Positions 1 through 64,000 of a DNA stretch of 64,000 nt are shown here, one piece after another (the first letter of the stretch is position 1; the number at the start of each line of letters is the position of its first letter). The notes beneath the pieces are model-generated. The model was given only the letters and a program-made list of their open reading frames with translations. It was not told where the DNA came from and ran no database searches. Position numbers and translations under genes: made by a program. Location: the IMG/VR virus record IMGVR_UViG_3300028833_003520; one strand, given 5' to 3'. The DNA comes from a virus (Duplodnaviria > Caudoviricetes).

Positions 1-2
1 AA

Positions 3-1784
3 GAAGCCAAGAAAAAAGCCGAAGAGGAAGAGAAGAAAGAAAAGAAGAGTCTAAATAAGGTGGCTCGTAAAGCAGGTTCTTCTGCGGCGGCATACGGTGC
101 TAAGAGTTTTATTGCTATGCAGATAGCAAATGCTCTTAAGGTTCTCTTGATGATGCTTATGCAGTTAATGAATGCTATTGCGTCTGCAATTAGTACGGTT
201 GTAGCAGGAGTAGTTCATTTTATTGCTTCAGTTGCCGTAGCGTTTGGTGTAACTATGCTTACGGCTACTTTAGGTCTCGTAGGCTTTTTCGTAGGCGGTG
301 TTATTTTAGTCGGTGGTACAGTAGCATCAAATTCTCAACAGACCACAGAAATTAAGACTGACGCAGTTCTTCCTGATGACCCTTGTGAGGGGCGTGAAGA
401 TACTCAATATACGGCAGTCGGTGATGATACAAGCCAAGAAGAACGAGCAAGAATGGTTTACAATTTCTTTGGAAACTATTATAAGACCAATACGAAGGAG
501 AAGGTCGCAGGTATTCTTGGCAACTGGTCTGTAGAGTCAGGTATTACTTTCTTCAAGATGGAAGGAAGTCCGTCATCAGATAAGATGATACTGTATGGTA
601 ATGACGAGAAGGCGTTGGATAACTATACGTCAGGATGGTTATTCCCGACTTATTACAGAGGATGGGGAGCATCCGCTTGTTCTACATCATATTCAAGTTT
701 TCCTGGTCAGACGAGGACGCATTCTAATACTCATCATAATTTAGCAACATCAGCCTATGTTGCTCATAATAACGGTAAATCAATGTTTGTACCTGGTATT
801 GGTATTGGACAGTGGACAGGACAAAGAGGTAAGGACCTTCTCAACCTTGCGGCAAATACCGACGGTTACGATTGGTATGATGCCGAAATTCAGTTGGCGT
901 ATATGGTATCTATTGATAGCAGAGCAAATTGGGTTCAGAATTGGGCAAATACTGCAACAGGAAATCCCGAAGAAGGTGCTAAACAATTCGGATATGGTTG
1001 GGAAGGCGATATTAGTGGTTCTGAAAATGCTCGTGTAAATGCGGCAAAAGAATGGTTTATTAAGATAGCGGCTTGGGATGCTGATATCAATTATTACAAT
1101 ACTGTTGTAACGATTGCAGGTGACGCATTTAGGGCAGCCGCAGGTGCAAATAATGCACAGAATCACGAAGATGAATGTACTGAGGAAGAGTTAACTTACG
1201 GTACAACAGTTGCAGAGAGAATGTCTGCATATTGTTGGGATAGTCACTCTCAGTCTTGTGATGATTTTATTCAGGCTTGGACTGCAAGAGGAAAGCCAAT
1301 GGGTACTTATAATAATCATCCGATTAAGGAGCCTTGGGGTACTGTCTGTGGTACAGACCTGTATATTCAAGTTCATCAAGCCGTATTCCCTGGCGATGGC
1401 TTGTATGCATCTTGTGACCGAAGCGTAGCGTGTGCGGTTAGATGGGCAGGACTTGATGATAACTTCCCTGCAGGTGGTTGTGGTACATTGATTAACTGGA
1501 TGTCTGCCAGTAGCAAGTGGAAGAATGTTAAGAGTGATATTCATAGCGAGTCGGATTTAATGCCTGGCGATATTCTTATTAGAAGTACGCACGTTATTAT
1601 GTATCTTGGTTCGGATGCGGTATTGAAGTATCACCCTAATGCTGAAGCAAGTTGGGTTTATGGTTCGGGTTCGTATGGTGATAGACCACCGAATGTTCAA
1701 GGTGATAACTGGTCTGGTTACGATTATGTTTTCAGAAATGTTCAGCCAGAATCGAATTCGAAGTGGTTTAATATAATCGAATAA
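3..1784 (+). CDS. VirB1-like cell wall hydrolase (phage-tail lysozyme domain plus C-terminal CHAP/NlpC-P60-like amidase), 5' truncated by the window
   Basis: AGILGNWSVESG and GIGIGQWTGQR lysozyme motifs; SCDRSV...PGDIL...HVIMY Cys/His amidase motifs; N-terminal hydrophobic segment; frame open from base 3. Confidence 0.8.
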   Translation, partial: EAKKKAEEEEKKEKKSLNKVARKAGSSAAAYGAKSFIAMQIANALKVLLMMLMQLMNAIASAISTVVAGVVHFIASVAVAFGVTMLTATLGLVGFFVGGVILVGGTVASNSQQTTEIKTDAVLPDDPCEGREDTQYTAVGDDTSQEERARMVYNFFGNYYKTNTKEKVAGILGNWSVESGITFFKMEGSPSSDKMILYGNDEKALDNYTSGWLFPTYYRGWGASACSTSYSSFPGQTRTHSNTHHNLATSAYVAHNNGKSMFVPGIGIGQWTGQRGKDLLNLAANTDGYDWYDAEIQLAYMVSIDSRANWVQNWANTATGNPEEGAKQFGYGWEGDISGSENARVNAAKEWFIKIAAWDADINYYNTVVTIAGDAFRAAAGANNAQNHEDECTEEELTYGTTVAERMSAYCWDSHSQSCDDFIQAWTARGKPMGTYNNHPIKEPWGTVCGTDLYIQVHQAVFPGDGLYASCDRSVACAVRWAGLDDNFPAGGCGTLINWMSASSKWKNVKSDIHSESDLMPGDILIRSTHVIMYLGSDAVLKYHPNAEASWVYGSGSYGDRPPNVQGDNWSGYDYVFRNVQPESNSKWFNIIE

Positions 1785-1798
1785 ACAATGCTGAAAAT

Positions 1799-1857
1799 GC
1801 TCATAAATGTGTTGATTTTGTAATGCGAGAGTGTTATAATTCATTCATAAATGAGCA
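1799..1857 (+). promoter_or_regulatory. Sigma-A promoter (TTGATT-17-TATAAT) flanked by two CATAAATG(A/T)G boxes (class C operator)
   Basis: -35 1812-1817, -10 1835-1840; the -10 plus downstream box differs by 1 nt from 48865-48890. Confidence 0.7.
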
Positions 1858-1889
1858 TTTTCTTAATTATCACAAGGAGATAAAAGGAT

Positions 1890-2987
1890 ATGAACAGAGA
1901 GGAAAGAAGAAGGCAGAACAAAGCAGAAGCCGACAGACTTGCTCAAGAGACGCTTGACAATATGAAAGCCAAGCGAGAGGCTCGTAAAGAATCAATTCAA
2001 ACAAAATGGGAAAATGCAGATAAAGGTAAGGTTATCAAGATTGGGATTATTGTTGTTTCAGCAGTTCTCAGTCTTATTGGTATTCTTGCAATTATATCTG
2101 CGAATAACCGTGTAGATGTTCTCAATGGTCAGATTGCAGAAATGCAGACTCAGATTGCTACGAAGCAGAGTGAGATTGATGCAATTGATTTGACACCTAT
2201 TGAGCAACAGTTAATTCAAGACACAATGAATACTTGCTTACAGCAAGGTTCAGAGGTGGCTGATTTACAGAATCAGTATTATAACGTACTGGATATGCAG
2301 AAATACGGTTTTAGTGAGAACAATGTCAATGAAATCGAAAGAATTTCAGGTGAGTTGTCCAAGTATTTCGGTGGTAGTAATGAAGATGCAACAGCATATT
2401 GGTTCACGACTCAGGAGTCAGACCATACAAAGTTTACTTGGCAGTTTGAAACAACATACGGTTTTCACGGTGACACTATAGATGTTATGTGGACTTGTTA
2501 CAAAAATGCCGATTCCTCTGGTGCATTAAGTGATGAACTTTTGGCGTATGCCGTTGGTGTTTATAATGTAGCGACGGGTAAGTTTACGAATGTTAACTTT
2601 ACTGTAACTAACTGTGGTAAGGCTTTACAGGGTTATTCTACAGACACAGATTGTGACGAGCAGCCGAAGGTTGATATGACAATCGACGCTGACGGAGATG
2701 GAAAGACTGACCTCAATGTCGATACAGATGGTGACGGTGTACCTGATACAAATATTGACGCAGACGGCAATGGTGTTATCGACGTTATGGAAGGCACAGA
2801 TGCTCAGTATGAGCGTGATGAAGATAGAGGAGAGGAAACTGCTCCAACCGAAACGACTACGCCTACTGATGCGACTACAACGACTTCTGCAACTGTAGAT
2901 GACGATGATGAAGATGACGACGATGAGCCGACAACAACAACTGCATTCGATTCTTATGAGCAGGATGCAGATAGGGGAGAGGAGTAA
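1890..2987 (+). CDS. Bitopic membrane protein with coiled coil and DxDxDG Ca-binding-like repeats, putative T4SS component
   Basis: One TM segment; DADGDG/DTDGDG/DADGNG repeats; acidic Thr-rich tail; SD AAGGA; transfer-gene context. Confidence 0.55.
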   Translation: MNREERRRQNKAEADRLAQETLDNMKAKREARKESIQTKWENADKGKVIKIGIIVVSAVLSLIGILAIISANNRVDVLNGQIAEMQTQIATKQSEIDAIDLTPIEQQLIQDTMNTCLQQGSEVADLQNQYYNVLDMQKYGFSENNVNEIERISGELSKYFGGSNEDATAYWFTTQESDHTKFTWQFETTYGFHGDTIDVMWTCYKNADSSGALSDELLAYAVGVYNVATGKFTNVNFTVTNCGKALQGYSTDTDCDEQPKVDMTIDADGDGKTDLNVDTDGDGVPDTNIDADGNGVIDVMEGTDAQYERDEDRGEETAPTETTTPTDATTTTSATVDDDDEDDDDEPTTTTAFDSYEQDADRGEE

Positions 2988-2991
2988 GAGT

Positions 2992-3615
2992 ATGAAAGAA
3001 GTTCTTAGGGATTTATTCAATATTAAGACGTTTATTCCGTTGATTATAGCCATCGGCATTATCGTAGTTGGTAATTTTTATTCCAAGCAGAATGTCGGTG
3101 CAGCAGAAGCACAGTTAACACAACTTCAAGGACAGTATGCTGAACTTGAAAATCAGTATGCACAGAAGAAATCTTCGCAAACGCAGGCAAATCAGCAGGC
3201 AATTAAACTTGCTACTGGTGTCGAAGAGGAGCGTAAGAACACTGATGACAGCAAGATAACTACTCTTATGTCTGATGTTGTTACTTGGAGTTCTTATGCC
3301 GAGTATTGCACGAAGAGACAGAATTTTATTGACACCTATGGTGGCAATGAGGATTTTCTGAATATGTTTTTCCCTGAAATAGCAGTCGCAGTATCAGCCG
3401 ATGGTACAGAATATAACACTATTGATACTTTAGGTTTGAAACTCCAGTTTTCAAGTATGAAGAGTTATATTATCAATATTTCGGGTACGACATATTCATA
3501 TTTCGCACTCGTAAATGTTACACGAGATGGCGATACGGCTTCAACACAGCAGTTTGCGATAACGTATAGTACAGATGCAAGCGGCAATGTATTGAATTTG
3601 AAGGGAATTATGTAA
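2992..3615 (+). CDS. Membrane-anchored protein, possibly VirB8/TcpC-like
   Basis: ATG 2992 after GGAG; N-terminal TM, coiled coil, then alpha/beta domain; family inferred from context. Confidence 0.4.
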   Translation: MKEVLRDLFNIKTFIPLIIAIGIIVVGNFYSKQNVGAAEAQLTQLQGQYAELENQYAQKKSSQTQANQQAIKLATGVEEERKNTDDSKITTLMSDVVTWSSYAEYCTKRQNFIDTYGGNEDFLNMFFPEIAVAVSADGTEYNTIDTLGLKLQFSSMKSYIINISGTTYSYFALVNVTRDGDTASTQQFAITYSTDASGNVLNLKGIM

Positions 3616-4062
3616 ATGAATAGAAAAACCGTCAGAAGTGAAAATAGTGAAAGGAGCAGTAAGAATATGGGTACTATGTCCAAAACGAAGTCTTATGCAA
3701 AAGTGAAGGAGACCAAGTTGAAACTTCAGAAAGATGCTACTTGGCAGACAACAAAGACTGGAATTTTCAAGGCTTTGATGTTTGTTGGTCGTTGGATAGC
3801 AACAACCTTCTGTATCTATTTAGTTTCAATGATTTCAATCACAGGTCTTATTCCTTTTACAGTTGCGTATCTTGCAGGTCAGTCGGGTATGTCCGTTGGA
3901 ACTGATGCTGTAACAAGTGTAACGACTTGGGTATGCCCGTCAGTAGGAGCGACGATTATTATTTCAATCGTAACAGCAGTTATTGATGTGCAGATTTATA
4001 AGTTCTTTAAGAAGCAGTTCTCGTATCAGAGACTTGAGGATAAGAAGAACGACAAAAAGTGA
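3616..4062 (+). CDS. Two-TM membrane protein
   Basis: Two hydrophobic segments; abuts the upstream gene. Confidence 0.6.
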   Translation: MNRKTVRSENSERSSKNMGTMSKTKSYAKVKETKLKLQKDATWQTTKTGIFKALMFVGRWIATTFCIYLVSMISITGLIPFTVAYLAGQSGMSVGTDAVTSVTTWVCPSVGATIIISIVTAVIDVQIYKFFKKQFSYQRLEDKKNDKK

Positions 4063-4155
4063 TAGGTTTATTGCTTTTTAAGGCAGTTTAATCTATAATC
4101 AGTAATGTCTGATATATGAGTAGATTATGATAATTTTTCAGAAAGGAGTTAGAGA

Positions 4156-5175
4156 ATGAAAGTCATAGGGCACAGTTTGAACCATACGTATTCTCGTCAG
4201 GCAAGTACATTCCTTCCCGAAAGTGAACTTATTCACCAGACTGGTGTGGAATGTAATGCAAACTTTCGTATCTCAAAAGCATTCTTAGCATATCACGGTG
4301 AAGAGGCTTGCTATAGACCTTATTTCCTTCTTATCGGAAGATTAGAGAATGTACGAGCACAGTTCCCCGAAGGTATCACAGAGGTTGAGTACGAAGATAG
4401 CGATACGCCTGAAGTTCAGGTCAACTATGAGTTGGAAAATGAACAGTTGGAGCATATGTATCGAAAAGGTGTATTTCCTAATCTCGACCAGTTACAGGAA
4501 TTTCTGTCAAGAAGGAATGATAAGTTAGGGGTCAGACCTGAGACAGTTGTTACACCGTCAATTATGAATGACAATAGGTATGATGATATTCCTGTTACTT
4601 GTTCTGTACTTGTGATAAAGCGTCAATCTCAGAATGATGCACCTATCATATTCGTACAGCCTGAGAAGCCATTTGATATCGTCATTACGAAGGAAACTTC
4701 GGGATATGACCTTGTAGATTATATGGAACCGTTTGAGCAGGATGAACTCAATATTGAAGATAGGTCTTATGCTAAACTCGACGAAGACATTAAGTATTTC
4801 GAGCCTCAGAAGGAAGAAGAGCCTGTCGAAGTTATCGAGAAGTCTGAAGATGAGAAGATGGTTGATAAGATTTTCGGTGTTACAAAACCTCGTGTTGATA
4901 AACACATCGAAGATGATAAGGAGTTGCTCGCTCGTGCAAACGAGGCTGCAGAAGCAGTTGAAAACGAGAATACTTCTTATGAGTCCACCTTTGAACAGTT
5001 GATGCTTGAAGAGTCCGATGAGCCAACGGCAAATGAAGTATCGACGAAGACAGAAGAAACAAGACGTGGACCTCTTTCTATGGATGAGATTATGTCTCGT
5101 CAGCAGAAGGCTCAGAGCCTTGCAGACAAGGTTAAAGAGTCAGACGAAGACGGAATCCAGTCTTCAAAGGAGTAA
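4156..5175 (+). CDS. Hypothetical acidic protein
   Basis: 339 aa ORF; SD GAAAGGAG; own promoter TTGCTT-17-TATAAT (4071-4099). Confidence 0.7.
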   Translation: MKVIGHSLNHTYSRQASTFLPESELIHQTGVECNANFRISKAFLAYHGEEACYRPYFLLIGRLENVRAQFPEGITEVEYEDSDTPEVQVNYELENEQLEHMYRKGVFPNLDQLQEFLSRRNDKLGVRPETVVTPSIMNDNRYDDIPVTCSVLVIKRQSQNDAPIIFVQPEKPFDIVITKETSGYDLVDYMEPFEQDELNIEDRSYAKLDEDIKYFEPQKEEEPVEVIEKSEDEKMVDKIFGVTKPRVDKHIEDDKELLARANEAAEAVENENTSYESTFEQLMLEESDEPTANEVSTKTEETRRGPLSMDEIMSRQQKAQSLADKVKESDEDGIQSSKE

Positions 5176-5217
5176 TCCGCTATTAAAGTGCGACGGCACT
5201 TATAAAATAGATAAGGA

Positions 5218-5260
5218 ATGGCTATTGCGTTCACCCCTGGGCACAGTAGCCGTTTTTTAT
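5218..5260 (+). terminator. Rho-independent terminator
   Basis: ATGGCTATTG...CAGTAGCCGT stem followed by a T run. Confidence 0.6.
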
Positions 5261-5354
5261 TGCTATTAAAAAGAATGGTTGAAAAATTTAATTGAGACCA
5301 CGATTTCCGTGAATAATTAAAGCCTGCTTTAATTACGTTTGTAGCACTATTTTG

Positions 5355-5383
5355 TTGACTTTCTCCATATATGGTGTTATAGT
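5355..5383 (+). promoter_or_regulatory. Class A promoter TTGACT-ttctCCATATATGGtgt-TATAGT
   Basis: 17-bp spacer containing a perfect 10-bp palindrome; five copies in the window. Confidence 0.8.
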
Positions 5384-5427
5384 GTTTTTATAGTATAAAC
5401 ACAACAGTAAGTTGGGAGGAAATAAAT

Positions 5428-6183
5428 ATGGTCGAGATAATTGATAAGAACGATGCACCTGAAGCAGTCAAGAATGCGAAGGTAGTAGGTGGTTCAACAT
5501 TTTTCGATGCCGACACTTCGGAAAGATTTGAGGCTGAGCCTAAATCTGTAAAATCGACTGGTAAGACGATTTCGAAGGTCGTAACAAGAGAGAATATCGA
5601 AGAGGCATACGCATCTGCACAGCAGATTGCGGTTGATGCTCAGACTCCCGAAGATGTGAATAAGGGACCTCTCAAGGCTTATGAAGGTAAGTATGATTAC
5701 AAATACTTATCTCGTGAGACTGTCGATATTATGCATAAGAATGCAAGTACAGGAGCAATTTCTGCAAAGGAGTCGCTTAACTCCGTACCGTATGCAATTA
5801 AGTTAGGTACTGCTATTAGTTCGGAGAACTATGGTACAGCAGTTCTTACAGGTATTCAGATGTTACCTGGCGTTATTCGTCAGAAGACCGCACAGTATAA
5901 GAATATGATTGGTTCGGTTGAAGGTTATCAGTCTTATAAAAAGGATATCGAGGGTCTTTCGAAAGAAGAGAGAAAGTTGGCTCGTAAAGAACTGGCAGAA
6001 TGTCAGGTTAAGGCTTTAGAGCATCTCGATTCTGCTGATAAGCAACTCTTCAAGGAGAAAGCGGCTCAAGGTATCGACAAGGGCGTTGAGGCTCTTGCAA
6101 GCAGAGCAGACCGTGTAAAGAGGGCAGAATCCATCGCTCCGTCTGGTGCGTCAGCAGATTATGGCGTAGAACTCGGAGGCTAA
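5428..6183 (+). CDS. Hypothetical protein, first gene after a class A promoter
   Basis: SD GGGAGG; ends RADRVKRAES...YGVELGG. Confidence 0.7.
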   Translation: MVEIIDKNDAPEAVKNAKVVGGSTFFDADTSERFEAEPKSVKSTGKTISKVVTRENIEEAYASAQQIAVDAQTPEDVNKGPLKAYEGKYDYKYLSRETVDIMHKNASTGAISAKESLNSVPYAIKLGTAISSENYGTAVLTGIQMLPGVIRQKTAQYKNMIGSVEGYQSYKKDIEGLSKEERKLARKELAECQVKALEHLDSADKQLFKEKAAQGIDKGVEALASRADRVKRAESIAPSGASADYGVELGG

Positions 6184-6184
6184 T

Positions 6185-7213
6185 ATGATTAAACACCATA
6201 AAGGACCTCTTGGGGAGTTCGATTACGATAATTCGATTTGGGAAATTAAATCGACGAGGAATGATTTTGACCCTGCTAATCCCATAATGACTATGGAATA
6301 TAAGTTGAAGGGCAATATCAATGGCTCGGAGATAGAAATACCTTATGGTCTTGTAAAAGCAGATAATCTTTTCAAAGATTGTTCCATACAGACACCACCT
6401 TCAATACCTGCAACTGTTAAAAGTTGTAGAAGTATGTTTGAAGGTTGTTCAGGACTGCGTAAGGCTCCCATTATCCCGAAAGGGGTTAAGGATTGTCATA
6501 GTATGTTTAACGGTTGTATATCGTTAAGAGAGGCTCCTCCGAAAATTCCTGACACTGTTCGGGATTGTCGTTTTATGTTTAACCTCTGTGAGAGTCTGAA
6601 GTCAGGTTCGCCGATGGAAGATACTTTACCGAATGAGCCTGTTCATTGTGACGCAATGTACTATGGCTGTACGCATCTGACAGAGGCTCCGAGAATGGGT
6701 CTGTATGTAGATTCTATGGCTTTTACTTTCAACGATTGCAAGAAGTTGAAATATCCACCTGTTCTTCCTAAAAAGGTTGAGACATTAGCAGGTTGTTTCA
6801 AGGGTTGTGAAAGACTTGAAATGGCACCAAGTATTGGTGAAGGCTGCGTTAAAATGGGTCAGACTTTTAGCGGTTGTAAGAAGTTGGTTTATCCGCCTAC
6901 AATCCCTTATACGACGAGATATATGGAAGGATGTTTTGAGGGTTGTAAGAGTTTAACAACCGTTCCTGCTATTCCACCGTCTGTGGAAACAAGTTCTTCT
7001 CTTACGGTGTTTAGCGGATGTTCGCAGAATGTTCAAGACAAAGGCGAATGGGCATTCAAGAACAGAGGTTGTGATTTTGAGCAGTATGGCGTTGTTTCGA
7101 AGCCCAGTCACCGTATCAGAGGTGATGGTAAGAGGAAACTTCCTTCGGTTGATACGAAGGACTCAGATGAGCCAAATAAGAACCCGAATGATGGCGATTT
7201 TGGTAATTCATAA
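6185..7213 (+). CDS. BspA/DUF285-like leucine-rich repeat protein without signal peptide
   Basis: Repeats MFxGCxxLxxAPxIPxxV; C-terminal KRKLPSV tail. Confidence 0.8.
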   Translation: MIKHHKGPLGEFDYDNSIWEIKSTRNDFDPANPIMTMEYKLKGNINGSEIEIPYGLVKADNLFKDCSIQTPPSIPATVKSCRSMFEGCSGLRKAPIIPKGVKDCHSMFNGCISLREAPPKIPDTVRDCRFMFNLCESLKSGSPMEDTLPNEPVHCDAMYYGCTHLTEAPRMGLYVDSMAFTFNDCKKLKYPPVLPKKVETLAGCFKGCERLEMAPSIGEGCVKMGQTFSGCKKLVYPPTIPYTTRYMEGCFEGCKSLTTVPAIPPSVETSSSLTVFSGCSQNVQDKGEWAFKNRGCDFEQYGVVSKPSHRIRGDGKRKLPSVDTKDSDEPNKNPNDGDFGNS

Positions 7214-7238
7214 TATAGAAAGGAACTGGTAACGTAGT

Positions 7239-7625
7239 ATGGATAAGAAAGAAGTCAAAAAGAAGATGGCTCAGATGAGCAAGGCAGAGCAACAGCAGGC
7301 TGAAGCCGAGGCAAAGAAGGCTGAAAAGAAGCGTAAAGAAGCCGAAGCACGAAGGAATGCCGAAGTCAAAAAGAGACGCATTGCAGAGCAACAGGCTCGT
7401 GAAGAGGCAGAACGCAGACAGAGAGCCGAAAGGTTTGCCGAAAGTCAGGGCAAGACTGTCGATAGCAAGCCTGCCCGTATAAGAGGCGAAAAACCTGAGG
7501 CGAATGTTCGTAATCGTCGTACAGAGGCGGCTAATGAGCGTCTCAAGATTGCAAAGATTGAGAATAATAAAGCCGAGCAGGAAGCCGAAGGCGAGCGTGT
7601 AAAGATAGGCAAGCGATACGTTTAA
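7239..7625 (+). CDS. Charged coiled-coil hypothetical protein
   Basis: K/E/R/A-rich ORF with SD GAAAGGAA. Confidence 0.6.
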   Translation: MDKKEVKKKMAQMSKAEQQQAEAEAKKAEKKRKEAEARRNAEVKKRRIAEQQAREEAERRQRAERFAESQGKTVDSKPARIRGEKPEANVRNRRTEAANERLKIAKIENNKAEQEAEGERVKIGKRYV

Positions 7626-7671
7626 GTAGAGTTTGATATATAACTCACTGGTGGGTTTTACATATATGGGG

Positions 7672-7703
7672 AAAGTGGTGGTACTCTGTATCGCCACTTT
7701 TTC
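7672..7703 (+). terminator. Inverted repeat / terminator
   Basis: AAAGTGGTGGTAC-tct-GTATCGCCACTTT followed by T residues. Confidence 0.6.
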
Positions 7704-7732
7704 TTGATATATGAGAGTATGTGTACTATAAT
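7704..7732 (+). promoter_or_regulatory. Class B promoter TTGATA-TATGAG-N11-TATAAT
   Basis: 17-bp spacer; same -35 extension at 13679, 28269, 31905 and 39351. Confidence 0.7.
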
Positions 7733-7786
7733 GGGAAACAGATAGTATAAGACAAAATAGCACACTTGTGCATTTAGGAGCAAAAT

Positions 7787-8110
7787 ATGGTACAACCACG
7801 ATGGGGCAATGAGAATCAAACTAATATGTCTTCAATGGTAGATTTTCAACGAAATCTCGAACTTACCAGAATGACACAAGCAACTCAAGCATTAAATGAG
7901 ATTGAAGAAGAGAGACTAATGTTGGAAAAGGCTCAGGCTATGAATGATATGTCTATCTATGAAGACTATATTAGACGGAGAAATGAACGGAAAGCAACAG
8001 AGCAAAACCGTTTGGCAAAAGCAAATAAAGTAATAATTATGATTGGGATTACAGTAGGAATTGTTGGCATTATACTTTTGCTTATAATGTGGGCTTTGTT
8101 TGCATATTAA
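7787..8110 (+). CDS. Small protein with a C-terminal TM segment
   Basis: SD AGGAG; hydrophobic C-terminus. Confidence 0.6.
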   Translation: MVQPRWGNENQTNMSSMVDFQRNLELTRMTQATQALNEIEEERLMLEKAQAMNDMSIYEDYIRRRNERKATEQNRLAKANKVIIMIGITVGIVGIILLLIMWALFAY

Positions 8111-8121
8111 GGAGTGGTTTA

Positions 8122-10365
8122 ATGGGTTTGAAACAATCCGTTGTAATAGTCAACGAGTTTTCTATAAAGAATAAATCGGGTAAGGGTGGTTCACGAGGTG
8201 GAACACCTGGCGACTATGTAACACGATATATGGCTCGTCCTAAAGCAACCGAGGATTTGACACCTGTAAGGTTACAGGACACAGACAAGTTCATTACGAG
8301 ATATATGGCTCGTAAGGAAGCGTCTGAGCAGTGCATTTCAGTCGAAGACGAAAAGGAGCGTATGCGTGAGGCTCAGAAGTTCGGCGGCATAGCCTTTGGT
8401 TATGGCGACGTTTCTTTGTCTGACAGTAAACTTCGTTACGCCAGTAAGGATATACAGAAGGAATTCGAAAGGGGAAAGACGGTCTTAAAGACAGTCTTGT
8501 CTTTTGACGAAGAATACCTCAAATCTAACGGAATCGTTGACGAAGACTTCGAGTTCAAGGAACGAGGAGACTATCGTGGTAACATCGACCAAATGAAACT
8601 CCGTATGGCTATAATGAATGGCTTGGATAAAATGAGCAAAGACTATGATGACTTACGTTATGTAGGCGTTATACAGGTCGATACGGCTCATATACATTGC
8701 CATTTGGCTATGGTGGATGCAGGTCGAGGTAACATTATGCCTGACGGCACGCAAAGAGGGAAACTGTCTGAAAAGAACAAGCGTGATTTGAGGAGAGGAA
8801 TTGATAATTTCCTTGACGAGAAGAAGAAAGTCTTAATGATGACGAGTAATGTCTCAAGAGACAAGAGGAATGCCTTGTGCTATATCAAAAAGTTTACTCA
8901 TAAGACGATGGATGAACACGGTACTCCGCAACTTCTTATGGCTTGTCTTCCTGAAGACAAGAATCTGTGGCGTGCATCGACTAATCGCAAGGAGATGAGA
9001 AAGGCTAATGCAATAGTCAGAGATTATGTAGAAGAGGTATTGAAACAGCCCGATTCAGGTTATGAAGAGGCTATGGAGTCCATACTTCAGTATGCAGATG
9101 AGCGTCGTAGCCGTGAAGACTTGGACAACAAAGAGTATCGTATGTTGTGCAAAAATGGTCGAGAGCAGTTGGTCGAAGACTGTATGAACGGTGTTTATGC
9201 AGTATTGAAGCAAATTCCTGATGAAGAGCGTACTGTTAAGACACCTCTGCTTGATACGATGAGTATGGATTACGAAGAACTGAGCACGAAGGCACAAAGT
9301 GACGAGATGTCGATGTTCGGTTTCAGACTTCGTTCATATAATAACCGTCTGGAATATCATAAGAAGGAAATGAATAAATACCACGAGTATGTACGAATGT
9401 ACGAAGATACTCCTGATGCGGCACGTTCTTCTAAAGTGCTGTATGACTTCTTCAAGGAAGAAGAGGAGTATAATCAGAAACTCGTCGGTAAATATAGGCA
9501 TTTCCTTTCTTTCGCAATCCCTGATGAGAAATATGAGGACGATTTTACAGAACTAATGCAGTATCGTGGAAGGATGACCAATTTAAGACGATTAAAGGAC
9601 GATAAGTCCTTAAAGCGTATGAATCCTGACCGTGCTGAAGAAGAAGGACGTAAAATCTACGGACAAGCAGGCGGTAGATATGCTGCGACAAATCCAAATA
9701 TTCTTGAAACCCGACTCATCAATATGAGATTGAGATACAATCGAATGGAAGAGGATTTTAAGATGAAACTGTCCGAATACGGAATGGTAATGGGTATTAA
9801 GGACGGTAAGATGGTTGTTGAAAGGGGAGAACAGTTCCCATTTGATGATGTTAAGGCTTTAGACTTACATCACCTCGGTTACGATTGGCAGGAAGATATT
9901 ATTATTGCAAAACGAAATGTTGATAACTTCATTGAGGCGACAGACAATCGTTATGAGAAGTATCAGGCTGCAGTACAGTATCTTAAAGATTCTGACCAGG
10001 AGTTGATGATAGACCAGTTGCCTACTAAGGATATTCAGGCTATGAAGGAACTCGCAGACAGTTTGAGAACAAACCCTGTCTTGCCGAAGAGTGATGTCTA
10101 TGAAGGATATAAGCACGACGGTCGTACTGTAAGCCTTGATTTCGATTACGGCGAGGATATGCAACGAGCAGTTAAGATGACCGTTAGAAGCGTCGCAAAT
10201 GCTCCAGATTTCGACGAGAGGCGTTCTACGAGGTCTGTACCTGTTATTCCTGCTGAAGCACCTATAGAGCCTTCTGGAAGGCGTACAGGACGTAATGTAC
10301 CTGATGTTGGTAATAAAAGCCCTGATAACGATTTGGATTCTGTCAGAAGACAGAGAGGCGAATGA
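8122..10365 (+). CDS. mobL: MobL-family conjugative relaxase
   Basis: N-terminal YVTRYMAR Tyr motif, KTVLSFD, RGNIDQMKLR, YVGVIQVDTAHIHCHL (HUH); ATG 8122 after AAGGAG. Confidence 0.8.
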   Translation: MGLKQSVVIVNEFSIKNKSGKGGSRGGTPGDYVTRYMARPKATEDLTPVRLQDTDKFITRYMARKEASEQCISVEDEKERMREAQKFGGIAFGYGDVSLSDSKLRYASKDIQKEFERGKTVLKTVLSFDEEYLKSNGIVDEDFEFKERGDYRGNIDQMKLRMAIMNGLDKMSKDYDDLRYVGVIQVDTAHIHCHLAMVDAGRGNIMPDGTQRGKLSEKNKRDLRRGIDNFLDEKKKVLMMTSNVSRDKRNALCYIKKFTHKTMDEHGTPQLLMACLPEDKNLWRASTNRKEMRKANAIVRDYVEEVLKQPDSGYEEAMESILQYADERRSREDLDNKEYRMLCKNGREQLVEDCMNGVYAVLKQIPDEERTVKTPLLDTMSMDYEELSTKAQSDEMSMFGFRLRSYNNRLEYHKKEMNKYHEYVRMYEDTPDAARSSKVLYDFFKEEEEYNQKLVGKYRHFLSFAIPDEKYEDDFTELMQYRGRMTNLRRLKDDKSLKRMNPDRAEEEGRKIYGQAGGRYAATNPNILETRLINMRLRYNRMEEDFKMKLSEYGMVMGIKDGKMVVERGEQFPFDDVKALDLHHLGYDWQEDIIIAKRNVDNFIEATDNRYEKYQAAVQYLKDSDQELMIDQLPTKDIQAMKELADSLRTNPVLPKSDVYEGYKHDGRTVSLDFDYGEDMQRAVKMTVRSVANAPDFDERRSTRSVPVIPAEAPIEPSGRRTGRNVPDVGNKSPDNDLDSVRRQRGE

Positions 10366-10679
10366 TGGAACTGACCAAGGATGCCGCAAAGATTTGTGCC
10401 ATAATTACGGGAGTGATGCTGACCGCAGTTACTTTTGCTTTTGTTATTTTTGTGTTCCGTTTTCAAACTGATAATCAGTATGTAGAACAGTTGGTTCGGG
10501 CAGGAGCACAAATAAGCGACGATATGACATATATAGACGCTCGTGAACAATTAGACAAATCGTCTTCTATTCTTATGGGGTTCGGTGTGTTAGAGTTGTT
10601 ATTGACATCTATTTTTGGTATTTGCTTAAGAGCAGGATTTGTACCTAAGAAGGAGACGAAAAAAGAATGCGAGCGTTAG
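10362..10679 (+). CDS. Two-TM hypothetical protein
   Basis: ATGA overlap with the relaxase; two hydrophobic segments. Confidence 0.55.
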   Translation: MMELTKDAAKICAIITGVMLTAVTFAFVIFVFRFQTDNQYVEQLVRAGAQISDDMTYIDAREQLDKSSSILMGFGVLELLLTSIFGICLRAGFVPKKETKKECER

Positions 10680-11011
10680 TTAATTATGTGGACGCAAATG
10701 ACGGTTTGACAGAAGCAAGGGTTGTAAATGTGTTGACCGTAGGTCGTAACAACATAGGACCGAAAGGTTCTGCATTTACAATCCGCATATCAGACGGATT
10801 ATTGATTTTTAATCATAATGAAAGTCTGATACACAATGATACTTATAAGAAAGTTCTTCAGGAACTTCTTAATAAGGGATATGTTGATTTGACAGCGTAT
10901 GGCGAGTTTGTTGATAAACATACAGCAAGGCGTGAATACGAGGCAGATGGCATATCAGTATTTATACCTAATAGGGAGGACTTCAAAAATGAGCAGAATG
11001 ACCGAGAATGA
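10667..11011 (+). CDS. Hypothetical protein
   Basis: SD AAGGAG; overlapping operon arrangement. Confidence 0.55.
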   Translation: MRALVNYVDANDGLTEARVVNVLTVGRNNIGPKGSAFTIRISDGLLIFNHNESLIHNDTYKKVLQELLNKGYVDLTAYGEFVDKHTARREYEADGISVFIPNREDFKNEQNDRE

Positions 11012-11213
11012 GAAAGTGCTTGATTCGTTGAAAATGAATCCTAATCAGGATGAATGGGAATTAACAACGGATGTTAACACAGCAAAATGTATGCTTTTAG
11101 CAGACATTTCGAAGAGTCTTGCAATCCTGGCAGACAAGGTTGAAGAAGAGCGACGCAACAGAGACGGTGCTTCGGCATTTATGAATGACAAGCGTTATGG
11201 AAACGGACAGTAA
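10989..11213 (+). CDS. Hypothetical protein
   Basis: ATG 10989 after GGGAGG. Confidence 0.5.
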   Translation: MSRMTENEKVLDSLKMNPNQDEWELTTDVNTAKCMLLADISKSLAILADKVEEERRNRDGASAFMNDKRYGNGQ

Positions 11214-11226
11214 GGAGTGATTATGT

Positions 11227-11784
11227 ATGCCAAAGAAGCGATTGAATAGTCCTGTATATACTTTAGGACGAATGGTTCGCTGCAGAATGACAGAGGATAG
11301 TACCTCTGGAACTCTGTATTCTTATGGACGATACAAAACCAAAATAAAGGTCGAAGATTTGCCTGAAGACTATATCAAATGTCACGCTCGTGTATTTTGG
11401 TATTTATTTGGTTTTGTTAAAACATCAGGTGTTAAAAGCGTTGCTTTTACTTATTGTAAGGAAAATCACGTTTTTAAGGATGACTATCTTTATATCGGCT
11501 ATCAGGGTCCCTTGGTTCCTGTATATTCGGAATATTTAGAGGGGTATATATGCGATTATAAAGATGGTGAACATAGCAGTCTTTGTGTCGATGGAAGCGA
11601 CATAGTAAGATTGGTATTGGCTATCGAGAAGTATTCTCCTGATGTAGATACATCTGAGGTTAGAAGACTTATTGACGAGAAGATAGAATATCTTCGTACA
11701 AAAGAGACGGATTACTATAAGAGTTGCTTCAACACAACAGAAAAGATAGATATCTTTGAGTTGTGGGGAAAGGATGGTTATTGA
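11227..11784 (+). CDS. Hypothetical protein
   Basis: SD AAGGAG; 185 aa. Confidence 0.6.
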   Translation: MPKKRLNSPVYTLGRMVRCRMTEDSTSGTLYSYGRYKTKIKVEDLPEDYIKCHARVFWYLFGFVKTSGVKSVAFTYCKENHVFKDDYLYIGYQGPLVPVYSEYLEGYICDYKDGEHSSLCVDGSDIVRLVLAIEKYSPDVDTSEVRRLIDEKIEYLRTKETDYYKSCFNTTEKIDIFELWGKDGY

Positions 11785-11785
11785 T

Positions 11786-11998
11786 ATGTTTGGATATTGG
11801 ATTCAGATTATTGCCCTGGTAGCGTTTGCAGTTGGATATCTTATCTTCATAGGTTGCGGAGTGATGAACGCAGCAAGCGAGAAGATTAAGTTTGTTCCCA
11901 ATGATGGTGTTTACGATGTGTCAGCCTGCATTGGTGGACTCAGCGTAATAATGTTTCTGATTGGCGTAGTTGTTAATCACGGATTGTTCTTTATGTGA
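11786..11998 (+). CDS. Small two-TM protein
   Basis: Hydrophobic ORF coupled to the upstream stop. Confidence 0.5.
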   Translation: MFGYWIQIIALVAFAVGYLIFIGCGVMNAASEKIKFVPNDGVYDVSACIGGLSVIMFLIGVVVNHGLFFM

Positions 11999-12005
11999 GG
12001 TGAAT

Positions 12006-12353
12006 ATGGATAACTGGATGCGAAACCTTCGAAATACTATTACTGTGTGGGGTCCAAGTCTTATCTGGACAATAATCTGTTTGGTGATTGTTTTAACACT
12101 CATTATTTTGTGTATTATTACACTTGTTCGTTTGTGTAAAGTTTTAGGAAAAATTCAAGGATTTTTTGAAGAACTTGAAGCAAATGGAGCCACGCTTGCA
12201 CAAGTAACTTATGCAAAAGCCGTAAGTCTTAAAACGATTGCAGAAACAACCGATGATATTGCAGATGAAACTGAAGGTTTGAAAGTTGTTACTGAGGCAA
12301 TTGGTTATGAAGATATGAGTGTTTATGAAAATTATAAGAAAGGGCGTGACTGA
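12006..12353 (+). CDS. Membrane-anchored hypothetical protein
   Basis: SD GAGGTG; one TM segment. Confidence 0.5.
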   Translation: MDNWMRNLRNTITVWGPSLIWTIICLVIVLTLIILCIITLVRLCKVLGKIQGFFEELEANGATLAQVTYAKAVSLKTIAETTDDIADETEGLKVVTEAIGYEDMSVYENYKKGRD

Positions 12354-12354
12354 T

Positions 12355-12639
12355 ATGAGCAGGCAAAGGCGGAGCATAAAAGCCACACCAAATTGGATAA
12401 TACCTGATACTGTTGAAAGAGATAAAACTTTAGTTATAAGAATTGTAATTATTGTTGTTTTATTAAGTATTCTCATCCCTATATTAACTATGTGTGGTTT
12501 TGAATATAATATGAATATTGCTCAAGGCGGTAAGCAGACAATTGAAGACCTTATGGGTTCTGGTAAGACAGATACAAGTGCAACAGGTGTACAACCTTGG
12601 GAAACAGTTCAAGGAGCAACTGGTCAAACAATTAAGTAA
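12355..12639 (+). CDS. Membrane-anchored hypothetical protein
   Basis: One TM segment; coupled start. Confidence 0.5.
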   Translation: MSRQRRSIKATPNWIIPDTVERDKTLVIRIVIIVVLLSILIPILTMCGFEYNMNIAQGGKQTIEDLMGSGKTDTSATGVQPWETVQGATGQTIK

Positions 12640-12660
12640 TTTAGATTATAATAAAACAAT

Positions 12661-13533
12661 ATGGATGCAGTTAAGAAACAATTAAAAATTTGGAGAATTG
12701 ATAATATTATAATTGCATTTGTAATGTCGGTTACAGTTAGTGCTTTTTGGGAAGTCAGAATGCACGGTTTTAGTCTATTTATAGGATTTTTCTTTTTAAT
12801 TGCAGTGTTAATCACTTTATGCAAAGCATATAAGTTTAATCCTTTCGTATCATTTGAACCTATTGTATTCATAATTGATATTACGAATAAGCGAAATGTT
12901 GATTATGATGAATACATAAATAACTGGGTTTTTAATAATGAAAATTACGATTTTAAGATTGAAAGAGAATCACATTTATCAACTTGGGAGAGTAATTGTA
13001 AGGATATAATTGACAGAGAAATATTCTTTAAGAAACATAGATTAAACCAGTATGCGATTGTGAAGCAGCAGGTGACCGATTATCATTATCCAATATTTCA
13101 ATGGAATTTTGTTCGTTATCATACTCGATATCGACAAGTTAATTATCAACGATATTCTTATGCTGTTGATGATTTGGATTATATTGTACAAAAATCGTAT
13201 ATTGATACTTGGGAATTAGATGCTATATGTGAAGAAAGAATACGCCAAAATGAAGAAAGTTTCGAAAGAACGCAACGCTTTTTAGAAAATAATAAGTATT
13301 GGCTTCGTTCTCGTTCTCGTTCGGTAGGACCTAAACAGCGTCAGCGTATTTTGAGAAGAGATAACTTTACTTGTCAATTATGTGGTGCAAAAGGTCCTGG
13401 TGCTGGTGGTAGTGCTGAATTAGAAGTTGACCACAAATTACCTTTTAGTTTAGGTGGAAGCGATAAAGATAGTAATTTGTGGACATTATGTAAAGATTGT
13501 AATAGAGGGAAGAGTAATGATTATATAGATTGA
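12661..13533 (+). CDS. Membrane-anchored HNH endonuclease
   Basis: Two N-terminal TMs; RDNFTCQLCG...EVDH...GG...NLWTLCKDCNRGK. Confidence 0.85.
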   Translation: MDAVKKQLKIWRIDNIIIAFVMSVTVSAFWEVRMHGFSLFIGFFFLIAVLITLCKAYKFNPFVSFEPIVFIIDITNKRNVDYDEYINNWVFNNENYDFKIERESHLSTWESNCKDIIDREIFFKKHRLNQYAIVKQQVTDYHYPIFQWNFVRYHTRYRQVNYQRYSYAVDDLDYIVQKSYIDTWELDAICEERIRQNEESFERTQRFLENNKYWLRSRSRSVGPKQRQRILRRDNFTCQLCGAKGPGAGGSAELEVDHKLPFSLGGSDKDSNLWTLCKDCNRGKSNDYID

Positions 13534-13636
13534 CGCTTAAGAAGCGATATACTATAATAATTACAATTCTTTTCGTCATTAGTTCGCTGGTCAAGATAGT
13601 TAAACAGAATCACGTTTCGTGGTTCTGTTTTTCTTT
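13530..13636 (+). ncRNA. Putative stand-alone small RNA (promoter, about 70 nt, terminator)
   Basis: TTGACG 13530-35, 17 bp, TATAAT 13553-58; 13-bp hairpin 13602-13630 plus T run; no ORF. Confidence 0.55.
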
Positions 13637-13678
13637 GTTCAGATATATTTATCGTACCATTAAAAGTACATAAATCTC

Positions 13679-13707
13679 TTGATATATGAGGAGATTCGTG
13701 CTATAAT
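13679..13707 (+). promoter_or_regulatory. Class B promoter
   Basis: TTGATA-TATGAGgagattcgtgc-TATAAT. Confidence 0.7.
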
Positions 13708-13747
13708 ACGAATGTACTTAACCTATTGGCAAATGGAGAATATATCA

Positions 13748-16132
13748 ATGAGTGAGTTAGTAGAAATCACTGGAACAATAACGAAATTTTTTAAGGACTG
13801 TCCGAAGGATAATGGATGGTTTGGTTGTTATTTTAAGTTGGAAAACGGTCTTCAAGTGAAGATGACTGGGGTATGCAAGAATATCGAACTTGACACAGGT
13901 AAGGTTTACGATGTACTTGCAGATAAAGAATCCAGTCCGAAATATGGCGACCAGTACACAGTAAAGCATATCTCTAATTCGACGAAGAGTATGAGTTCGA
14001 AAGAAATCATACGCTATTTCTCTTCATCGTTATTTGACGGAATTGGTAAAGCCACAGCGATTAAGTTATACAAAGAGTTCGGTAGAGACATCTATGATGT
14101 TATCGAGAACGAGCCAGATAAGTTAAGAGCAATTGGTATTTCAGAGAAGAAGATAGTTATTTTACAGAATGGTGTGCAGAGCAATACGACCTATGGGCGT
14201 ATATTGCGAGTAGCACCTATGCTTTCCGATAAAGTAGTAGATAACCTTATCTCGTCTTTTGGTAGGAAAGCAGCAGACTATCTCACGGACAATCCGTATG
14301 ACATACTTTATATGGAACCGAAGGTTGTAGGATATACATTCAAGTTAGCAGACCAAATAGCGTTGGGAAACGGTATGGATAAGTCTGATGCTCGTAGAGT
14401 AAAAGAATGTATGAAGTATGCTTGTCACGAGTTCTGTACGGATTATGCGTGTTCTTATCTGAATCTGTCTGATATGACTGAATATCAGCAGTATCTTAAG
14501 GCTTCTATGGAACTCATAGACAGTACGCAGGTTCACGCAAGGAATGTCGAAGATTATATTACAGAGTTCCTTAAAAAGCCCGTCAAAGGACTTATCGTCG
14601 AAGAATGTGATACACAGTATCATATGTATGTTGAAGATAAACACGAAGTCGAAAAGCAGTTAGCATTCTCGCTCGCTATGATGATTAAATCTGAAGGAAA
14701 GTTTAAGAACAATCATAAGGAACTTAATAGGCTTCTTGATGAATATTGTACTAACTTGCCGAAAGATAGAAGATTAGACCAAGAGCAGATTGCGGCTATT
14801 AAGATGGCTCTGACTAATAAGATTTCTGTTATAACAGGCGGTCCTGGAAGGGGTAAAACAACTGTTTTAGAGGCTGTTATCAGAATATGGGAACAGTTGA
14901 CGCATAAAGAGCCTGTGCTTTTAGCACCGACAGGAAAAGCAGTTTGTAGATTGAATGAGGCAACAGGAAAGACCAACGGTATGACAGTTGCTCGAATGAT
15001 TTTCCGTTCTATGATGCCGTCAACGGCTGCTCAGGATGAGCGTCTGTTCGCAAATAACCTCGTTATTGTGGATGAATGCTCAATGATAGGAATGAGAACG
15101 GCATTGGATATGATTCACTTGTTCAACGATAGTTTCGTTGTACTTGTCGGAGACGTTGACCAGTTGCCTTCGATTGAGTATGGGCAGTTTTTCAAGGATG
15201 TCTGTAAGACACCCTCTATGCCCAAGACAAGACTTCTTGTAAACCATCGTGGTACAGGTCTTATCGTACCGAATGCTGATAAAATCAACAGAGGTATGAT
15301 TGCAGAGAAGTTGGATTGGGATTATATCAATCAGTCTTTCGTACTGTATCAGTATAACGAAGATAACACGAAGTTTACTGACCATATCGTTAGTGAGTAT
15401 ATGGAGAAGATTACAAAGAACGGTAAGGTCGATTACAAGGCTATGAAGGATGTATGTATCTTGTGTCCTTCACAGAAGTACACGACAGGCTCAAGGTTCA
15501 TTAACTATATCCTTCAGGAGAAATTAAATCCTGAAAAACCGAGTGCAGGTATGAAAGACAGAGGATATATGATTCCTGGCACGGTGTATAAGATTAACGA
15601 TGTTACTTTAACGAATTTACGAGTTGGAGACAGAGTAATCTATACTAAAAATCATCCTGATTTCGTATATCGAAAGAAGGAAAGTGACGGCACCGTGATT
15701 AAGGATTGTGGTATTGCAAATGGCGATTGTGGACTCATTACGGGCGTTAAGAAAGAATTGATTACGGTCGATGGTTTCACAGATTTCGATTACATTATTC
15801 AGTTCTATACTGATGATGGAAGAGAATTCGAAATTGAGTCTCAGTATTTCGAGGAGTTTGAGTTGGCTTATGCGATAACAATTCATAAGTCGCAAGGTAG
15901 TGAGTATAAAACAGTTATCATTTCTGCAATGTGTGTGCTCACAAATTGGGGAAACTTTTCGAATCGAAATTTGATGTACACAGCCGTTACAAGAGCGAAA
16001 TTAAATCTCATTATTGTAGGTTCGGTTGATGCATTTAACAAGTGTATTTTGACCGTAGCAATGGAACGAAATTCAGCGTTATCTGATAAGATAGAAGCGT
16101 TCGCAAATATTATACTCGAAGAGGAGAATTAA
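13748..16132 (+). CDS. recD2: RecD2/TraA-like SF1B DNA helicase
   Basis: HhH GIGKATA, GGPGRGKTT, LAPTGKA, VDECSM, VGDVDQLPS, AYAITIHKSQGSEY, YTAVTRAK; ATG 13748 after GGAG. Confidence 0.9.
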   Translation: MSELVEITGTITKFFKDCPKDNGWFGCYFKLENGLQVKMTGVCKNIELDTGKVYDVLADKESSPKYGDQYTVKHISNSTKSMSSKEIIRYFSSSLFDGIGKATAIKLYKEFGRDIYDVIENEPDKLRAIGISEKKIVILQNGVQSNTTYGRILRVAPMLSDKVVDNLISSFGRKAADYLTDNPYDILYMEPKVVGYTFKLADQIALGNGMDKSDARRVKECMKYACHEFCTDYACSYLNLSDMTEYQQYLKASMELIDSTQVHARNVEDYITEFLKKPVKGLIVEECDTQYHMYVEDKHEVEKQLAFSLAMMIKSEGKFKNNHKELNRLLDEYCTNLPKDRRLDQEQIAAIKMALTNKISVITGGPGRGKTTVLEAVIRIWEQLTHKEPVLLAPTGKAVCRLNEATGKTNGMTVARMIFRSMMPSTAAQDERLFANNLVIVDECSMIGMRTALDMIHLFNDSFVVLVGDVDQLPSIEYGQFFKDVCKTPSMPKTRLLVNHRGTGLIVPNADKINRGMIAEKLDWDYINQSFVLYQYNEDNTKFTDHIVSEYMEKITKNGKVDYKAMKDVCILCPSQKYTTGSRFINYILQEKLNPEKPSAGMKDRGYMIPGTVYKINDVTLTNLRVGDRVIYTKNHPDFVYRKKESDGTVIKDCGIANGDCGLITGVKKELITVDGFTDFDYIIQFYTDDGREFEIESQYFEEFELAYAITIHKSQGSEYKTVIISAMCVLTNWGNFSNRNLMYTAVTRAKLNLIIVGSVDAFNKCILTVAMERNSALSDKIEAFANIILEEEN

Positions 16133-16136
16133 CAAG

Positions 16137-16382
16137 ATGGAACCGATTAGTGGTATTGTAACAAGACCTATACCTGATTATTCGAAGCGAATAGAGGAAG
16201 AAAGAGCAAAAAATAGACCTGAAAGCGAACTTTTTGTTAACTGTCCACAGTGGATGCGTGAGACATATTTAAGGGACAGAGCAGAGTTGTTAAAAACAGG
16301 CACATTGTGCATCTATGACCCAACGGGTACGTTTACACCTGAACTTTTTGATAGACTGATTAACCGCTTATTGAACGGCTAA
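16137..16382 (+). CDS. Hypothetical protein
   Basis: SD GAGGAG; operon position. Confidence 0.5.
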   Translation: MEPISGIVTRPIPDYSKRIEEERAKNRPESELFVNCPQWMRETYLRDRAELLKTGTLCIYDPTGTFTPELFDRLINRLLNG

Positions 16383-16399
16383 AAGAAAGGAGCAAGAAT

Positions 16400-16789
16400 A
16401 TGGCTTTTATAGAAGGTGATAATTTAGTTATTATTGTAACCCCTTTGATAAAAGAGGTTGCAGAAGTATTGAGGAAAAAGATGCCTGAAATCTCTGAAAT
16501 CGAAAGTTATGTTAGAGCATATCGGTTTATCGAATTGGACGATTATCATAGTGATTATTTTCATCATCGTGCCAATGAAGAGTGTTGCTTGGAAGCGTTT
16601 GATATGAAGGAAGACTATGGTGATGAGCCATTTAAGTTTAATGAATACAGCACCCCTATTGCAATCAATGAGCCTTATTTTTCTGAATATCTTGGCGATA
16701 TTATTAAAAATATGAGTTATCGTGTAGGTGTTTGTTATGATTATCAAAAGCATCTTGATAATGGTACGGTGATAATCAGAGAGGAGTAA
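16400..16789 (+). CDS. Hypothetical protein
   Basis: SD AAAGGAG. Confidence 0.55.
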   Translation: MAFIEGDNLVIIVTPLIKEVAEVLRKKMPEISEIESYVRAYRFIELDDYHSDYFHHRANEECCLEAFDMKEDYGDEPFKFNEYSTPIAINEPYFSEYLGDIIKNMSYRVGVCYDYQKHLDNGTVIIREE

Positions 16790-17004
16790 TGCTTATGAAA
16801 AAGATGTTTAGAGTTACTGTGAGGTTCCCTCATCAAAAGTATGCGAAGAAAGACCATTATCACTATTATATTGTACTTGCTAAAAGTGAAGATGATGCAA
16901 TAGCAAAAGTACAAAAAGAATTTCGCCACGATATATCAGATTATAGTTTTCACGCTTGGGAATGCGATGAGGATGTTGTATTTGTGAATGGTGAAGACCA
17001 TTGA
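16789..17004 (+). CDS. Hypothetical protein
   Basis: SD GAGGAG; stop/start overlap. Confidence 0.5.
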   Translation: MLMKKMFRVTVRFPHQKYAKKDHYHYYIVLAKSEDDAIAKVQKEFRHDISDYSFHAWECDEDVVFVNGEDH

Positions 17005-17192
17005 GAGAAGGAGTAAAGGAAATGACTTATCGAAATTATCTGCAGACGACAACGGATGATGAATTTGTCAAGACAAGAGTGATAGCCGAAGTCGCAAGAC
17101 AATATCCAGAGTATGATAAGTTACCTCGTCATAAGCAGTTGGAACTTTGCCGTAAAATACTTGATACAGAAATGGAAGGAACAAATAAATGA
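17001..17192 (+). CDS. Hypothetical protein
   Basis: Coupled small ORF; start uncertain. Confidence 0.4.
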   Translation: MREGVKEMTYRNYLQTTTDDEFVKTRVIAEVARQYPEYDKLPRHKQLELCRKILDTEMEGTNK

Positions 17193-17497
17193 CTTGTATC
17201 TTACTGATGTTTTCATTTATCAATCTCTTGTTTGATTCAGTGAACAAGAATAGACGTGCTTTTATGAGTGTCTTTTGCGATATGACGCTTTTCGCTATTA
17301 CATTTGTGCATTGCGTTAATGCGTTGAAAGCGTGTGATTGGAGTGCAGGGTGTATTTTTGCAATAGCAACAATAAACTTTGGAGTTATCGTGTATCACGA
17401 TTACTACTACAATTATATTTTCAAAGACACGAAGAAAGATAAAGCAAATGAAATAGAAGAAGATAAGCAAAGTGAAAACGATACAGGAGAGGACTAA
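17189..17497 (+). CDS. Small membrane protein
   Basis: Hydrophobic segments; ATGA overlap. Confidence 0.45.
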   Translation: MTCILLMFSFINLLFDSVNKNRRAFMSVFCDMTLFAITFVHCVNALKACDWSAGCIFAIATINFGVIVYHDYYYNYIFKDTKKDKANEIEEDKQSENDTGED

Positions 17498-17700
17498 TGG
17501 GTTACGAAACACCAGGTTTCAAAGACCGATGGGAACAATTAAGGACTTGTCCTTGCTGCGGAAAAACTTATAAGCAAATCTGTTCGGAGCAGGCGGCAGG
17601 TTTTCGAGAAAAGGATTTTGATGTATGCCCTTATTGCAGTTTTACTGTGAGGTCGAGTACAAAATTTGAGTTTAATAATTATGAGTTAGAAAAGGAGTGA
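17497..17700 (+). CDS. Small zinc-ribbon protein
   Basis: CPCC...CPYC. Confidence 0.55.
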   Translation: MGYETPGFKDRWEQLRTCPCCGKTYKQICSEQAAGFREKDFDVCPYCSFTVRSSTKFEFNNYELEKE

Positions 17701-18053
17701 TAAAAATGTCAATCGAAGAATTGTATGAGCAGGTATTTGATGAACAGGGGAATGTTAAACCTTGCGGTCGTAAGATTTGTCAGGAACTTATGACGGCTTG
17801 TGAACAGATTATTCACGAACCTTGTGGCGATAAGGAAAATGGCTTTATGAATGTTGAAAAAGTCAAGGAAGCCTATCGTAAGTATTTAATAACGAAAGCA
17901 CAAATTGAACCTGAATTTCCGACACCTCAGATGGAGAAGACTGCGGCAGAATTCTGTAAGGAATTTGACGAAAAAGTTATGGCTCCCTTGAGAGAATGTC
18001 AGGAAACGAATTATCAGACTATTACTCAGGTTAATAAGCCTATCAATGAATAA
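17697..18053 (+). CDS. Hypothetical protein
   Basis: SD AAGGAG. Confidence 0.55.
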   Translation: MIKMSIEELYEQVFDEQGNVKPCGRKICQELMTACEQIIHEPCGDKENGFMNVEKVKEAYRKYLITKAQIEPEFPTPQMEKTAAEFCKEFDEKVMAPLRECQETNYQTITQVNKPINE

Positions 18054-18065
18054 AGGTGAATTGTT

Positions 18066-19259
18066 ATGGGAATTTTGGTGACTGAAGATTTGATGTATAA
18101 CAATTGTGAAAATATGTATTCTCGTTTAGTTGAAACTGGTGAGTGGAACATTATTCGTGAGTGGGATTTTGAAGCCAATGGTTTTTCTTTGAAGGATTTA
18201 GAAAGCGTTTGTTTTAGACACGATTTCTATTTTAGATGTCCGAATGGGCATTTGTTTAAGGATAGTTTTTGGCATACTGGTTGTCCTGAATGTAAGACTT
18301 ATTTTGATATGAGATTTGGTCGTAGAAATAAGTTAACAATGGAGTTTGATGCATTGAAAAAGCGGTATGGCGAAGAGTCATTAAATCCTTTGATTTATAC
18401 GAATGAATCTGCTTATAATGAGTATATTGCTTTGATTGAAAAATATCCACAGTGGGCGTGCAAATATATATTGCCAACAGCCCCTTTTTCAGAAATGAAA
18501 AAGGTATATCCTGTTGCTGATGAGTTTATTACTCAACTTATAATGAGCGATGATGGTCATTCTGTTACGAATTCAGGCATTGGTACATACTTAATTGGCG
18601 GAAATAGCAGAAAGTATGATACATATATGAGGCAGTATGTGCGTATTTTATATCAAGATGAAATAAAATTACCTTTCAAAATTGCTCGTCGGTTGTTAAG
18701 TCATAATACACAGTGTTATGGTGATGACTATGAAGCCGAAGCAAATTCTGCTGCTCTTGAAGAATGTGATAAAAGTTGTTCTGTAAAAGAGCACGTTATT
18801 GAGTTTTCATCTATTTTCTTAAATCGTTTGGAAAATCTTATAGTGTCAAGTGATAAAATACAGTCTAATGTGCCATTATGTGATGCATTACAGGAATTGT
18901 ATGATACGATGAACGATAGTTCTATGAAGCCGAATAAAAAGTGGCTTGAGTTGGATAATCTTGAGTTCATTAAGAAGTGTAATAAATATGAACACAATAT
19001 TCGTAAGGCTGTAGAATTTTTGAATGAAAATCCTAAGAAATCGTCAAAGCCGTTTCGTGTAGTAGATTTGAAATTACGTCAAAAGATACTCAGACGTGAC
19101 AACTTTACGTGTCAACTTTGTGGTGCTAAAGCACCTGATGTCAGGGTAGAGGTTGACCATAAAGTTCCTTATAGTAAAGGCGGTGAGACAGTAGAGAGTA
19201 ATCTTTGGACACTATGCTGGGAATGTAATCACGGAAAGAGTAATAATTATATAGATTGA
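18066..19259 (+). CDS. Zinc-ribbon plus C-terminal HNH endonuclease
   Basis: CPNGH...GCPEC; RDNFTCQLCG...EVDH...NLWTLCWECNHGK. Confidence 0.85.
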   Translation: MGILVTEDLMYNNCENMYSRLVETGEWNIIREWDFEANGFSLKDLESVCFRHDFYFRCPNGHLFKDSFWHTGCPECKTYFDMRFGRRNKLTMEFDALKKRYGEESLNPLIYTNESAYNEYIALIEKYPQWACKYILPTAPFSEMKKVYPVADEFITQLIMSDDGHSVTNSGIGTYLIGGNSRKYDTYMRQYVRILYQDEIKLPFKIARRLLSHNTQCYGDDYEAEANSAALEECDKSCSVKEHVIEFSSIFLNRLENLIVSSDKIQSNVPLCDALQELYDTMNDSSMKPNKKWLELDNLEFIKKCNKYEHNIRKAVEFLNENPKKSSKPFRVVDLKLRQKILRRDNFTCQLCGAKAPDVRVEVDHKVPYSKGGETVESNLWTLCWECNHGKSNNYID

Positions 19260-19267
19260 GGTGTAAT

Positions 19268-19543
19268 ATGACACAGACAATTGAGGAAATCAGAAAGCAA
19301 TACGGTAAAGATAAGAACGCTCTTCTTGAGGCTTATGTTAATAAGATAAAAGAGCGTTTGAAAGAAATTCATCTTGACGGTCTCGTTAGACGTAAAGAAG
19401 ATGGAAGAATCGGTTGGTTGGAAACCGATTATTATGGAGCGTTGTGTTTTTATCCGAGAACAAAGGAAGGCAAGAAGAGTATTAACCAAAATGGAACTAC
19501 GTATCACGTAGAAACGTCCTTTGAGCCTTATGTCGAAGAATAA
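19268..19543 (+). CDS. Hypothetical protein
   Basis: ATG 19268 after GAGGTG. Confidence 0.5.
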   Translation: MTQTIEEIRKQYGKDKNALLEAYVNKIKERLKEIHLDGLVRRKEDGRIGWLETDYYGALCFYPRTKEGKKSINQNGTTYHVETSFEPYVEE

Positions 19544-19576
19544 AAATGTAGTTGTTTTGTCAAAGCACCAAAACAC

Positions 19577-19916
19577 GATACATAACTTGATGTTAATTGA
19601 TTCTCCGATTTTATCGGGTGAATGACGCAGAAGGGGAATGGGCGAAGCAAGGTACACAAGTGGAGTGAAGCGACAACGCAGGGTCCGTAGCGTTGCCATT
19701 ATGGTTCCTTCAAGGAATGGCTTGCTTGTAGTAGCGGTGCGACGGAAAATAGGCTCTTTCCGAGCAAACTTCTGGGTCGGTACGACTTAGAAGTTAGGCG
19801 TAGAGTTATTAAGTAACACAGTGACATCAGCGTGTTACGAAGAAAGTATCGTGACGAATAGTCAATTATCAAACACATAAGCGTGATTGATGAGAAGAAA
19901 ATAGTTGGTATGTATC
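19577..19916 (+). ncRNA. Putative large structured non-coding RNA of unknown family (strand assumed)
   Basis: Intergenic; closing stem GATACATA/TATGTATC and at least 7 internal helices. Confidence 0.5.
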
Positions 19917-20009
19917 TCGGTTTATGCGAGAGACAATTAGAGCATATTGTCGAATGTTAATGAGAGTGATAAAATATGCTCATAAACGAGGAGAAAGGAG
20001 CACTAACAA

Positions 20010-20171
20010 ATGGCACGCCAAAAACCTATTAAGAATGAACTTGAGAGAATAATAGAGGAAGAAGGATATCGCCCTTGTTTATTTAATCACGAGTGTTTTG
20101 GGTTTGCGTGTTCTAAATATCGTGACTGTGAGTTGCGAGGTGTTACAGTGCGAGGTAATAAGAAAGAATGA
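20010..20171 (+). CDS. Small Cys-rich protein (53 aa, not in the ORF track)
   Basis: SD AAAGGAG; MARQKPIK...CLFNHECFGFACSKYRDC; stop overlaps the next ATG. Confidence 0.45.
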   Translation: MARQKPIKNELERIIEEEGYRPCLFNHECFGFACSKYRDCELRGVTVRGNKKE

Positions 20172-20527
20172 TAATGTTTTGTATATGCAATGATTGTGGT
20201 TCACAAACAGAGTTGGATTGCAATGTTCACATAGGTTTTTTGAGAGGTACACAATTTGAGTACCTCTTATCTAATCCGAATTTCACGGAAGAACGCTTTC
20301 AAAATTGGTGGAAAGTGATGTGGGATAATCATCAGATTGCTTGGTGCGAAGACCAAGACGTAATTAACCGTTTCGGCGGTGATGTTGCTGCTTACGGCGG
20401 TACATACGATGAGGAAACTATGAGAATGAAAAATCCGACGGATTTATTCTTGGATGAAGTTGATAGATACACTCAGAATGGGTGTGTCTGTCCAGTATGT
20501 GGTTCGAAAAATAACCGATTGCGTTGA
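20168..20527 (+). CDS. Zinc-binding hypothetical protein
   Basis: CNDC...CPVC. Confidence 0.55.
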   Translation: MIMFCICNDCGSQTELDCNVHIGFLRGTQFEYLLSNPNFTEERFQNWWKVMWDNHQIAWCEDQDVINRFGGDVAAYGGTYDEETMRMKNPTDLFLDEVDRYTQNGCVCPVCGSKNNRLR

Positions 20528-21180
20528 AAGGGGCGTTTACAGTGAAGAGTCTTGACAAAGTTTTTTATCGAAACAAAACAAAAAGAACACCAAATACTAT
20601 GCTTGATAGGTTCTTTTGGCTTAATCCAAATCTGTCAGGTGAAAAGGCTTGGGGTGATAGTTCAAATGTCACCTACGAGAATATCTATAAGATAGCGACT
20701 TTTGTAAACGATTTTCACGGGCAGGCTTGGGGAACATCACTTCATAGAAGTGTATTCAAGATTGCAGGGTATAGGTGTCTTTGCCAAATCGAAACACCAT
20801 ATCTTTTGACGTGGAAAGAGTCCTTAAATATACATAAACCCGAAGATGTAGAAATGCGTATTCGGTTTATTTTTAATGATGACCATTATGCAAGTCTGCT
20901 TGATTTTGGTCGTAGTTATTTGATTGCTCATATAGGTGAACTGCCACAGGAAACGGAAGCCTTGCGAGAGTTTCTTGACGAGCGTATTGCAGAATGTGCT
21001 CGTCAGTTCTGTAAAGAACTTCTGTGGATTCTCGGTAATATTACCGAGGAGAAGACTGGATATCGTTCACCTGAAGAGTTAGACGAAATCAAATGCAGCG
21101 AAGAGTCGATTACAGAAGAATATGTTCGCTTATTTGGTCAGAGAGTTAAGGACGATGGGAGAGTAACAGACGATGCCTGA
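20524..21180 (+). CDS. Hypothetical protein
   Basis: 218 aa coupled ORF; start uncertain. Confidence 0.55.
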   Translation: MKGAFTVKSLDKVFYRNKTKRTPNTMLDRFFWLNPNLSGEKAWGDSSNVTYENIYKIATFVNDFHGQAWGTSLHRSVFKIAGYRCLCQIETPYLLTWKESLNIHKPEDVEMRIRFIFNDDHYASLLDFGRSYLIAHIGELPQETEALREFLDERIAECARQFCKELLWILGNITEEKTGYRSPEELDEIKCSEESITEEYVRLFGQRVKDDGRVTDDA

Positions 21181-22054
21181 TTATACATATGAGATATGGG
21201 GTGGTAAAAAGATTTATGCGAGGAGCCATAGTCTTGAAATAATTACTGAAAGGTTGCAGGAATTATGGAACACTCCTGTTGGAAGTAGGCAAGAAGCCTT
21301 TACAATAAAGCGAGTGGAAAAACAACACCCACATATGCCAGGGCATTCTTTAGAGAAAAATAGTTTAGCCAAGAGGTTTCCGAAGGTTGCTAAACTGTGG
21401 CATCCAACAAAGAACGATTGCCTAACACCGTCTGATGTTTTTCCTTATAGTAAAACAAAGGTATGGTGGCAATGTAAAAAAGGACACGAGTATTTTATGG
21501 CTATCGACAGTATGGTAAGTGGTGCGAAATGTCCTTGCTGTACTCTTAGGCAAGCGGTGCCAGGAGAGACTGATTTGGCTACAACGCATCCTGATGTTGC
21601 CAAACTATGGCATCCAACAAAGAATGGCGATTTAACACCATTACTTGTGACCGAGAGGTCTGCAGAGAAAGTTTGGTGGCAGTGTGAAAAAGGTCACGAA
21701 TGGGAAGAGCGTATAAATGTTCGTGTTTCAAGAAAGTCCAGTTGCCCTTATTGTAGCGGTACGAGGCTTATAAAGGGCGAGAATGATATTGAAACGCTTT
21801 ATCCCGAAATCGCAAAAGAATGGAAAGATACGAGGCTGAACGGTGGTCTGAAACCCTCAGAATGCACGGAACGTACATTTAAGAATGTATGGTGGCAGTG
21901 CAGCAAGTGTGGAACAACTTATCAGGCTTCGGTCTTTAGACGAGTGAAGGGGTGGCAGAAGTGTCCGACTTGTTATCCTAATGAAGATAATATAATTTCT
22001 CCGAAACGAGCGTATGATGGTTATACGACAATAAGGAGAAAATCAAATAAATAG
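21173..22054 (+). CDS. Repeated zinc-ribbon domain protein (DUF4379-like)
   Basis: Three repeats of WHPTKN..LTP....S..KVWWQC..GH...CPxC. Confidence 0.8.
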   Translation: MPDYTYEIWGGKKIYARSHSLEIITERLQELWNTPVGSRQEAFTIKRVEKQHPHMPGHSLEKNSLAKRFPKVAKLWHPTKNDCLTPSDVFPYSKTKVWWQCKKGHEYFMAIDSMVSGAKCPCCTLRQAVPGETDLATTHPDVAKLWHPTKNGDLTPLLVTERSAEKVWWQCEKGHEWEERINVRVSRKSSCPYCSGTRLIKGENDIETLYPEIAKEWKDTRLNGGLKPSECTERTFKNVWWQCSKCGTTYQASVFRRVKGWQKCPTCYPNEDNIISPKRAYDGYTTIRRKSNK

Positions 22055-22068
22055 TTAAAAAGTTAAAT

Positions 22069-22106
22069 GAAAACCTCAAATGTTAAAATTTGGGGTTTTT
22101 CTTTTT
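22069..22106 (+). terminator. Rho-independent terminator
   Basis: AAAACCTCAAAT...ATTTGGGGTTTT plus T run. Confidence 0.6.
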
Positions 22107-22113
22107 GATTTAA

Positions 22114-22142
22114 TTGACAATCTCCATATATGGTGTTATAGT
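22114..22142 (+). promoter_or_regulatory. Class A promoter
   Basis: TTGACA-atctCCATATATGGtgt-TATAGT. Confidence 0.8.
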
Positions 22143-22182
22143 GTTTTTAGATTGCAAAACTATGCATAGAAGGAGATTTGCT

Positions 22183-23127
22183 ATGTTAATTGGTCCTGAT
22201 TTCAAATCGTCTAATACGCCTGACGCAATAGTGCGTTGGTACGATAAAGCCGATGTATTTCGTGTAAATAAAGAGGGCGATATTCTTCAGGTTGATTCTG
22301 ATGCGAATGCAAAGCAGCCTGGTTATTTTATACGTATGTGCATATCTGATATGACAGAGAATAGTGAGCGTTCTTATTTAAGATTTGGATTGTTTCATAC
22401 GGATGCTCCTGATGAGCCTTTGTTTATGGGTGCTCCGTTGACAGGATTGCCTGCTAATGCAATGAAGGAATTGTTAGTGACGGAAGGCAAAATCAACGAC
22501 AACGGTAAACAGTTTCTTAAGTATTTCAAGGCAGACTGTGATAACAATCAATCTGTTATTAAGGGACAGTATAAGACTGCAAAAGCCTATCACGATTTTG
22601 TTACTAAGCGTGAAGGCGAGGGTGTTTATGATTATGGTTGTTATGATATGTCAGATGAACTCGGACAGTTTTCAGACGTAGTTGAGAAGAATAAACATAA
22701 ACATCCATTTGAGTATGGATTTATCAATCTTTCAGATAAGGAAGCAGACCAATTAGGTATTCCTCATAATGAAGTATCATCTGCAGAACTTCTTTATGAG
22801 ATACCATACAATAGGAAAGATAGGGTTCGTTTGTTTGCGTCTATGAAGGCTCCTTTAGAGGGAGAGTATGAGAGAGATAGACAGTTTGTTCCTGTATCTG
22901 AATTAGGCAAGGATAAAGAGTTATTAGCGTGGCAGATGGCAGTGGATTATTATCAGATTTATTGTTCAAAGATGTCTCATCGAGTTTGTAATACATCTAA
23001 TTTTAGCCTTATGCCTGATTCTGTAAAGAATGAAATTCAAGAGCAAGAACACGCTGAATCAAAAGAAAGACGGTTGCCAAATGTTCCTGAATCACAGGAA
23101 GATAATCAAACACAGTTAGGAGAATAA
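22183..23127 (+). CDS. Hypothetical protein with RRLP tail; shares a domain with 23989-25263
   Basis: ATG 22183 after AGGAG; ends ERRLPNVPESQEDNQTQLGE. Confidence 0.7.
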   Translation: MLIGPDFKSSNTPDAIVRWYDKADVFRVNKEGDILQVDSDANAKQPGYFIRMCISDMTENSERSYLRFGLFHTDAPDEPLFMGAPLTGLPANAMKELLVTEGKINDNGKQFLKYFKADCDNNQSVIKGQYKTAKAYHDFVTKREGEGVYDYGCYDMSDELGQFSDVVEKNKHKHPFEYGFINLSDKEADQLGIPHNEVSSAELLYEIPYNRKDRVRLFASMKAPLEGEYERDRQFVPVSELGKDKELLAWQMAVDYYQIYCSKMSHRVCNTSNFSLMPDSVKNEIQEQEHAESKERRLPNVPESQEDNQTQLGE

Positions 23128-23129
23128 AA

Positions 23130-23231
23130 ATGATTATTGTTTTTGAAGAATTACAAGTTAGTTCAAGTGATGGTGATTATGTTCCCACTGATGAGGAATT
23201 AGCAGAGTTATATAATGATGTAGGAGAATAG
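23130..23231 (+). CDS. Small acidic peptide (33 aa, not in the ORF track)
   Basis: SD AGGAG; MIIVFEELQVSSSDGDYVPTDEELAELYNDVGE fills the gap between operon genes. Confidence 0.45.
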   Translation: MIIVFEELQVSSSDGDYVPTDEELAELYNDVGE

Positions 23232-23235
23232 TATT

Positions 23236-23985
23236 ATGGGTATTGGAACACCTTATGGTTACAATGGTGAGATAAAACGGCTTTATGATAAAGACGATAA
23301 GACTCCATCATATATAACACCAACTTTTATGCAGAATAAAACATTGGGTGATATTCAGACGTTTGTTCAAGATGATACAAGTAATATAAGGAGTGATAAG
23401 ACAATGGCTAATAACAAGAAGAAAGCACTGAAGAAGCAGACAGTTATCGTTGATAAGAACGATAAGAAGACAATCGAGATACTTAAAGAACAAAATATCA
23501 ATGTGGTCGAAGCATCACATTCGGATTTTGTTAGAATGAAGAAAGAGGCTCAGATGTCGCCTTTGAAGAAGGCAGGCGAGGTAGCGAAAACGGTTCTTGA
23601 ACCGAAGCCTATTTCGGCTAAATCCATTTCGGTTGCTTCAACGCAAGATAAGCCTGCACAGTTCAAGACGGGTAATGCTGTTATTGATACGATACTTGAT
23701 AAAGACGCAGGCGTTAGCAAGGATGGTCCTACACCGTCTCTTCAGATTGGTGTCGTTAAGAAGGATGGTGCTACACCTTCTGTTGCAGAGCAACTGAAGG
23801 ATAGAGTTCCTATGCTTCACGGTCGTGAGAGAGTGAAGTCTCCTACGGAGAGAATGATTGTTCCTGCTGGGCAGTATGCTGGACCTGATGGTGATTTCGA
23901 TGGTACAACTGTGGATGTTAAGAAGCGTAAGTTACCGAATGTGCCGACGGCAAATGATGGTACACAGCAGCAGTTAGGAGAATAA
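23236..23985 (+). CDS. Hypothetical protein with an RNAP-like DGDFDG segment and KRKLP tail
   Basis: RVPMLH...DGDFDGT; ends KRKLPNVPTANDGTQQQLGE. Confidence 0.7.
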   Translation: MGIGTPYGYNGEIKRLYDKDDKTPSYITPTFMQNKTLGDIQTFVQDDTSNIRSDKTMANNKKKALKKQTVIVDKNDKKTIEILKEQNINVVEASHSDFVRMKKEAQMSPLKKAGEVAKTVLEPKPISAKSISVASTQDKPAQFKTGNAVIDTILDKDAGVSKDGPTPSLQIGVVKKDGATPSVAEQLKDRVPMLHGRERVKSPTERMIVPAGQYAGPDGDFDGTTVDVKKRKLPNVPTANDGTQQQLGE

Positions 23986-23988
23986 TCT

Positions 23989-25263
23989 ATGGCTATTCAG
24001 AAGTACAATGGAGAGTTAGGTAAATTTGAGTATGATGATACTCAATTTGAAATATGCAATGGTGTAGTTAATGGAGACATTTATCTACATTACATCGGTA
24101 AGGAAACGGATGGCTCGAAGATTACAATTCCTTATGGCATCGAAGATGCTAATAAAATGTTTAAGGACACGGCTATCAAGACTGCTCCAACAATCCCCGA
24201 TAGCGTTAAGGTATGTAATGAAATGTTTTGCGGTTGCAATAAGTTGGTAGAGGCATCAGAAATACCGACAAATGTACGGTCTTGTTACCATATGTTTTAT
24301 GGTTGCAAATCGTTAAAAGAGCCGCCTTATATTCACGATGGACCTGAAGACTGTCGTGGAATGTTTCAGAACTGTAGCCATCTTGAAGTTGGTGCAGAAT
24401 TACCAAATACTGCAACAAAAGTTTCAATGGTTTTTTGCGGTTGTGGTTCTATGAAGAGTGCTCCTGATATGCCAAACATTATGCGTATCAAGTCTATGGA
24501 TAGTGCGTTTATGGGATGTAAATCTTTGGAAAGAGCATTTATCCCTGATGGTGTGGAAGATTGTAGTTTTATGTTTAACGGATGTACTTCTCTTAAAGAA
24601 GCACCTGCAGTACCATCGTCTGTTATTAAGACAAGTTATATGTTTGACAGATGTACTGATGAGATACAGGGTCAAGGCAAGTGGAATATTGAACATAGAA
24701 ATAGACGTGCTTCTCAGGATGAGCCGAAGGCTTTGAGAGATGCAAGGCAGGCTATGATTATGAAAAAGCAGCAGGATAAAATGCAGAGATATGTTTATGC
24801 AGAAGGTAAGACCTGTAACGGTCACGACTTGGCATTTGCTTTCGATATGTATCACGATAATGTTGTACGTTTTAGAAAGGGTAGGTTATTTCAAGAGAGA
24901 AGAGATATGAACGATAAGGGTAATTACTTTGCTCGTATAATGCAGGTCACTAACGGTGACCCGTATGCAAGAGATTCTCTTATCGTAATGTTCCACGATG
25001 ATATGCCTTCAACGCCACTTTATGCAGAGCATTTTGGCTTGTGCGATGGTACTCTTAAAAAGCATCTGTACGACCAGAATGGTTCGTTCACGAATCTTGG
25101 CAATGATATGATGCTTGATTTCTTAAATGGTGATTTTAAGAAGAATGTACCAGAGGTGGTCAAGTATAAGGATAAGTTGATGAAGAATCCGAAACTCAAC
25201 GAGCGTAGATTACCTGATTATCCTAAGGAGAATGAAGGTAATGATAAACAGTATGGAGAGTGA
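23989..25263 (+). CDS. BspA/DUF285-like LRR protein with an extra C-terminal domain and RRLP tail
   Basis: MFxGCxxL repeats; ends ERRLPDYPKENEGNDKQYGE. Confidence 0.8.
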   Translation: MAIQKYNGELGKFEYDDTQFEICNGVVNGDIYLHYIGKETDGSKITIPYGIEDANKMFKDTAIKTAPTIPDSVKVCNEMFCGCNKLVEASEIPTNVRSCYHMFYGCKSLKEPPYIHDGPEDCRGMFQNCSHLEVGAELPNTATKVSMVFCGCGSMKSAPDMPNIMRIKSMDSAFMGCKSLERAFIPDGVEDCSFMFNGCTSLKEAPAVPSSVIKTSYMFDRCTDEIQGQGKWNIEHRNRRASQDEPKALRDARQAMIMKKQQDKMQRYVYAEGKTCNGHDLAFAFDMYHDNVVRFRKGRLFQERRDMNDKGNYFARIMQVTNGDPYARDSLIVMFHDDMPSTPLYAEHFGLCDGTLKKHLYDQNGSFTNLGNDMMLDFLNGDFKKNVPEVVKYKDKLMKNPKLNERRLPDYPKENEGNDKQYGE

Positions 25264-25961
25264 CAATCCAAATGATTAAATGGCGAAGACAAGAAGTTGA
25301 TTGCCACGAGCAACGAAGTAATTCGGTCACAACAACTATTTATAAGTTTCACTTAGGTTCAACGGCTGCTAAAGCCGTTGGTGCTTATTGTGACGAAGAA
25401 AATCATCAGTATGGTGATTTGACTTATATTACTTCGAATAGTCCTGAGATACAGTCCAACATATTCGTAGATATGTCTGTAAACGATATTCTGGATAATT
25501 TTAGCGATAATGAGAAAATGATAGATACTATCATTTACGACCAGAATAACGATTACTGTATTAGTAAGGAAACGAAGACAGGCGATAGAATGATAAAAGT
25601 GCCGTTTTCTTATTTACCTTCTGACCAATGTTATTTGGCTCATAATATCGTTTTAGCAAATATGCGTGTTTGCTTTGGCGATAGTTTTAAGTTAGATGAT
25701 AGAGTACATAACATTGCAGTTGAAAGAAGCAGTGACAAGGATTGTAGTAAAATGAATATCTCTACAAACGGTTACTGTTGGATTTCAGGTTCTCCCAGTG
25801 ATGGTAATAATTATCATAGGTATGTTGACGCATATCGTGATAACGATGAAGGAAGACATAACCTACGAGACTTTTATGATAATACACCGTCAAAGTTTAG
25901 GCGTATGCCAAGTGTTCCGATAGATAACTCGAATGTATTCCAGGCACAGGTTGGTGGTTGA
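25260..25961 (+). CDS. Hypothetical protein with RRMP tail
   Basis: Ends FRRMPSVPIDNSNVFQAQVGG; start may be ATG near 25272. Confidence 0.65.
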   Translation: MTIQMIKWRRQEVDCHEQRSNSVTTTIYKFHLGSTAAKAVGAYCDEENHQYGDLTYITSNSPEIQSNIFVDMSVNDILDNFSDNEKMIDTIIYDQNNDYCISKETKTGDRMIKVPFSYLPSDQCYLAHNIVLANMRVCFGDSFKLDDRVHNIAVERSSDKDCSKMNISTNGYCWISGSPSDGNNYHRYVDAYRDNDEGRHNLRDFYDNTPSKFRRMPSVPIDNSNVFQAQVGG

Positions 25962-25962
25962 T

Positions 25963-26589
25963 ATGGCTATTAAACAGTATGATGGTCAGTTAGGTAAGTT
26001 TGAGTACGATGATACAGAGTTTAAGCATCTTATTTTCAGAGACGGACGTAAGGAGTGCCTGATGTATATCGGCAATGAGTCAGACGGCTCGAAAATTAAA
26101 ATACCACAAGGAATCAAGGATTGTTCCTTTATGTTTGATAGGTGTGAATCGTTAGAGACACCACCTGTGATTCCTGAAGGTGTAGAAGATTGCAGTGTTA
26201 TGTTTTCTGATTGCAGAAACTTAGAAGTTCCACCGATTATACCTTCATCAGTAAAGAAATGCGATGCAATGTTTTACTATGCAAGGTGTATGCGTGAATC
26301 ACCTGTAATTCCTGAAGGTGTAGAAGATTGTACCTTGATGTTTCAGGGTTGTTATAATATGCGTTCGGCTCCCGTAATACCTCATAGCGTTAAGGACACG
26401 ACTTGTATGTTTTGCGTATGCTCACGTAAGGTAAGCGAAGCAGGGGAGTGGAATATTGAGCACAGAGGTCAGTCTTATGAGAGCGTTCAGAAACGCCATA
26501 GGGATGCCGAAAACAAACTCAAAGAGTTTGAGGAAAAAGAAGAATCAAGCACGAAATCTCGCCGAGGTTTTCATCTCCCATTCTTTTGA
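25963..26589 (+). CDS. BspA/DUF285-like LRR protein
   Basis: PVIPEGVEDCxxMF repeats; N-terminus shared with the other two LRR paralogues. Confidence 0.8.
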   Translation: MAIKQYDGQLGKFEYDDTEFKHLIFRDGRKECLMYIGNESDGSKIKIPQGIKDCSFMFDRCESLETPPVIPEGVEDCSVMFSDCRNLEVPPIIPSSVKKCDAMFYYARCMRESPVIPEGVEDCTLMFQGCYNMRSAPVIPHSVKDTTCMFCVCSRKVSEAGEWNIEHRGQSYESVQKRHRDAENKLKEFEEKEESSTKSRRGFHLPFF

Positions 26590-26592
26590 GAA

Positions 26593-26621
26593 TTGACTTT
26601 CTCCATATATGGAGTTAGAAT
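26593..26621 (+). promoter_or_regulatory. Class A promoter
   Basis: TTGACT-ttctCCATATATGGagt-TAGAAT. Confidence 0.8.
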
Positions 26622-26657
26622 AACTTTAGATATTGATAGAAAGGAAAGTAGTGGGTT

Positions 26658-28163
26658 ATGGCAGATATAGATGAAAAGAATTATCAACAGCATCATTATG
26701 ATGATTATGCCAAGTTAAATGGGTTCTACAATGATGAGGAGTACAATAATTCTTACATTAACGGACTTTCTACGAAGTATGTTAAGGATTATAAGAATTA
26801 TAAATCAGCCCTTATTTCAGTTCCTACTGAAGTATCGTCTAATGGTAGAGCCTTAATTACATTCAAGAATTATAATGAGGCGGTCAAAGGCAAAGGTTAT
26901 GTCAATCTGAGGTTCCCTCAGAATTACGAGATTAAGACCATCTGTAAGGATGCCGATAATAAAGATGTCATTTATCATATGACGGCAGACCAGTTGAACG
27001 AGTGTCGTTCGGCTGCGAAGAATAAGACAGATGAAGTCTTAAAGTCAGTTACGTTTGACTTTGCTGATGAGAGCAAGATTAAGTGTCGATTTGATTTTGA
27101 TGATTATAGTCGTCAGTATGACCTTAAAGACCTTAATAGTGCTCTTGAGTATCTGCAGATTAGAAATTCTGCAAAGAATCTTATCACTGACGATACGATG
27201 ATTTACGCAAGAGTTAATAAAGCGTATTGCACGAAGGATTTCCAAGACAAGATGTCCTACTACTCTGGCGACAATTATTGCTTCGAATTAGGTATGCTTA
27301 AAGACACATACAATAAGGGATGTGGCTTGAATGTCAACATTCCTTTTGATGAGAAGTATAATCATTTCAATAGCGTATTAGGAACTGCGACAGACTCGCT
27401 TACATTGTCCCTGACAAATCATTATGAGAGGAGTTTACCTCGTGATGATAAGGAAGGAGATTGGACTATTACAGAGTCTCACAGCGACGTAGCCGCAGCA
27501 TACAGAATACCGTCGGTGCTGGCAACGGCTGGTGTGGGTATGCGTTTTGAAACTCGTGAAGATGCAGATATGCAGGCACGGTCTTCAATGAGTGATTTAG
27601 TGTTAGCGATGAACGATAAGGAAAAGGTAGAGCCTACCGAAACAAGTAGGTACGGAAAGATGCCTATCGAGTATTTCCTTGTTCATATCTCTGATAGAGA
27701 TAGTTATGTCTTATGTGCAGGTCCGAAGGGTGCTTCTGAAGGACTTGACGGAAGACGTTTACCGAGTGTAGGCGGAGTACCTATGTACGAAGGATTCGTT
27801 GGTATGACGAAGCGTCATTTCGGAGGTTTTGGATTAGGCGACACAGTATGTATCGCAAAGGAGAACAAAAACGGAGAAACGGCATTGGAGCCTATTGACG
27901 CAGTACCTTTGGTACAGCAGTCAGTTGTCAAAGATGAAGGTAAGTTCTTGGAATTAGAGCATTCACTTTTACAGAAATTACCGTTAGAAGTCAGACAAGC
28001 AGAGGTTGAGAATAAAAAGAAGAATGCTCCAGATACTAAACCTTGGATAAGGGAATTAAGTGTAGGAGTAGATTCTGATGTTAAATCACCAAAGCCAAAG
28101 AAGAGGCGACTGCCTGATAGAACGTATGAACCTGGTGTTGAAACACCTGAACTTGAGTTGTAA
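26658..28163 (+). CDS. Hypothetical protein with RRLP tail
   Basis: SD GAAAGGA; ends KRRLPDRTYEPGVETPELEL; internal GRRLPSV. Confidence 0.7.
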   Translation: MADIDEKNYQQHHYDDYAKLNGFYNDEEYNNSYINGLSTKYVKDYKNYKSALISVPTEVSSNGRALITFKNYNEAVKGKGYVNLRFPQNYEIKTICKDADNKDVIYHMTADQLNECRSAAKNKTDEVLKSVTFDFADESKIKCRFDFDDYSRQYDLKDLNSALEYLQIRNSAKNLITDDTMIYARVNKAYCTKDFQDKMSYYSGDNYCFELGMLKDTYNKGCGLNVNIPFDEKYNHFNSVLGTATDSLTLSLTNHYERSLPRDDKEGDWTITESHSDVAAAYRIPSVLATAGVGMRFETREDADMQARSSMSDLVLAMNDKEKVEPTETSRYGKMPIEYFLVHISDRDSYVLCAGPKGASEGLDGRRLPSVGGVPMYEGFVGMTKRHFGGFGLGDTVCIAKENKNGETALEPIDAVPLVQQSVVKDEGKFLELEHSLLQKLPLEVRQAEVENKKKNAPDTKPWIRELSVGVDSDVKSPKPKKRRLPDRTYEPGVETPELEL

Positions 28164-28189
28164 TCGACATCTGAAATGAAAACATTATT

Positions 28190-28228
28190 ATCCGAGTCAC
28201 GGCGTATTTGTGGCTCGGATTTCTTTTA
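28190..28228 (+). terminator. Rho-independent terminator
   Basis: ATCCGAGTCAC...GTGGCTCGGAT plus T run. Confidence 0.65.
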
Positions 28229-28268
28229 TGCTGTTTTCAGTAAAAGATGAGAGATTAAGGGTTTTTCG

Positions 28269-28297
28269 TTGATATATGAGTGAATTTATAGTAAAAT
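28269..28297 (+). promoter_or_regulatory. Class B promoter
   Basis: TTGATA-TATGAG-N11-TAAAAT. Confidence 0.65.
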
Positions 28298-28333
28298 AAT
28301 ACGAAAGTATTCTATAAAGAAAGGCATATATCA

Positions 28334-28906
28334 ATGGCAAATTTATTAAGTTTCACACGCCCAATTAGCGAGATAACTAATATAACAGATTTCAGGTGGT
28401 TGATGTCGGGAAACTGTATAATGTTCGGTAATGGTAGGTTCGACGGATTCTGTGCTTGGTACGGTAGATTTGATGGTATGCAAGGTGATACAGAGATTAT
28501 GTGCTGTGCTCCGCAGGATATGTATTATTTTAATATCGTAGAGTATCTTGGAAGAACTGTTGGCTATCAGAAGGTCTATGAAGATATTAAGCATTTCTAT
28601 GAGCATACAAATAATAAAGTGAATGACAAGGTGGTTGATACGATTCGAAAAATTGCGGCTGAATACGGTCGTAATATGGATTTTGCGTATAATGCATTTA
28701 TGCAGATTTATTACGGTATGATAGCCGAAGAGAATAAGGAAAACCGCATACTTGGTAAAGCAATCAAACTCAATGGTTTGCATAGAGTTTTGATTGAGAA
28801 AGTTCCAATAGAGATAGCGGTAAAGGAATGTTGCGGTCAGCCTTATACCGAAATACAGAAACAATGTCAGGCTAATGGTATTAGACGGTTTGTTTCGTAT
28901 GAGTAA
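28334..28906 (+). CDS. Hypothetical protein
   Basis: 190 aa ORF with SD. Confidence 0.65.
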   Translation: MANLLSFTRPISEITNITDFRWLMSGNCIMFGNGRFDGFCAWYGRFDGMQGDTEIMCCAPQDMYYFNIVEYLGRTVGYQKVYEDIKHFYEHTNNKVNDKVVDTIRKIAAEYGRNMDFAYNAFMQIYYGMIAEENKENRILGKAIKLNGLHRVLIEKVPIEIAVKECCGQPYTEIQKQCQANGIRRFVSYE

Positions 28907-28927
28907 AAGGAAGGAGTGTCGTAAATT

Positions 28928-29731
28928 ATGAATATGACAGAGTTTAAGGCAGTGCAGAATATGACATATCTTGAATATTGTGATTATCTGCAAGGCAAAT
29001 ATGGTATAGGTTTGGCTGATTATATGACAAAATCATATAATCCTAATCCGAAGTGTAAGAGGACGAAAGAGGGTCTTATTGCTCATCATAAGATGGAAGA
29101 TAGGGCAATTATGATAGCCGACAAGAATCAGGCTCAATTGTACCCTTTTGAATATCAGAGAAAGGAGAATATTGTTTACTGCGATTATCTTGAGCATTTA
29201 TGGCTTCATATACTAATTTGTAATTATCCTGAAATTCCTATATATGAGTTATCAGAAGAAAAATGCAAGGCATTCGTAAATCAGGATGATTGGGATTCTT
29301 TGTCAAAAGAACAGCAAGCAGAACTACGAACCGAGTTAAGTCGTAAATTGACACTTGAGAGAACTACTATGATTGAACTTGGAGAAAAACCTAATTTAGT
29401 AGGTGTAGGTGGTGTAGTTAACTTTATTGTTCCTGAGTTAAATGATTTATATTCTGGATGGCAGACAAACCAAGAATGGCGTAAAAAATGTCACGACAAG
29501 ATTATACAAGATAAGGATGTGTATCTTCAGTTAATTAGAGAGTTCATTAGTACGGCGTTGGAATATCAAAAGTCTTACTTTGTTGAAGGAAAGAATAAGG
29601 CTTATGACGTACCTAATGTTTTGTTTACAAGTTATAACAATGAGTTCGGACTTTGGGACATAAGCCGCAATGAACCACTATTTAAGGAAATTCAGTCAAT
29701 ATTTGATGAAGTTAAAAAATTATACGACTGA
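28928..29731 (+). CDS. Divergent HNH-like protein
   Basis: IAHH...ENIVYCDYLEHLWLH pattern. Confidence 0.45.
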   Translation: MNMTEFKAVQNMTYLEYCDYLQGKYGIGLADYMTKSYNPNPKCKRTKEGLIAHHKMEDRAIMIADKNQAQLYPFEYQRKENIVYCDYLEHLWLHILICNYPEIPIYELSEEKCKAFVNQDDWDSLSKEQQAELRTELSRKLTLERTTMIELGEKPNLVGVGGVVNFIVPELNDLYSGWQTNQEWRKKCHDKIIQDKDVYLQLIREFISTALEYQKSYFVEGKNKAYDVPNVLFTSYNNEFGLWDISRNEPLFKEIQSIFDEVKKLYD

Positions 29732-29733
29732 AT

Positions 29734-30420
29734 ATGCGAAAAGGCGGAATAAATATGGATGAATATAAGTATTGTGGCGTAGAGTTGGTTCCTGAGATTT
29801 TTTGTGAATTGATGATGCAATTATATGTAGGAGAGATTTTTAGTCGTCAAGAGTGCGTGGATAAAATAGTTAATTATCATAAGGCACACGGTGGGTTATG
29901 CAATAGAAAAAGTTATATAGATACGTTCAAGCGTTCGACACTTTTATTGCGAAGAAAAGGATATGATGTATCGAATGTTTCGTATGGTATGTGGAAAATA
30001 GGGAAGTCAGACGCTTTTATTTCGTATCGTAGTTTGCTTCGTAGCAATAGTATGAGTGAAAATGATTTTGAGGATGAAAAGTGTACAGAGATTGGTTCTG
30101 GTAATGAGACAATATATGTATATTATTATGTGACATATCGTAAATATGCTCTATTACAAGGTAAATCGGAGTGGTGCTGTAAGATTGGAATGACAACTAA
30201 AAATATTTGGGATAGGATATATTCTCAATCGGCTACTTGTTTTCCTGAAGAACCATATGTTGCTTTAATAATAAGATGCAATGATGCACGTAAGTTAGAA
30301 CAAACTATTCATAATATACTTAAAATGAAAAATAAGCAGATAGAAACGGCTCCTGGCAAGGAATGGTTTATAACATCTCCCTCAGAAGTAAAATCTATAT
30401 ATGAGAGTATTATAATGTAA
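29734..30420 (+). CDS. T5orf172/GIY-YIG-like nuclease domain protein with a putative N-terminal HTH
   Basis: IYVY...KIGMT...RI...LEQTIH...GKEWF. Confidence 0.75.
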   Translation: MRKGGINMDEYKYCGVELVPEIFCELMMQLYVGEIFSRQECVDKIVNYHKAHGGLCNRKSYIDTFKRSTLLLRRKGYDVSNVSYGMWKIGKSDAFISYRSLLRSNSMSENDFEDEKCTEIGSGNETIYVYYYVTYRKYALLQGKSEWCCKIGMTTKNIWDRIYSQSATCFPEEPYVALIIRCNDARKLEQTIHNILKMKNKQIETAPGKEWFITSPSEVKSIYESIIM

Positions 30421-30442
30421 TCGAGAAATGACAAAGCAATAA

Positions 30443-30480
30443 AAGAAAAAGCCCTCAACTTATGGTTGAGGGTTTCTTCT
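30443..30480. terminator. Bidirectional terminator
   Basis: A run-GCCCTCAAC-ttatg-GTTGAGGGT-T-rich, between convergent genes. Confidence 0.65.
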
Positions 30481-30509
30481 GTGTATATTGGAAGTTAGCC
30501 TGGATGGGT

Positions 30510-31139
30510 TTACTTACGATTAGCGGAAGCAATAGCCTCACGCTCCATAGCAGTAGCCATTCTTGCGGCGTTTGCTTCTTTATATTCTTGCATCTTCTTG
30601 TTGTTTGCTGCTGAAGTCGTTTTTGCAGCCTTCATAGGCTGAACGTGAGCAGGTACTATGATGTCCACATTATCCTCTACTACATCAAGCGGTTCGGATT
30701 CCTTCTGACTTGCGGAGTTTGAGTCAGGACCATTTGTAATTGTGCTTGACTGTTCATTTGTCGGTATTTCTGTAACGTCTGCCTGTTCTTTTGTTGCTGT
30801 TTCTCCGCCGTTGCGAAATCGGTGAATAGCACCTGTGATGAAATCGTTAGTGAGTTTGCACTCGTTTTCAGGATAGTGCTCAACGATGTTCTTTGCGATG
30901 CCAGGCAGGTCTTCTTCTGATGTGCAGTAGCCAAGAATAGTTGCGAGAAGGTCATACCTTGAAACTTCTTGCTGTCCACACCAGAAACTCTTAATCTCTT
31001 CAAGGTATTCTTCCTCTTCAGTGTCACCAGTGGAAACAGGCATTGGTATCATATCTTTGCCGTGTCCTGCAATGATGTCAAGCAGAAGTGTTTCAACAAT
31101 TACGGAAGTAATGTCCTTGATAGTGCTGTACTTGCTCAT
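30510..31139 (-). CDS. Hypothetical protein
   Basis: SD GAAAGGAG on the minus strand; 209 aa. Confidence 0.65.
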   Translation of the reverse strand: MSKYSTIKDITSVIVETLLLDIIAGHGKDMIPMPVSTGDTEEEEYLEEIKSFWCGQQEVSRYDLLATILGYCTSEEDLPGIAKNIVEHYPENECKLTNDFITGAIHRFRNGGETATKEQADVTEIPTNEQSSTITNGPDSNSASQKESEPLDVVEDNVDIIVPAHVQPMKAAKTTSAANNKKMQEYKEANAARMATAMEREAIASANRK

Positions 31140-31252
31140 AGTGAGAGACTCCTTTCGATTTAATAAACTTGTTTTATATTCTATAAAAAGTTTGGTACGA
31201 AATCAATGAGATTTTTCTTGATATACAAGGGATTTTATAATAAACTTATCTT

Positions 31253-31393
31253 ATGAAAAAGATGTTCATAAATCAACTTAAATATATCAAAGAAAACCCA
31301 GAAATTGCTCTCCTTTACGTCTTTTGCGTAGGAGGTTTAGCATTTTGCGGTTGGTTTTTCGTGATGTTGATTCGAGAGGGAGTGCTGTTATGA
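31253..31393 (+). CDS. Putative leaderless small membrane protein (46 aa, not in the ORF track)
   Basis: ATG 7 nt after a class B-like -10 (31241-46); one TM; stop overlaps ATG 31390. Confidence 0.35.
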   Translation: MKKMFINQLKYIKENPEIALLYVFCVGGLAFCGWFFVMLIREGVLL

Positions 31394-31737
31394 CTGACCA
31401 AGAAAAAGAACAGATGTTATTGGAAGAGCGATATGCGACTATAAGGAGTCAGGTAAGAGATGCCTATGTCAGTTATAATGTTTGGAAAAGGGAAAGAGCA
31501 AATAATAGTCAGTATATCGAGGAATTAAGTCATAAGAAGAATCTTTTTAATTTCATTTCCATCAATAAGCAGATAAAAGAGGCTTTGAAATGGAATGAGG
31601 AATTGGATAAAAAGATACAAGAGATTGAGGATAAGTTGAAGCCTTACGACGATGAGATGAAAGAAATTGAATCAAAGTTAGGTGGTCGGCTCGAAGCCTT
31701 ATACGGAAGAGAACAAGGCTGGTGGATTAAGAAGTAA
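31390..31737 (+). CDS. Coiled-coil hypothetical protein
   Basis: ATG after GGGAG. Confidence 0.55.
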   Translation: MTDQEKEQMLLEERYATIRSQVRDAYVSYNVWKRERANNSQYIEELSHKKNLFNFISINKQIKEALKWNEELDKKIQEIEDKLKPYDDEMKEIESKLGGRLEALYGREQGWWIKK

Positions 31738-31904
31738 TCACTTATCAGAAATGTGCATTAGAAAAAGCGTGTAACCTATTGAAACTGTTAAGGCAAATAG
31801 GATAGCGATTAGTTTCATAATGTACCTCTTGAAAAAATCGAATTTGATATATAGATAGTACCATTATTGGATAGCGATATCAATAAAAGATGTCGCTATT
31901 TTGC

Positions 31905-31933
31905 TTGATATATGAGGATTTTTGTTGTAAAAT
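31905..31933 (+). promoter_or_regulatory. Class B promoter
   Basis: TTGATA-TATGAG-N11-TAAAAT. Confidence 0.65.
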
Positions 31934-31965
31934 TAGTTATACTCTTGAAAGGGGTTTATGCATTT

Positions 31966-32109
31966 ATGAGTAAGACAGAAAAATCATTTCTAACGAGGTT
32001 CTTCGAGAAAAAATCCGAAGATATTAAAATACCAAAGATTAGTGGCGACAAGATGCTTGAGCAGATTAAAGCCCGACAGGAGAAAGAAGGTAAATCAGAT
32101 GATAACTGA
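31966..32109 (+). CDS. Small hypothetical protein
   Basis: ATG after AAAGGGG. Confidence 0.4.
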   Translation: MSKTEKSFLTRFFEKKSEDIKIPKISGDKMLEQIKARQEKEGKSDDN

Positions 32110-32407
32110 CGCAATAAATCCTGTAGAGACAGGAGTTTGTATGAATTATGCAGTGCAGGACTTTGCATACGGTGTTACCGTTGCTCAAACCGAAACGGAT
32201 AATCATACATCAAGACAGTTTGTAGGAGAGGATAATCACAAAATAACCTGTAAGGTTGGTGAGAAAGTGATTATCACTAATAAGGACGCTACTGGAGAGC
32301 ATTTATGCGTTGGCGTGATTACTAACTTTGAAGATGATTTCATAGAAGTTGATGGAGCCATTATCGTAAAGTTTGAAGGTATTAGGTATATAGGTAGAAT
32401 AGGATAA
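32099..32407 (+). CDS. Small beta-barrel-like protein, paralogue of 34048-34344
   Basis: Shared KVG(E/D)KV...NK...GxITxF...YIG. Confidence 0.5.
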   Translation: MITDAINPVETGVCMNYAVQDFAYGVTVAQTETDNHTSRQFVGEDNHKITCKVGEKVIITNKDATGEHLCVGVITNFEDDFIEVDGAIIVKFEGIRYIGRIG

Positions 32408-32408
32408 T

Positions 32409-33320
32409 ATGAAGAAAACAACTTGTGGTTTTTGTGGTTCGTGGATGGACGCAACCGATGAAAAGTGTCCTTCTTGCGGTGCTACTAATACGAGTTATGT
32501 CAGAACGGCTGAAGATACTCCGAAGACTATCGAGGAGTTAAAGAAGTGGTGTTCTGATAATCATTTAGACCTTGCCAATATGCATATTCATATTGGAGAG
32601 GACTATAAAGGACCAAAAGCCTTTGGTATCTATAAGGACGGTTCCAATTTTGTTGTTTATAAAAACAAAGATGCAGGCAGTAGGTCTGTTCGCTATGAAG
32701 GACCTGACGAGGAGTATGCAGTAAATGAACTTCTTTTGAAGATTAAGAATATGATTCTTACGGCAAAAGAAGCAACATTAAATCCTGATAGCCCAAATCG
32801 AAAATATGTCAAAAGTGAAGCAAAAAAGCCAGAGCCTTTGTCTGAGCCAGAGCCTCAGATATATCGTCAAACTAAAAGGTCCGGCTTTGATTGGAACTTT
32901 TTAGTTTCGTTAATTCCTGTTGTTCTTCTGATTGCTTTTGTCATCTTTATGGTTGGCAGTTGTAATAGAACAATAGCCATAGGTCTTGAGAATGGTTATT
33001 ATGAGACACAGCCTTCTTATGGTCAGTTTTTCGTTGGTAATTTTAGTTACGAAAATCCAAGCCATTCATATTCGAATGATGACAGTAATACAAATCATAC
33101 TATCCAGTGGAATAACGATGATGATGATAACGATAGTGGTTGGAATTATAGTTATGATGATGATGATGACGATGATTGGGATTATGGTGGTTATGATTAC
33201 GACGACTACGATTACGACGACTACGATTGGGATGGCGGATGGGACTCCGATGATTGGGATGGCGGCTATGATAGTGGCTACGATTACGACAGTGGTTATG
33301 ACTGGGGAAGTGACTGGTAA
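32409..33320 (+). CDS. Zinc-ribbon membrane protein with a D/Y/G/W low-complexity tail
   Basis: CGFC...CPSC, TM segment, DDDW/DYDD/DSGY/DWGSDW tail. Confidence 0.7.
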   Translation: MKKTTCGFCGSWMDATDEKCPSCGATNTSYVRTAEDTPKTIEELKKWCSDNHLDLANMHIHIGEDYKGPKAFGIYKDGSNFVVYKNKDAGSRSVRYEGPDEEYAVNELLLKIKNMILTAKEATLNPDSPNRKYVKSEAKKPEPLSEPEPQIYRQTKRSGFDWNFLVSLIPVVLLIAFVIFMVGSCNRTIAIGLENGYYETQPSYGQFFVGNFSYENPSHSYSNDDSNTNHTIQWNNDDDDNDSGWNYSYDDDDDDDWDYGGYDYDDYDYDDYDWDGGWDSDDWDGGYDSGYDYDSGYDWGSDW

Positions 33321-33354
33321 GGAAGGCAATGTTATTAAGTTAAGGAATTTAGAG

Positions 33355-33795
33355 ATGATAAATTTGAGATTAGACGAAAACAATATAGATGAACTTCTTG
33401 ATTTTTGCGAAGGAAAATATCCGTTAACAAAGGAAATCGCCTGCAATATCTGTGTAGGAACACACCCTGTTAATCCTTGCACGCAGGTATATGGTGCATT
33501 TTGTAATGAAGATGGCAAAAGTGAACTTGTAGCGATAATGACTGCAACATACAGTATTGTATTTCCGCATAGAGATGGTACTCGAATGGTCCATATTAGC
33601 GGAGCATATACAAAAGATAATTTCAGGCATCAAGGATATGCATCGACTTTGCTAAAGGCTATTGAAAGAGATGCAAGGGATTGTTTTCAGGCAGATTACA
33701 TCTGTTGCGATTCTACAGCAAATAGCCTGTACAAGAAAAATGGCTTTCGAGAAGCACCAACTGATGAAACACGATTGTGGAAACAATTGTCTTAA
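33355..33795 (+). CDS. GNAT-family N-acetyltransferase
   Basis: YTKDNFRHQGYASTLL (motif A) and LYKKNGF. Confidence 0.8.
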   Translation: MINLRLDENNIDELLDFCEGKYPLTKEIACNICVGTHPVNPCTQVYGAFCNEDGKSELVAIMTATYSIVFPHRDGTRMVHISGAYTKDNFRHQGYASTLLKAIERDARDCFQADYICCDSTANSLYKKNGFREAPTDETRLWKQLS

Positions 33796-33827
33796 CTTAA
33801 AACATTGGTAAGAAAGGAGATTTTTTT

Positions 33828-34034
33828 ATGGGTAAACGCTCGGCAAGAAAGAAAGCAAAGAAACGCTACTCTTATTATGCCAATAGGGGTCGGGAAATGC
33901 CCCAAAAGCCTGTAAGGTATCATTATACGGAGCATACAAGTAGCAGTTCTTATACAGGTGGTAGTGATGATTTCAATCGCAGACAACAGCAAATTAACGA
34001 TGCTGCGGCTTGCATACCGTTTATGATGATGTAA
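33828..34034 (+). CDS. Small basic hypothetical protein
   Basis: SD GAAAGGAG. Confidence 0.5.
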   Translation: MGKRSARKKAKKRYSYYANRGREMPQKPVRYHYTEHTSSSSYTGGSDDFNRRQQQINDAAACIPFMMM

Positions 34035-34047
34035 AGAGGAGTAAAAT

Positions 34048-34344
34048 ATGACTATTGATGTAAGAGATTGTGTTTATGGCGATATTCGCATTATTAACAT
34101 AAACGATTCAGATGAGAGGATTTTATCGGATAACCATAACAACAATATCCTTATCAAAGTAGGTGATAAAGTTGTTTATGCGAATAAGAGTATGTTTTAT
34201 AAGATTATTCGCACAGGTACAATCACTGGATTTGATAAGGAAGACCCGTCAAGGGTACACATTGGTGGTATATCCGTAAGTGTGCCTGGAGAGGCATATA
34301 TAGGTGTTCTAAATCCGACAGATGTAACGGTAAATCTTGAGTGA
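34048..34344 (+). CDS. Small beta-barrel-like protein, paralogue of 32099-32407
   Basis: SD GAGGAG; shared motifs. Confidence 0.5.
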   Translation: MTIDVRDCVYGDIRIININDSDERILSDNHNNNILIKVGDKVVYANKSMFYKIIRTGTITGFDKEDPSRVHIGGISVSVPGEAYIGVLNPTDVTVNLE

Positions 34345-34345
34345 T

Positions 34346-34888
34346 ATGAAGTTGCCAAAAGAATACAACAAGTCATTAAGACAATGGGCAAGAAATGTTG
34401 AAGAAGGCGATTACATTTTAGGTATCGCAGGCGTTTTGTTATCATCATTTATTGCACTTCCTTTCACCGTTAAAATCGTTTTAACGATAATGAAGGATTG
34501 TTGGATTTCAATATGGATTGGTGGCATCTGGTTAGCACTTGTGGTATTGGCAACGATTTCGGCAGTATTTGCGTCCGTTGCGAAAAACGGTATGAAAAAT
34601 GCCGAGAAGATTGTTGAAGAATATGATTGCGAAATAGCCACAGTACAAGATGTGTTATATAGTGGTTCGTCAACAAATCACTATCAGTTTATCTTTAATC
34701 TTAAAGATAAAAAGGATGCCAAAGTTCTCGCTGATATAGTTGATTGGGACGATATAACAGTACATCAAAAGGTTGGCAAAGAGGAATTTTATGTAGTTCA
34801 TATAGGACGATATTACTATGCGATTAAGAGGTCGGCAGACCCGTCATCGTATAGGTTGTTGGGCTTAGGTGAAGATATATTTTCTTGA
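34346..34888 (+). CDS. Two-TM membrane protein, tandem paralogue 1
   Basis: Starts MKLPKEYN; EYDC after TM2. Confidence 0.65.
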   Translation: MKLPKEYNKSLRQWARNVEEGDYILGIAGVLLSSFIALPFTVKIVLTIMKDCWISIWIGGIWLALVVLATISAVFASVAKNGMKNAEKIVEEYDCEIATVQDVLYSGSSTNHYQFIFNLKDKKDAKVLADIVDWDDITVHQKVGKEEFYVVHIGRYYYAIKRSADPSSYRLLGLGEDIFS

Positions 34889-34901
34889 GAGGAGAAGTCT
34901 T

Positions 34902-35423
34902 ATGAATTTACCGTCAGAATACAACGAAAGATTGCGTTATGTAATCAAGAATGAAGCAGGAACTTATGCAGTAATCGTAGGAGTAGCGATGCTTTTGGTA
35001 AGTTATCCTTTTGCTAAACTTGTAGAAGACCTTTTCACAGAGTCGTTTACATCAGTACCAGAGTATGTGATTGTAGCAATTTCCATACTTTTCGTAGGAG
35101 CCGTAGTTGCTCTCTTCATAACGCAGTTGGTATCGCTTTCTTTCTTAAAGAAAGAGGAATATGATTGTCAATTGTGTACTATTAAGAATAAATTCTACAT
35201 TAAGAGCAATCCTGAAGGTGAGAAAGTGTCTTCTTATATATTGGTATTTGAAGAACCAAAAGTTCCAAACGCATTGGTTTCAAAAGAAGTATGGAAGTCA
35301 TCTTTTCAAGGAGACAAATGTTATGTAATCCGTTGTGGTATGTGGACATTTGCTTTCGAGACAGTAGAACGGTCTTCTGATGTGCGTAGATATATTGAGA
35401 ACGGTAAAGAGGTATGGGACTAA
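34902..35423 (+). CDS. Two-TM membrane protein, tandem paralogue 2
   Basis: Starts MNLPSEYN; EYDC after TM2. Confidence 0.65.
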   Translation: MNLPSEYNERLRYVIKNEAGTYAVIVGVAMLLVSYPFAKLVEDLFTESFTSVPEYVIVAISILFVGAVVALFITQLVSLSFLKKEEYDCQLCTIKNKFYIKSNPEGEKVSSYILVFEEPKVPNALVSKEVWKSSFQGDKCYVIRCGMWTFAFETVERSSDVRRYIENGKEVWD

Positions 35424-35435
35424 AGGAGTGATAAA

Positions 35436-35930
35436 GTGATATTACCGAAAGAATATAACGCTCATCTTAAGCGTTGTGTTAAGCATAAAGATACAGCATT
35501 ATTACTGGTTGGTTCTTTAGGGATAATAGTGGCTACAGGCTTGCTTGTGGTCACTATACCAGTTATGCGTGATAAAAATAGCGATGGTATCTTGAAGTTA
35601 TCTGATATTGGTGCGATAGCGATATTTGCGTGTATGTTGCTCATAACGGTTACAATGGTGATTGTGGCAATAATGTCGCTTATTGCGATTCGAAAAAGTA
35701 AAACGGAATATAAATGTCAATGCTTTGCGTTAAAAAGCAAGGAACTACTCCGTAGTGCTGATGATGGAAATATAAGCGGATATATTCTTTACTTTGAGAA
35801 CAATAAAGGTAAAGAAATAAAGGCTGAACCCTATTCAGGTAGTGTTTGGTATTGGGCGAAGCCTAATGACAAGTTTTACATAGTTACAATAGGGTTCATT
35901 AACTATGCATTCGAGGTGAAAGATATATGA
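35436..35930 (+). CDS. Two-TM membrane protein, tandem paralogue 3
   Basis: Starts MILPKEYN; EYKC after TM2. Confidence 0.65.
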   Translation: MILPKEYNAHLKRCVKHKDTALLLVGSLGIIVATGLLVVTIPVMRDKNSDGILKLSDIGAIAIFACMLLITVTMVIVAIMSLIAIRKSKTEYKCQCFALKSKELLRSADDGNISGYILYFENNKGKEIKAEPYSGSVWYWAKPNDKFYIVTIGFINYAFEVKDI

Positions 35931-36065
35931 ATACAACTGAAGGCATCATTTTCTTGATAATTCTTGTCGTGATATTAGGAATAATAGTGACAAGCATAAT
36001 TCGTGCCATATTTGAACCATCTTCAACCGAGGACTCTCGGTGCAGAGGTGGACACGATTTTTGAG

Positions 36066-36105
36066 AAAAAAAAGAGGGGCATTCCTGTTAAGGAATACCC
36101 CTTTT
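36066..36105. terminator. Bidirectional terminator
   Basis: A run-GAGGGGCATTCCT...AGGAATACCCCTT-TT. Confidence 0.65.
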
Positions 36106-36129
36106 CATTAGCAATCAATGATGAATTGT

Positions 36130-36507
36130 TTAGACTACTTTCTTGATGGGAGCAGGGCGTACCTGTGCGTTAGACACAGTGCCGTGCTTTTCCATCTGCT
36201 TGAGTGCTCTACGATGCTCGTAACGACGCTGTGCGATTGCTTTCGCAACCTGTTCCTCATTCTTCATTGTTGCACCTGCTATACCGCCTGAAATGGCGAA
36301 TATAGCACAAGATACCCATACTCCTGTCCAAGTAGCAGATTCTTCTGCCTTGGTCATAGGAGTGTGCGTCTCATCAGCATAGTCGAAGTGTCCGACATAG
36401 CCTATCATAGCGAAAAAGGCGAGTGTAGCGATGAGTGCTGCAGGTATCATAACGATTCTTAACTTTGTTCTTTCCTTACGTAATCTTGCAAGACTTACAC
36501 GTTTCAT
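36130..36507 (-). CDS. Two-TM membrane protein
   Basis: ATG 36507 after AAGGAG; two hydrophobic segments. Confidence 0.6.
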   Translation of the reverse strand: MKRVSLARLRKERTKLRIVMIPAALIATLAFFAMIGYVGHFDYADETHTPMTKAEESATWTGVWVSCAIFAISGGIAGATMKNEEQVAKAIAQRRYEHRRALKQMEKHGTVSNAQVRPAPIKKVV

Positions 36508-36650
36508 AGCGAGTTTCTCCTTCAAAGATAAGAATGAAGTTCAATAAGAACTAAGCCTTTTATGAAAATACGTGCAGTATTTGAATTGATTAAAGGGAGT
36601 AGTTAGATTAGAAATCCCAAACAAAAAGAACGGCTAATCAAAGCCGTTCC

Positions 36651-38387
36651 TTATATTCTGATAAGACCATTTATTGTCTGTCTCTGAAGGGGTACACAGA
36701 CCTTATCTTGGTCAGGTCCGTGATAACCTGGATTCATCCAATCCTTCAGGTCATAAACGAGGATTAAAGGCTCAGGTTTGAGCATTTTATCACCTGTCCT
36801 TATAGCCTTTGTCCTGCCAGGACAAATCCAACCGCAATCGGTTGTCTCAATTACTGCAAGAAGGTCAGTGATAAATGTGTTTTTACCTTGAAGCGAGCCG
36901 TTAGGCGAGTTCTTCTTAAACCACGCCTTATATCCATCGTAAAGGAATGCAAACGGCAGGACATCCCATACACAGCAAGGTAAGAATTCGTCAACGAATT
37001 GCTTGATAGGGTCGTTGAACATTTTGTAATCGTCCAATGCCGTGACGCATACATCAGGTTCAGAAAGTTCGTAATAGTTCATATTGAGAACTTTCCACAA
37101 AACATATTCGAGAACTTCTGTTCTACCAAGATAGTCATCTTTGATGTATCTTCTTTCGTGACCTGTGAAACACTTGTCAAAGGGCACGAATAATTGTCTT
37201 CTGTAGAATGAGTCGGATTTATCTTTAATTCGAGGCATCTCGTTGATACACTGAACCATAAATCCGTAGAACTGATAGGCGATAGGTGTCTTAAATTTTC
37301 TGTTCAACTGAATGACATCATTCGTGATGATGGCTTTCAGATTGGCAGCCTTGTCGATAAATTCACCGACGTTATTCTCGTCAACGATAATAGCGGTAGC
37401 CTGAAGCAGAGGTTCGAGCATAAAGTCTTTGCTGAAATCCGACAGAGGAATTGAAGCATAACTTTCTTTTCCACAAAGTTGTCTCATCAATTCGCAGAGC
37501 GTACCCTTACCGTTGTTACCTTTGTTGGAATAGAACCAAGCACTCTTGTTCCAACTAACGTGCGGTCTGATAATAGCACCTAAGATTTCCCAAAGGAGAT
37601 TTACGACCTGAGGGTTATCAGACAGTTCGTTCATCCAAGACTCGACATCCCAATCCGTATTATCAATAGGATTGTGGATAACAATGTTCGTGGCGTTAGG
37701 ATTGTAGTTGACACGAGATTTAGCGATGAAAACATACTTTGGGTCAAAATCATAGAGTTGTTTATCGGCATAATTAAAGATGCCGTTATTGACCGCAATC
37801 AAGTCTCTATCGGTGCATCTGACTTTTCTCTCTGCAAGGTCTTTCATTGCCATCTTAACTTCACTTATACCTTTAGAAGTGATGTTGTACTTAAATTGCC
37901 GAATGAGTTCGTTGAAGACATTATCTTTAGTTACATAGATACCCTTGTCGTGACCTTTATCTTGATAGATAGCAAGAAGGTCATACTCAACATCAGCGTT
38001 GGCTCCTGCACAAGCGATACGACAAATAGGGTACATAAACAGCAAAATATCCGCTATCTGCGATTCAGACAGGGAAGAGGGAAGTTGCCATTTTTCGCCT
38101 TTTTCAGCGTTAGCGTTATGTGCCTGGAAACAATCTATTGTAAGACGCAGTAAATCCTGTTGGATTTCTGACGGTGTTTTGCTTTTGTTGAAGAGGTTGC
38201 TCTCAAGATAATGTTTAGTGATGAGTTTCATATAGTCGTCTTTGGAACACAGTTCTGCAGAATTGGATAAATCAGCAAGAACTCTTGTATATTCAAGACC
38301 ATATGTAGCATCAGCATCAACGGTAGTGGCAGTATCAGTTTCAGATTCTAAAATTTCATCAGATACGATATTCTCGTCCTTAGGCAT
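36651..38387 (-). CDS. Phage/plasmid P4-family (D5-like) primase-helicase, SF3 helicase portion
   Basis: D5_N LIAVNNGIF, Walker A GNNGKGT, Walker B IIVDEN, RIKDKSDSFYRR, C-terminal wHTH-like DPIKQF...LYDGYKAW. Confidence 0.85.
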   Translation of the reverse strand: MPKDENIVSDEILESETDTATTVDADATYGLEYTRVLADLSNSAELCSKDDYMKLITKHYLESNLFNKSKTPSEIQQDLLRLTIDCFQAHNANAEKGEKWQLPSSLSESQIADILLFMYPICRIACAGANADVEYDLLAIYQDKGHDKGIYVTKDNVFNELIRQFKYNITSKGISEVKMAMKDLAERKVRCTDRDLIAVNNGIFNYADKQLYDFDPKYVFIAKSRVNYNPNATNIVIHNPIDNTDWDVESWMNELSDNPQVVNLLWEILGAIIRPHVSWNKSAWFYSNKGNNGKGTLCELMRQLCGKESYASIPLSDFSKDFMLEPLLQATAIIVDENNVGEFIDKAANLKAIITNDVIQLNRKFKTPIAYQFYGFMVQCINEMPRIKDKSDSFYRRQLFVPFDKCFTGHERRYIKDDYLGRTEVLEYVLWKVLNMNYYELSEPDVCVTALDDYKMFNDPIKQFVDEFLPCCVWDVLPFAFLYDGYKAWFKKNSPNGSLQGKNTFITDLLAVIETTDCGWICPGRTKAIRTGDKMLKPEPLILVYDLKDWMNPGYHGPDQDKVCVPLQRQTINGLIRI

Positions 38388-38449
38388 TGTCTATTCTCCT
38401 TTCTCAAGATTTACGCTTTTAAGCAGAGTGCGTAAAACTGCGGTGGTCA

Positions 38450-38647
38450 TCAGGTTTCGACGGAATTATTGTTTATAATCGCATCTACCTGCTCAGAAGA
38501 ATAGATTCTTTGACCGCTTGGGAGAATGTGATGAGGCTTGACTTTACCTTCTTTGTCCCAACGCCTAACTGTTTGCGTAGATGCTCCAATCGCATCTGCA
38601 AACTCGCCTACGGTGTACCAGCGTTTCTTAGTTTCGTTCTGGTCCAT
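38450..38647 (-). CDS. MerR/excisionase-like helix-turn-helix protein
   Basis: YTVGEFADAIGASTQTVRRWDKEG...GQRIY. Confidence 0.85.
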   Translation of the reverse strand: MDQNETKKRWYTVGEFADAIGASTQTVRRWDKEGKVKPHHILPSGQRIYSSEQVDAIINNNSVET

Positions 38648-39350
38648 ACGCTTCTCCTTTCATAGAATTTGGCTCTTATATAGAGCCGAAAAGCACTTGA
38701 AAAGTGTGATGTTTAGTTACTTAAAGGTATATAAAGTATATCAACCTTTATCAAACGTAACCAAACTATATCATACTTACATATATTCGTCAACATAAAA
38801 TCCTTCAATTTTTAATTGATAAATGAGTAAATTTCGCAGATATAAGTTAATAAAAGAACAAAAAAAAAAAGAGCAAGTGCTCGTGTTCATACCGATAGGG
38901 TCCCTGTCCAAAAGATTGCTATCAGAACGGACTCGAATGAGGAAGTCTGATAAGAAAGTGATAAATGGAGTCAGGGTGGTAAGACGTTATCGAGAAATTT
39001 ACCATTAAATCTGTTGTTCAATGATTCTACGATTTTATCGTGTAAAAACTGGAAAATTTATGAAAAGGTTGGAATTTGGAACAAATTGCAAGCCGAAGGG
39101 TACTTTTTATGACATTTTTCAGTTTTAAGAAAAAGACTATGTGTTCTGAAAGAATCCAGAACATAAATGTGACGGATTTCTTTGGCGAAACGTAAGCGAA
39201 GCCTTTTCAAAATAGAAAAGAAAGAAATGTTATTTTCCGTGTTTATGGAGAGTTTTATTTGTTTCAAAGTTTATCTTATGAAACCAAAAGTAAAAGGATT
39301 TTGATAAAAGGAAAGGATTTTTGATTCTATGTTACAATTTGCAGAATTGC

Positions 39351-39379
39351 TTGATATATGAGCAAATTGGTGGTAAGGT
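39351..39379 (+). promoter_or_regulatory. Class B promoter (weaker -10)
   Basis: TTGATA-TATGAG-N11-TAAGGT. Confidence 0.5.
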
Positions 39380-39410
39380 GAGCATACATATATTGAAAGG
39401 AGAACTGAAG

Positions 39411-39860
39411 ATGAAGAAGTTCAAGTTTATCGTAGCCACAGCACTCATTGGAACAATGATGTTTGGTATGTGTGCGTGTGGGGGTGACAAGACCGATTCT
39501 GATAAGTCAGAGAAGGAAACAGAGGTTGAGGTTACTGTCGAAGAGTCCGAAGTATCTGAAGAGACAGAGGAGACGAAGGGTACTGAAGAGACTGAAGTAC
39601 CTGAGGAAACAGAGCACACCAAGATTGATGAGCACGGTATTCCTGATGATACCAAGCCTGATACAAATAAGCCCGATGGTGCACCTGACTCAACTCACCA
39701 CAGTCTTGAGTATGACGAAGACGGTAGAGTTCTTAAGGATGATGAAGATGATGCAACGCATTACGAAGAAGATGGAGCAAAAGATACTGCTACAACAGCA
39801 TCTATTATCTTTCATCTTGTAGATGGCGATTCAAAGCCTATGCCTCCGAGAAAACTTTAA
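39411..39860 (+). CDS. Acidic lipoprotein
   Basis: MKKFKF, hydrophobic stretch, then MCAC lipobox-like motif; SD AAAGGAG. Confidence 0.65.
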   Translation: MKKFKFIVATALIGTMMFGMCACGGDKTDSDKSEKETEVEVTVEESEVSEETEETKGTEETEVPEETEHTKIDEHGIPDDTKPDTNKPDGAPDSTHHSLEYDEDGRVLKDDEDDATHYEEDGAKDTATTASIIFHLVDGDSKPMPPRKL

Positions 39861-39884
39861 TCTTGATATGAGGGTGATTAAGGA

Positions 39885-39922
39885 CAAAATAAAAGGTCGT
39901 TACATAATGTAGCGACCTTTTT
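39885..39922. terminator. Bidirectional terminator
   Basis: AAAAGGTCGTTACAT-a-ATGTAGCGACCTTTT. Confidence 0.7.
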
Positions 39923-39928
39923 CAATGA

Positions 39929-40711
39929 TTAAACTTTGATGAATTTCGTTGCATTCTTGTCGAAGTTATAAGCGGAATCTTTGCTCTTATCTTCGATTTT
40001 AGATTGCTGATTTAATATTTCTAACATCTGATGGATGTGACCTGTTTTGAGGTCGGCATCACTAAGTAGTTTGACGAGTTTATTGTTCTTCTTCTTAATT
40101 TCTTTCTGGATGTCTTTGAGCGATTTATCATCAGGTTTCTCGTTAGGTAAAGCAATCTTTATGGTTGCAAGTGAGTTAGTCAAGTCCTGTATCTCTTTAG
40201 CAAGCGAATTAGCCTCTCCAACAATTTTGCCCACTTCTTCAAGTTTATCGCTCATTCGATGTATGGTGGCTTTTCTTTCGGCTTCTTTGCCGAAGTTCCA
40301 AAATACATAAGCAAAGAGACGCTCGAAGAATAAGAAGAAATTCATTTTAGATTCAACCTTATCTTTGCTGAAAGGTATTACATATTCTTTTGCATCTCTG
40401 CCTATTTCTCTCTTTTCAGAGACAATATAGATGGGTACATAAGCAGGAGAGAGACCTTCTTCTTCAGGTTGAAACATTGATGCAAGCATTGTGATTGAAT
40501 GCATAATGTAGTCATATTCGGTATCACTTAACTCGTCAAGTTTTCCACTTTTGGCAGTATCTAAAAACTCTTTCACAGGATTGTCAATTTCGAGTTTTTG
40601 ACCGATAGCCACATACTCTTTGGCATCTTTCAACTCATCTTCTGTGAGTTGAATACTGGGAATGGGATATTTACCTTCGATAGCATTGTCGGAGTCAAAA
40701 CGTATATACAT
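39929..40711 (-). CDS. Coiled-coil hypothetical protein
   Basis: 260 aa; downstream of the AAA+ gene. Confidence 0.65.
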   Translation of the reverse strand: MYIRFDSDNAIEGKYPIPSIQLTEDELKDAKEYVAIGQKLEIDNPVKEFLDTAKSGKLDELSDTEYDYIMHSITMLASMFQPEEEGLSPAYVPIYIVSEKREIGRDAKEYVIPFSKDKVESKMNFFLFFERLFAYVFWNFGKEAERKATIHRMSDKLEEVGKIVGEANSLAKEIQDLTNSLATIKIALPNEKPDDKSLKDIQKEIKKKNNKLVKLLSDADLKTGHIHQMLEILNQQSKIEDKSKDSAYNFDKNATKFIKV

Positions 40712-40721
40712 AATCTTTACC

Positions 40722-41762
40722 TCATTTTAGTTTAATCGTTTTGATATTAGGGTTGTCGAATATCTTATTATTCACTTCCCTCATAACAGCCGTAGTAAGT
40801 GACCTGACACCTGTGCCTTCGTCGAAAGCAGCATTAGCGACTTGTTCGATATATGCGTCGGTGGCAGTAATTTTAATGCCGAATTCTGAGCCGATACGGA
40901 TAAGAGGGGAGTAGGTTTGATTACGCATAATATTAGCGAAATCATTTGCATCAAATTCGTCAATGAAGATAATATCTTCGATACGACCTCTGAGTTCAGG
41001 CGGAAGAATTTTGTTAACCTCGTCTAATGTGGGAACTTTAGCATTCTTTCGGTGTGTTATATCACAATTGGAAAATCCAATACCACTTATACTCGATTGT
41101 GCGTATTGGGCAAAAGAACCTGCAAAGATACAAACAACATCAGTACAGTCTATGGTTTCAATAGTACCATTTTTAGTAGGTCGATAAGGAAAACTCATAC
41201 CCTCAATCATTCGATAAAGTTCAGGCAAAGCAGATGCATTATGTGTATCTTGGAAGTTATTAGTAAGATATTTGTCAAACTCGTCTATTACTAATATAGG
41301 AACCATATTAGGATAATCTTGACTCTTATTTTTAAGAATATAGAGGTTGGCTTGAATATTGTTTTCTCCTGTGTAACTGGAGTTGATACAATTTGCACCG
41401 TCAATGATTTGCATACAAGGGTATATCTTCTCAAGAATACGGAGAAGTTCGGTTTTTCCGCAGCCAGATTGACCTACGGTAAGTAAAGCACCTTTAGGAC
41501 GATATCCGTTAAGGATTCGCCATAAAAAGATGCTGATAGTCTTTTTATAAGTTTCGTTACCGTATAATTGAGCATCAAGGACATCATAAATTTGTTTTGG
41601 TGTCCAGGAAGCGGAAATCTGTGGAATGGGTGTAACAGATTTACGTGCCGAAGTTTTCTTCGATGAGGTTCGGTAGAACGAATCGCCGAGAACTTTGTAC
41701 GGCGTTTTATCTTTCAAAATACTGCTCTTATAAAAAGACACCTGAACCGAAGGTTCTGCCAT
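40722..41762 (-). CDS. ClpX/HslU-like AAA+ ATPase without a Zn finger
   Basis: GQSGCGKT, VIDEFDK, IFAGSF, PPELRGRI, TGVRSL. Confidence 0.8.
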   Translation of the reverse strand: MAEPSVQVSFYKSSILKDKTPYKVLGDSFYRTSSKKTSARKSVTPIPQISASWTPKQIYDVLDAQLYGNETYKKTISIFLWRILNGYRPKGALLTVGQSGCGKTELLRILEKIYPCMQIIDGANCINSSYTGENNIQANLYILKNKSQDYPNMVPILVIDEFDKYLTNNFQDTHNASALPELYRMIEGMSFPYRPTKNGTIETIDCTDVVCIFAGSFAQYAQSSISGIGFSNCDITHRKNAKVPTLDEVNKILPPELRGRIEDIIFIDEFDANDFANIMRNQTYSPLIRIGSEFGIKITATDAYIEQVANAAFDEGTGVRSLTTAVMREVNNKIFDNPNIKTIKLK

Positions 41763-41989
41763 AATTTATAATTCTCCTTTGTTATGGAAACTGTTCGTTT
41801 ATGAAAGAATTTTACAATATTTTCGGTGATAAATCAAATGTAGAGATATGCAGATTTATAGCACGATATGTAATAATTTATAACGATAATTATTACTTTA
41901 ATTATTACTTTGTCAGAACAAAGAGAAAATAAAATGTGTGGCAAAATTGAGTGAAAGCAATGACAGGTCTGTGTCAAATGTCAGGTGGG

Positions 41990-43060
41990 TGTTATCATCG
42001 TAATGTAACTTATGCAAAAGGCATTTTACTCCTTAAGAAAGAAAAGGGCAGGGATGTGTGTTACCCCGTCCTTTTCTTTTTGTTAGGCGTGTATTCCAAT
42101 TTTTCCATCGAATGATATAATAGGAGAATCAAAGTCCAAGTTACCTCGCAAGACATTGATAAAAGTGGTATGTTTATTCTTACCAAGTTAGGTTATGAGA
42201 TAGAAGAGTCAAGTCAGCCGCTTGGCTCTTTTATTTTATCAAAGACTGTGGTAGATTAGTTGTTATAGTAGTAGTTTAACTGACGGTAAATATGGACTAC
42301 TTACTGGTTTCCTTTCTATGCAAAGAGCAGTCCGAAGAGGGCTGTTCTTTTAAGTTAGAAGGTGATACAATAGCAATGTAATTAGTTATGCTAACTAACT
42401 TTTTACAATTCAGATACAGATGTATTCTTCATCGAGCATTAAGGACAGAAGGCACTCTGTCCTTTTTGTTTGGTGTATGCTATAATCGGTTCAAGGCTTA
42501 TGATATTAACTCATTCGCCACCTTTCAAAAAAGATGCAAAGAGGACGGTTATTTACCGCCCTTTTTGTTTAGAAGATGTCATTTATTTGATAGAATTGAT
42601 GTTATAATGAATGTATAATTAGAGTAGTCAGGAAAGCCATAAGACTATCTCTTTGGGATTTTGCAGTAAGGGTGGGTATATCCCACCTTTATTGTTTATG
42701 ATATAATCAGTCTGTTGCCATTGCCATTGGTGACGAGAATAAACTTGAGGCACACATATGACGCAAGATAGGCAGAGGTTTTCCTCTGCTTATTTCGTTT
42801 TTACAGATTTGTCCAGGATAAGAAGTAACGCAATTGTAATGCACAAGTGTTATAGTTGTGCTATAATACGATTACTGATTATCTATTCACGACCTTAGGT
42901 ATTTCAGTTTTCAAGATTCGAGATAAAGCAGTCATTAGCAGTCCTTGTGGCTGCTTTTTCTTTTTGGTATAATGATTGTAGAAAGGTGATTACATCATCT
43001 TTTTGTTTCTCATTAACGGCAGGGAAGGACAGGAGCAACATCGCCTGTCCTTTTCTTCGT
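41990..43060 (+). ncRNA. Tandem array of nine putative small RNA genes
   Basis: Extended -10 (TGnTA(T/C)(A/C)(A/G)T) hexamers at 41993, 42116, 42264, 42366, 42481, 42603, 42702, 42862 and 42968, each followed within about 90-110 nt by a GC hairpin plus T run. Confidence 0.65.
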
Positions 43061-43183
43061 TTTACAGTATGAGATTTTATTCTAATACTGGTTTCAATCT
43101 CTTTTACAAGAAAAGAACTCGGCTATCAAAACAATAAGCGACGGTTGTTTCGGAGCATTATTAGTTTTGGGTAGGGAAGAATC

Positions 43184-43378
43184 GGGGACAAAGTAGGGAA
43201 TAGGTGGGGACAAATCGGGGACATTTCAGGGACAATGTGAAGATAGGTGGCTTGAATGTGATTGATTAACATCTCAATGTGAATATCAAAGGCTATTATG
43301 TGAAGAAATGTGATTGAAGCAGCAGATTGATGTGAAGATTTGAGCATCAAATGTGATTAAATAGACGACTGATGTGAA
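43184..43378 (+). repeat. Helically phased GGGACA (x4) and ATGTGA (x8) repeats
   Basis: ATGTGA starts at 43235, 43256, 43277, 43298, 43308, 43330, 43351, 43372; GGGACA at 43185, 43207, 43218, 43229. Confidence 0.7.
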
Positions 43379-43930
43379 TTTCACGCAGTTTTACACAGAA
43401 AAACTGGTTAAAATTTAGTGATAGGTGCTTTTCTGAGAGGTTATCTCTAAAAAAGTCGCCTATTTTTTCGTGATAACGGTTTGCGAATGGAAATATTCCA
43501 AAAGGAATAATATTATTCTTATAGGAATATTTTTATGACTGACAGGAATATCGTTATTCCTAATAGCATATCCGAACGGCATATTTCGAAGCGTAATTTC
43601 GTCCCAATGTTTTACAGGGAAGGGGATGAGAGTGCTCGTATTGGTATCAGGCGGCGGAATTTTGAAAATTCTCGGCGAGTTTTTGAAATCAGAGAGGTTG
43701 TTTTCGAAATTTACCTCAAAATTTGCACCGAAATTTTTCATAATGAGAAGTGGTTCGGACAGCAAATTATGTATAGAAATGTATGGGCAAAATATGTTTT
43801 ATGTAGATTAAACAGAGTTTTGCAGCGTAATTTTACATCAGAAAGAGGAGCCAAAAAGTGTGTCACGCTCTTGAGCGACTCCAAAAATGTTAAGTTTAAT
43901 GTAGATTAAACCCTTGTTTTTGAGAAAATT

Positions 43931-44291
43931 TTCTATACATTCTATACGTTTCTATACCCCTTTTCTATACATTCTATACACAAGAATCCTTAAATTTAGG
44001 GCTTTATAGCCATTTGTATAGATTGTATAGAAAATATTTAAGTCAATTATAGAGCCTTTTTATTTTTTCGTGTAGCACACTTCCCATTTTTCTCAGTGTA
44101 AATCAAAAGACAATTTTTAAGATAATAAATGACTTGTAAAAATTCTATACTTTCTATACAAAGTACCGCAAACCCTTATAAAATAAGGCTTTGAGGCGTA
44201 TAGAAATGAAATAGCGTTTCTATACATTCTATACACGAACCTCTGAAACGCCTATGAAATAAGGGTTTTGGGCGTATAGAATTTTCTATAC
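43931..44291. repeat. TTCTATAC octamer cluster (direct and inverted), putative replication origin
   Basis: 10 forward and 3 reverse perfect copies, separated by imperfect palindromes such as AAACCCTTATAAAATAAGGCTTT. Confidence 0.7.
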
Positions 44292-44364
44292 ACGCTTTTA
44301 GCAGGTATTTTCCAGTGTAAAATACCGCAGTTTGATAAGATTCAAATTTTTTTGTGTAATACTA

Positions 44365-44393
44365 TTGACATTATCCATATATGGGATTATAGT
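44365..44393 (+). promoter_or_regulatory. Class A promoter
   Basis: TTGACA-ttatCCATATATGGgat-TATAGT; second promoter TTGACA-17-TAACAT at 44478-44506. Confidence 0.75.
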
Positions 44394-44584
44394 TCGGATT
44401 AGAGATGGTACTAATCTATATTAGTTATATAGTTAATAGTAAGTACAAAAATTACGAAAAAATTTGAACGAAAACTGTTGACAAGGCTAAAATGGCGTGG
44501 TAACATCAAGTTGATGTAATCAATCGTAAGAGAGATTCATCTACGACAAATTTCAATTCTTTATAAGTAAAGGAGAAAACAGTT

Positions 44585-45121
44585 ATGGCAAACGTAAGAA
44601 AAGACGTAATCGGTCCTGACGGCAAGTCTGGTATGAAGGGCAGAGAAATCATCGCAAGAGTAGTTGAGCGTGACGAAAAGAATGGTAAGGGTTATTATAT
44701 GAATGCCCAGTTGAACCAGTCTTTCGGTAAGCCCGTGAACACAACTTCACAGCCTCATCTCGCAAAGGCTCACTCTTTCAAGGGTAATGACGGTACAGAG
44801 AGAAACTCTTATGATATTCGTCTTGGACCTAAGCAGGTAGAGGCACTCAAGGCTAATTCCAAGTCTTGCACACTCGAAGATGGTTCCACAATCTACGGTT
44901 TCACCGCAGACCTTATGAAGACCAAGGACAACGGACTTATGCCCGACTTTGGTACTCTCAAGCCCACTTCCAAGAAGATTGACGACAAGTCTTGGGCAAA
45001 GCAGTCTGCTACAACTCAGAAGGCTTTCAAGGCTGGTGAGGCACAGCGTGCTGCTAAGGCTGCTGAAAAGACTGCAGAGGCTCCTGCAAAGGATGACGCT
45101 CAGGCAGAAATCGGCGGTTAA
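44585..45121 (+). CDS. Basic hypothetical protein, probably highly expressed
   Basis: SD AAAGGAG, strongly biased codons, two promoters, own terminator; ends AEIGG. Confidence 0.75.
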   Translation: MANVRKDVIGPDGKSGMKGREIIARVVERDEKNGKGYYMNAQLNQSFGKPVNTTSQPHLAKAHSFKGNDGTERNSYDIRLGPKQVEALKANSKSCTLEDGSTIYGFTADLMKTKDNGLMPDFGTLKPTSKKIDDKSWAKQSATTQKAFKAGEAQRAAKAAEKTAEAPAKDDAQAEIGG

Positions 45122-45144
45122 TTCGATTACCGATAATTCAACCT

Positions 45145-45181
45145 ATAGCACTCTCACTTCGGTGAGGGTGCTATTTTTTTT
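45145..45181 (+). terminator. Rho-independent terminator
   Basis: ATAGCACTCTCAC-ttcg-GTGAGGGTGCTAT plus T run. Confidence 0.8.
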
Positions 45182-45283
45182 GTCCTGTTTTGGATAATTT
45201 TGTCTTGAAAATTTTAGCCCTTATCGTTAATATCAATTTATGAATATTGTTCATTGAAAATGTTGATAAAGGAGAAGAAAGGC

Positions 45284-45550
45284 GTGGAAAATTTCGCACA
45301 GGAAACGCTTTATGACTTGATGATGGAGCATCCAAATAGACTTGTTAGCAAGTCGTTCATCGAGCAAGGCGTAAATGAGTTATTAGGGGAAATCGAGAAG
45401 ATTGAGGGACGATTAGGAATAACAATGACTGAGGAGCGTAATAGAGTGGATGCCGAACAGAGAACTTGGAAGTATATGACACGCTCTAATGTTTATAATT
45501 CCGTTGAATATTTGAAACGGACCTACTACGACAAATATGGTCGTTTTTAA
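45284..45550 (+). CDS. Hypothetical protein
   Basis: GTG after AAAGGAG. Confidence 0.5.
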   Translation: MENFAQETLYDLMMEHPNRLVSKSFIEQGVNELLGEIEKIEGRLGITMTEERNRVDAEQRTWKYMTRSNVYNSVEYLKRTYYDKYGRF

Positions 45551-45689
45551 TCCTGATAAAAGACATCGAATGGGTATGCAAGGTACGAATTATGGGACAG
45601 AATTCGCTTGCATACAAGTCCATTATGTGTTAAAATATCCTCATAAATGAATCAAAACAGTAGTTTTGAGAATGTGAGGGTAATACATA

Positions 45690-46160
45690 ATGGCGAACCG
45701 ATGTTTCGGAGTAGATGGATTTTGGGATAGAGTTGAGATTGCGTGTCAGCAGTCTGGTTTATCCAAGGCAGAGATAGCAAGAAGAATGGGTTGCGAACGA
45801 AAGTGCCTTTATGAGAAACAGAATGGCTCTTCTGCAAGTTGGCATTCTGGTAGATTGGTTTCTTTTTGTCAGATTACAGGCGTGTCTGCTGATTGGCTTT
45901 TGGGATTATCTCGAAGGAAGAAGTTGAAGGGGAAGACTACTGACCCGATTAACTTCAGAGTGATTGATACCAAGACTGGTAAGGAACCTTTACTTGACCT
46001 AAACCACGTACTCAAAGAGAAGTGGTTTAAGAATAGTAACCTCATTTGGTGCGACCTGGAAGGTTGGATGATAAATGAAGATGGTTATCTGATACTTGCC
46101 GATGAATGTGGAAATTATGTATATCCTCCGCAGGATAGATTCAGAGTGGAATTTGTTTGA
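45690..46160 (+). CDS. XRE/Cro-family HTH protein with an extra C-terminal domain
   Basis: GLSKAEIARRMG...GVSADWLLG. Confidence 0.75.
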   Translation: MANRCFGVDGFWDRVEIACQQSGLSKAEIARRMGCERKCLYEKQNGSSASWHSGRLVSFCQITGVSADWLLGLSRRKKLKGKTTDPINFRVIDTKTGKEPLLDLNHVLKEKWFKNSNLIWCDLEGWMINEDGYLILADECGNYVYPPQDRFRVEFV

Positions 46161-46173
46161 TAGAGGAAGAAAG

Positions 46174-46530
46174 ATGAAGAACGATTCGCAGAACGCAGCA
46201 AATAACGAATTACTCAAGGGTATTTCTGTTAAGGATATTCCTAAGTATAGGCGTGATGCTATTATTTTCTTGCTTCTTTGTGCTCTCGATTCTGCTCTTG
46301 CTGTGTATATGGGCTTTTTAAGTTATAGAGCCTTTCTACGAAGCGAGATGATATGGTCAATGGTGGTTGCTTTATTCTTTATTCTTGATGTAGCCTTTGG
46401 TTATGAAAACTTGCGTAAGTTTTTAACCTGTGTGCGTCTCATCAAGTCTATCAAGTTACTGAAGAAGTATAAAGAAGACCACCCTGAGGAGTACGAAGAA
46501 TATAAGGAAAATCACCCTGAAGATTTTTGA
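46174..46530 (+). CDS. Two-TM membrane protein
   Basis: Two hydrophobic segments; SD GAGGA. Confidence 0.55.
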   Translation: MKNDSQNAANNELLKGISVKDIPKYRRDAIIFLLLCALDSALAVYMGFLSYRAFLRSEMIWSMVVALFFILDVAFGYENLRKFLTCVRLIKSIKLLKKYKEDHPEEYEEYKENHPEDF

Positions 46531-46541
46531 GGATTAACCAA

Positions 46542-46718
46542 ATGAGTCTTGATAAAGCAATACAACACGGTAAGGAGCATAGAAAGCCATACAGACGTGC
46601 TAAGTCTGTTGATAGTCAGTGCAGAAATCACGGTTCTTGTCTTTGGTGTAAAGGCAATAGAACTTATAGGTTTAGGAAAGAAGAAGAGAGGTTAAATCAA
46701 AATGTTGAAGAAGAATGA
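46542..46718 (+). CDS. Small basic Cys/His protein
   Basis: MSLDKAIQHGKEHRKPY...CRNHGSCLWC. Confidence 0.55.
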   Translation: MSLDKAIQHGKEHRKPYRRAKSVDSQCRNHGSCLWCKGNRTYRFRKEEERLNQNVEEE

Positions 46719-48504
46719 TACTTCGTTGTTTGAGTTAGGCAAGGGTTATGACATCTTTCCTGATAGATGTGCAACATCATCAGTAGATGCTACGTCTATC
46801 GTTGGTCACGTTCTTTTTAGCCAGCCTAAAAAGTGCGATAAGATAGACGCAAAATTTGCAAAGACGATTTCGAAGAAAATAGGTTCAAAGAACCTTAATC
46901 CTGTATTTGCACCTGATGCAATTCCGTATAAGTATAGTAAAGACGGCTACAAGACCGTAGGTGATGTAGTTAGAGAAGATTGGCAGGTAAGATATGGAGC
47001 GTTGCCGACAGGTGCTTTTATCGTAGATACAGAACCGTCGCATAATCTTATCATCAATACTTCTGCAGGAATTGCTGACCACTCTATCTTAAAATCTTAT
47101 GTTGATATGTTTGCTCGTAGTAGAAACAATAACAACATAGTTATTTATGACCGTAAAGGTGAGGCACTTCACTTTTATGGTAAGGAGTTAGAAAAGTACG
47201 GATATGATATCCGAATAATAGATACTATCGGTGCAAGGCGTGATGATGGAACAAGAGTATTTGGTACAGATAAGACTTGCATCACATATAATCCTTTGGC
47301 TTTAGCCGTTAAGTATGCTATTAGAGCAAGGAACGATACACGTTCCGATTGGTGGACAAAGGTTGCTATTGTTGTTAATGACGCTGTTGCTGACTTGATG
47401 TGTCGTTACCCAGAGGGTGGCGACCCATTTCATCCGACTGCGGCATACTATTTGGTCTTAGGACTCATATACGCTTTGATATGGAATGCATTGGAAGACC
47501 TGGCGAACGAGCCTATGGTCAGCAATTATGTTAATCCGTTAACGGATAGTAAATGCGTAGAGATTTTTGAGAGAGTTAATCTTGCGAATGTCTATGACAT
47601 TCTTGTCAAGATAAGAGAGGGTGATTTCAATGGTTTGAACAAACTTGGAATCAAGGTAACTGACGAGGACGATATTTATTCTTTGTTTGAGAATACAATA
47701 TCGAGAATATATGAGAGACCTTATATTGACGAGAAGGGCGAGGAGTATGATTTTAATTCCTCTATACGTCAGTTACTTAAGTATTCGTGGGATATTGCCA
47801 GAGTTTCGTTATGTAGTAACGATATATTCTTTGCAATAAATGAGTTAGCACCGATTGCCGAGATGAGGTTTACCTTAACAGGCATTCGTGGTTCTAATGT
47901 CTTCGATACCGAAGAGTTTGTGGCAGATAATGGTGCAAAGAAACAGATTATTTTCTTTGTCTATGGTGGTTATCAGACCAACTATAGTAGGTATTTTAGG
48001 ACATTTATTCATCAGGTGCTTAACAAAGTGTATGCATCTGTAGCAACTCCGAGAGAGCCAATTAAGGTCAAGGGCACACGTTTTGTCATAGACGACCTTT
48101 CTATGATAATAGATGCACAGCAAGAAGGACATTGGGACAATGCGTTGGACCCCTTGCTTGCTGTTGGGCATCAGTATAATCAGTTATTCACAGTAGCCAC
48201 TTCATCAATAGATATGTTCAGAAGCGTATTTGGTCTGACAAAGGACAAGGATTTCGAGGAGTTTGAGAAGACTGCTCATATTGTGTTCATTAAGAGTGCT
48301 GATGATACTCTTATTGATTATTTTCTTGCACGAGAGAAGAAGTGCCATACTGTAATACCTGAAAGGTTTGGCTATAATGACCTTGCATTTATGGATAGAG
48401 GGTGCAGAGTAATACTGTGTCCTGATGGTACAGCCGTTTGGTGTAAGAACTTGTTTCCTTATACGACACGGTTCAATAACGTAATTTTTTTGACAGTCTT
48501 ATGA
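46702..48504 (+). CDS. Degenerate soluble VirD4/TraG coupling-protein paralogue (Walker A lost)
   Basis: Colinear blocks with 53203-57579; AITRAGKG replaced by INTSAGIA; no N-terminal TM. Confidence 0.75.
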   Translation: MLKKNDTSLFELGKGYDIFPDRCATSSVDATSIVGHVLFSQPKKCDKIDAKFAKTISKKIGSKNLNPVFAPDAIPYKYSKDGYKTVGDVVREDWQVRYGALPTGAFIVDTEPSHNLIINTSAGIADHSILKSYVDMFARSRNNNNIVIYDRKGEALHFYGKELEKYGYDIRIIDTIGARRDDGTRVFGTDKTCITYNPLALAVKYAIRARNDTRSDWWTKVAIVVNDAVADLMCRYPEGGDPFHPTAAYYLVLGLIYALIWNALEDLANEPMVSNYVNPLTDSKCVEIFERVNLANVYDILVKIREGDFNGLNKLGIKVTDEDDIYSLFENTISRIYERPYIDEKGEEYDFNSSIRQLLKYSWDIARVSLCSNDIFFAINELAPIAEMRFTLTGIRGSNVFDTEEFVADNGAKKQIIFFVYGGYQTNYSRYFRTFIHQVLNKVYASVATPREPIKVKGTRFVIDDLSMIIDAQQEGHWDNALDPLLAVGHQYNQLFTVATSSIDMFRSVFGLTKDKDFEEFEKTAHIVFIKSADDTLIDYFLAREKKCHTVIPERFGYNDLAFMDRGCRVILCPDGTAVWCKNLFPYTTRFNNVIFLTVL

Positions 48505-48637
48505 CAAACAGATTTCAATTTGTTTGCATAATTTTTATCAAAATTATTGAAAATTCATTTTCGATGTGATATTATCCACATTGTGAATTACTGAAACGGC
48601 TTATTTATGAGCCAATTTTTCGAAAGGAAAGTAATAA

Positions 48638-48838
48638 ATGGCGAAGGCAAAAAAGGATGCAAAGTTCTTTACTTGCTACTTAAAGAAAGAACTTGCTGAC
48701 AAAATCGACGTGTATTCAACCGAGAATCATTTGTCAAAAACTGCTATAGTTGAGATTGCTCTCGAAAAATTTTTTGACGAGTCACAATCTACTGCTAATA
48801 ACCTTAATCCTCTCATAAATGAGTCAAAAGTGGACTAA
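48638..48838 (+). CDS. Ribbon-helix-helix (CopG/Arc-like) DNA-binding protein
   Basis: FTCYLKKELADKI...SKTAIVEIALEKFF; class C-like box GGCTTATTTATGAGCC at 48598-48613 upstream. Confidence 0.75.
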   Translation: MAKAKKDAKFFTCYLKKELADKIDVYSTENHLSKTAIVEIALEKFFDESQSTANNLNPLINESKVD

Positions 48839-48890
48839 TTTATGTTGCGGATGCTGTCGCTATATGTTATAATTCTTTCATAAATGAGCA
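48812..48890 (+). promoter_or_regulatory. Promoter (TTGCGG-17-TATAAT) flanked by class C boxes
   Basis: CTCATAAATGAG 48812-23 and TTCATAAATGAGC 48877-89. Confidence 0.7.
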
Positions 48891-48921
48891 GAAACGAAGT
48901 TTTAAGAGGAGATAGAAAGTA

Positions 48922-50742
48922 ATGCTTTTTGCTGAATCTGATAAAAATTATAAGTATGCACAGGAACATTTTCCTTGCTTGAATACTTTTACACAGCAGT
49001 TGAAAGCACCTGGATTTGAAATTCAGAGCCGTGAGAAAGAGATGGACTCCATCGAAGCGGCTCTTAATCGTCCTGAACTTTGTAACGTGTTACTTTTAGG
49101 AGAGCCTGGCTCTGGTAAGACAGCACTTGTGCAGTCTGTAATGATGCACGATACCAAGAGGCTTTATCTTGAAGTTGACCTTTCCAAGATGATTGCAGAT
49201 ACAAATGACGTTAACGAGATGGCTACAAGGCTTAAGTCCTTGTGCGACGAGGTAACGATATTCCGTAAGGAAATGCAGACTGAACTTGTTCTTTTTATGG
49301 ATGAGTTCCATCAGATTATGATGTTGTCTAATGCGGCGGCTGAAGCAATGAAGCCGTTGCTTGCTGATTCAGGCACACGAGGCGTGCGTATCATAGCAGC
49401 CACAACAGAAGCAGAGTTCAGAATGTATATTGCTCCGAACCAGCCGTTGGTGGAGCGTCTGCAGAGAATCAGACTCAAAGAGTTGGATAAGCAGGCAACT
49501 ATCAATGTTCTTAAGAACAGAGCCAAGATATATGGCGTAGAAGACCAAATCACTGAGTATAACAATATATACGGACTTATCTATGAATATACGCAGAGAT
49601 ATATCCCTGCGAACGCTCAGCCTCGTAAATCATTGCTCGTATTCGATGCGATGATTGGTTGGCATAATTCAAAGGCGAGACCTTTGGATAAGGCACTCCT
49701 TGCTGACGTTATTTATGAGTCAGAAGGTGTCAATGTTACTTTTAGAGTAGATGCTACATCAATCAAGAAGGAACTTGACAAGTATGTATTTGCTCAGGAC
49801 TTTGCGACAAGCGTTATTGAGCAAAGGCTTCAGATTTGTGTTGCTGACCTTAATAATAAGTCAAAGCCTATGAGTTCATTCTTATTCACAGGTTCAACTG
49901 GTGTAGGTAAGACTGAGGTTACGAAGCAGTTAGCCCGAATTCTTTTCGGTGATAATGCGAGAACAAGTCTTATCCGTTTTGATATGACAGAATATGCTAC
50001 AGAGGACTCTCTGGAGAGATTCAGAGCAGAACTTACACAGCGTGTTTGGAATAGACCTTATTCTATCGTTCTTTTGGACGAGATTGAGAAGGCGTGTGCT
50101 CCTGTTACACGAGTTCTCTTGCAGGTTTTGGATGATGGCAGACTTATGGATGAGAATAACCGTGAGGTTTCATTCCTTAACTCGTATATTATCCTTACTA
50201 CCAATGCTGGTAATGAGATTTATAAGACCATTGCCCAGTATTCTCCTGATGATACAGGTTCAGGTAAGGAATTCCATAGGTATGAGAAACTCATCAGACA
50301 GTCTATTTCAAGCACGACAGGTGATAATAGATTCCCTCCTGAGTTGCTTGGACGTATCGACTGTATCGTGCCGTTCCAACCTCTTTCAGAGGAAACGAAG
50401 AAGAAGATTGTTAAGCATAAGTTGGAAGAGTTAATCAAGAAGGTTTCTGATATACACAATGTTGCTCTCAATTATGACCAGAGGGTCATACAGTACATTG
50501 TTGAAGATAACCTTGACTCTGACTCTGATGCAGGTGGTGCACGTACTGCAATCGCTAAACTCGAATCTGAGGTTTATACCGAAGTATCAAGAGTTATCAA
50601 CACTTGCCCTGATGCCATCAGATTGAGAATCGTTGTTGACGGTAAGATGATGTGCGAAGACAAGACGCAACTTGAATCGACGGCTTCTATCAGCGTTAAG
50701 GTTGGCAGTGAGACGAGACAAGTTAAGAAGACCTACTATTAA
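48922..50742 (+). CDS. ClpA/ClpB-like double AAA+ ATPase lacking N- and M-domains
   Basis: GEPGSGKT/FMDEFH and GSTGVGKT/LLDEIEKA, RFDMTEY, LLQVLDDGRL, FPPELLGRID. Confidence 0.9.
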   Translation: MLFAESDKNYKYAQEHFPCLNTFTQQLKAPGFEIQSREKEMDSIEAALNRPELCNVLLLGEPGSGKTALVQSVMMHDTKRLYLEVDLSKMIADTNDVNEMATRLKSLCDEVTIFRKEMQTELVLFMDEFHQIMMLSNAAAEAMKPLLADSGTRGVRIIAATTEAEFRMYIAPNQPLVERLQRIRLKELDKQATINVLKNRAKIYGVEDQITEYNNIYGLIYEYTQRYIPANAQPRKSLLVFDAMIGWHNSKARPLDKALLADVIYESEGVNVTFRVDATSIKKELDKYVFAQDFATSVIEQRLQICVADLNNKSKPMSSFLFTGSTGVGKTEVTKQLARILFGDNARTSLIRFDMTEYATEDSLERFRAELTQRVWNRPYSIVLLDEIEKACAPVTRVLLQVLDDGRLMDENNREVSFLNSYIILTTNAGNEIYKTIAQYSPDDTGSGKEFHRYEKLIRQSISSTTGDNRFPPELLGRIDCIVPFQPLSEETKKKIVKHKLEELIKKVSDIHNVALNYDQRVIQYIVEDNLDSDSDAGGARTAIAKLESEVYTEVSRVINTCPDAIRLRIVVDGKMMCEDKTQLESTASISVKVGSETRQVKKTYY

Positions 50743-50811
50743 GTAGGATGAGTGGTATATTATTTGTCGAGATAATATAAAAATTAAAACACAGAAAGGA
50801 AAGAAGAATTT

Positions 50812-53103
50812 ATGGGTTTCAGAAAGAAAAACGGAAAGCCTTCAAACGGAACACCTGAATCCGCAGACAAGCCTGCTGTTGCAGCAACGCCTGCAGAGTC
50901 TCCCAAGAAGGCGAAGAAAAAGGGTGTCGGTATGGCTTCCCTGTTTACGGAAACCGTACCTGAACAAGTTTTGGATGAACTCAATAGCAACACTCCCTTC
51001 ATCCTCGACATAGATGGAGAGAAGAAGTATATTGCAGTTCAGTTCACAGCCGAGGCTATTGGTGGTCTCGATAAAAAGACTTCAGCGAAGGATGAGGCTA
51101 AAGGACAGTTGGTTCAGCAACTTGATTCGGGTGCTATTTCCGCTTACTTTACGGCTCAGACTTTGGAAGACGAGGAAATTACCTTTATCCCTAATTCTAC
51201 TTCACTGATGAATGTAGAGGAGTTTGGTCTTGTAAGAAATCTTCCTTGGACATTTGTTACCATTGATGGTGACGGTACTATTGAGAAGACTTCGATTAAG
51301 ACAGGCTTTGATGAGGTCAAGGAAATTCTCGAAGGCAAGAAGAGTATTGACGATGTATTCGAAGGTGCTTTTGTAGGAAAGGATATTCCGACAGATGAAG
51401 CACCTGCAGATGAAGTCAAAGAGGAGCCTGAACTCACCGATATCGACTCAATTCCTTCAGAGATTGTTGACGATGTACCCGAAGGTGATTCTCCTGAAGA
51501 TGGTGAGGACGATGAGGTTCCTGCATTTGAAGAGGAACTTCCTGACGTTGGCGGAGATATGCCGTTAGTAGAAGTTCCTGAGTATGACGATGTTCCCGAA
51601 ACATCTGATTATGATGACATAGGTGGTCTTGATGAAGGCGAGGCTCCCGAAGAGGTAGAGGAAACAACTGATATTCCTTATGATGAAGACAGACCTTTCG
51701 ATTATGACGCAAAGTCTGTTAATGAGGAGATTATCAGACGTTTCTATTCAGATGAACTTGGTCTTGAGGTTTCAACAGAGCCGTTTGATGGTCATTATGT
51801 TCACGGTAACAAGTATCTTCCTTTCGAAGAAAATAGACCTGAAGGTTGGCTTAATAACTATCTCAACGAGATGTGTAGAAATGCCAATATTGAGATGAGC
51901 AGAATTCACGCTGAAAATCTTAATAAGATTAGGCAGTATTATCTCCAGACAATGGCGAAGCACTGTGAGGACATTACGAAGGAACTTGATGTTCAGAATA
52001 TGTCCACAACGTATGGTCAGTATAAGCAGAATATCGACCGTGAGAAGGAAGAGGCTATTGCTCATATTGATGATAAGGTTGCACAGAGGAAACTTGAACT
52101 CAATCAGGATTGGGATAGAAAGTTGTCTGAAGTAGCAGAGCAGGGTGCTCAGGATGCTCGTAATCGTTATCGTGAGAGATACGGAAGACAGCACGATGAT
52201 GACCTTACTCATATTGGACCTATCATCAGAGAAGAGATTGAGTCTAATTACACTCTCGATGTACGTCATCTTAATGAAGACCGTAAGGCAGAGGCTCTTA
52301 AGAGACTTGACTATGCGGTAAACGAGACGCTTGCCGAAGTAAATGTTCTTTATGAGAAGTTACTTGCTGAGGAAATCAAGCGTTACAGAGAGTGGGAAGG
52401 CGATATTCGTGACTATCTCGATGACAACCGTAAGAACGATGTTGCCCACGACCAGGCACTTGCCGAGGAACTCGCACAGAAGACTAAGGCAGATAAGTTG
52501 AATGAGGAATGGACAGCCAAGACTGCTGCTATGACAGAGGAGTTCGAGGCAAAGAAGGCATCTCTGCACGCCGACCTTGAGCGTATGGAGAAAGAGCACG
52601 CACTTGCTCTTAAGAAGCAGAACGACGATTGGCAGGAGAAGTTGGATTCTGAGAAGTCTATCGTTGCGTCACAGCGTGAGCAGATTGACGGACTTATTGA
52701 TAAGTATGCGGCTCTTGACGAGACCAAGAAGAAGGAATACGCATCATTTATTAACGAGTTGAAGAACGAGAAGGAAGCATCAGATAGCAAGTACAAGGAT
52801 ATGATGGAGTCTAATAAGAGTTCCAATCGTGTTGCTTTATTCGCTACGATTATCGGTGTTATCTGTGCTCTGGCAATCGGATTCCTTGCAGGTTATTTCG
52901 TATATGCAAAGATGTCTGCAAAGACAGCCGAAGAGCAGGTTATTGCTGAATATCAGGCTCGTATTGACGAGTTGGAGAGAAAGTATAATCTGACCACAGG
53001 TCAGAATGCAACAGATTCAACTGTAACTGTTACACCTGCTCCGACTGGTACTACTGAGACAACTACTGAGACATCAGAAGCAACATCAGAAACAACTAAC
53101 TAA
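50812..53103 (+). CDS. Large acidic coiled-coil protein with a C-terminal TM, putative transfer protein
   Basis: Acidic linker, long coiled coil, TM near the C-terminus; lies between the Clp ATPase and VirD4. Confidence 0.7.
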   Translation: MGFRKKNGKPSNGTPESADKPAVAATPAESPKKAKKKGVGMASLFTETVPEQVLDELNSNTPFILDIDGEKKYIAVQFTAEAIGGLDKKTSAKDEAKGQLVQQLDSGAISAYFTAQTLEDEEITFIPNSTSLMNVEEFGLVRNLPWTFVTIDGDGTIEKTSIKTGFDEVKEILEGKKSIDDVFEGAFVGKDIPTDEAPADEVKEEPELTDIDSIPSEIVDDVPEGDSPEDGEDDEVPAFEEELPDVGGDMPLVEVPEYDDVPETSDYDDIGGLDEGEAPEEVEETTDIPYDEDRPFDYDAKSVNEEIIRRFYSDELGLEVSTEPFDGHYVHGNKYLPFEENRPEGWLNNYLNEMCRNANIEMSRIHAENLNKIRQYYLQTMAKHCEDITKELDVQNMSTTYGQYKQNIDREKEEAIAHIDDKVAQRKLELNQDWDRKLSEVAEQGAQDARNRYRERYGRQHDDDLTHIGPIIREEIESNYTLDVRHLNEDRKAEALKRLDYAVNETLAEVNVLYEKLLAEEIKRYREWEGDIRDYLDDNRKNDVAHDQALAEELAQKTKADKLNEEWTAKTAAMTEEFEAKKASLHADLERMEKEHALALKKQNDDWQEKLDSEKSIVASQREQIDGLIDKYAALDETKKKEYASFINELKNEKEASDSKYKDMMESNKSSNRVALFATIIGVICALAIGFLAGYFVYAKMSAKTAEEQVIAEYQARIDELERKYNLTTGQNATDSTVTVTPAPTGTTETTTETSEATSETTN

Positions 53104-53202
53104 TAGTTGGAGAACGGTATATGAACCCATAAGGACATTGGGTGTGGGGCTTTGCATTAAAGTCCCTACACCCTGTTCTTATATACGGAAGGAGAGAAAA
53201 TC

Positions 53203-56200
53203 GTGGCAAAGCGAAATTGGGATTTAGTTCGTAAACAGCAGAACGCTGATAAGTTGCAATATCGTGATGTATATGAAGACCAGCAGATGGAACGAAGCAA
53301 GTTGCCTGCAAAGCAGACAGCGACGGCTCGTACCATATTTGCTATCGTAGTTGCTCTTATGGCTGCAGGTGCAGCGTATGCGATTGCGTGTGTCTTCGGT
53401 TCATTGTTTAGCGGTTTAGGGGATATAGGAAGTACAGATACAGGTTCAGGGGGACAGGGTACTGTCATAGAACAGCCTTCGGAAACCGCTTCATCAACAG
53501 GTGTCAGAATCGAGAGTGGCACTGTTATTAAGGATTCCGTTGTTGTTATCAGTACAACGACAGGTGAGACATTAGATACTTGGGTTTATACGAACCTTGA
53601 TAACGGTGACGTAAGGTATATCTGTGATGCTCATCCTGGTTATTCTTTTGCAACAGAGTATGAAATCGCAGATGGTTACAAAAATGGCGTATGGTATTTA
53701 GATGAAGCCGCACAGCAGAGTGCTACATCAGTTTATTGGGATTACCATACGACGTGGATGACACTTTATCGTGGTGACCCGAACGGGGAACACACGGAAA
53801 TAGATACTTGGGAAAATACAGGTGGTGTTTATGGTGAGCAGTACACTTGCTCTAATCATCCGTCTTTCAGTTTTAGCGACCAAGAATCCGTTGAGGCTCA
53901 TTATGATTCCGAAGGTAATTGGTCAGATACAGTAGTTTCACAAGGTAATGCAGGACAGGAAAGTTCTACAGATAGCGGTGATATGCCGTCTATATCCTTT
54001 GGTGTGGACTGGACTCCTTCATTCGGTAAGATTTTATTTGCAATAGCCGTTGGTGGTATTGTTTTTGCTCTTTTACACACGGCTATGATGCGTAACTTGA
54101 AAGCACAGAATATGCTTTCAGATACCTCTGATATTAACCAATATCAGAACGACCAGCATATTGCTCTCCCTGAAGAAATTCAGGAGAAGTTTGACTGGTT
54201 TCCCGATGTTGGTGCGACCTCGGATGTACAATTCTCGTCAATGATTTCGCATATGGCTCTTTCTAACAAGGGTATTAAGAAAGTCAAGTTCTCGAAGCGT
54301 GCAGATAAGGATATCTACGACGCAGACGGAGATATTGAATACTATAAGGGCGAAGTTCTTCTTGATGATAATGGACAGCCGATTCAAACAGAGGTTCCGA
54401 TGTTTGATGAGCAGTTTATGGAAGACCTTTTTACTGCTTCAGGTGCTCCCCCGAAGGATAAAACGATTCGTAAGTATTACGATGCGACGAAGATTAAGTA
54501 TAATCCTGACGGAAGCAATCGAGATAAACTTGGCAAGTATAACACAGTTGCAGACCTTATCAATGCCGATTGGGAATTGCCTTATTATGAACCTCAAAGA
54601 CCTGCAGGTGCATATATCGTAGATACTGCTCCTGTAAATACGATGGTCTTGGCTATTACCCGTGCAGGTAAAGGTCAGACTGTAATCGAGCCTACGCTCG
54701 ATATGTGGATGCGTGAGAGAAGACCTAACAATATGGTTATAAATGACCCGAAGGGTGAGTTGCTCGTTAAGAACTATGTTAGAGCAACTGTTAGAGGTTT
54801 CCAAGTTGTTCAGTTTAACCTTATCAACGCTATGAAAACCGACATTTATAATCCGTTAGGAATGGCAGCAGAAGCCGCACGAGAAGGAGACTTCACCAAA
54901 TGTGCAATGTACGTCGAGAACATCGCAGATGTATTCTTCCCTCTTGACGGTGGTGATGACCCTGTGTGGCCTAATGCTGCGAACAACGCATTTAAGAGAG
55001 CATCTTATGGTCTTATCGACTATTATCTTGAGGAAGAAAAGGAGTTACGCCTTTTCGCCGAAAGAACGAAGATGGACGAAAAGATACTTGAGGCTAAATT
55101 GGACGAGATGTGGGGTAAAGTTACGCTTTACAACACTTATCAGTTGTTCGTTCAGTTGACTTCGAAGAAGTTAAAGAACCCTTCTGTTGAATTCGCAAAG
55201 AAGGCAAAAGAGGGTGAATATGATAATCTTTCTGATGAGGATTATGATATCGAACTTAATAAGGTTGAGAGACAGTCTTTACTTTGGGAAGACAAGCCTG
55301 AGTGTGACCTGTTGACCTTGTACTTCAATGCAACAGATGCGTTGCCGAGAAACTCAATGAGAACTCTCGTTGCAAACGCAAACAATGCGTTGAAGGCGAT
55401 GGCTGGTGCTGAGAAGATGATGGCATCCGTTTACGGTATTGCTATCACGGCTATGTCGTTCTTCACAGACCCGACGATTTCAACACTGACATCAGGCACA
55501 CCTTCGCAGAATGTTGACCTTGCAGGTCTTTCATTCCCTCGAAGATTAGGCGTAAGATTTAACTCAGACTTCGTGCATAACTATCATCTGATTGGTATGC
55601 AGGCAAAATGGATGAGTTACGAGGACGATAAGTTTACGAAGGAACTCGGTAAAGACTTTTATCACGAAGACCTTATTACAAGAGAAGGTTGGGCAAAGTA
55701 TTACTTCAAGGGCAAGTACCCTAATGATGTTGCTTATGTTAAGTTATCTATCGTTAATCCGAAGACGGAATTGACAATCAGAACATTCTACTTCCAGTTT
55801 AAGAAGAACTATCAGACTTCATTGGACGGACGTAAGTACGTGCTTGACCCTGTACTCAATGAGAAGATAGTTAAGAATGGTATTCTGACAGAGTTGAGAC
55901 CGTTCAGACAGGAGACGAAGGATGGTAAGCAGGTATTAGTACCGCTTGCTATGGGTGAAAAGCCTGATGCGAACACAGTTTATAAGAAAGGTAAGACGAC
56001 TTTTGCTCAGGATAAGATTATCAATATCACTGGCGACTCCACGAGGGGACAGGTTCAGACCAATGCTATTATCAGAACGATGGCTCGTTATGCAGAAAAG
56101 CCGAAGATGGTATTCTTGGTTACACCTCCTCACTTGATGAAGTATGCGAAGTTGATTCTTATTCTTATCAAGCAGTTGGTTGACTTGAACTTCGACCAGT

Positions 56201-57579
56201 CTTATATGACGAAATCCAATCAGAAGCCTCTCTATAAGACGAGATTTATGTTGGATGAGTTAGGTAACCTTCAGTCCGAAGGACACGGTATTTCAGGCTT
56301 TGAAACGATGCTTTCTATCGGTCTTGGTCAGGAACAGCAGTTTACTCTTATCTTGCAGACATTACAGCAGTTGAGAGACGTTTATGGAGACTCTGTTGAT
56401 AAAATCGTTCAGGGTAACACATCTAACATTGTGTTCCTTAAATCAACGGATGACTCAATGCTTGATACTCTGCAGAAAATGTCTGGTACAACGCATAAGT
56501 CTTTTACTGATTCAAAGACAGTAACAAGGGATATGCAGGAGATTTTCCAAGGTATGAGTGCTAACGAAGGTAAGGCATCTTATACGATGACTACTAAGGA
56601 AGTGCCTGTTATTTCGTACAACGATATGGCGTTCATTTCTGAGCGTAATAGTATTGTGTTCCGTGCAGGTGATGCACCGATTTGGAACAGAAACGAGACT
56701 ATCCTTCCGATGTCTTGGAGACTTTTCAAGAATACTATTACACAGCCTGGTAAGGAATATACCTTGCAGACGATACCGACACTTTCTTCGGCTATCGACT
56801 TCGATGTACGTAAGAATCAGCCTGACTTCCAGAAGATGCTTGATAAGCGTATGGCTCAAGCAAATAAGGCTCCTGATGCAAAGAGTTTGTATCAGATGTC
56901 TTATGATTTCACTGATTATCAGATGGAACAGCAGGACCCTGATATTCTCGCAGATGAAATTATGGATATCATTAACACATATATCCGTGAGGCAAATACT
57001 GACGAGGAAGAAGAGGAAGTATTTGACTATGATTTCGGCGAAGACGATATGTGGGGTTTTGCAGAAGATGATAGTTCAACACAGGAAATGGTCAGTGCTA
57101 TCGCTAATGGACAGTCAATCCCTGTTAATGGCGTAGATAAGACCTTTGTAGGTGTTGATAAAACTGCTTCAGAGAAGCGTTTCGCAGGCGGTCTCTTATC
57201 ACCTGATATGCTCGTCAATGCGTCAGGTATAAACCATAGTCTTGATAAAGACATCATTAAGGTTTACACAGATATTAAAGGCGACTTATGGCGTGATACA
57301 GCGTACTTTGTTGTACGCAATGGAGACCTTTATGGTATTAACAATGAGCCTTATATCATTAAGGCAGATAACTCCGAAGCCCTTGAGGTATTGAATAATG
57401 CCGCCAAGGATGAAGATAGTAACGTCTATGGTGACGAGGATATTGATATATCTGAAGTCCATTCATTCGGCACTTATACAGTAACGGATGGTTTCTATCG
57501 CTTCCTTGCAGGGCAGAAGAGGTGGTCTTTCGCAAACGGTAAGTTTGAAGAGGCTATGTATCGACAATTAGATTCGTAA
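53203..57579 (+). CDS. virD4: Type IV coupling protein VirD4/TraG with an enlarged inter-TM loop
   Basis: Two TMs, Walker A AITRAGKG, INDPKGE, YNPL, Walker B FMLDELGN, LQTLQQLRDVYG. Confidence 0.9.
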   Translation: MAKRNWDLVRKQQNADKLQYRDVYEDQQMERSKLPAKQTATARTIFAIVVALMAAGAAYAIACVFGSLFSGLGDIGSTDTGSGGQGTVIEQPSETASSTGVRIESGTVIKDSVVVISTTTGETLDTWVYTNLDNGDVRYICDAHPGYSFATEYEIADGYKNGVWYLDEAAQQSATSVYWDYHTTWMTLYRGDPNGEHTEIDTWENTGGVYGEQYTCSNHPSFSFSDQESVEAHYDSEGNWSDTVVSQGNAGQESSTDSGDMPSISFGVDWTPSFGKILFAIAVGGIVFALLHTAMMRNLKAQNMLSDTSDINQYQNDQHIALPEEIQEKFDWFPDVGATSDVQFSSMISHMALSNKGIKKVKFSKRADKDIYDADGDIEYYKGEVLLDDNGQPIQTEVPMFDEQFMEDLFTASGAPPKDKTIRKYYDATKIKYNPDGSNRDKLGKYNTVADLINADWELPYYEPQRPAGAYIVDTAPVNTMVLAITRAGKGQTVIEPTLDMWMRERRPNNMVINDPKGELLVKNYVRATVRGFQVVQFNLINAMKTDIYNPLGMAAEAAREGDFTKCAMYVENIADVFFPLDGGDDPVWPNAANNAFKRASYGLIDYYLEEEKELRLFAERTKMDEKILEAKLDEMWGKVTLYNTYQLFVQLTSKKLKNPSVEFAKKAKEGEYDNLSDEDYDIELNKVERQSLLWEDKPECDLLTLYFNATDALPRNSMRTLVANANNALKAMAGAEKMMASVYGIAITAMSFFTDPTISTLTSGTPSQNVDLAGLSFPRRLGVRFNSDFVHNYHLIGMQAKWMSYEDDKFTKELGKDFYHEDLITREGWAKYYFKGKYPNDVAYVKLSIVNPKTELTIRTFYFQFKKNYQTSLDGRKYVLDPVLNEKIVKNGILTELRPFRQETKDGKQVLVPLAMGEKPDANTVYKKGKTTFAQDKIINITGDSTRGQVQTNAIIRTMARYAEKPKMVFLVTPPHLMKYAKLILILIKQLVDLNFDQSYMTKSNQKPLYKTRFMLDELGNLQSEGHGISGFETMLSIGLGQEQQFTLILQTLQQLRDVYGDSVDKIVQGNTSNIVFLKSTDDSMLDTLQKMSGTTHKSFTDSKTVTRDMQEIFQGMSANEGKASYTMTTKEVPVISYNDMAFISERNSIVFRAGDAPIWNRNETILPMSWRLFKNTITQPGKEYTLQTIPTLSSAIDFDVRKNQPDFQKMLDKRMAQANKAPDAKSLYQMSYDFTDYQMEQQDPDILADEIMDIINTYIREANTDEEEEEVFDYDFGEDDMWGFAEDDSSTQEMVSAIANGQSIPVNGVDKTFVGVDKTASEKRFAGGLLSPDMLVNASGINHSLDKDIIKVYTDIKGDLWRDTAYFVVRNGDLYGINNEPYIIKADNSEALEVLNNAAKDEDSNVYGDEDIDISEVHSFGTYTVTDGFYRFLAGQKRWSFANGKFEEAMYRQLDS

Positions 57580-57605
57580 GTGTCCATCATAATTCTTCTT
57601 TTCTT

Positions 57606-57645
57606 GAGACAGGTTCAGTTTCGGCTGAGCCTGTTTCTACTTTTT
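57606..57645 (+). terminator. Terminator of the VirD4 operon
   Basis: GAGACAGGTTCAGT-ttcg-GCTGAGCCTGTTTC. Confidence 0.7.
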
Positions 57646-57653
57646 AGAGCAAG

Positions 57654-57772
57654 AAAAAAAAAAATCGCCCTTTCATAGAAAGGACGACTTTTTAAGAAAA
57701 GGAAATATATGAGAATATTGATTACTTCTATCAATATTTGTCATTGTTTTTAACGCTGTATTTATTTTACCA
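57654..57772 (-). ncRNA. Putative minus-strand small RNA with anti-RBS sequence
   Basis: TGGTAAAAT extended -10 (57764-72), CTCATATATTTCCTTTTCTT, then hairpin 57664-57688 plus long T run. Confidence 0.5.
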
Positions 57773-57812
57773 TTCTTTGCCACATCTATTTCTGTAAAAA
57801 GTGCAAAATAGA

Positions 57813-57878
57813 CTAATATGCAAGATATTGCTTGTTAAGGGTGATTTTATCGTCTAATATGCAAGATATTGCATATTA
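57813..57878. repeat. 19-bp direct repeat CTAATATGCAAGATATTGC; the second copy extends into a palindrome
   Basis: Copies at 57813-31 and 57854-72; TAATATGCAA-gata-TTGCATATTA. Confidence 0.75.
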
Positions 57879-58089
57879 ACATTATTGTCAGATGGCTGAA
57901 TCGCATTTTGTAAATCACCATAAAGATTCAGACAGGCTACCGAAACGAGATAAAACCGTTGAGGGAGAAAAGACGCAAATAGAGACGGCATTCGCGTTGC
58001 CGTGATAATTGCAACTGCGAGAGCCAAACGGTTGCGGATAAGTCTGATACTTTATGTATATTCTGACAATGATTCTTAATAAGTATAAC

Positions 58090-58118
58090 TTGACAATCTC
58101 CATATATGGCGTTATACT
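58090..58118 (+). promoter_or_regulatory. Class A promoter upstream of the Lys/Ala-rich gene and the RNAP gene
   Basis: TTGACA-atctCCATATATGGcgt-TATACT. Confidence 0.8.
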
Positions 58119-58185
58119 GACTTCAGTGGGCAAGGCTCACAATTCTGTATGTATTCTTATAATTTTCGAAAGGAGAAATAAGACA

Positions 58186-58812
58186 ATGGCTAAGGAACTT
58201 AAAAAGCAGTCTGGTTCTAAAGAACAGTCTGTGAGCCGTGAGACGAAGAAAGCCCTTGAAAAGCAGGCAGCATTAGTCGAGAAGCAGGCAAAAGACCGTG
58301 AAAAGCAGGTTGCTAAAGAGAAGGCAAAGGGTGTTGGTAAGGCAGGTATTGGTGTACTCAAGATTGCCACAGGTAACCCTATTCTTGCTATAGGCGGTGT
58401 TGCAAATCTCGCAAATGGTGCAGGTAAGACTGCGAAGGCTGAGAAGAATGTCGAGAAGAAGAATGATAAGGCTCTTGCAAAGCAGGAGAAGAAACTTCAG
58501 AAGGCACTCGATAAGGACCTTCAGGGTAAGACTGAAGCAGAGAAGGCTGCAATCAAGGCTGATTTTGAGGCAGAATCTCAGAAGGTTAAGGAAACTCATA
58601 ATCTTGAGCAGTCCACAAATCTCCAGACAACAACTGTTGCTGATATTAAGGCTCAGGAGAAGACGGTCAAGGCGAAGGAAAAGGCTAAAGCCGAGGTTGA
58701 TAAAGCAGAGAAGCGTGACACTCGTGTCAAGAAGGCAGAGAATAAACTCAATGTCAAGCAGATTGAAGCCAATGCTCAGGCACAGGCACAGTCTGACGGT
58801 TACGGTTACTAA
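58186..58812 (+). CDS. Lys/Ala-rich protein with a Gly-rich hydrophobic segment
   Basis: ATG 58186 after AAAGGAG; ends RDTRVKKAENKL...SDGYGY. Confidence 0.7.
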   Translation: MAKELKKQSGSKEQSVSRETKKALEKQAALVEKQAKDREKQVAKEKAKGVGKAGIGVLKIATGNPILAIGGVANLANGAGKTAKAEKNVEKKNDKALAKQEKKLQKALDKDLQGKTEAEKAAIKADFEAESQKVKETHNLEQSTNLQTTTVADIKAQEKTVKAKEKAKAEVDKAEKRDTRVKKAENKLNVKQIEANAQAQAQSDGYGY

Positions 58813-58887
58813 TAACATAACGAAGCGAGGAAGGTGGAGGGAACTTCACCTTCTATCGTATTTCGTTAGATAAGGGGAACAAATTTT

Positions 58888-61800
58888 ATGGCTTATAGCG
58901 TTGCTTATAAAGATTGGTTATTTAACTGCGGTAATCGTAGTGAATATATCATCTATCGTGCAATAGAAGAATTCAGTAGGCAGAGAGAAGAACGGGGCGA
59001 TAGACCCGTTTCTCTTAGTGAGGGAGTCGCTTTGCGTCAGCAGATTCTTAAGAATCTTGAAAGCAATCCCGAAATCAATAGTTATGTTTCTGATGCATAC
59101 GATATAGGTTTGAAGTCACTTTCAAACCGTATTCAGATGAATCCTATCTTGATGTCAATTCAAGCAGAGGGTTCATTTGCGAAGATTTTCGGTGGAAAGT
59201 CTTATGAGAATGTATCGAAGGAACAGTTAGATAGCATTATCGTGACACAGGAAAACAAAGCAAAAGATAGACGAGAATCTTTTATTGAGTCTATCAATGA
59301 GGTTTTGCCTGGCATCGAACTTAATGAAGAAAAGTTCAATAACTTAATTACGACTTATACGAATGCGGTAGTAAGTGTTAGGAACAATGGTTCATATTCT
59401 TATGAGCCTGCGGTGCCTTTGTCACCGTATTGTCCTGCATTTACGACTCGTAGTTTTACTTATAAAAATCCTGCGTTGTCTTTGATGAAGAAGTCAGATA
59501 AGCAAACAGCAGATGGCAATTATGCCGATTTTGTACGCATTTATCATCCGACAAGAGATGATATCGAGGACCAGTACGACGATTTCATTCGTTTCTATAA
59601 GGCGGAGTATGCAACTTTTGGTGAGAATACTAAAGGTCGTGGCGATAGTGCCAAGACCAATATTATTAAGACCGATGTTCCTACTTTCTACACGAATGAA
59701 GATGATTTCTATCTGAATGGTTTGAGAAAATACTTGACAGAAGAAGATGCAGCGAAGGTTATTAAGCATTGTAATCGTTTCGTAGATAGAACAGGCACAC
59801 CTTATAAGCGTGCCAATATGAAGAAAAGTATGGAATTGCTCCAGCGTATCGCTGAGGCTGGTTACGACTATACTATAGTACCGAAAGCAGGCGGTCAGGT
59901 TGATTGCCGTGTTTCCGTGTTGGGTTCTAATTACGATATAAGTATGATACCTCAACCAAACCAGTCCTTTGCGTATAACTTCGGTAGAGTATTTTGTCGT
60001 GAGAGTGGTGTTTCCTATAACCTGAATACACAGAATAAGTCTCCTGAAAAGGGTTACAAATACGAACCCTACGAAGCAAGTGTAACAGATGCTATGAATC
60101 TGTTGAAGTTTGCTATGGGAGAACCTGTTACTGTTGATACAAAGAATAATGTACCTTTAGGTAAGCACCGTTTGATTTCGTTCAACACTCCGAAGGGAAC
60201 AGTATATCGTAATAACGCATATTATAATAAGGGTAATGAGCAGATAAAGAACTTTACTGCTTACTATGGTCGTTCTTCTGACGGTGTAAACGTATTCTTG
60301 AAGGCTAATACTTCTGAGGTTACACCGAAGACGGCTCGTTTTGGTAGGAAAGGCGTTTCAAAGGAAGAAGACGCTGAACTTCATCTTAAAGAGTGGATTG
60401 AGTCTGCAAGACAGACATACACTGACGAGATGGATTTGGAGAATCTTATTCGTGAAGCAAGAGACCATCAGAATGACCCTGATTATGAGTTTAGATTCTC
60501 AGGTGTACCTGAAATCTATGCTATGCAGAAGAATTACTGGAATGTTCTCACAGGCAAAGAGCACGCTCTTGCTAAAGTAGGTCAAGATGACGATGAGTTT
60601 GATGAAGTTGGTGTTGAGAGAGCATATTATGAAGGCTCTCCTGAAGACAAAGTGCGTCAGCATTTTGCAGATTCCATTCATCACGATATCGGCACTTTTG
60701 AGCCTGATGCAAATGGTAAGAGGTATAGCATATATGGTCTTACCAATTATGCTGTAACTGACTTTAACTCAACTCGTTTCAGATTATCTGTTGTAGCAGC
60801 AACTAATCTGTTAGGCTTTAAGCCTGATGAGTTACAAGATACAGATGCTCAAGGCGATAGCGTAAAGAATATGCTTATCCGTTATGATGAAAAGACGGCA
60901 CAGCCTATTTTCCATCACGAGAGCAAATTCGTTCGTAATATGGGTTCCGTTATTAAGGACACTCTTCAGCAGAGTGGTATCGTAATTGAGGATGACGATA
61001 TTACGATTGACGATAACGGTATCGTGCAGTACAAGGGTAAAAAGGTCATTAACGGAGAATTCCGTCGTGACCCGAAGGCTAAGCGATATGGCACAGTTAG
61101 TATCGAAGATGGCTTGGATAAGCCTGAAGAAGTTGTAGGTCATATCGGTCAGATTTTTGCTCCTGAAGGCAAGTACAACACAGTTACAACGAAGTTTGCA
61201 GGCACAAAGAACTATATGTTCGTGCCTGGATATACAGCGAAGATATTGCCACAGAAAGATGGCGAGAATTTGCCTTATGAGGCAAGAACTCGTCTGTTGG
61301 GTTATGAGCAGTTGATGAGTCAGCGAATCAGGTCTCAGTTGCGTAGTGACCTCTTTATGACCATAGATAACTATGATGGTGCAGCATTAGGTATGAACAC
61401 ATCTCTGAATAAGGTTTATACGAACCTTTATGATGTGCGTCATCCTGTGGACTATATCGAGCGTTCAAGGGAAGAGGGAATGGATGACAGTTTCCTTGAG
61501 GCTGTTCTTGCTACAGAGGCACGCAGAGTCAGATATGATAGTGTCTATAAAGAACAGGCGACACTTAATGCTTATTATCAGGCATATACTCATAAGAGTA
61601 CGCTTATTGATGATAGAAATGTCAACCCTCTCACTCTGACAGGCTTTAGAAATATGGCTATTATGACAGAGGAAGGCGATGGGTATTTTGACCCTGATGC
61701 TACTTCCACTGGTATGAACCAAGGTGTTACAAGATACCTTGTCGAGAGTGCAGAAGTATTACCTGACGGTAGTATCAAGCGTGGCGACTTGGATGATAAG

Positions 61801-64000
61801 ACACCTCTGTGTAAGCATCCAGTTATGCATTGGGCAGATTACGTTCCGTTTGACCGTCGCCAGATGGTCTTCAACAACGCAATTAAGGCTCAGTGCATTA
61901 CAGGAAAGGTAAAGACTGCACAGATGACCTTTGGTGGTTGGAACTTTGACGATGGTTTCATCGTTACAAAGCAGTTTGCCGAGACATATAAGGTGCGTAA
62001 TAAAGATGACGTTCTTCGAGATATCGTTGTCGGAGATAAGATTCTCGATAAGAACGGTAACAAGGGTGTTATCTCACTTGTTATCGACCCTGATATGTCT
62101 ATGGAAGAAGCCCGTGAGCAGGGACTTGAAAATGTTCTTGCGATGGTAAAGGCAAACCCTGATATTCAGGTTTATGGTGCTCCATATCCTGCAGTATCTC
62201 GTTTTAACGGTGGTACAGCAAGAGAACTTATGGAGAATCCCTCAGATTTGCATATGCCAGACGGTACTATCAAAGAAGGATGTGTCGGCGAAGCCGAATT
62301 CATCGTTACACATATGGCTGTTGACAAGAAGTCACAGATTTATGACGACCAAGCCTTCGAAGAAGGTAAGGGTAGTAGAGCCTCTGCACAACTTGCTTGG
62401 GCATTGAATGCGAGAGGTGCGGAAGCAATGATGAGAGAGTTCTATTCTGATAATGATAGAGCCTTCACGACAATGCGTGAGTATTTCATCACTTGCGGCT
62501 ATGACTTATCCGAGACAGGTCAGATTATGCGTGGTTATACACCACACCCTGGCGAGGTAAGGAATGTCTTTGCTATGGAAGAAATCGAGAATATGCCGAA
62601 AGAGGGTTTAACTCAGTCGGCTATTCGTTCCAAGGTCTTCGATATGACAAGACAGATTCGTCATTCGGGTGGTTTTATGGAACTTCCGTTCCCGTTGACT
62701 TTCCCGAACGGTACTACTATTCCTCAAGTTCAGATTGAACACGATGTGATAACTGAAGCCGACAAGACTGACGTAAATTACACGAAGGATAGTTGGACAG
62801 TTAACCGTAATGGCAAGGAAATCACATATCATCGTAATCGGGAACTTTTGGATAACGGTGGCTCCAAGTTGGTTGATAGGAAGATTTCTGATGCAAAGAA
62901 GCCTATTTATGCATTGCCTGTAATGAGTTCTCATTTGAGAGTTGACCAGCCTTATCAGGATGGTACAACGATGCTTAACGATTGTACTGAATTCTATCAG
63001 TACATTTACAGAGCAGGTTTGACATATCTTGAAGCAGAGCGTAAAGGTGACAAAGCAGCAATGACAAAGGCTCGTAATGATGCTCAGCGTTTCTTTGATA
63101 GAATCACAGGTGATATTGTCGAGAATAGATTTGAAGACAATAAGCATAACTATTTCAAAGAAGGTTTGATGAGCAACAGAATGCCGAAGTCTTCTAACCC
63201 TGTTTGGACTGCTGACCCTCGACTTGATATTGAGGAAGTCGGTGTTTCGCCAGAAATGGCAGAAAGACTCGAACTTGAAGAGGGTGAAACAGTCTTAACA
63301 TTCCGTAACCCTGTTCTGCGTCCTGAAGGTGTTAGTGCAAAGAAAGTCAAAATCCTTAAGGGTATTGTAGGTATTGCAATTAACCCTGTAATGGATAAGG
63401 GTTATGATGGTGACTTCGATGGTGATACAGTACCTTTGAAGAAATTGCTCACACCTGAAGCAAAGGAAGAGGCTGAAAGACTTTACTCTGTAAAGGCAAC
63501 ACTTTTGGACTATGGTTCAAAAGACGAGGATGGCAACTATGGTCTCTTAATGAATCACGGTCTTGATTTGAAGACTGCTGAATATAATCGTCCTGAACTC
63601 AAAGACCAGTACGATGAGATTACGAAGCGTGTTAATGGATTTGAGAAGGATTATGCAAGCGGAAAACTTTCTTATGAGGAAGTTGATAAGATGCGTGAGC
63701 AGGCTGTTAAGGATTTGAACGATTATGTTCATAAGTGCTTTGAAGGCGGTGTTGGTGAAGCCATTATCAGTTACAAGGATATTTCGTCACACGTTGCTTC
63801 GTGTGAGGAGATTGTTAAATCGGGAGCAAAGGGAAGTTACAGTAAACTTGATGACTATTGTAACTATCTTGGAGCGTCCTACGAATATAATGTGGATGAG
63901 AATGGCGAGAAGACCTCTATTAACCTCGATACTGTTGAAGATTTGGAGACACCTTTTGGTGGCGATAAGGAATCTGCAAGACAGGCATCTATGGCTACGC
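58888..64000 (+). CDS. Single-chain (beta/beta'-fused) two-barrel DNA-dependent RNA polymerase, 3' truncated by the window
   Basis: Frame open from ATG 58888 (SD AAGGGG); beta-like GGWNFDDG, VGDKILDKNGNKGVIS, AVSRFNGG; beta'-like LPVMSSHLR, FRNPVL, NPVMDKGYDGDFDGD (63406-26), SGAKGS. Confidence 0.9.
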   Translation, partial: MAYSVAYKDWLFNCGNRSEYIIYRAIEEFSRQREERGDRPVSLSEGVALRQQILKNLESNPEINSYVSDAYDIGLKSLSNRIQMNPILMSIQAEGSFAKIFGGKSYENVSKEQLDSIIVTQENKAKDRRESFIESINEVLPGIELNEEKFNNLITTYTNAVVSVRNNGSYSYEPAVPLSPYCPAFTTRSFTYKNPALSLMKKSDKQTADGNYADFVRIYHPTRDDIEDQYDDFIRFYKAEYATFGENTKGRGDSAKTNIIKTDVPTFYTNEDDFYLNGLRKYLTEEDAAKVIKHCNRFVDRTGTPYKRANMKKSMELLQRIAEAGYDYTIVPKAGGQVDCRVSVLGSNYDISMIPQPNQSFAYNFGRVFCRESGVSYNLNTQNKSPEKGYKYEPYEASVTDAMNLLKFAMGEPVTVDTKNNVPLGKHRLISFNTPKGTVYRNNAYYNKGNEQIKNFTAYYGRSSDGVNVFLKANTSEVTPKTARFGRKGVSKEEDAELHLKEWIESARQTYTDEMDLENLIREARDHQNDPDYEFRFSGVPEIYAMQKNYWNVLTGKEHALAKVGQDDDEFDEVGVERAYYEGSPEDKVRQHFADSIHHDIGTFEPDANGKRYSIYGLTNYAVTDFNSTRFRLSVVAATNLLGFKPDELQDTDAQGDSVKNMLIRYDEKTAQPIFHHESKFVRNMGSVIKDTLQQSGIVIEDDDITIDDNGIVQYKGKKVINGEFRRDPKAKRYGTVSIEDGLDKPEEVVGHIGQIFAPEGKYNTVTTKFAGTKNYMFVPGYTAKILPQKDGENLPYEARTRLLGYEQLMSQRIRSQLRSDLFMTIDNYDGAALGMNTSLNKVYTNLYDVRHPVDYIERSREEGMDDSFLEAVLATEARRVRYDSVYKEQATLNAYYQAYTHKSTLIDDRNVNPLTLTGFRNMAIMTEEGDGYFDPDATSTGMNQGVTRYLVESAEVLPDGSIKRGDLDDKTPLCKHPVMHWADYVPFDRRQMVFNNAIKAQCITGKVKTAQMTFGGWNFDDGFIVTKQFAETYKVRNKDDVLRDIVVGDKILDKNGNKGVISLVIDPDMSMEEAREQGLENVLAMVKANPDIQVYGAPYPAVSRFNGGTARELMENPSDLHMPDGTIKEGCVGEAEFIVTHMAVDKKSQIYDDQAFEEGKGSRASAQLAWALNARGAEAMMREFYSDNDRAFTTMREYFITCGYDLSETGQIMRGYTPHPGEVRNVFAMEEIENMPKEGLTQSAIRSKVFDMTRQIRHSGGFMELPFPLTFPNGTTIPQVQIEHDVITEADKTDVNYTKDSWTVNRNGKEITYHRNRELLDNGGSKLVDRKISDAKKPIYALPVMSSHLRVDQPYQDGTTMLNDCTEFYQYIYRAGLTYLEAERKGDKAAMTKARNDAQRFFDRITGDIVENRFEDNKHNYFKEGLMSNRMPKSSNPVWTADPRLDIEEVGVSPEMAERLELEEGETVLTFRNPVLRPEGVSAKKVKILKGIVGIAINPVMDKGYDGDFDGDTVPLKKLLTPEAKEEAERLYSVKATLLDYGSKDEDGNYGLLMNHGLDLKTAEYNRPELKDQYDEITKRVNGFEKDYASGKLSYEEVDKMREQAVKDLNDYVHKCFEGGVGEAIISYKDISSHVASCEEIVKSGAKGSYSKLDDYCNYLGASYEYNVDENGEKTSINLDTVEDLETPFGGDKESARQASMAT

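What the first reader, a model, noticed from the sequence alone, without database searches (positions are those of the whole stretch)
58888..64000. Element-encoded single-polypeptide beta/beta' RNA polymerase, missed by the ORF track
Seen: frame +1 appears open from ATG 58888 to the window end (at least 1704 aa). I translated several stretches, and the track lists no frame +1 ORF here, which fits the lack of a stop. The motifs fall in the order of bacterial beta then beta'. Beta-like: GYFDPDATSTGMNQG (cf. GRVCPIETPEGPNIG), GGWNFDDG (cf. GYNFED), VGDKILDKNGNKGVIS (cf. GDKMAGRHGNKGVIS), SRFNGG, HMAVDKK, RASAQLAWAL (cf. RFGEMEVWAL). Beta'-like: LPVMSSHLR, FKEGLMSNRM, RNPVL (cf. RAPTL), YDGDFDGD (catalytic NADFDGD; residues about 1507-1513), SGAKGS. 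It is compact and divergent from host RpoB/RpoC (the flap region is absent), with about 900 unassigned N-terminal residues. Knowledge: fused minimal RNAPs occur on selfish elements (YonO, NCgl1702-like). Inference: this element may run host-independent transcription.
Basis: partly seen in the sequence, partly recalled or inferred. Interest (0 to 1): 0.92.

Follow-up and report, generated by a model that had tools for sequence, protein, structure and literature searches.

The report
Conjugation-module single-chain RNA polymerase
The open frame is real and encodes most of a 2136-residue single-chain RNA polymerase (a cut-down beta fused to a near-complete beta') that sits next to the DNA-transfer coupling protein in hundreds of Gram-positive mobile elements, and it may be exported with the DNA.

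Summary
A 99%-identical contig gives the whole gene, 2136 aa.

It is a two-barrel RNA polymerase:
- All eight universal catalytic residues are invariant in 60 relatives.
- Pfam Rpb1_2 passes its cut-off.
- AlphaFold models match beta (Z 13.6-14.3) and then beta' (Z 16).
- The flap is absent, and a bridge helix and a trigger-loop-like hairpin are present.
- Residues 678-936 look like beta's N-terminal domain. Residues 1-677 match nothing.

It is not YonO-like. By architecture it fits the "NCgl1702-like" predicted polymerases, but I could not obtain that sequence to test this.

The family has about 350-500 clusters in Actinomycetota and Bacillota. In 77 of 85 loci the gene lies directly after a giant VirD4-type coupling protein, in the order ClpB-like ATPase, membrane protein, coupling protein, polymerase, unknown.

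Family members end in a basic/Pro, then acidic, then aromatic-Gly tail. The window's relaxase and at least six unrelated proteins carry similar tails.

The window's operons, including the polymerase's own, have host sigma-A-type promoters. General host-independent transcription is therefore not supported. My best reading, which is inferred, is that the polymerase is a conjugation cargo acting on incoming single-stranded DNA.

The scan noted similar polymerases in conjugation modules of other genomes.

The parts
58888..64000 (+). First 1704 codons of the 2136-codon single-chain two-barrel RNA polymerase gene. The last 432 codons lie beyond the window and are seen in L001:798-7208.
58888..60918 (+). 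aa 1-677: family-specific N-terminal region. It is conserved across the family and confidently modelled, but has no structural or Pfam match.
   Evidence: A2 conservation. Model pLDDT 85.2. No match in PDB, BFVD or Atlas. Weak ESM-feature lead to the Rpb2 lobe, score 0.83.
60919..61695 (+). aa 678-936: region resembling beta1/protrusion, the N-terminal part of the second-largest RNAP subunit.
   Evidence: VIA-align: 8qma_A Z 7.5, 6j9e_C Z 6.5, 3mlq_A Z 5.9, 4kbj_A Z 5.3. Seven of the nine best rows are beta/Rpb2 N-terminal parts, collinear with the next module.
61696..62562 (+). aa 937-1225: beta-like fork region and flap-less double-psi barrel with C-terminal beta elements.
   Evidence: VIA-align: 6j9e_C Z 13.6 (rmsd 2.7, 224 aa), 4c2m_B Z 13.8, 7ogp_C Z 14.3. 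Pfam Rpb2_6 weak, E 0.008, but above cut-off in relatives such as P0088.
61948..61953 (+). D1021-D1022 in GGWNFDDG: the acidic pair of the beta barrel, in the position of the second-metal ligands.
   Evidence: Invariant in 60 sequences. Equivalent to Rpb2 E836/D837 as listed in PMC2919709.
62038..62064 (+). K1051 to K1059 in GDKILDKNGNKG: the two catalytic lysines of the beta barrel.
   Evidence: D1050, K1051, N1058, K1059 and G1060 are invariant.
62509..64000 (+). aa 1208-1704: beta'-like module (clamp, lid/rudder region, catalytic barrel, funnel). It runs on to about aa 1914 outside the window, where the bridge helix and trigger-loop hairpin lie.
   Evidence: Profile against PDB: beta' 233-744, E 5e-11. 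Foldseek beta' chains E 1e-14. VIA-align Z 16.3-12.8 over 320-526 residues.
63304..63312 (+). R1473-N-P1475 (RNPVL): the switch-2 Arg and Pro that are universal in two-barrel RNAPs.
   Evidence: R and P invariant. Listed as universal in PMC2919709.
63412..63426 (+). D1509-F-D1511-G-D1513: the catalytic Mg-binding aspartate triad.
   Evidence: Invariant. Pfam RNA_pol_Rpb1_2 E 1.2e-8, 35.9 bits against a cut-off of 25.3.
58090..58118 (+). Sigma-A-type promoter of the polymerase operon (TTGACA-17 nt-TATACT), with the palindrome CCATATATGG (58100-58109) in the spacer.
58186..58812 (+). First gene of the operon: a 208-aa Lys/Ala/Glu-rich protein ending in ..SDGYGY. It is conserved upstream of the polymerase only in the closest relatives.
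53203..57579 (+). Giant VirD4/TraG-type coupling protein (1458 aa), directly upstream of the polymerase operon. A terminator follows at 57606-57637.
   Evidence: Pfam T4SS-DNA_transf E 3.8e-20 and TraG-D_C. NCBIfam conju_CD1115 below cut-off. Present upstream in 77 of 85 loci. 52-82% identical across phyla. Terminator.
50812..53103 (+). 763-aa protein of unknown family, conserved in the module. Most relatives end in a hydrophobic membrane anchor.
48922..50742 (+). ClpB/ClpV/ClpA-like ATPase with two AAA+ modules and no N or M domain. It is the first gene of the conserved module.
46702..48504 (+). 600-aa paralogue of the coupling protein with the Walker A lysine lost.
   Evidence: BLASTP against the coupling protein, E 9e-22. 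AGKGQT in the coupling protein aligns with SAGIAD here.
8089..10365 (+). MobL relaxase. Its C-terminal tail (..GRRTGRNVPDV..QRGE) resembles the shared tail.
   Evidence: Pfam MobL E 1.7e-62. Tail.
22114..28163 (+). Five consecutive unrelated proteins with R[RK][LM]P 19-20 residues from the C-terminus. The first four end in xG[EG]. A sixth such protein is at 6185-7213, with RKLP 26 residues from the end.
   Evidence: background 0.01 per 45 residues

Best explanation
The ORF encodes an active single-chain two-barrel RNA polymerase.

Domain order:
- A family-specific N-terminal region, aa 1-677.
- A reduced beta: a beta1-like part, the fork, and a flap-less barrel carrying the two lysines and the acidic pair.
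- A near-complete beta': clamp, DFDGD barrel, bridge helix and trigger-loop hairpin.
- A small C-terminal beta-sandwich.
- A disordered tail.

This much is shown by sequence, profile and model.

The gene is a fixed component of a transfer module of Gram-positive mobile elements, in the order ClpB-like unfoldase, membrane protein, giant VirD4-type coupling protein, polymerase, unknown 600-aa protein. This is shown by synteny.

Inferred mechanism:
1. The polymerase is made in the donor from a repressible host-type promoter.
2. It is recognised through its basic/Pro, acidic, aromatic-Gly C-terminal tail. The relaxase and a set of unrelated element proteins carry similar tails.
3. It is unfolded by the ClpB-like ATPase and passed by the coupling protein into the recipient together with the single DNA strand.
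4. In the recipient it makes RNA on the incoming single strand before host machinery can use it. That RNA could be the first messages, or primers for complementary-strand synthesis.

This would be the conjugative counterpart of the RNA polymerases that some phages inject with their DNA.
For: Polymerase identity:
- Pfam Rpb1_2 is above its cut-off.
- A profile of 60 relatives hits beta'/Rpb1 chains at E 5e-11 over beta' 233-744.
- The model has pLDDT 82.9 and pTM 0.78. Foldseek finds beta' at E 1e-14. VIA-align gives beta'/Rpb1 Z 16.3-12.8 and beta/Rpb2 Z 13.6-14.3.
- D1021/D1022, K1051, K1059, R1473, P1475, D1509, D1511 and D1513 are invariant, as is T1744-Q..LQ.K-H1752 in the hairpin of model helices 797-816/818-836.
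- Codon changes against L001 are 97 synonymous to 15 non-synonymous.

Link to conjugation:
- The window carries a MobL relaxase, a VirD4-type coupling protein, a RecD2 helicase and a cell-wall hydrolase.
- In 85 loci from Actinomycetota and Bacillota, the coupling protein is directly upstream in 77. The 763-aa protein is present in 70, the ClpB-like ATPase in 56 (limited by flank length) and the downstream 625-aa protein in 75, all on one strand and in one order.

Tail:
- Among 186 non-redundant family tails, R[RK]x0-3P lies at -32..-16 in 50, against 0 in three control windows.
- [DEGNS][FYLMH][GEQS] lies in the last 7 residues in 135, against 3-14 in controls.
- The tail is also on the downstream protein, but not on the ClpB-like ATPase, the 763-aa protein or the coupling protein.
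- In the window, six unrelated proteins carry R[RK][LM]P at -19..-26, and the relaxase, the canonical type IV substrate, carries a similar tail.
- The same CCATATATGG-spacer promoter heads the polymerase operon and operons of tailed proteins.

Precedents:
- Phage RNA polymerases injected with the DNA, such as P23-45 gp96 (bioRxiv 10.1101/2022.12.01.518664).
- Early expression from single-stranded promoters in plasmid leading regions (PMC11541004, PMC9849209).
Against: - No experiment and no direct computation shows export.
- The tail of the copy closest to the window gene (P0002..GRRTIETPDETPTKDVEGKIP) is a degenerate version of the motif, and many family tails lack the RRxP part.
- In the distant Staphylococcus plasmids the tail is not evident on other proteins.
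- No VirB4-type ATPase or channel genes were identified in the window or in the loci examined, so the route of export is undefined.
- A 2136-residue cargo would be unusually large for a type IV system.
- I did not find single-strand promoter hairpins in this window. GNNCA-loop hairpins number 2, against 0.9 expected.
- Template preference and initiation mode are unknown.
Confidence: 0.45

Rival explanations
1. Donor-side element transcriptase. The polymerase stays in the cell that carries the element and transcribes a subset of element genes from its own promoters, independently of host RNA polymerase, as YonO does for SPbeta late genes.
For: - It has a complete catalytic core with bridge helix and trigger loop.
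- YonO is a precedent for a single-chain enzyme transcribing late genes of a mobile element (PMC5467207).
- The large conserved N-terminal region could supply promoter recognition.
- The element is very large, so a dedicated transcription programme is plausible.
Against: - The operons inspected in the window use consensus sigma-A-type promoters (TTGACA-17-TATAAT, or extended -10) with operator palindromes. These are the operons at 1890, 5428, about 22183, 26658, 44585, 48922 and 58186. The list includes the polymerase's own operon and the one that starts with the ClpB-like gene of the transfer module.
- No alternative promoter class emerged from a k-mer survey of 32 intergenic regions.
- This idea does not explain the invariant position next to the coupling protein across two phyla.
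- It does not explain the conserved disordered tail.
Confidence: 0.27
2. DNA-processing or priming enzyme that is not exported. The polymerase works at the donor transfer apparatus. For example, it could make the primer for replacement-strand synthesis, or open or mark the origin of transfer by transcription. Alternatively it acts only as a primase.
For: - It shows tight synteny with the coupling protein and lies on the same element as the relaxase.
- Single-strand origins of rolling-circle and conjugative elements are primed by RNA polymerase (general knowledge, not tested here).
- The element also carries helicases.
Against: - The element already has a D5-type primase-helicase at 36651-38387.
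- A trigger loop, bridge helix and clamp suggest a processive transcriptase rather than a primase.
- The shared C-terminal tail is left unexplained.
Confidence: 0.18
3. Catalytically dead scaffold. An ex-polymerase kept for a structural or DNA-binding role in the transfer complex.
For: - The beta module is strongly reduced and the flap is lost.
- Most of the protein outside the core is family-specific.
Against: - All eight universal catalytic residues, plus the trigger-loop His, are invariant in 60 sequences that are only 36-66% identical overall.
- Codon changes show purifying selection.
Confidence: 0.04

Closest known systems
NCgl1702-like predicted RNA polymerases of mobile elements (Corynebacterium glutamicum NCgl1702, 2169 aa; Iyer, Koonin and Aravind 2003; Ruprich-Robert and Thuriaux 2010, PMC2919709; Iyer et al. 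2021, PMC7824862)
   Same: - A single chain with beta then beta'.
- Similar size: 2136 aa here, 2169 aa for NCgl1702.
- No SBHM 'flap' insert in the beta barrel.
- Carried by mobile elements of Gram-positive bacteria.
- Known only from sequence analysis and never assayed.
   Different: - Direct similarity to NCgl1702 could not be tested, because the sequence was not obtainable with these tools.
- In 2010 NCgl1702 was described as an orphan with only about 40 conserved residues. This family has at least 350 clusters.
- This family has a recognisable beta1-like part, a bridge helix and a trigger loop.
- The papers I could read do not mention a fixed place in a coupling-protein module.
YonO of Bacillus prophage SPbeta (single-chain two-barrel RNAP; PMC5467207)
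   Same: - A single polypeptide with both barrels.
- Encoded by a mobile element.
- No sigma-like partner is evident.
   Different: - No detectable sequence relation: BLASTP finds nothing and hhalign probability is 0.1. tblastn against 50,697 phage records, which include SPbeta, gave no hit.
- YonO is 839 aa, lacks trigger-loop homology and, per PMC2919709, the fifth carboxylate.
- This protein is 2136 aa and has both, and it is much closer to cellular beta'.
Cellular multisubunit RNA polymerase beta and beta' (RpoB/RpoC)
   Same: - The catalytic barrels, the acidic pair, the two lysines, the DFDGD triad and the switch-2 R-x-P.
- SGAKGS followed by a bridge helix, a trigger-loop hairpin with a His, and the clamp and funnel.
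   Different: - The two subunits are fused in one chain.
- The flap and most beta insertions are missing: 250 residues cover beta 589-1333.
- No alpha or omega partners are evident.
- There are 677 extra N-terminal residues and a disordered C-terminal tail.
- Identity in structural alignments is only 10-23%.
Phage RNA polymerases delivered with the DNA: crAss-like phi14:2 gp66 (PDB 6VR4), Thermus phage P23-45 gp96 tape-measure-fused RNAP (PDB 8H2M/8H2N), N4 virion RNAP
   Same: - A large single-chain polymerase encoded by a mobile element.
- In my reading it travels with the DNA to start expression in a naive cell.
- gp66 and gp96 are also two-barrel enzymes: VIA-align Z 7.3 and 10.9, and a phmmer hit to 8h2n at E 0.0012.
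   Different: - No phage context: there are no phage hits at all.
- Delivery here would be through a conjugation coupling protein, not a virion.
- Similarity to these enzymes is lower than to cellular beta'.
- Export is not shown.
Conjugative primases transferred to recipients (Sog of ColIb-P9, TraC of RP4) and single-strand promoters (Frpo) of plasmid leading regions (PMC11541004, PMC9849209)
   Same: They meet the same need: making RNA on the incoming single strand for priming or early expression. The primase examples are from my own knowledge. Frpo is cited.
   Different: - Those primases are DnaG/TOPRIM-type enzymes in Gram-negative plasmids.
- Frpo recruits host RNA polymerase.
- Here the element would bring a two-barrel polymerase of its own.

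Membership tests
Two-barrel (double-psi beta-barrel) RNA polymerase superfamily | The eight universally invariant active-site residues: three Asp of DxDxD, one Asp of the second barrel, two Lys, and Arg and Pro of switch 2 (PMC2919709) | tested here: met
   D1509, D1511, D1513, D1022 (with D1021), K1051, K1059, R1473 and P1475 are all invariant in 60 relatives.
Two-barrel (double-psi beta-barrel) RNA polymerase superfamily | Two double-psi beta-barrel folds in the order second-largest subunit then largest subunit | tested here: met
   In the AlphaFold model (pLDDT 82.9), residues 1-255 match beta/Rpb2 at Z 13.6-14.3 and residues 272-978 match beta'/Rpb1 at Z 12.8-16.3. Isolated DPBB domains match at Z 9-10.
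Canonical multisubunit-type core (as opposed to the RdRP/YonO type) | Bridge helix and trigger loop after the SGA[KR]G motif | tested here: met
   The structural alignment to beta' runs to model residue about 978. Long helices follow SGAKGS. The helical hairpin 797-816/818-836 carries invariant T-Q..L-Q.K-H. This part lies beyond the window and is seen in L001. Assigning the helices to named elements is my inference.
Canonical multisubunit-type core | SBHM 'flap' inserted in the beta barrel | tested here: not met
   Only 32 residues lie between GGWNFDDG (1016) and GDK (1050). 250 model residues span beta 589-1333 with 224 aligned.
YonO family | Detectable sequence similarity to YonO | tested here: not met
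   BLASTP best E 0.53 on an irrelevant stretch. hhalign of the 60-sequence profile against YonO gives probability 0.1. No tblastn hit in the phage collection that holds SPbeta.
[quoted passage not shown] | A beta::beta' fusion of about 2100-2200 aa without the SBHM insert, on a mobile element | tested here: met
   2136 aa, beta then beta', flap absent, on a conjugative-type element. The family description is taken from PMC2919709 and PMC7824862.
[quoted passage not shown] | Significant sequence similarity to NCgl1702 itself | not testable with these tools
   No named C. glutamicum sequence could be retrieved. The genome scan listed only its best 80 loci, none from Corynebacterium. The clusters of similar length carry no names. 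The 2003 and 2012 papers are not held.
Type IV secretion (coupling-protein) substrates | A C-terminal, charged, unstructured signal shared with the relaxase | tested here: inconclusive
   A conserved basic/Pro, acidic, aromatic-Gly tail is enriched in the family. It is present on the window relaxase and on six other proteins and absent from the machinery proteins. Nothing shows that it acts as a signal.
Type IV secretion (coupling-protein) substrates | Coupling-protein-dependent transfer into a recipient cell | not testable with these tools
   This needs a translocation assay.
crAss-like / phage virion RNAPs | Phage genomic context and similarity to gp66-type enzymes | tested here: not met
   No protein or DNA match in 50,697 phage records. 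The context is a relaxase and coupling protein. Structural similarity to 6vr4_B reflects only the shared barrels, at Z 7.3.

The most novel reading that the evidence does not exclude
A widespread Gram-positive conjugation system sends its own RNA polymerase into the recipient together with the DNA, along with a set of proteins marked by the same C-terminal tail. A VirD4-type coupling protein and a ClpB-like unfoldase carry out the export. The polymerase reads the incoming single strand, so the element starts expression or priming without depending on the new host's transcription machinery. This would be a conjugative equivalent of phage virion RNA polymerases. It would also define a new secretion signal.
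Probability: 0.35. Interest if true: 0.9.

Novelty: new variant of a known kind. Interest (0 to 1): 0.72.

Why it matters
Single-chain relatives of the cellular RNA polymerase are rare. Only YonO and a few phage enzymes have been studied.

This family keeps far more of the cellular core than YonO does: clamp, bridge helix, trigger loop and part of beta. It does so in one chain without the flap, which makes it a natural minimal model of the multisubunit enzyme.

Its fixed place beside the coupling protein in hundreds of elements of two phyla says that a polymerase is part of the transfer module. Text-book accounts of conjugation do not include this, and I found no paper describing it in the searchable library.

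If the polymerase is exported, two things would follow:
- It would help explain how very large elements establish themselves across distant hosts.
- It would give a testable secretion signal for Gram-positive type IV systems, which is an open question.

Relatives sit on Staphylococcus and Lactococcus plasmids, where they are annotated as hypothetical proteins. The family therefore also matters for annotating plasmids of medical and dairy interest.

Tried and rejected
- **Phage origin.** I first suspected a crAss-like virion RNAP. tblastn and megablast against the phage collection gave nothing, and the context is a relaxase and coupling protein.
- **Whole-genome extension.** No genome is held for this window. 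I used a 99%-identical public contig instead.
- **Complex prediction.** I submitted the coupling protein (aa 325-1240) with the last 70 residues of the polymerase. The result was no verdict, which is neither support nor evidence against.
- **NCgl1702 sequence or original papers.** PMC151600, its DOI and PMC3769190 are not held. Cluster look-ups of ten relatives of similar length returned no names.
- **N-terminal 677 residues.** There was no convincing match in PDB by Foldseek, in PDB by VIA-align (Z at most 5.6, scattered), in BFVD or in the ESM Atlas. A language-model lead to the Rpb2 lobe domain scored 0.83, below the level that means anything. The region was searched as part of a 936-residue model, so a known fold is not excluded.
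- **Single-strand promoter hairpins.** This window has 2, against 0.9 expected, and neither is upstream of a gene.
- **A second promoter class.** Recurring 10-mers in 32 intergenic regions turned out to be operator palindromes inside or next to sigma-A-type promoters, plus one iteron-like array.
- **Literature.** Searches combining two-barrel or double-psi RNA polymerase with conjugation found no relevant paper. The library lacks most subscription journals, so this is weak evidence of novelty.
Full report
**1. Observation**

Frame +1 is open from ATG 58888 to the last base of the window, giving 1704 aa. The catalytic YDGDFDGD is at residues 1506-1513. The start codon has a Shine-Dalgarno sequence.

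A public contig from another sample (L001) carries the same gene at 99% amino-acid identity as an intact ORF of 2136 aa. The window therefore holds the first four fifths of the gene. Between the two copies there are 97 synonymous and 15 non-synonymous codon differences, which indicates purifying selection.

**2. What the protein is**

Sequence evidence:
- Pfam finds RNA_pol_Rpb1_2 above its curated cut-off at aa 1463-1534.
- Pfam finds a weak Rpb2_6 match at aa 1042-1067. This reaches the cut-off in some relatives.
- A profile of 60 relatives hits bacterial, archaeal and eukaryotic largest subunits in the PDB at up to E 5e-11, covering beta' residues 233-744.

Structural evidence, from an AlphaFold model of residues 937-2136 (pLDDT 82.9, pTM 0.78):
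- Foldseek matches bacterial beta' chains at E about 1e-14.
- In an exhaustive structural search, model residues 272-978 align with Rpb1/beta'/A190 at Z 12.8-16.3.
- Model residues 1-255 align with beta/Rpb2-type subunits. Xanthomonas beta gives Z 13.6 (rmsd 2.7, 224 residues), Pol I A135 gives 13.8 and the phiKZ non-virion RNAP gives 14.3.

Conservation:
- The eight residues that Ruprich-Robert and Thuriaux list as universal in two-barrel polymerases (PMC2919709) are all invariant in the family. They are D1509/D1511/D1513, D1022 (with D1021), K1051, K1059, R1473 and P1475.
- After SGAKGS come long helices, then a helical hairpin carrying invariant T-Q..L-Q.K-H. I read these as the bridge helix and trigger loop. 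They lie just beyond the window.

Other features:
- The flap is absent. 32 residues separate the two beta-barrel motifs, and 250 residues cover what takes beta 745 residues.
- A second model, of residues 1-936, has pLDDT 85.2 and pTM 0.83. It places residues 678-936 on the N-terminal beta1/protrusion part of beta. Seven of the nine best rows are such chains, at Z 5.0-7.5, and they are collinear with the next module.
- Residues 1-677 are conserved in the family but match nothing in PDB, BFVD or the Atlas.
- The chain ends with a small beta-sandwich and a disordered tail.

**3. Family and distribution**

- A word-indexed search found more than 347 relatives of 1800-2500 aa.
- An exhaustive search of 1.84 billion cluster representatives found 350 with E at most 1e-30 and 494 with E at most 1e-3.
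- In reference genomes the family is in Actinomycetota: Streptomyces, Arthrobacter, Pseudarthrobacter, Kribbella, Microbacterium, Nocardiopsis and others.
- It is also in Bacillota: Clostridia, Lachnospiraceae, Oscillospiraceae and Ruminococcus MAGs.
- It occurs on plasmids of Streptomyces, Gordonia, Rhodococcus, Staphylococcus and Lactococcus, always annotated as 'hypothetical protein'.
- NCBIfam has no model for it.
- There is no match in 50,697 phage records.

**4. Context**

The window belongs to a large conjugative-type element. I identified these genes:
- a MobL relaxase (8089-10365)
- a RecD2 helicase
- a D5-type primase-helicase
- HNH nucleases
- a cell-wall hydrolase
- a ClpB/ClpV-like double AAA+ ATPase (48922-50742)
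- a 1458-aa VirD4/TraG-type coupling protein (53203-57579), which ends 1.3 kb before the polymerase gene

I searched 85 loci with the window proteins. The coupling protein lies directly upstream of the polymerase in 77. Of the eight without it, six are contigs with too little upstream sequence. The 763-aa protein is present in 70 loci, the ClpB-like ATPase in 56 (limited by the 10-kb flank) and a 600-aa unknown protein downstream in 75. All are on one strand and in one order (examples).

The coupling protein is 52-82% identical across the two phyla. The polymerase is therefore a core gene of a conserved transfer module.

**5. The tail**

Earlier notes of this scan on the same genome pointed to a shared C-terminal tag, and I tested this.
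- In the window, six unrelated proteins have R[RK][LM]P 19-26 residues from the end, followed by an acidic stretch. Four end in xG[EG] and a fifth in ..GDFGNS. The background rate is 0.01 per 45 residues.
- The relaxase ends ..GRRTGRNVPDV..QRGE.
- Across 186 non-redundant polymerase tails, R[RK]x0-3P occurs at -32..-16 in 50, against 0 in three control windows.
- An aromatic or hydrophobic residue followed by Gly, Glu or Gln lies in the last seven residues in 135 tails, against 3-14 in controls.
- The tails run basic, then Pro-rich, then acidic.
- Examples are ..ARRVPNVPEAGDSDGHGGLGE in Bacillota and ..RRPVYTPSIEIDQPQGDDDYGMGY in Streptomyces.
- The downstream 600-aa protein has the same kind of tail. 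The ClpB-like ATPase, the membrane protein and the coupling protein do not.
- The copy nearest the window gene has a degenerate version..GRRTIETPDETPTKDVEGKIP.

The pattern fits a recognition signal for cargo rather than for machinery, but its function is inferred.

**6. Promoters**

The polymerase operon starts at a consensus sigma-A-type promoter (58090-58118) with the palindrome CCATATATGG in its spacer. It follows a strong terminator after the coupling-protein gene.

The same promoter-plus-palindrome occurs five times in the window. With one mismatch allowed there are 8 matches, against 1.5 expected. It heads operons that encode tailed proteins.

Other operons, including the one starting with the ClpB-like gene, have extended -10 promoters with other palindromes. 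I found no non-host promoter class. Host RNA polymerase evidently transcribes these genes in the donor.

**7. Mechanism**

Shown:
- The protein is an intact, selected, catalytically complete two-barrel polymerase.
- It is fixed in a coupling-protein module.
- Family members carry a conserved disordered tail. Similar tails are on the window's relaxase and other element proteins.
- It is co-regulated with tailed proteins from a host-type promoter.

Inferred: it is cargo. The ClpB-like ATPase would unfold it, and the coupling protein would pass it to the recipient. There it would make RNA on the entering single strand, either as early messages or as primers.

Precedents are phage polymerases delivered with the DNA, such as P23-45 gp96, and single-strand promoters of plasmid leading regions. 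Conjugative primases that travel to recipients are a further precedent, from my own knowledge.

I give this reading 0.45. The rivals are:
- a donor-side transcriptase for a gene subset I did not see (0.27)
- a non-exported priming or DNA-processing role at the transfer apparatus (0.18)
- a dead scaffold (0.04)

**8. Comparison with what is known**

The enzyme works like a pared-down cellular RNA polymerase in one chain.

It is not a YonO relative. No sequence or profile similarity was found, and YonO lacks the trigger loop.

[quoted passage not shown] It also fits NCgl1702 as described in 2010: a 2169-aa beta::beta' fusion, then thought to be an orphan. I could not test similarity to NCgl1702 itself.

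I found no paper that links such a polymerase to conjugation, but the library is incomplete.

Other agents of this scan noted a two-barrel polymerase inside a conjugation operon of Acidobacteria, and the same kind of gene next to a coupling protein in another genome. I did not check those notes.

**9. Verdict**

The gene is real and is a polymerase. The family is at best known as a prediction. The association with the transfer module, and the shared tail, are the new and interesting parts.

Noticed in passing
window 6185-7213, 22114-28163, 8089-10365: At least six unrelated proteins carry R[RK][LM]P 19-26 residues from the C-terminus, followed by an acidic stretch; four end in xG[EG] and a fifth in ..GDFGNS. 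The MobL relaxase has a looser version. Looser acidic ..GG/..GE or ..GYGY endings also occur on 1890-2987, 5428-6183, 44585-45121 and 58186-58812. This is a candidate secretion or recognition tag, also noted by earlier readers of this genome.
   Followed up: partly
window 5365, 22124, 26603, 44375, 58100: Five exact copies of the palindrome CCATATATGG. Each sits in the 17-nt spacer of a TTGAC(A)...TATAgT promoter with a TG extension. This looks like one repressor-controlled regulon that includes the polymerase operon.
   Followed up: partly
window 1800-1856, 45640-45651, 48812-48889; 4110, 28270, 31906: There are two further operator-like palindrome classes. CTCATAAATGAG lies just after extended -10 boxes, in two copies before gene 1890 and two before the ClpB-like gene. 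TGATATATGAG lies before three other operons.
   Followed up: no
window 43930-44300: A dense array of about a dozen TTCTATAC(A) repeats in both orientations in a gene-free stretch. It looks like iterons, so it may be a replication origin or partition site. It lies just downstream of the small-RNA-like cassettes that another reader noted at 41990-43063.
   Followed up: no
window 57813-57831 and 57854-57872: A 19-nt direct repeat, CTAATATGCAAGATATTGC, lies in the 500-nt gap between the coupling-protein terminator and the polymerase-operon promoter. The second copy is part of an inverted repeat (AATATGCAA-GATA-TTGCATATT). It is possibly a regulator site.
   Followed up: no
window 46702-48504: A 600-aa paralogue of the coupling protein aligns to both halves of its ATPase domain but has lost the Walker A Gly-Lys (AGKGQT becomes SAGIAD). 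It may be an inactive adaptor.
   Followed up: partly
L004 4663-9786 and other actinobacterial loci (e.g. L016, L029, L044): Coupling proteins come in about 1350-aa and about 1700-aa forms. The long form in L004 has a weak LAGLIDADG_3 hit, which suggests an intein inserted in the ATPase.
   Followed up: no
window 12661-13533 and 18066-19259: Two HNH endonuclease genes have nearly identical C-terminal ends (..EVDHK.P.S.GG....NLWTLC..CN.GKSN.YID) but different N-terminal parts.
   Followed up: no
window 32409-33320: A 303-aa protein ends in a striking Asp/Tyr/Trp/Gly repeat (..DYDDYDWDGGWDSDDWDGGYDSGYDYDSGYDWGSDW).
   Followed up: no
L005/L087 (Staphylococcus aureus plasmid NZ_CP150776.1, 55.5 kb): This complete plasmid is typed 'non-mobilizable'. 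It nevertheless carries MobL, the ClpB-like ATPase, the giant coupling protein, the polymerase homologue (1787 aa), a topoisomerase and a tail-lysozyme-type hydrolase, with no annotated VirB4. The plasmid family may be transfer-proficient by an unrecognised system.
   Followed up: no
window 1-64000: GC skew is strongly positive (+0.1 to +0.3) over almost the whole window, and nearly all genes are on the + strand. The only dip is at the minus-strand block 36000-42000.
   Followed up: no
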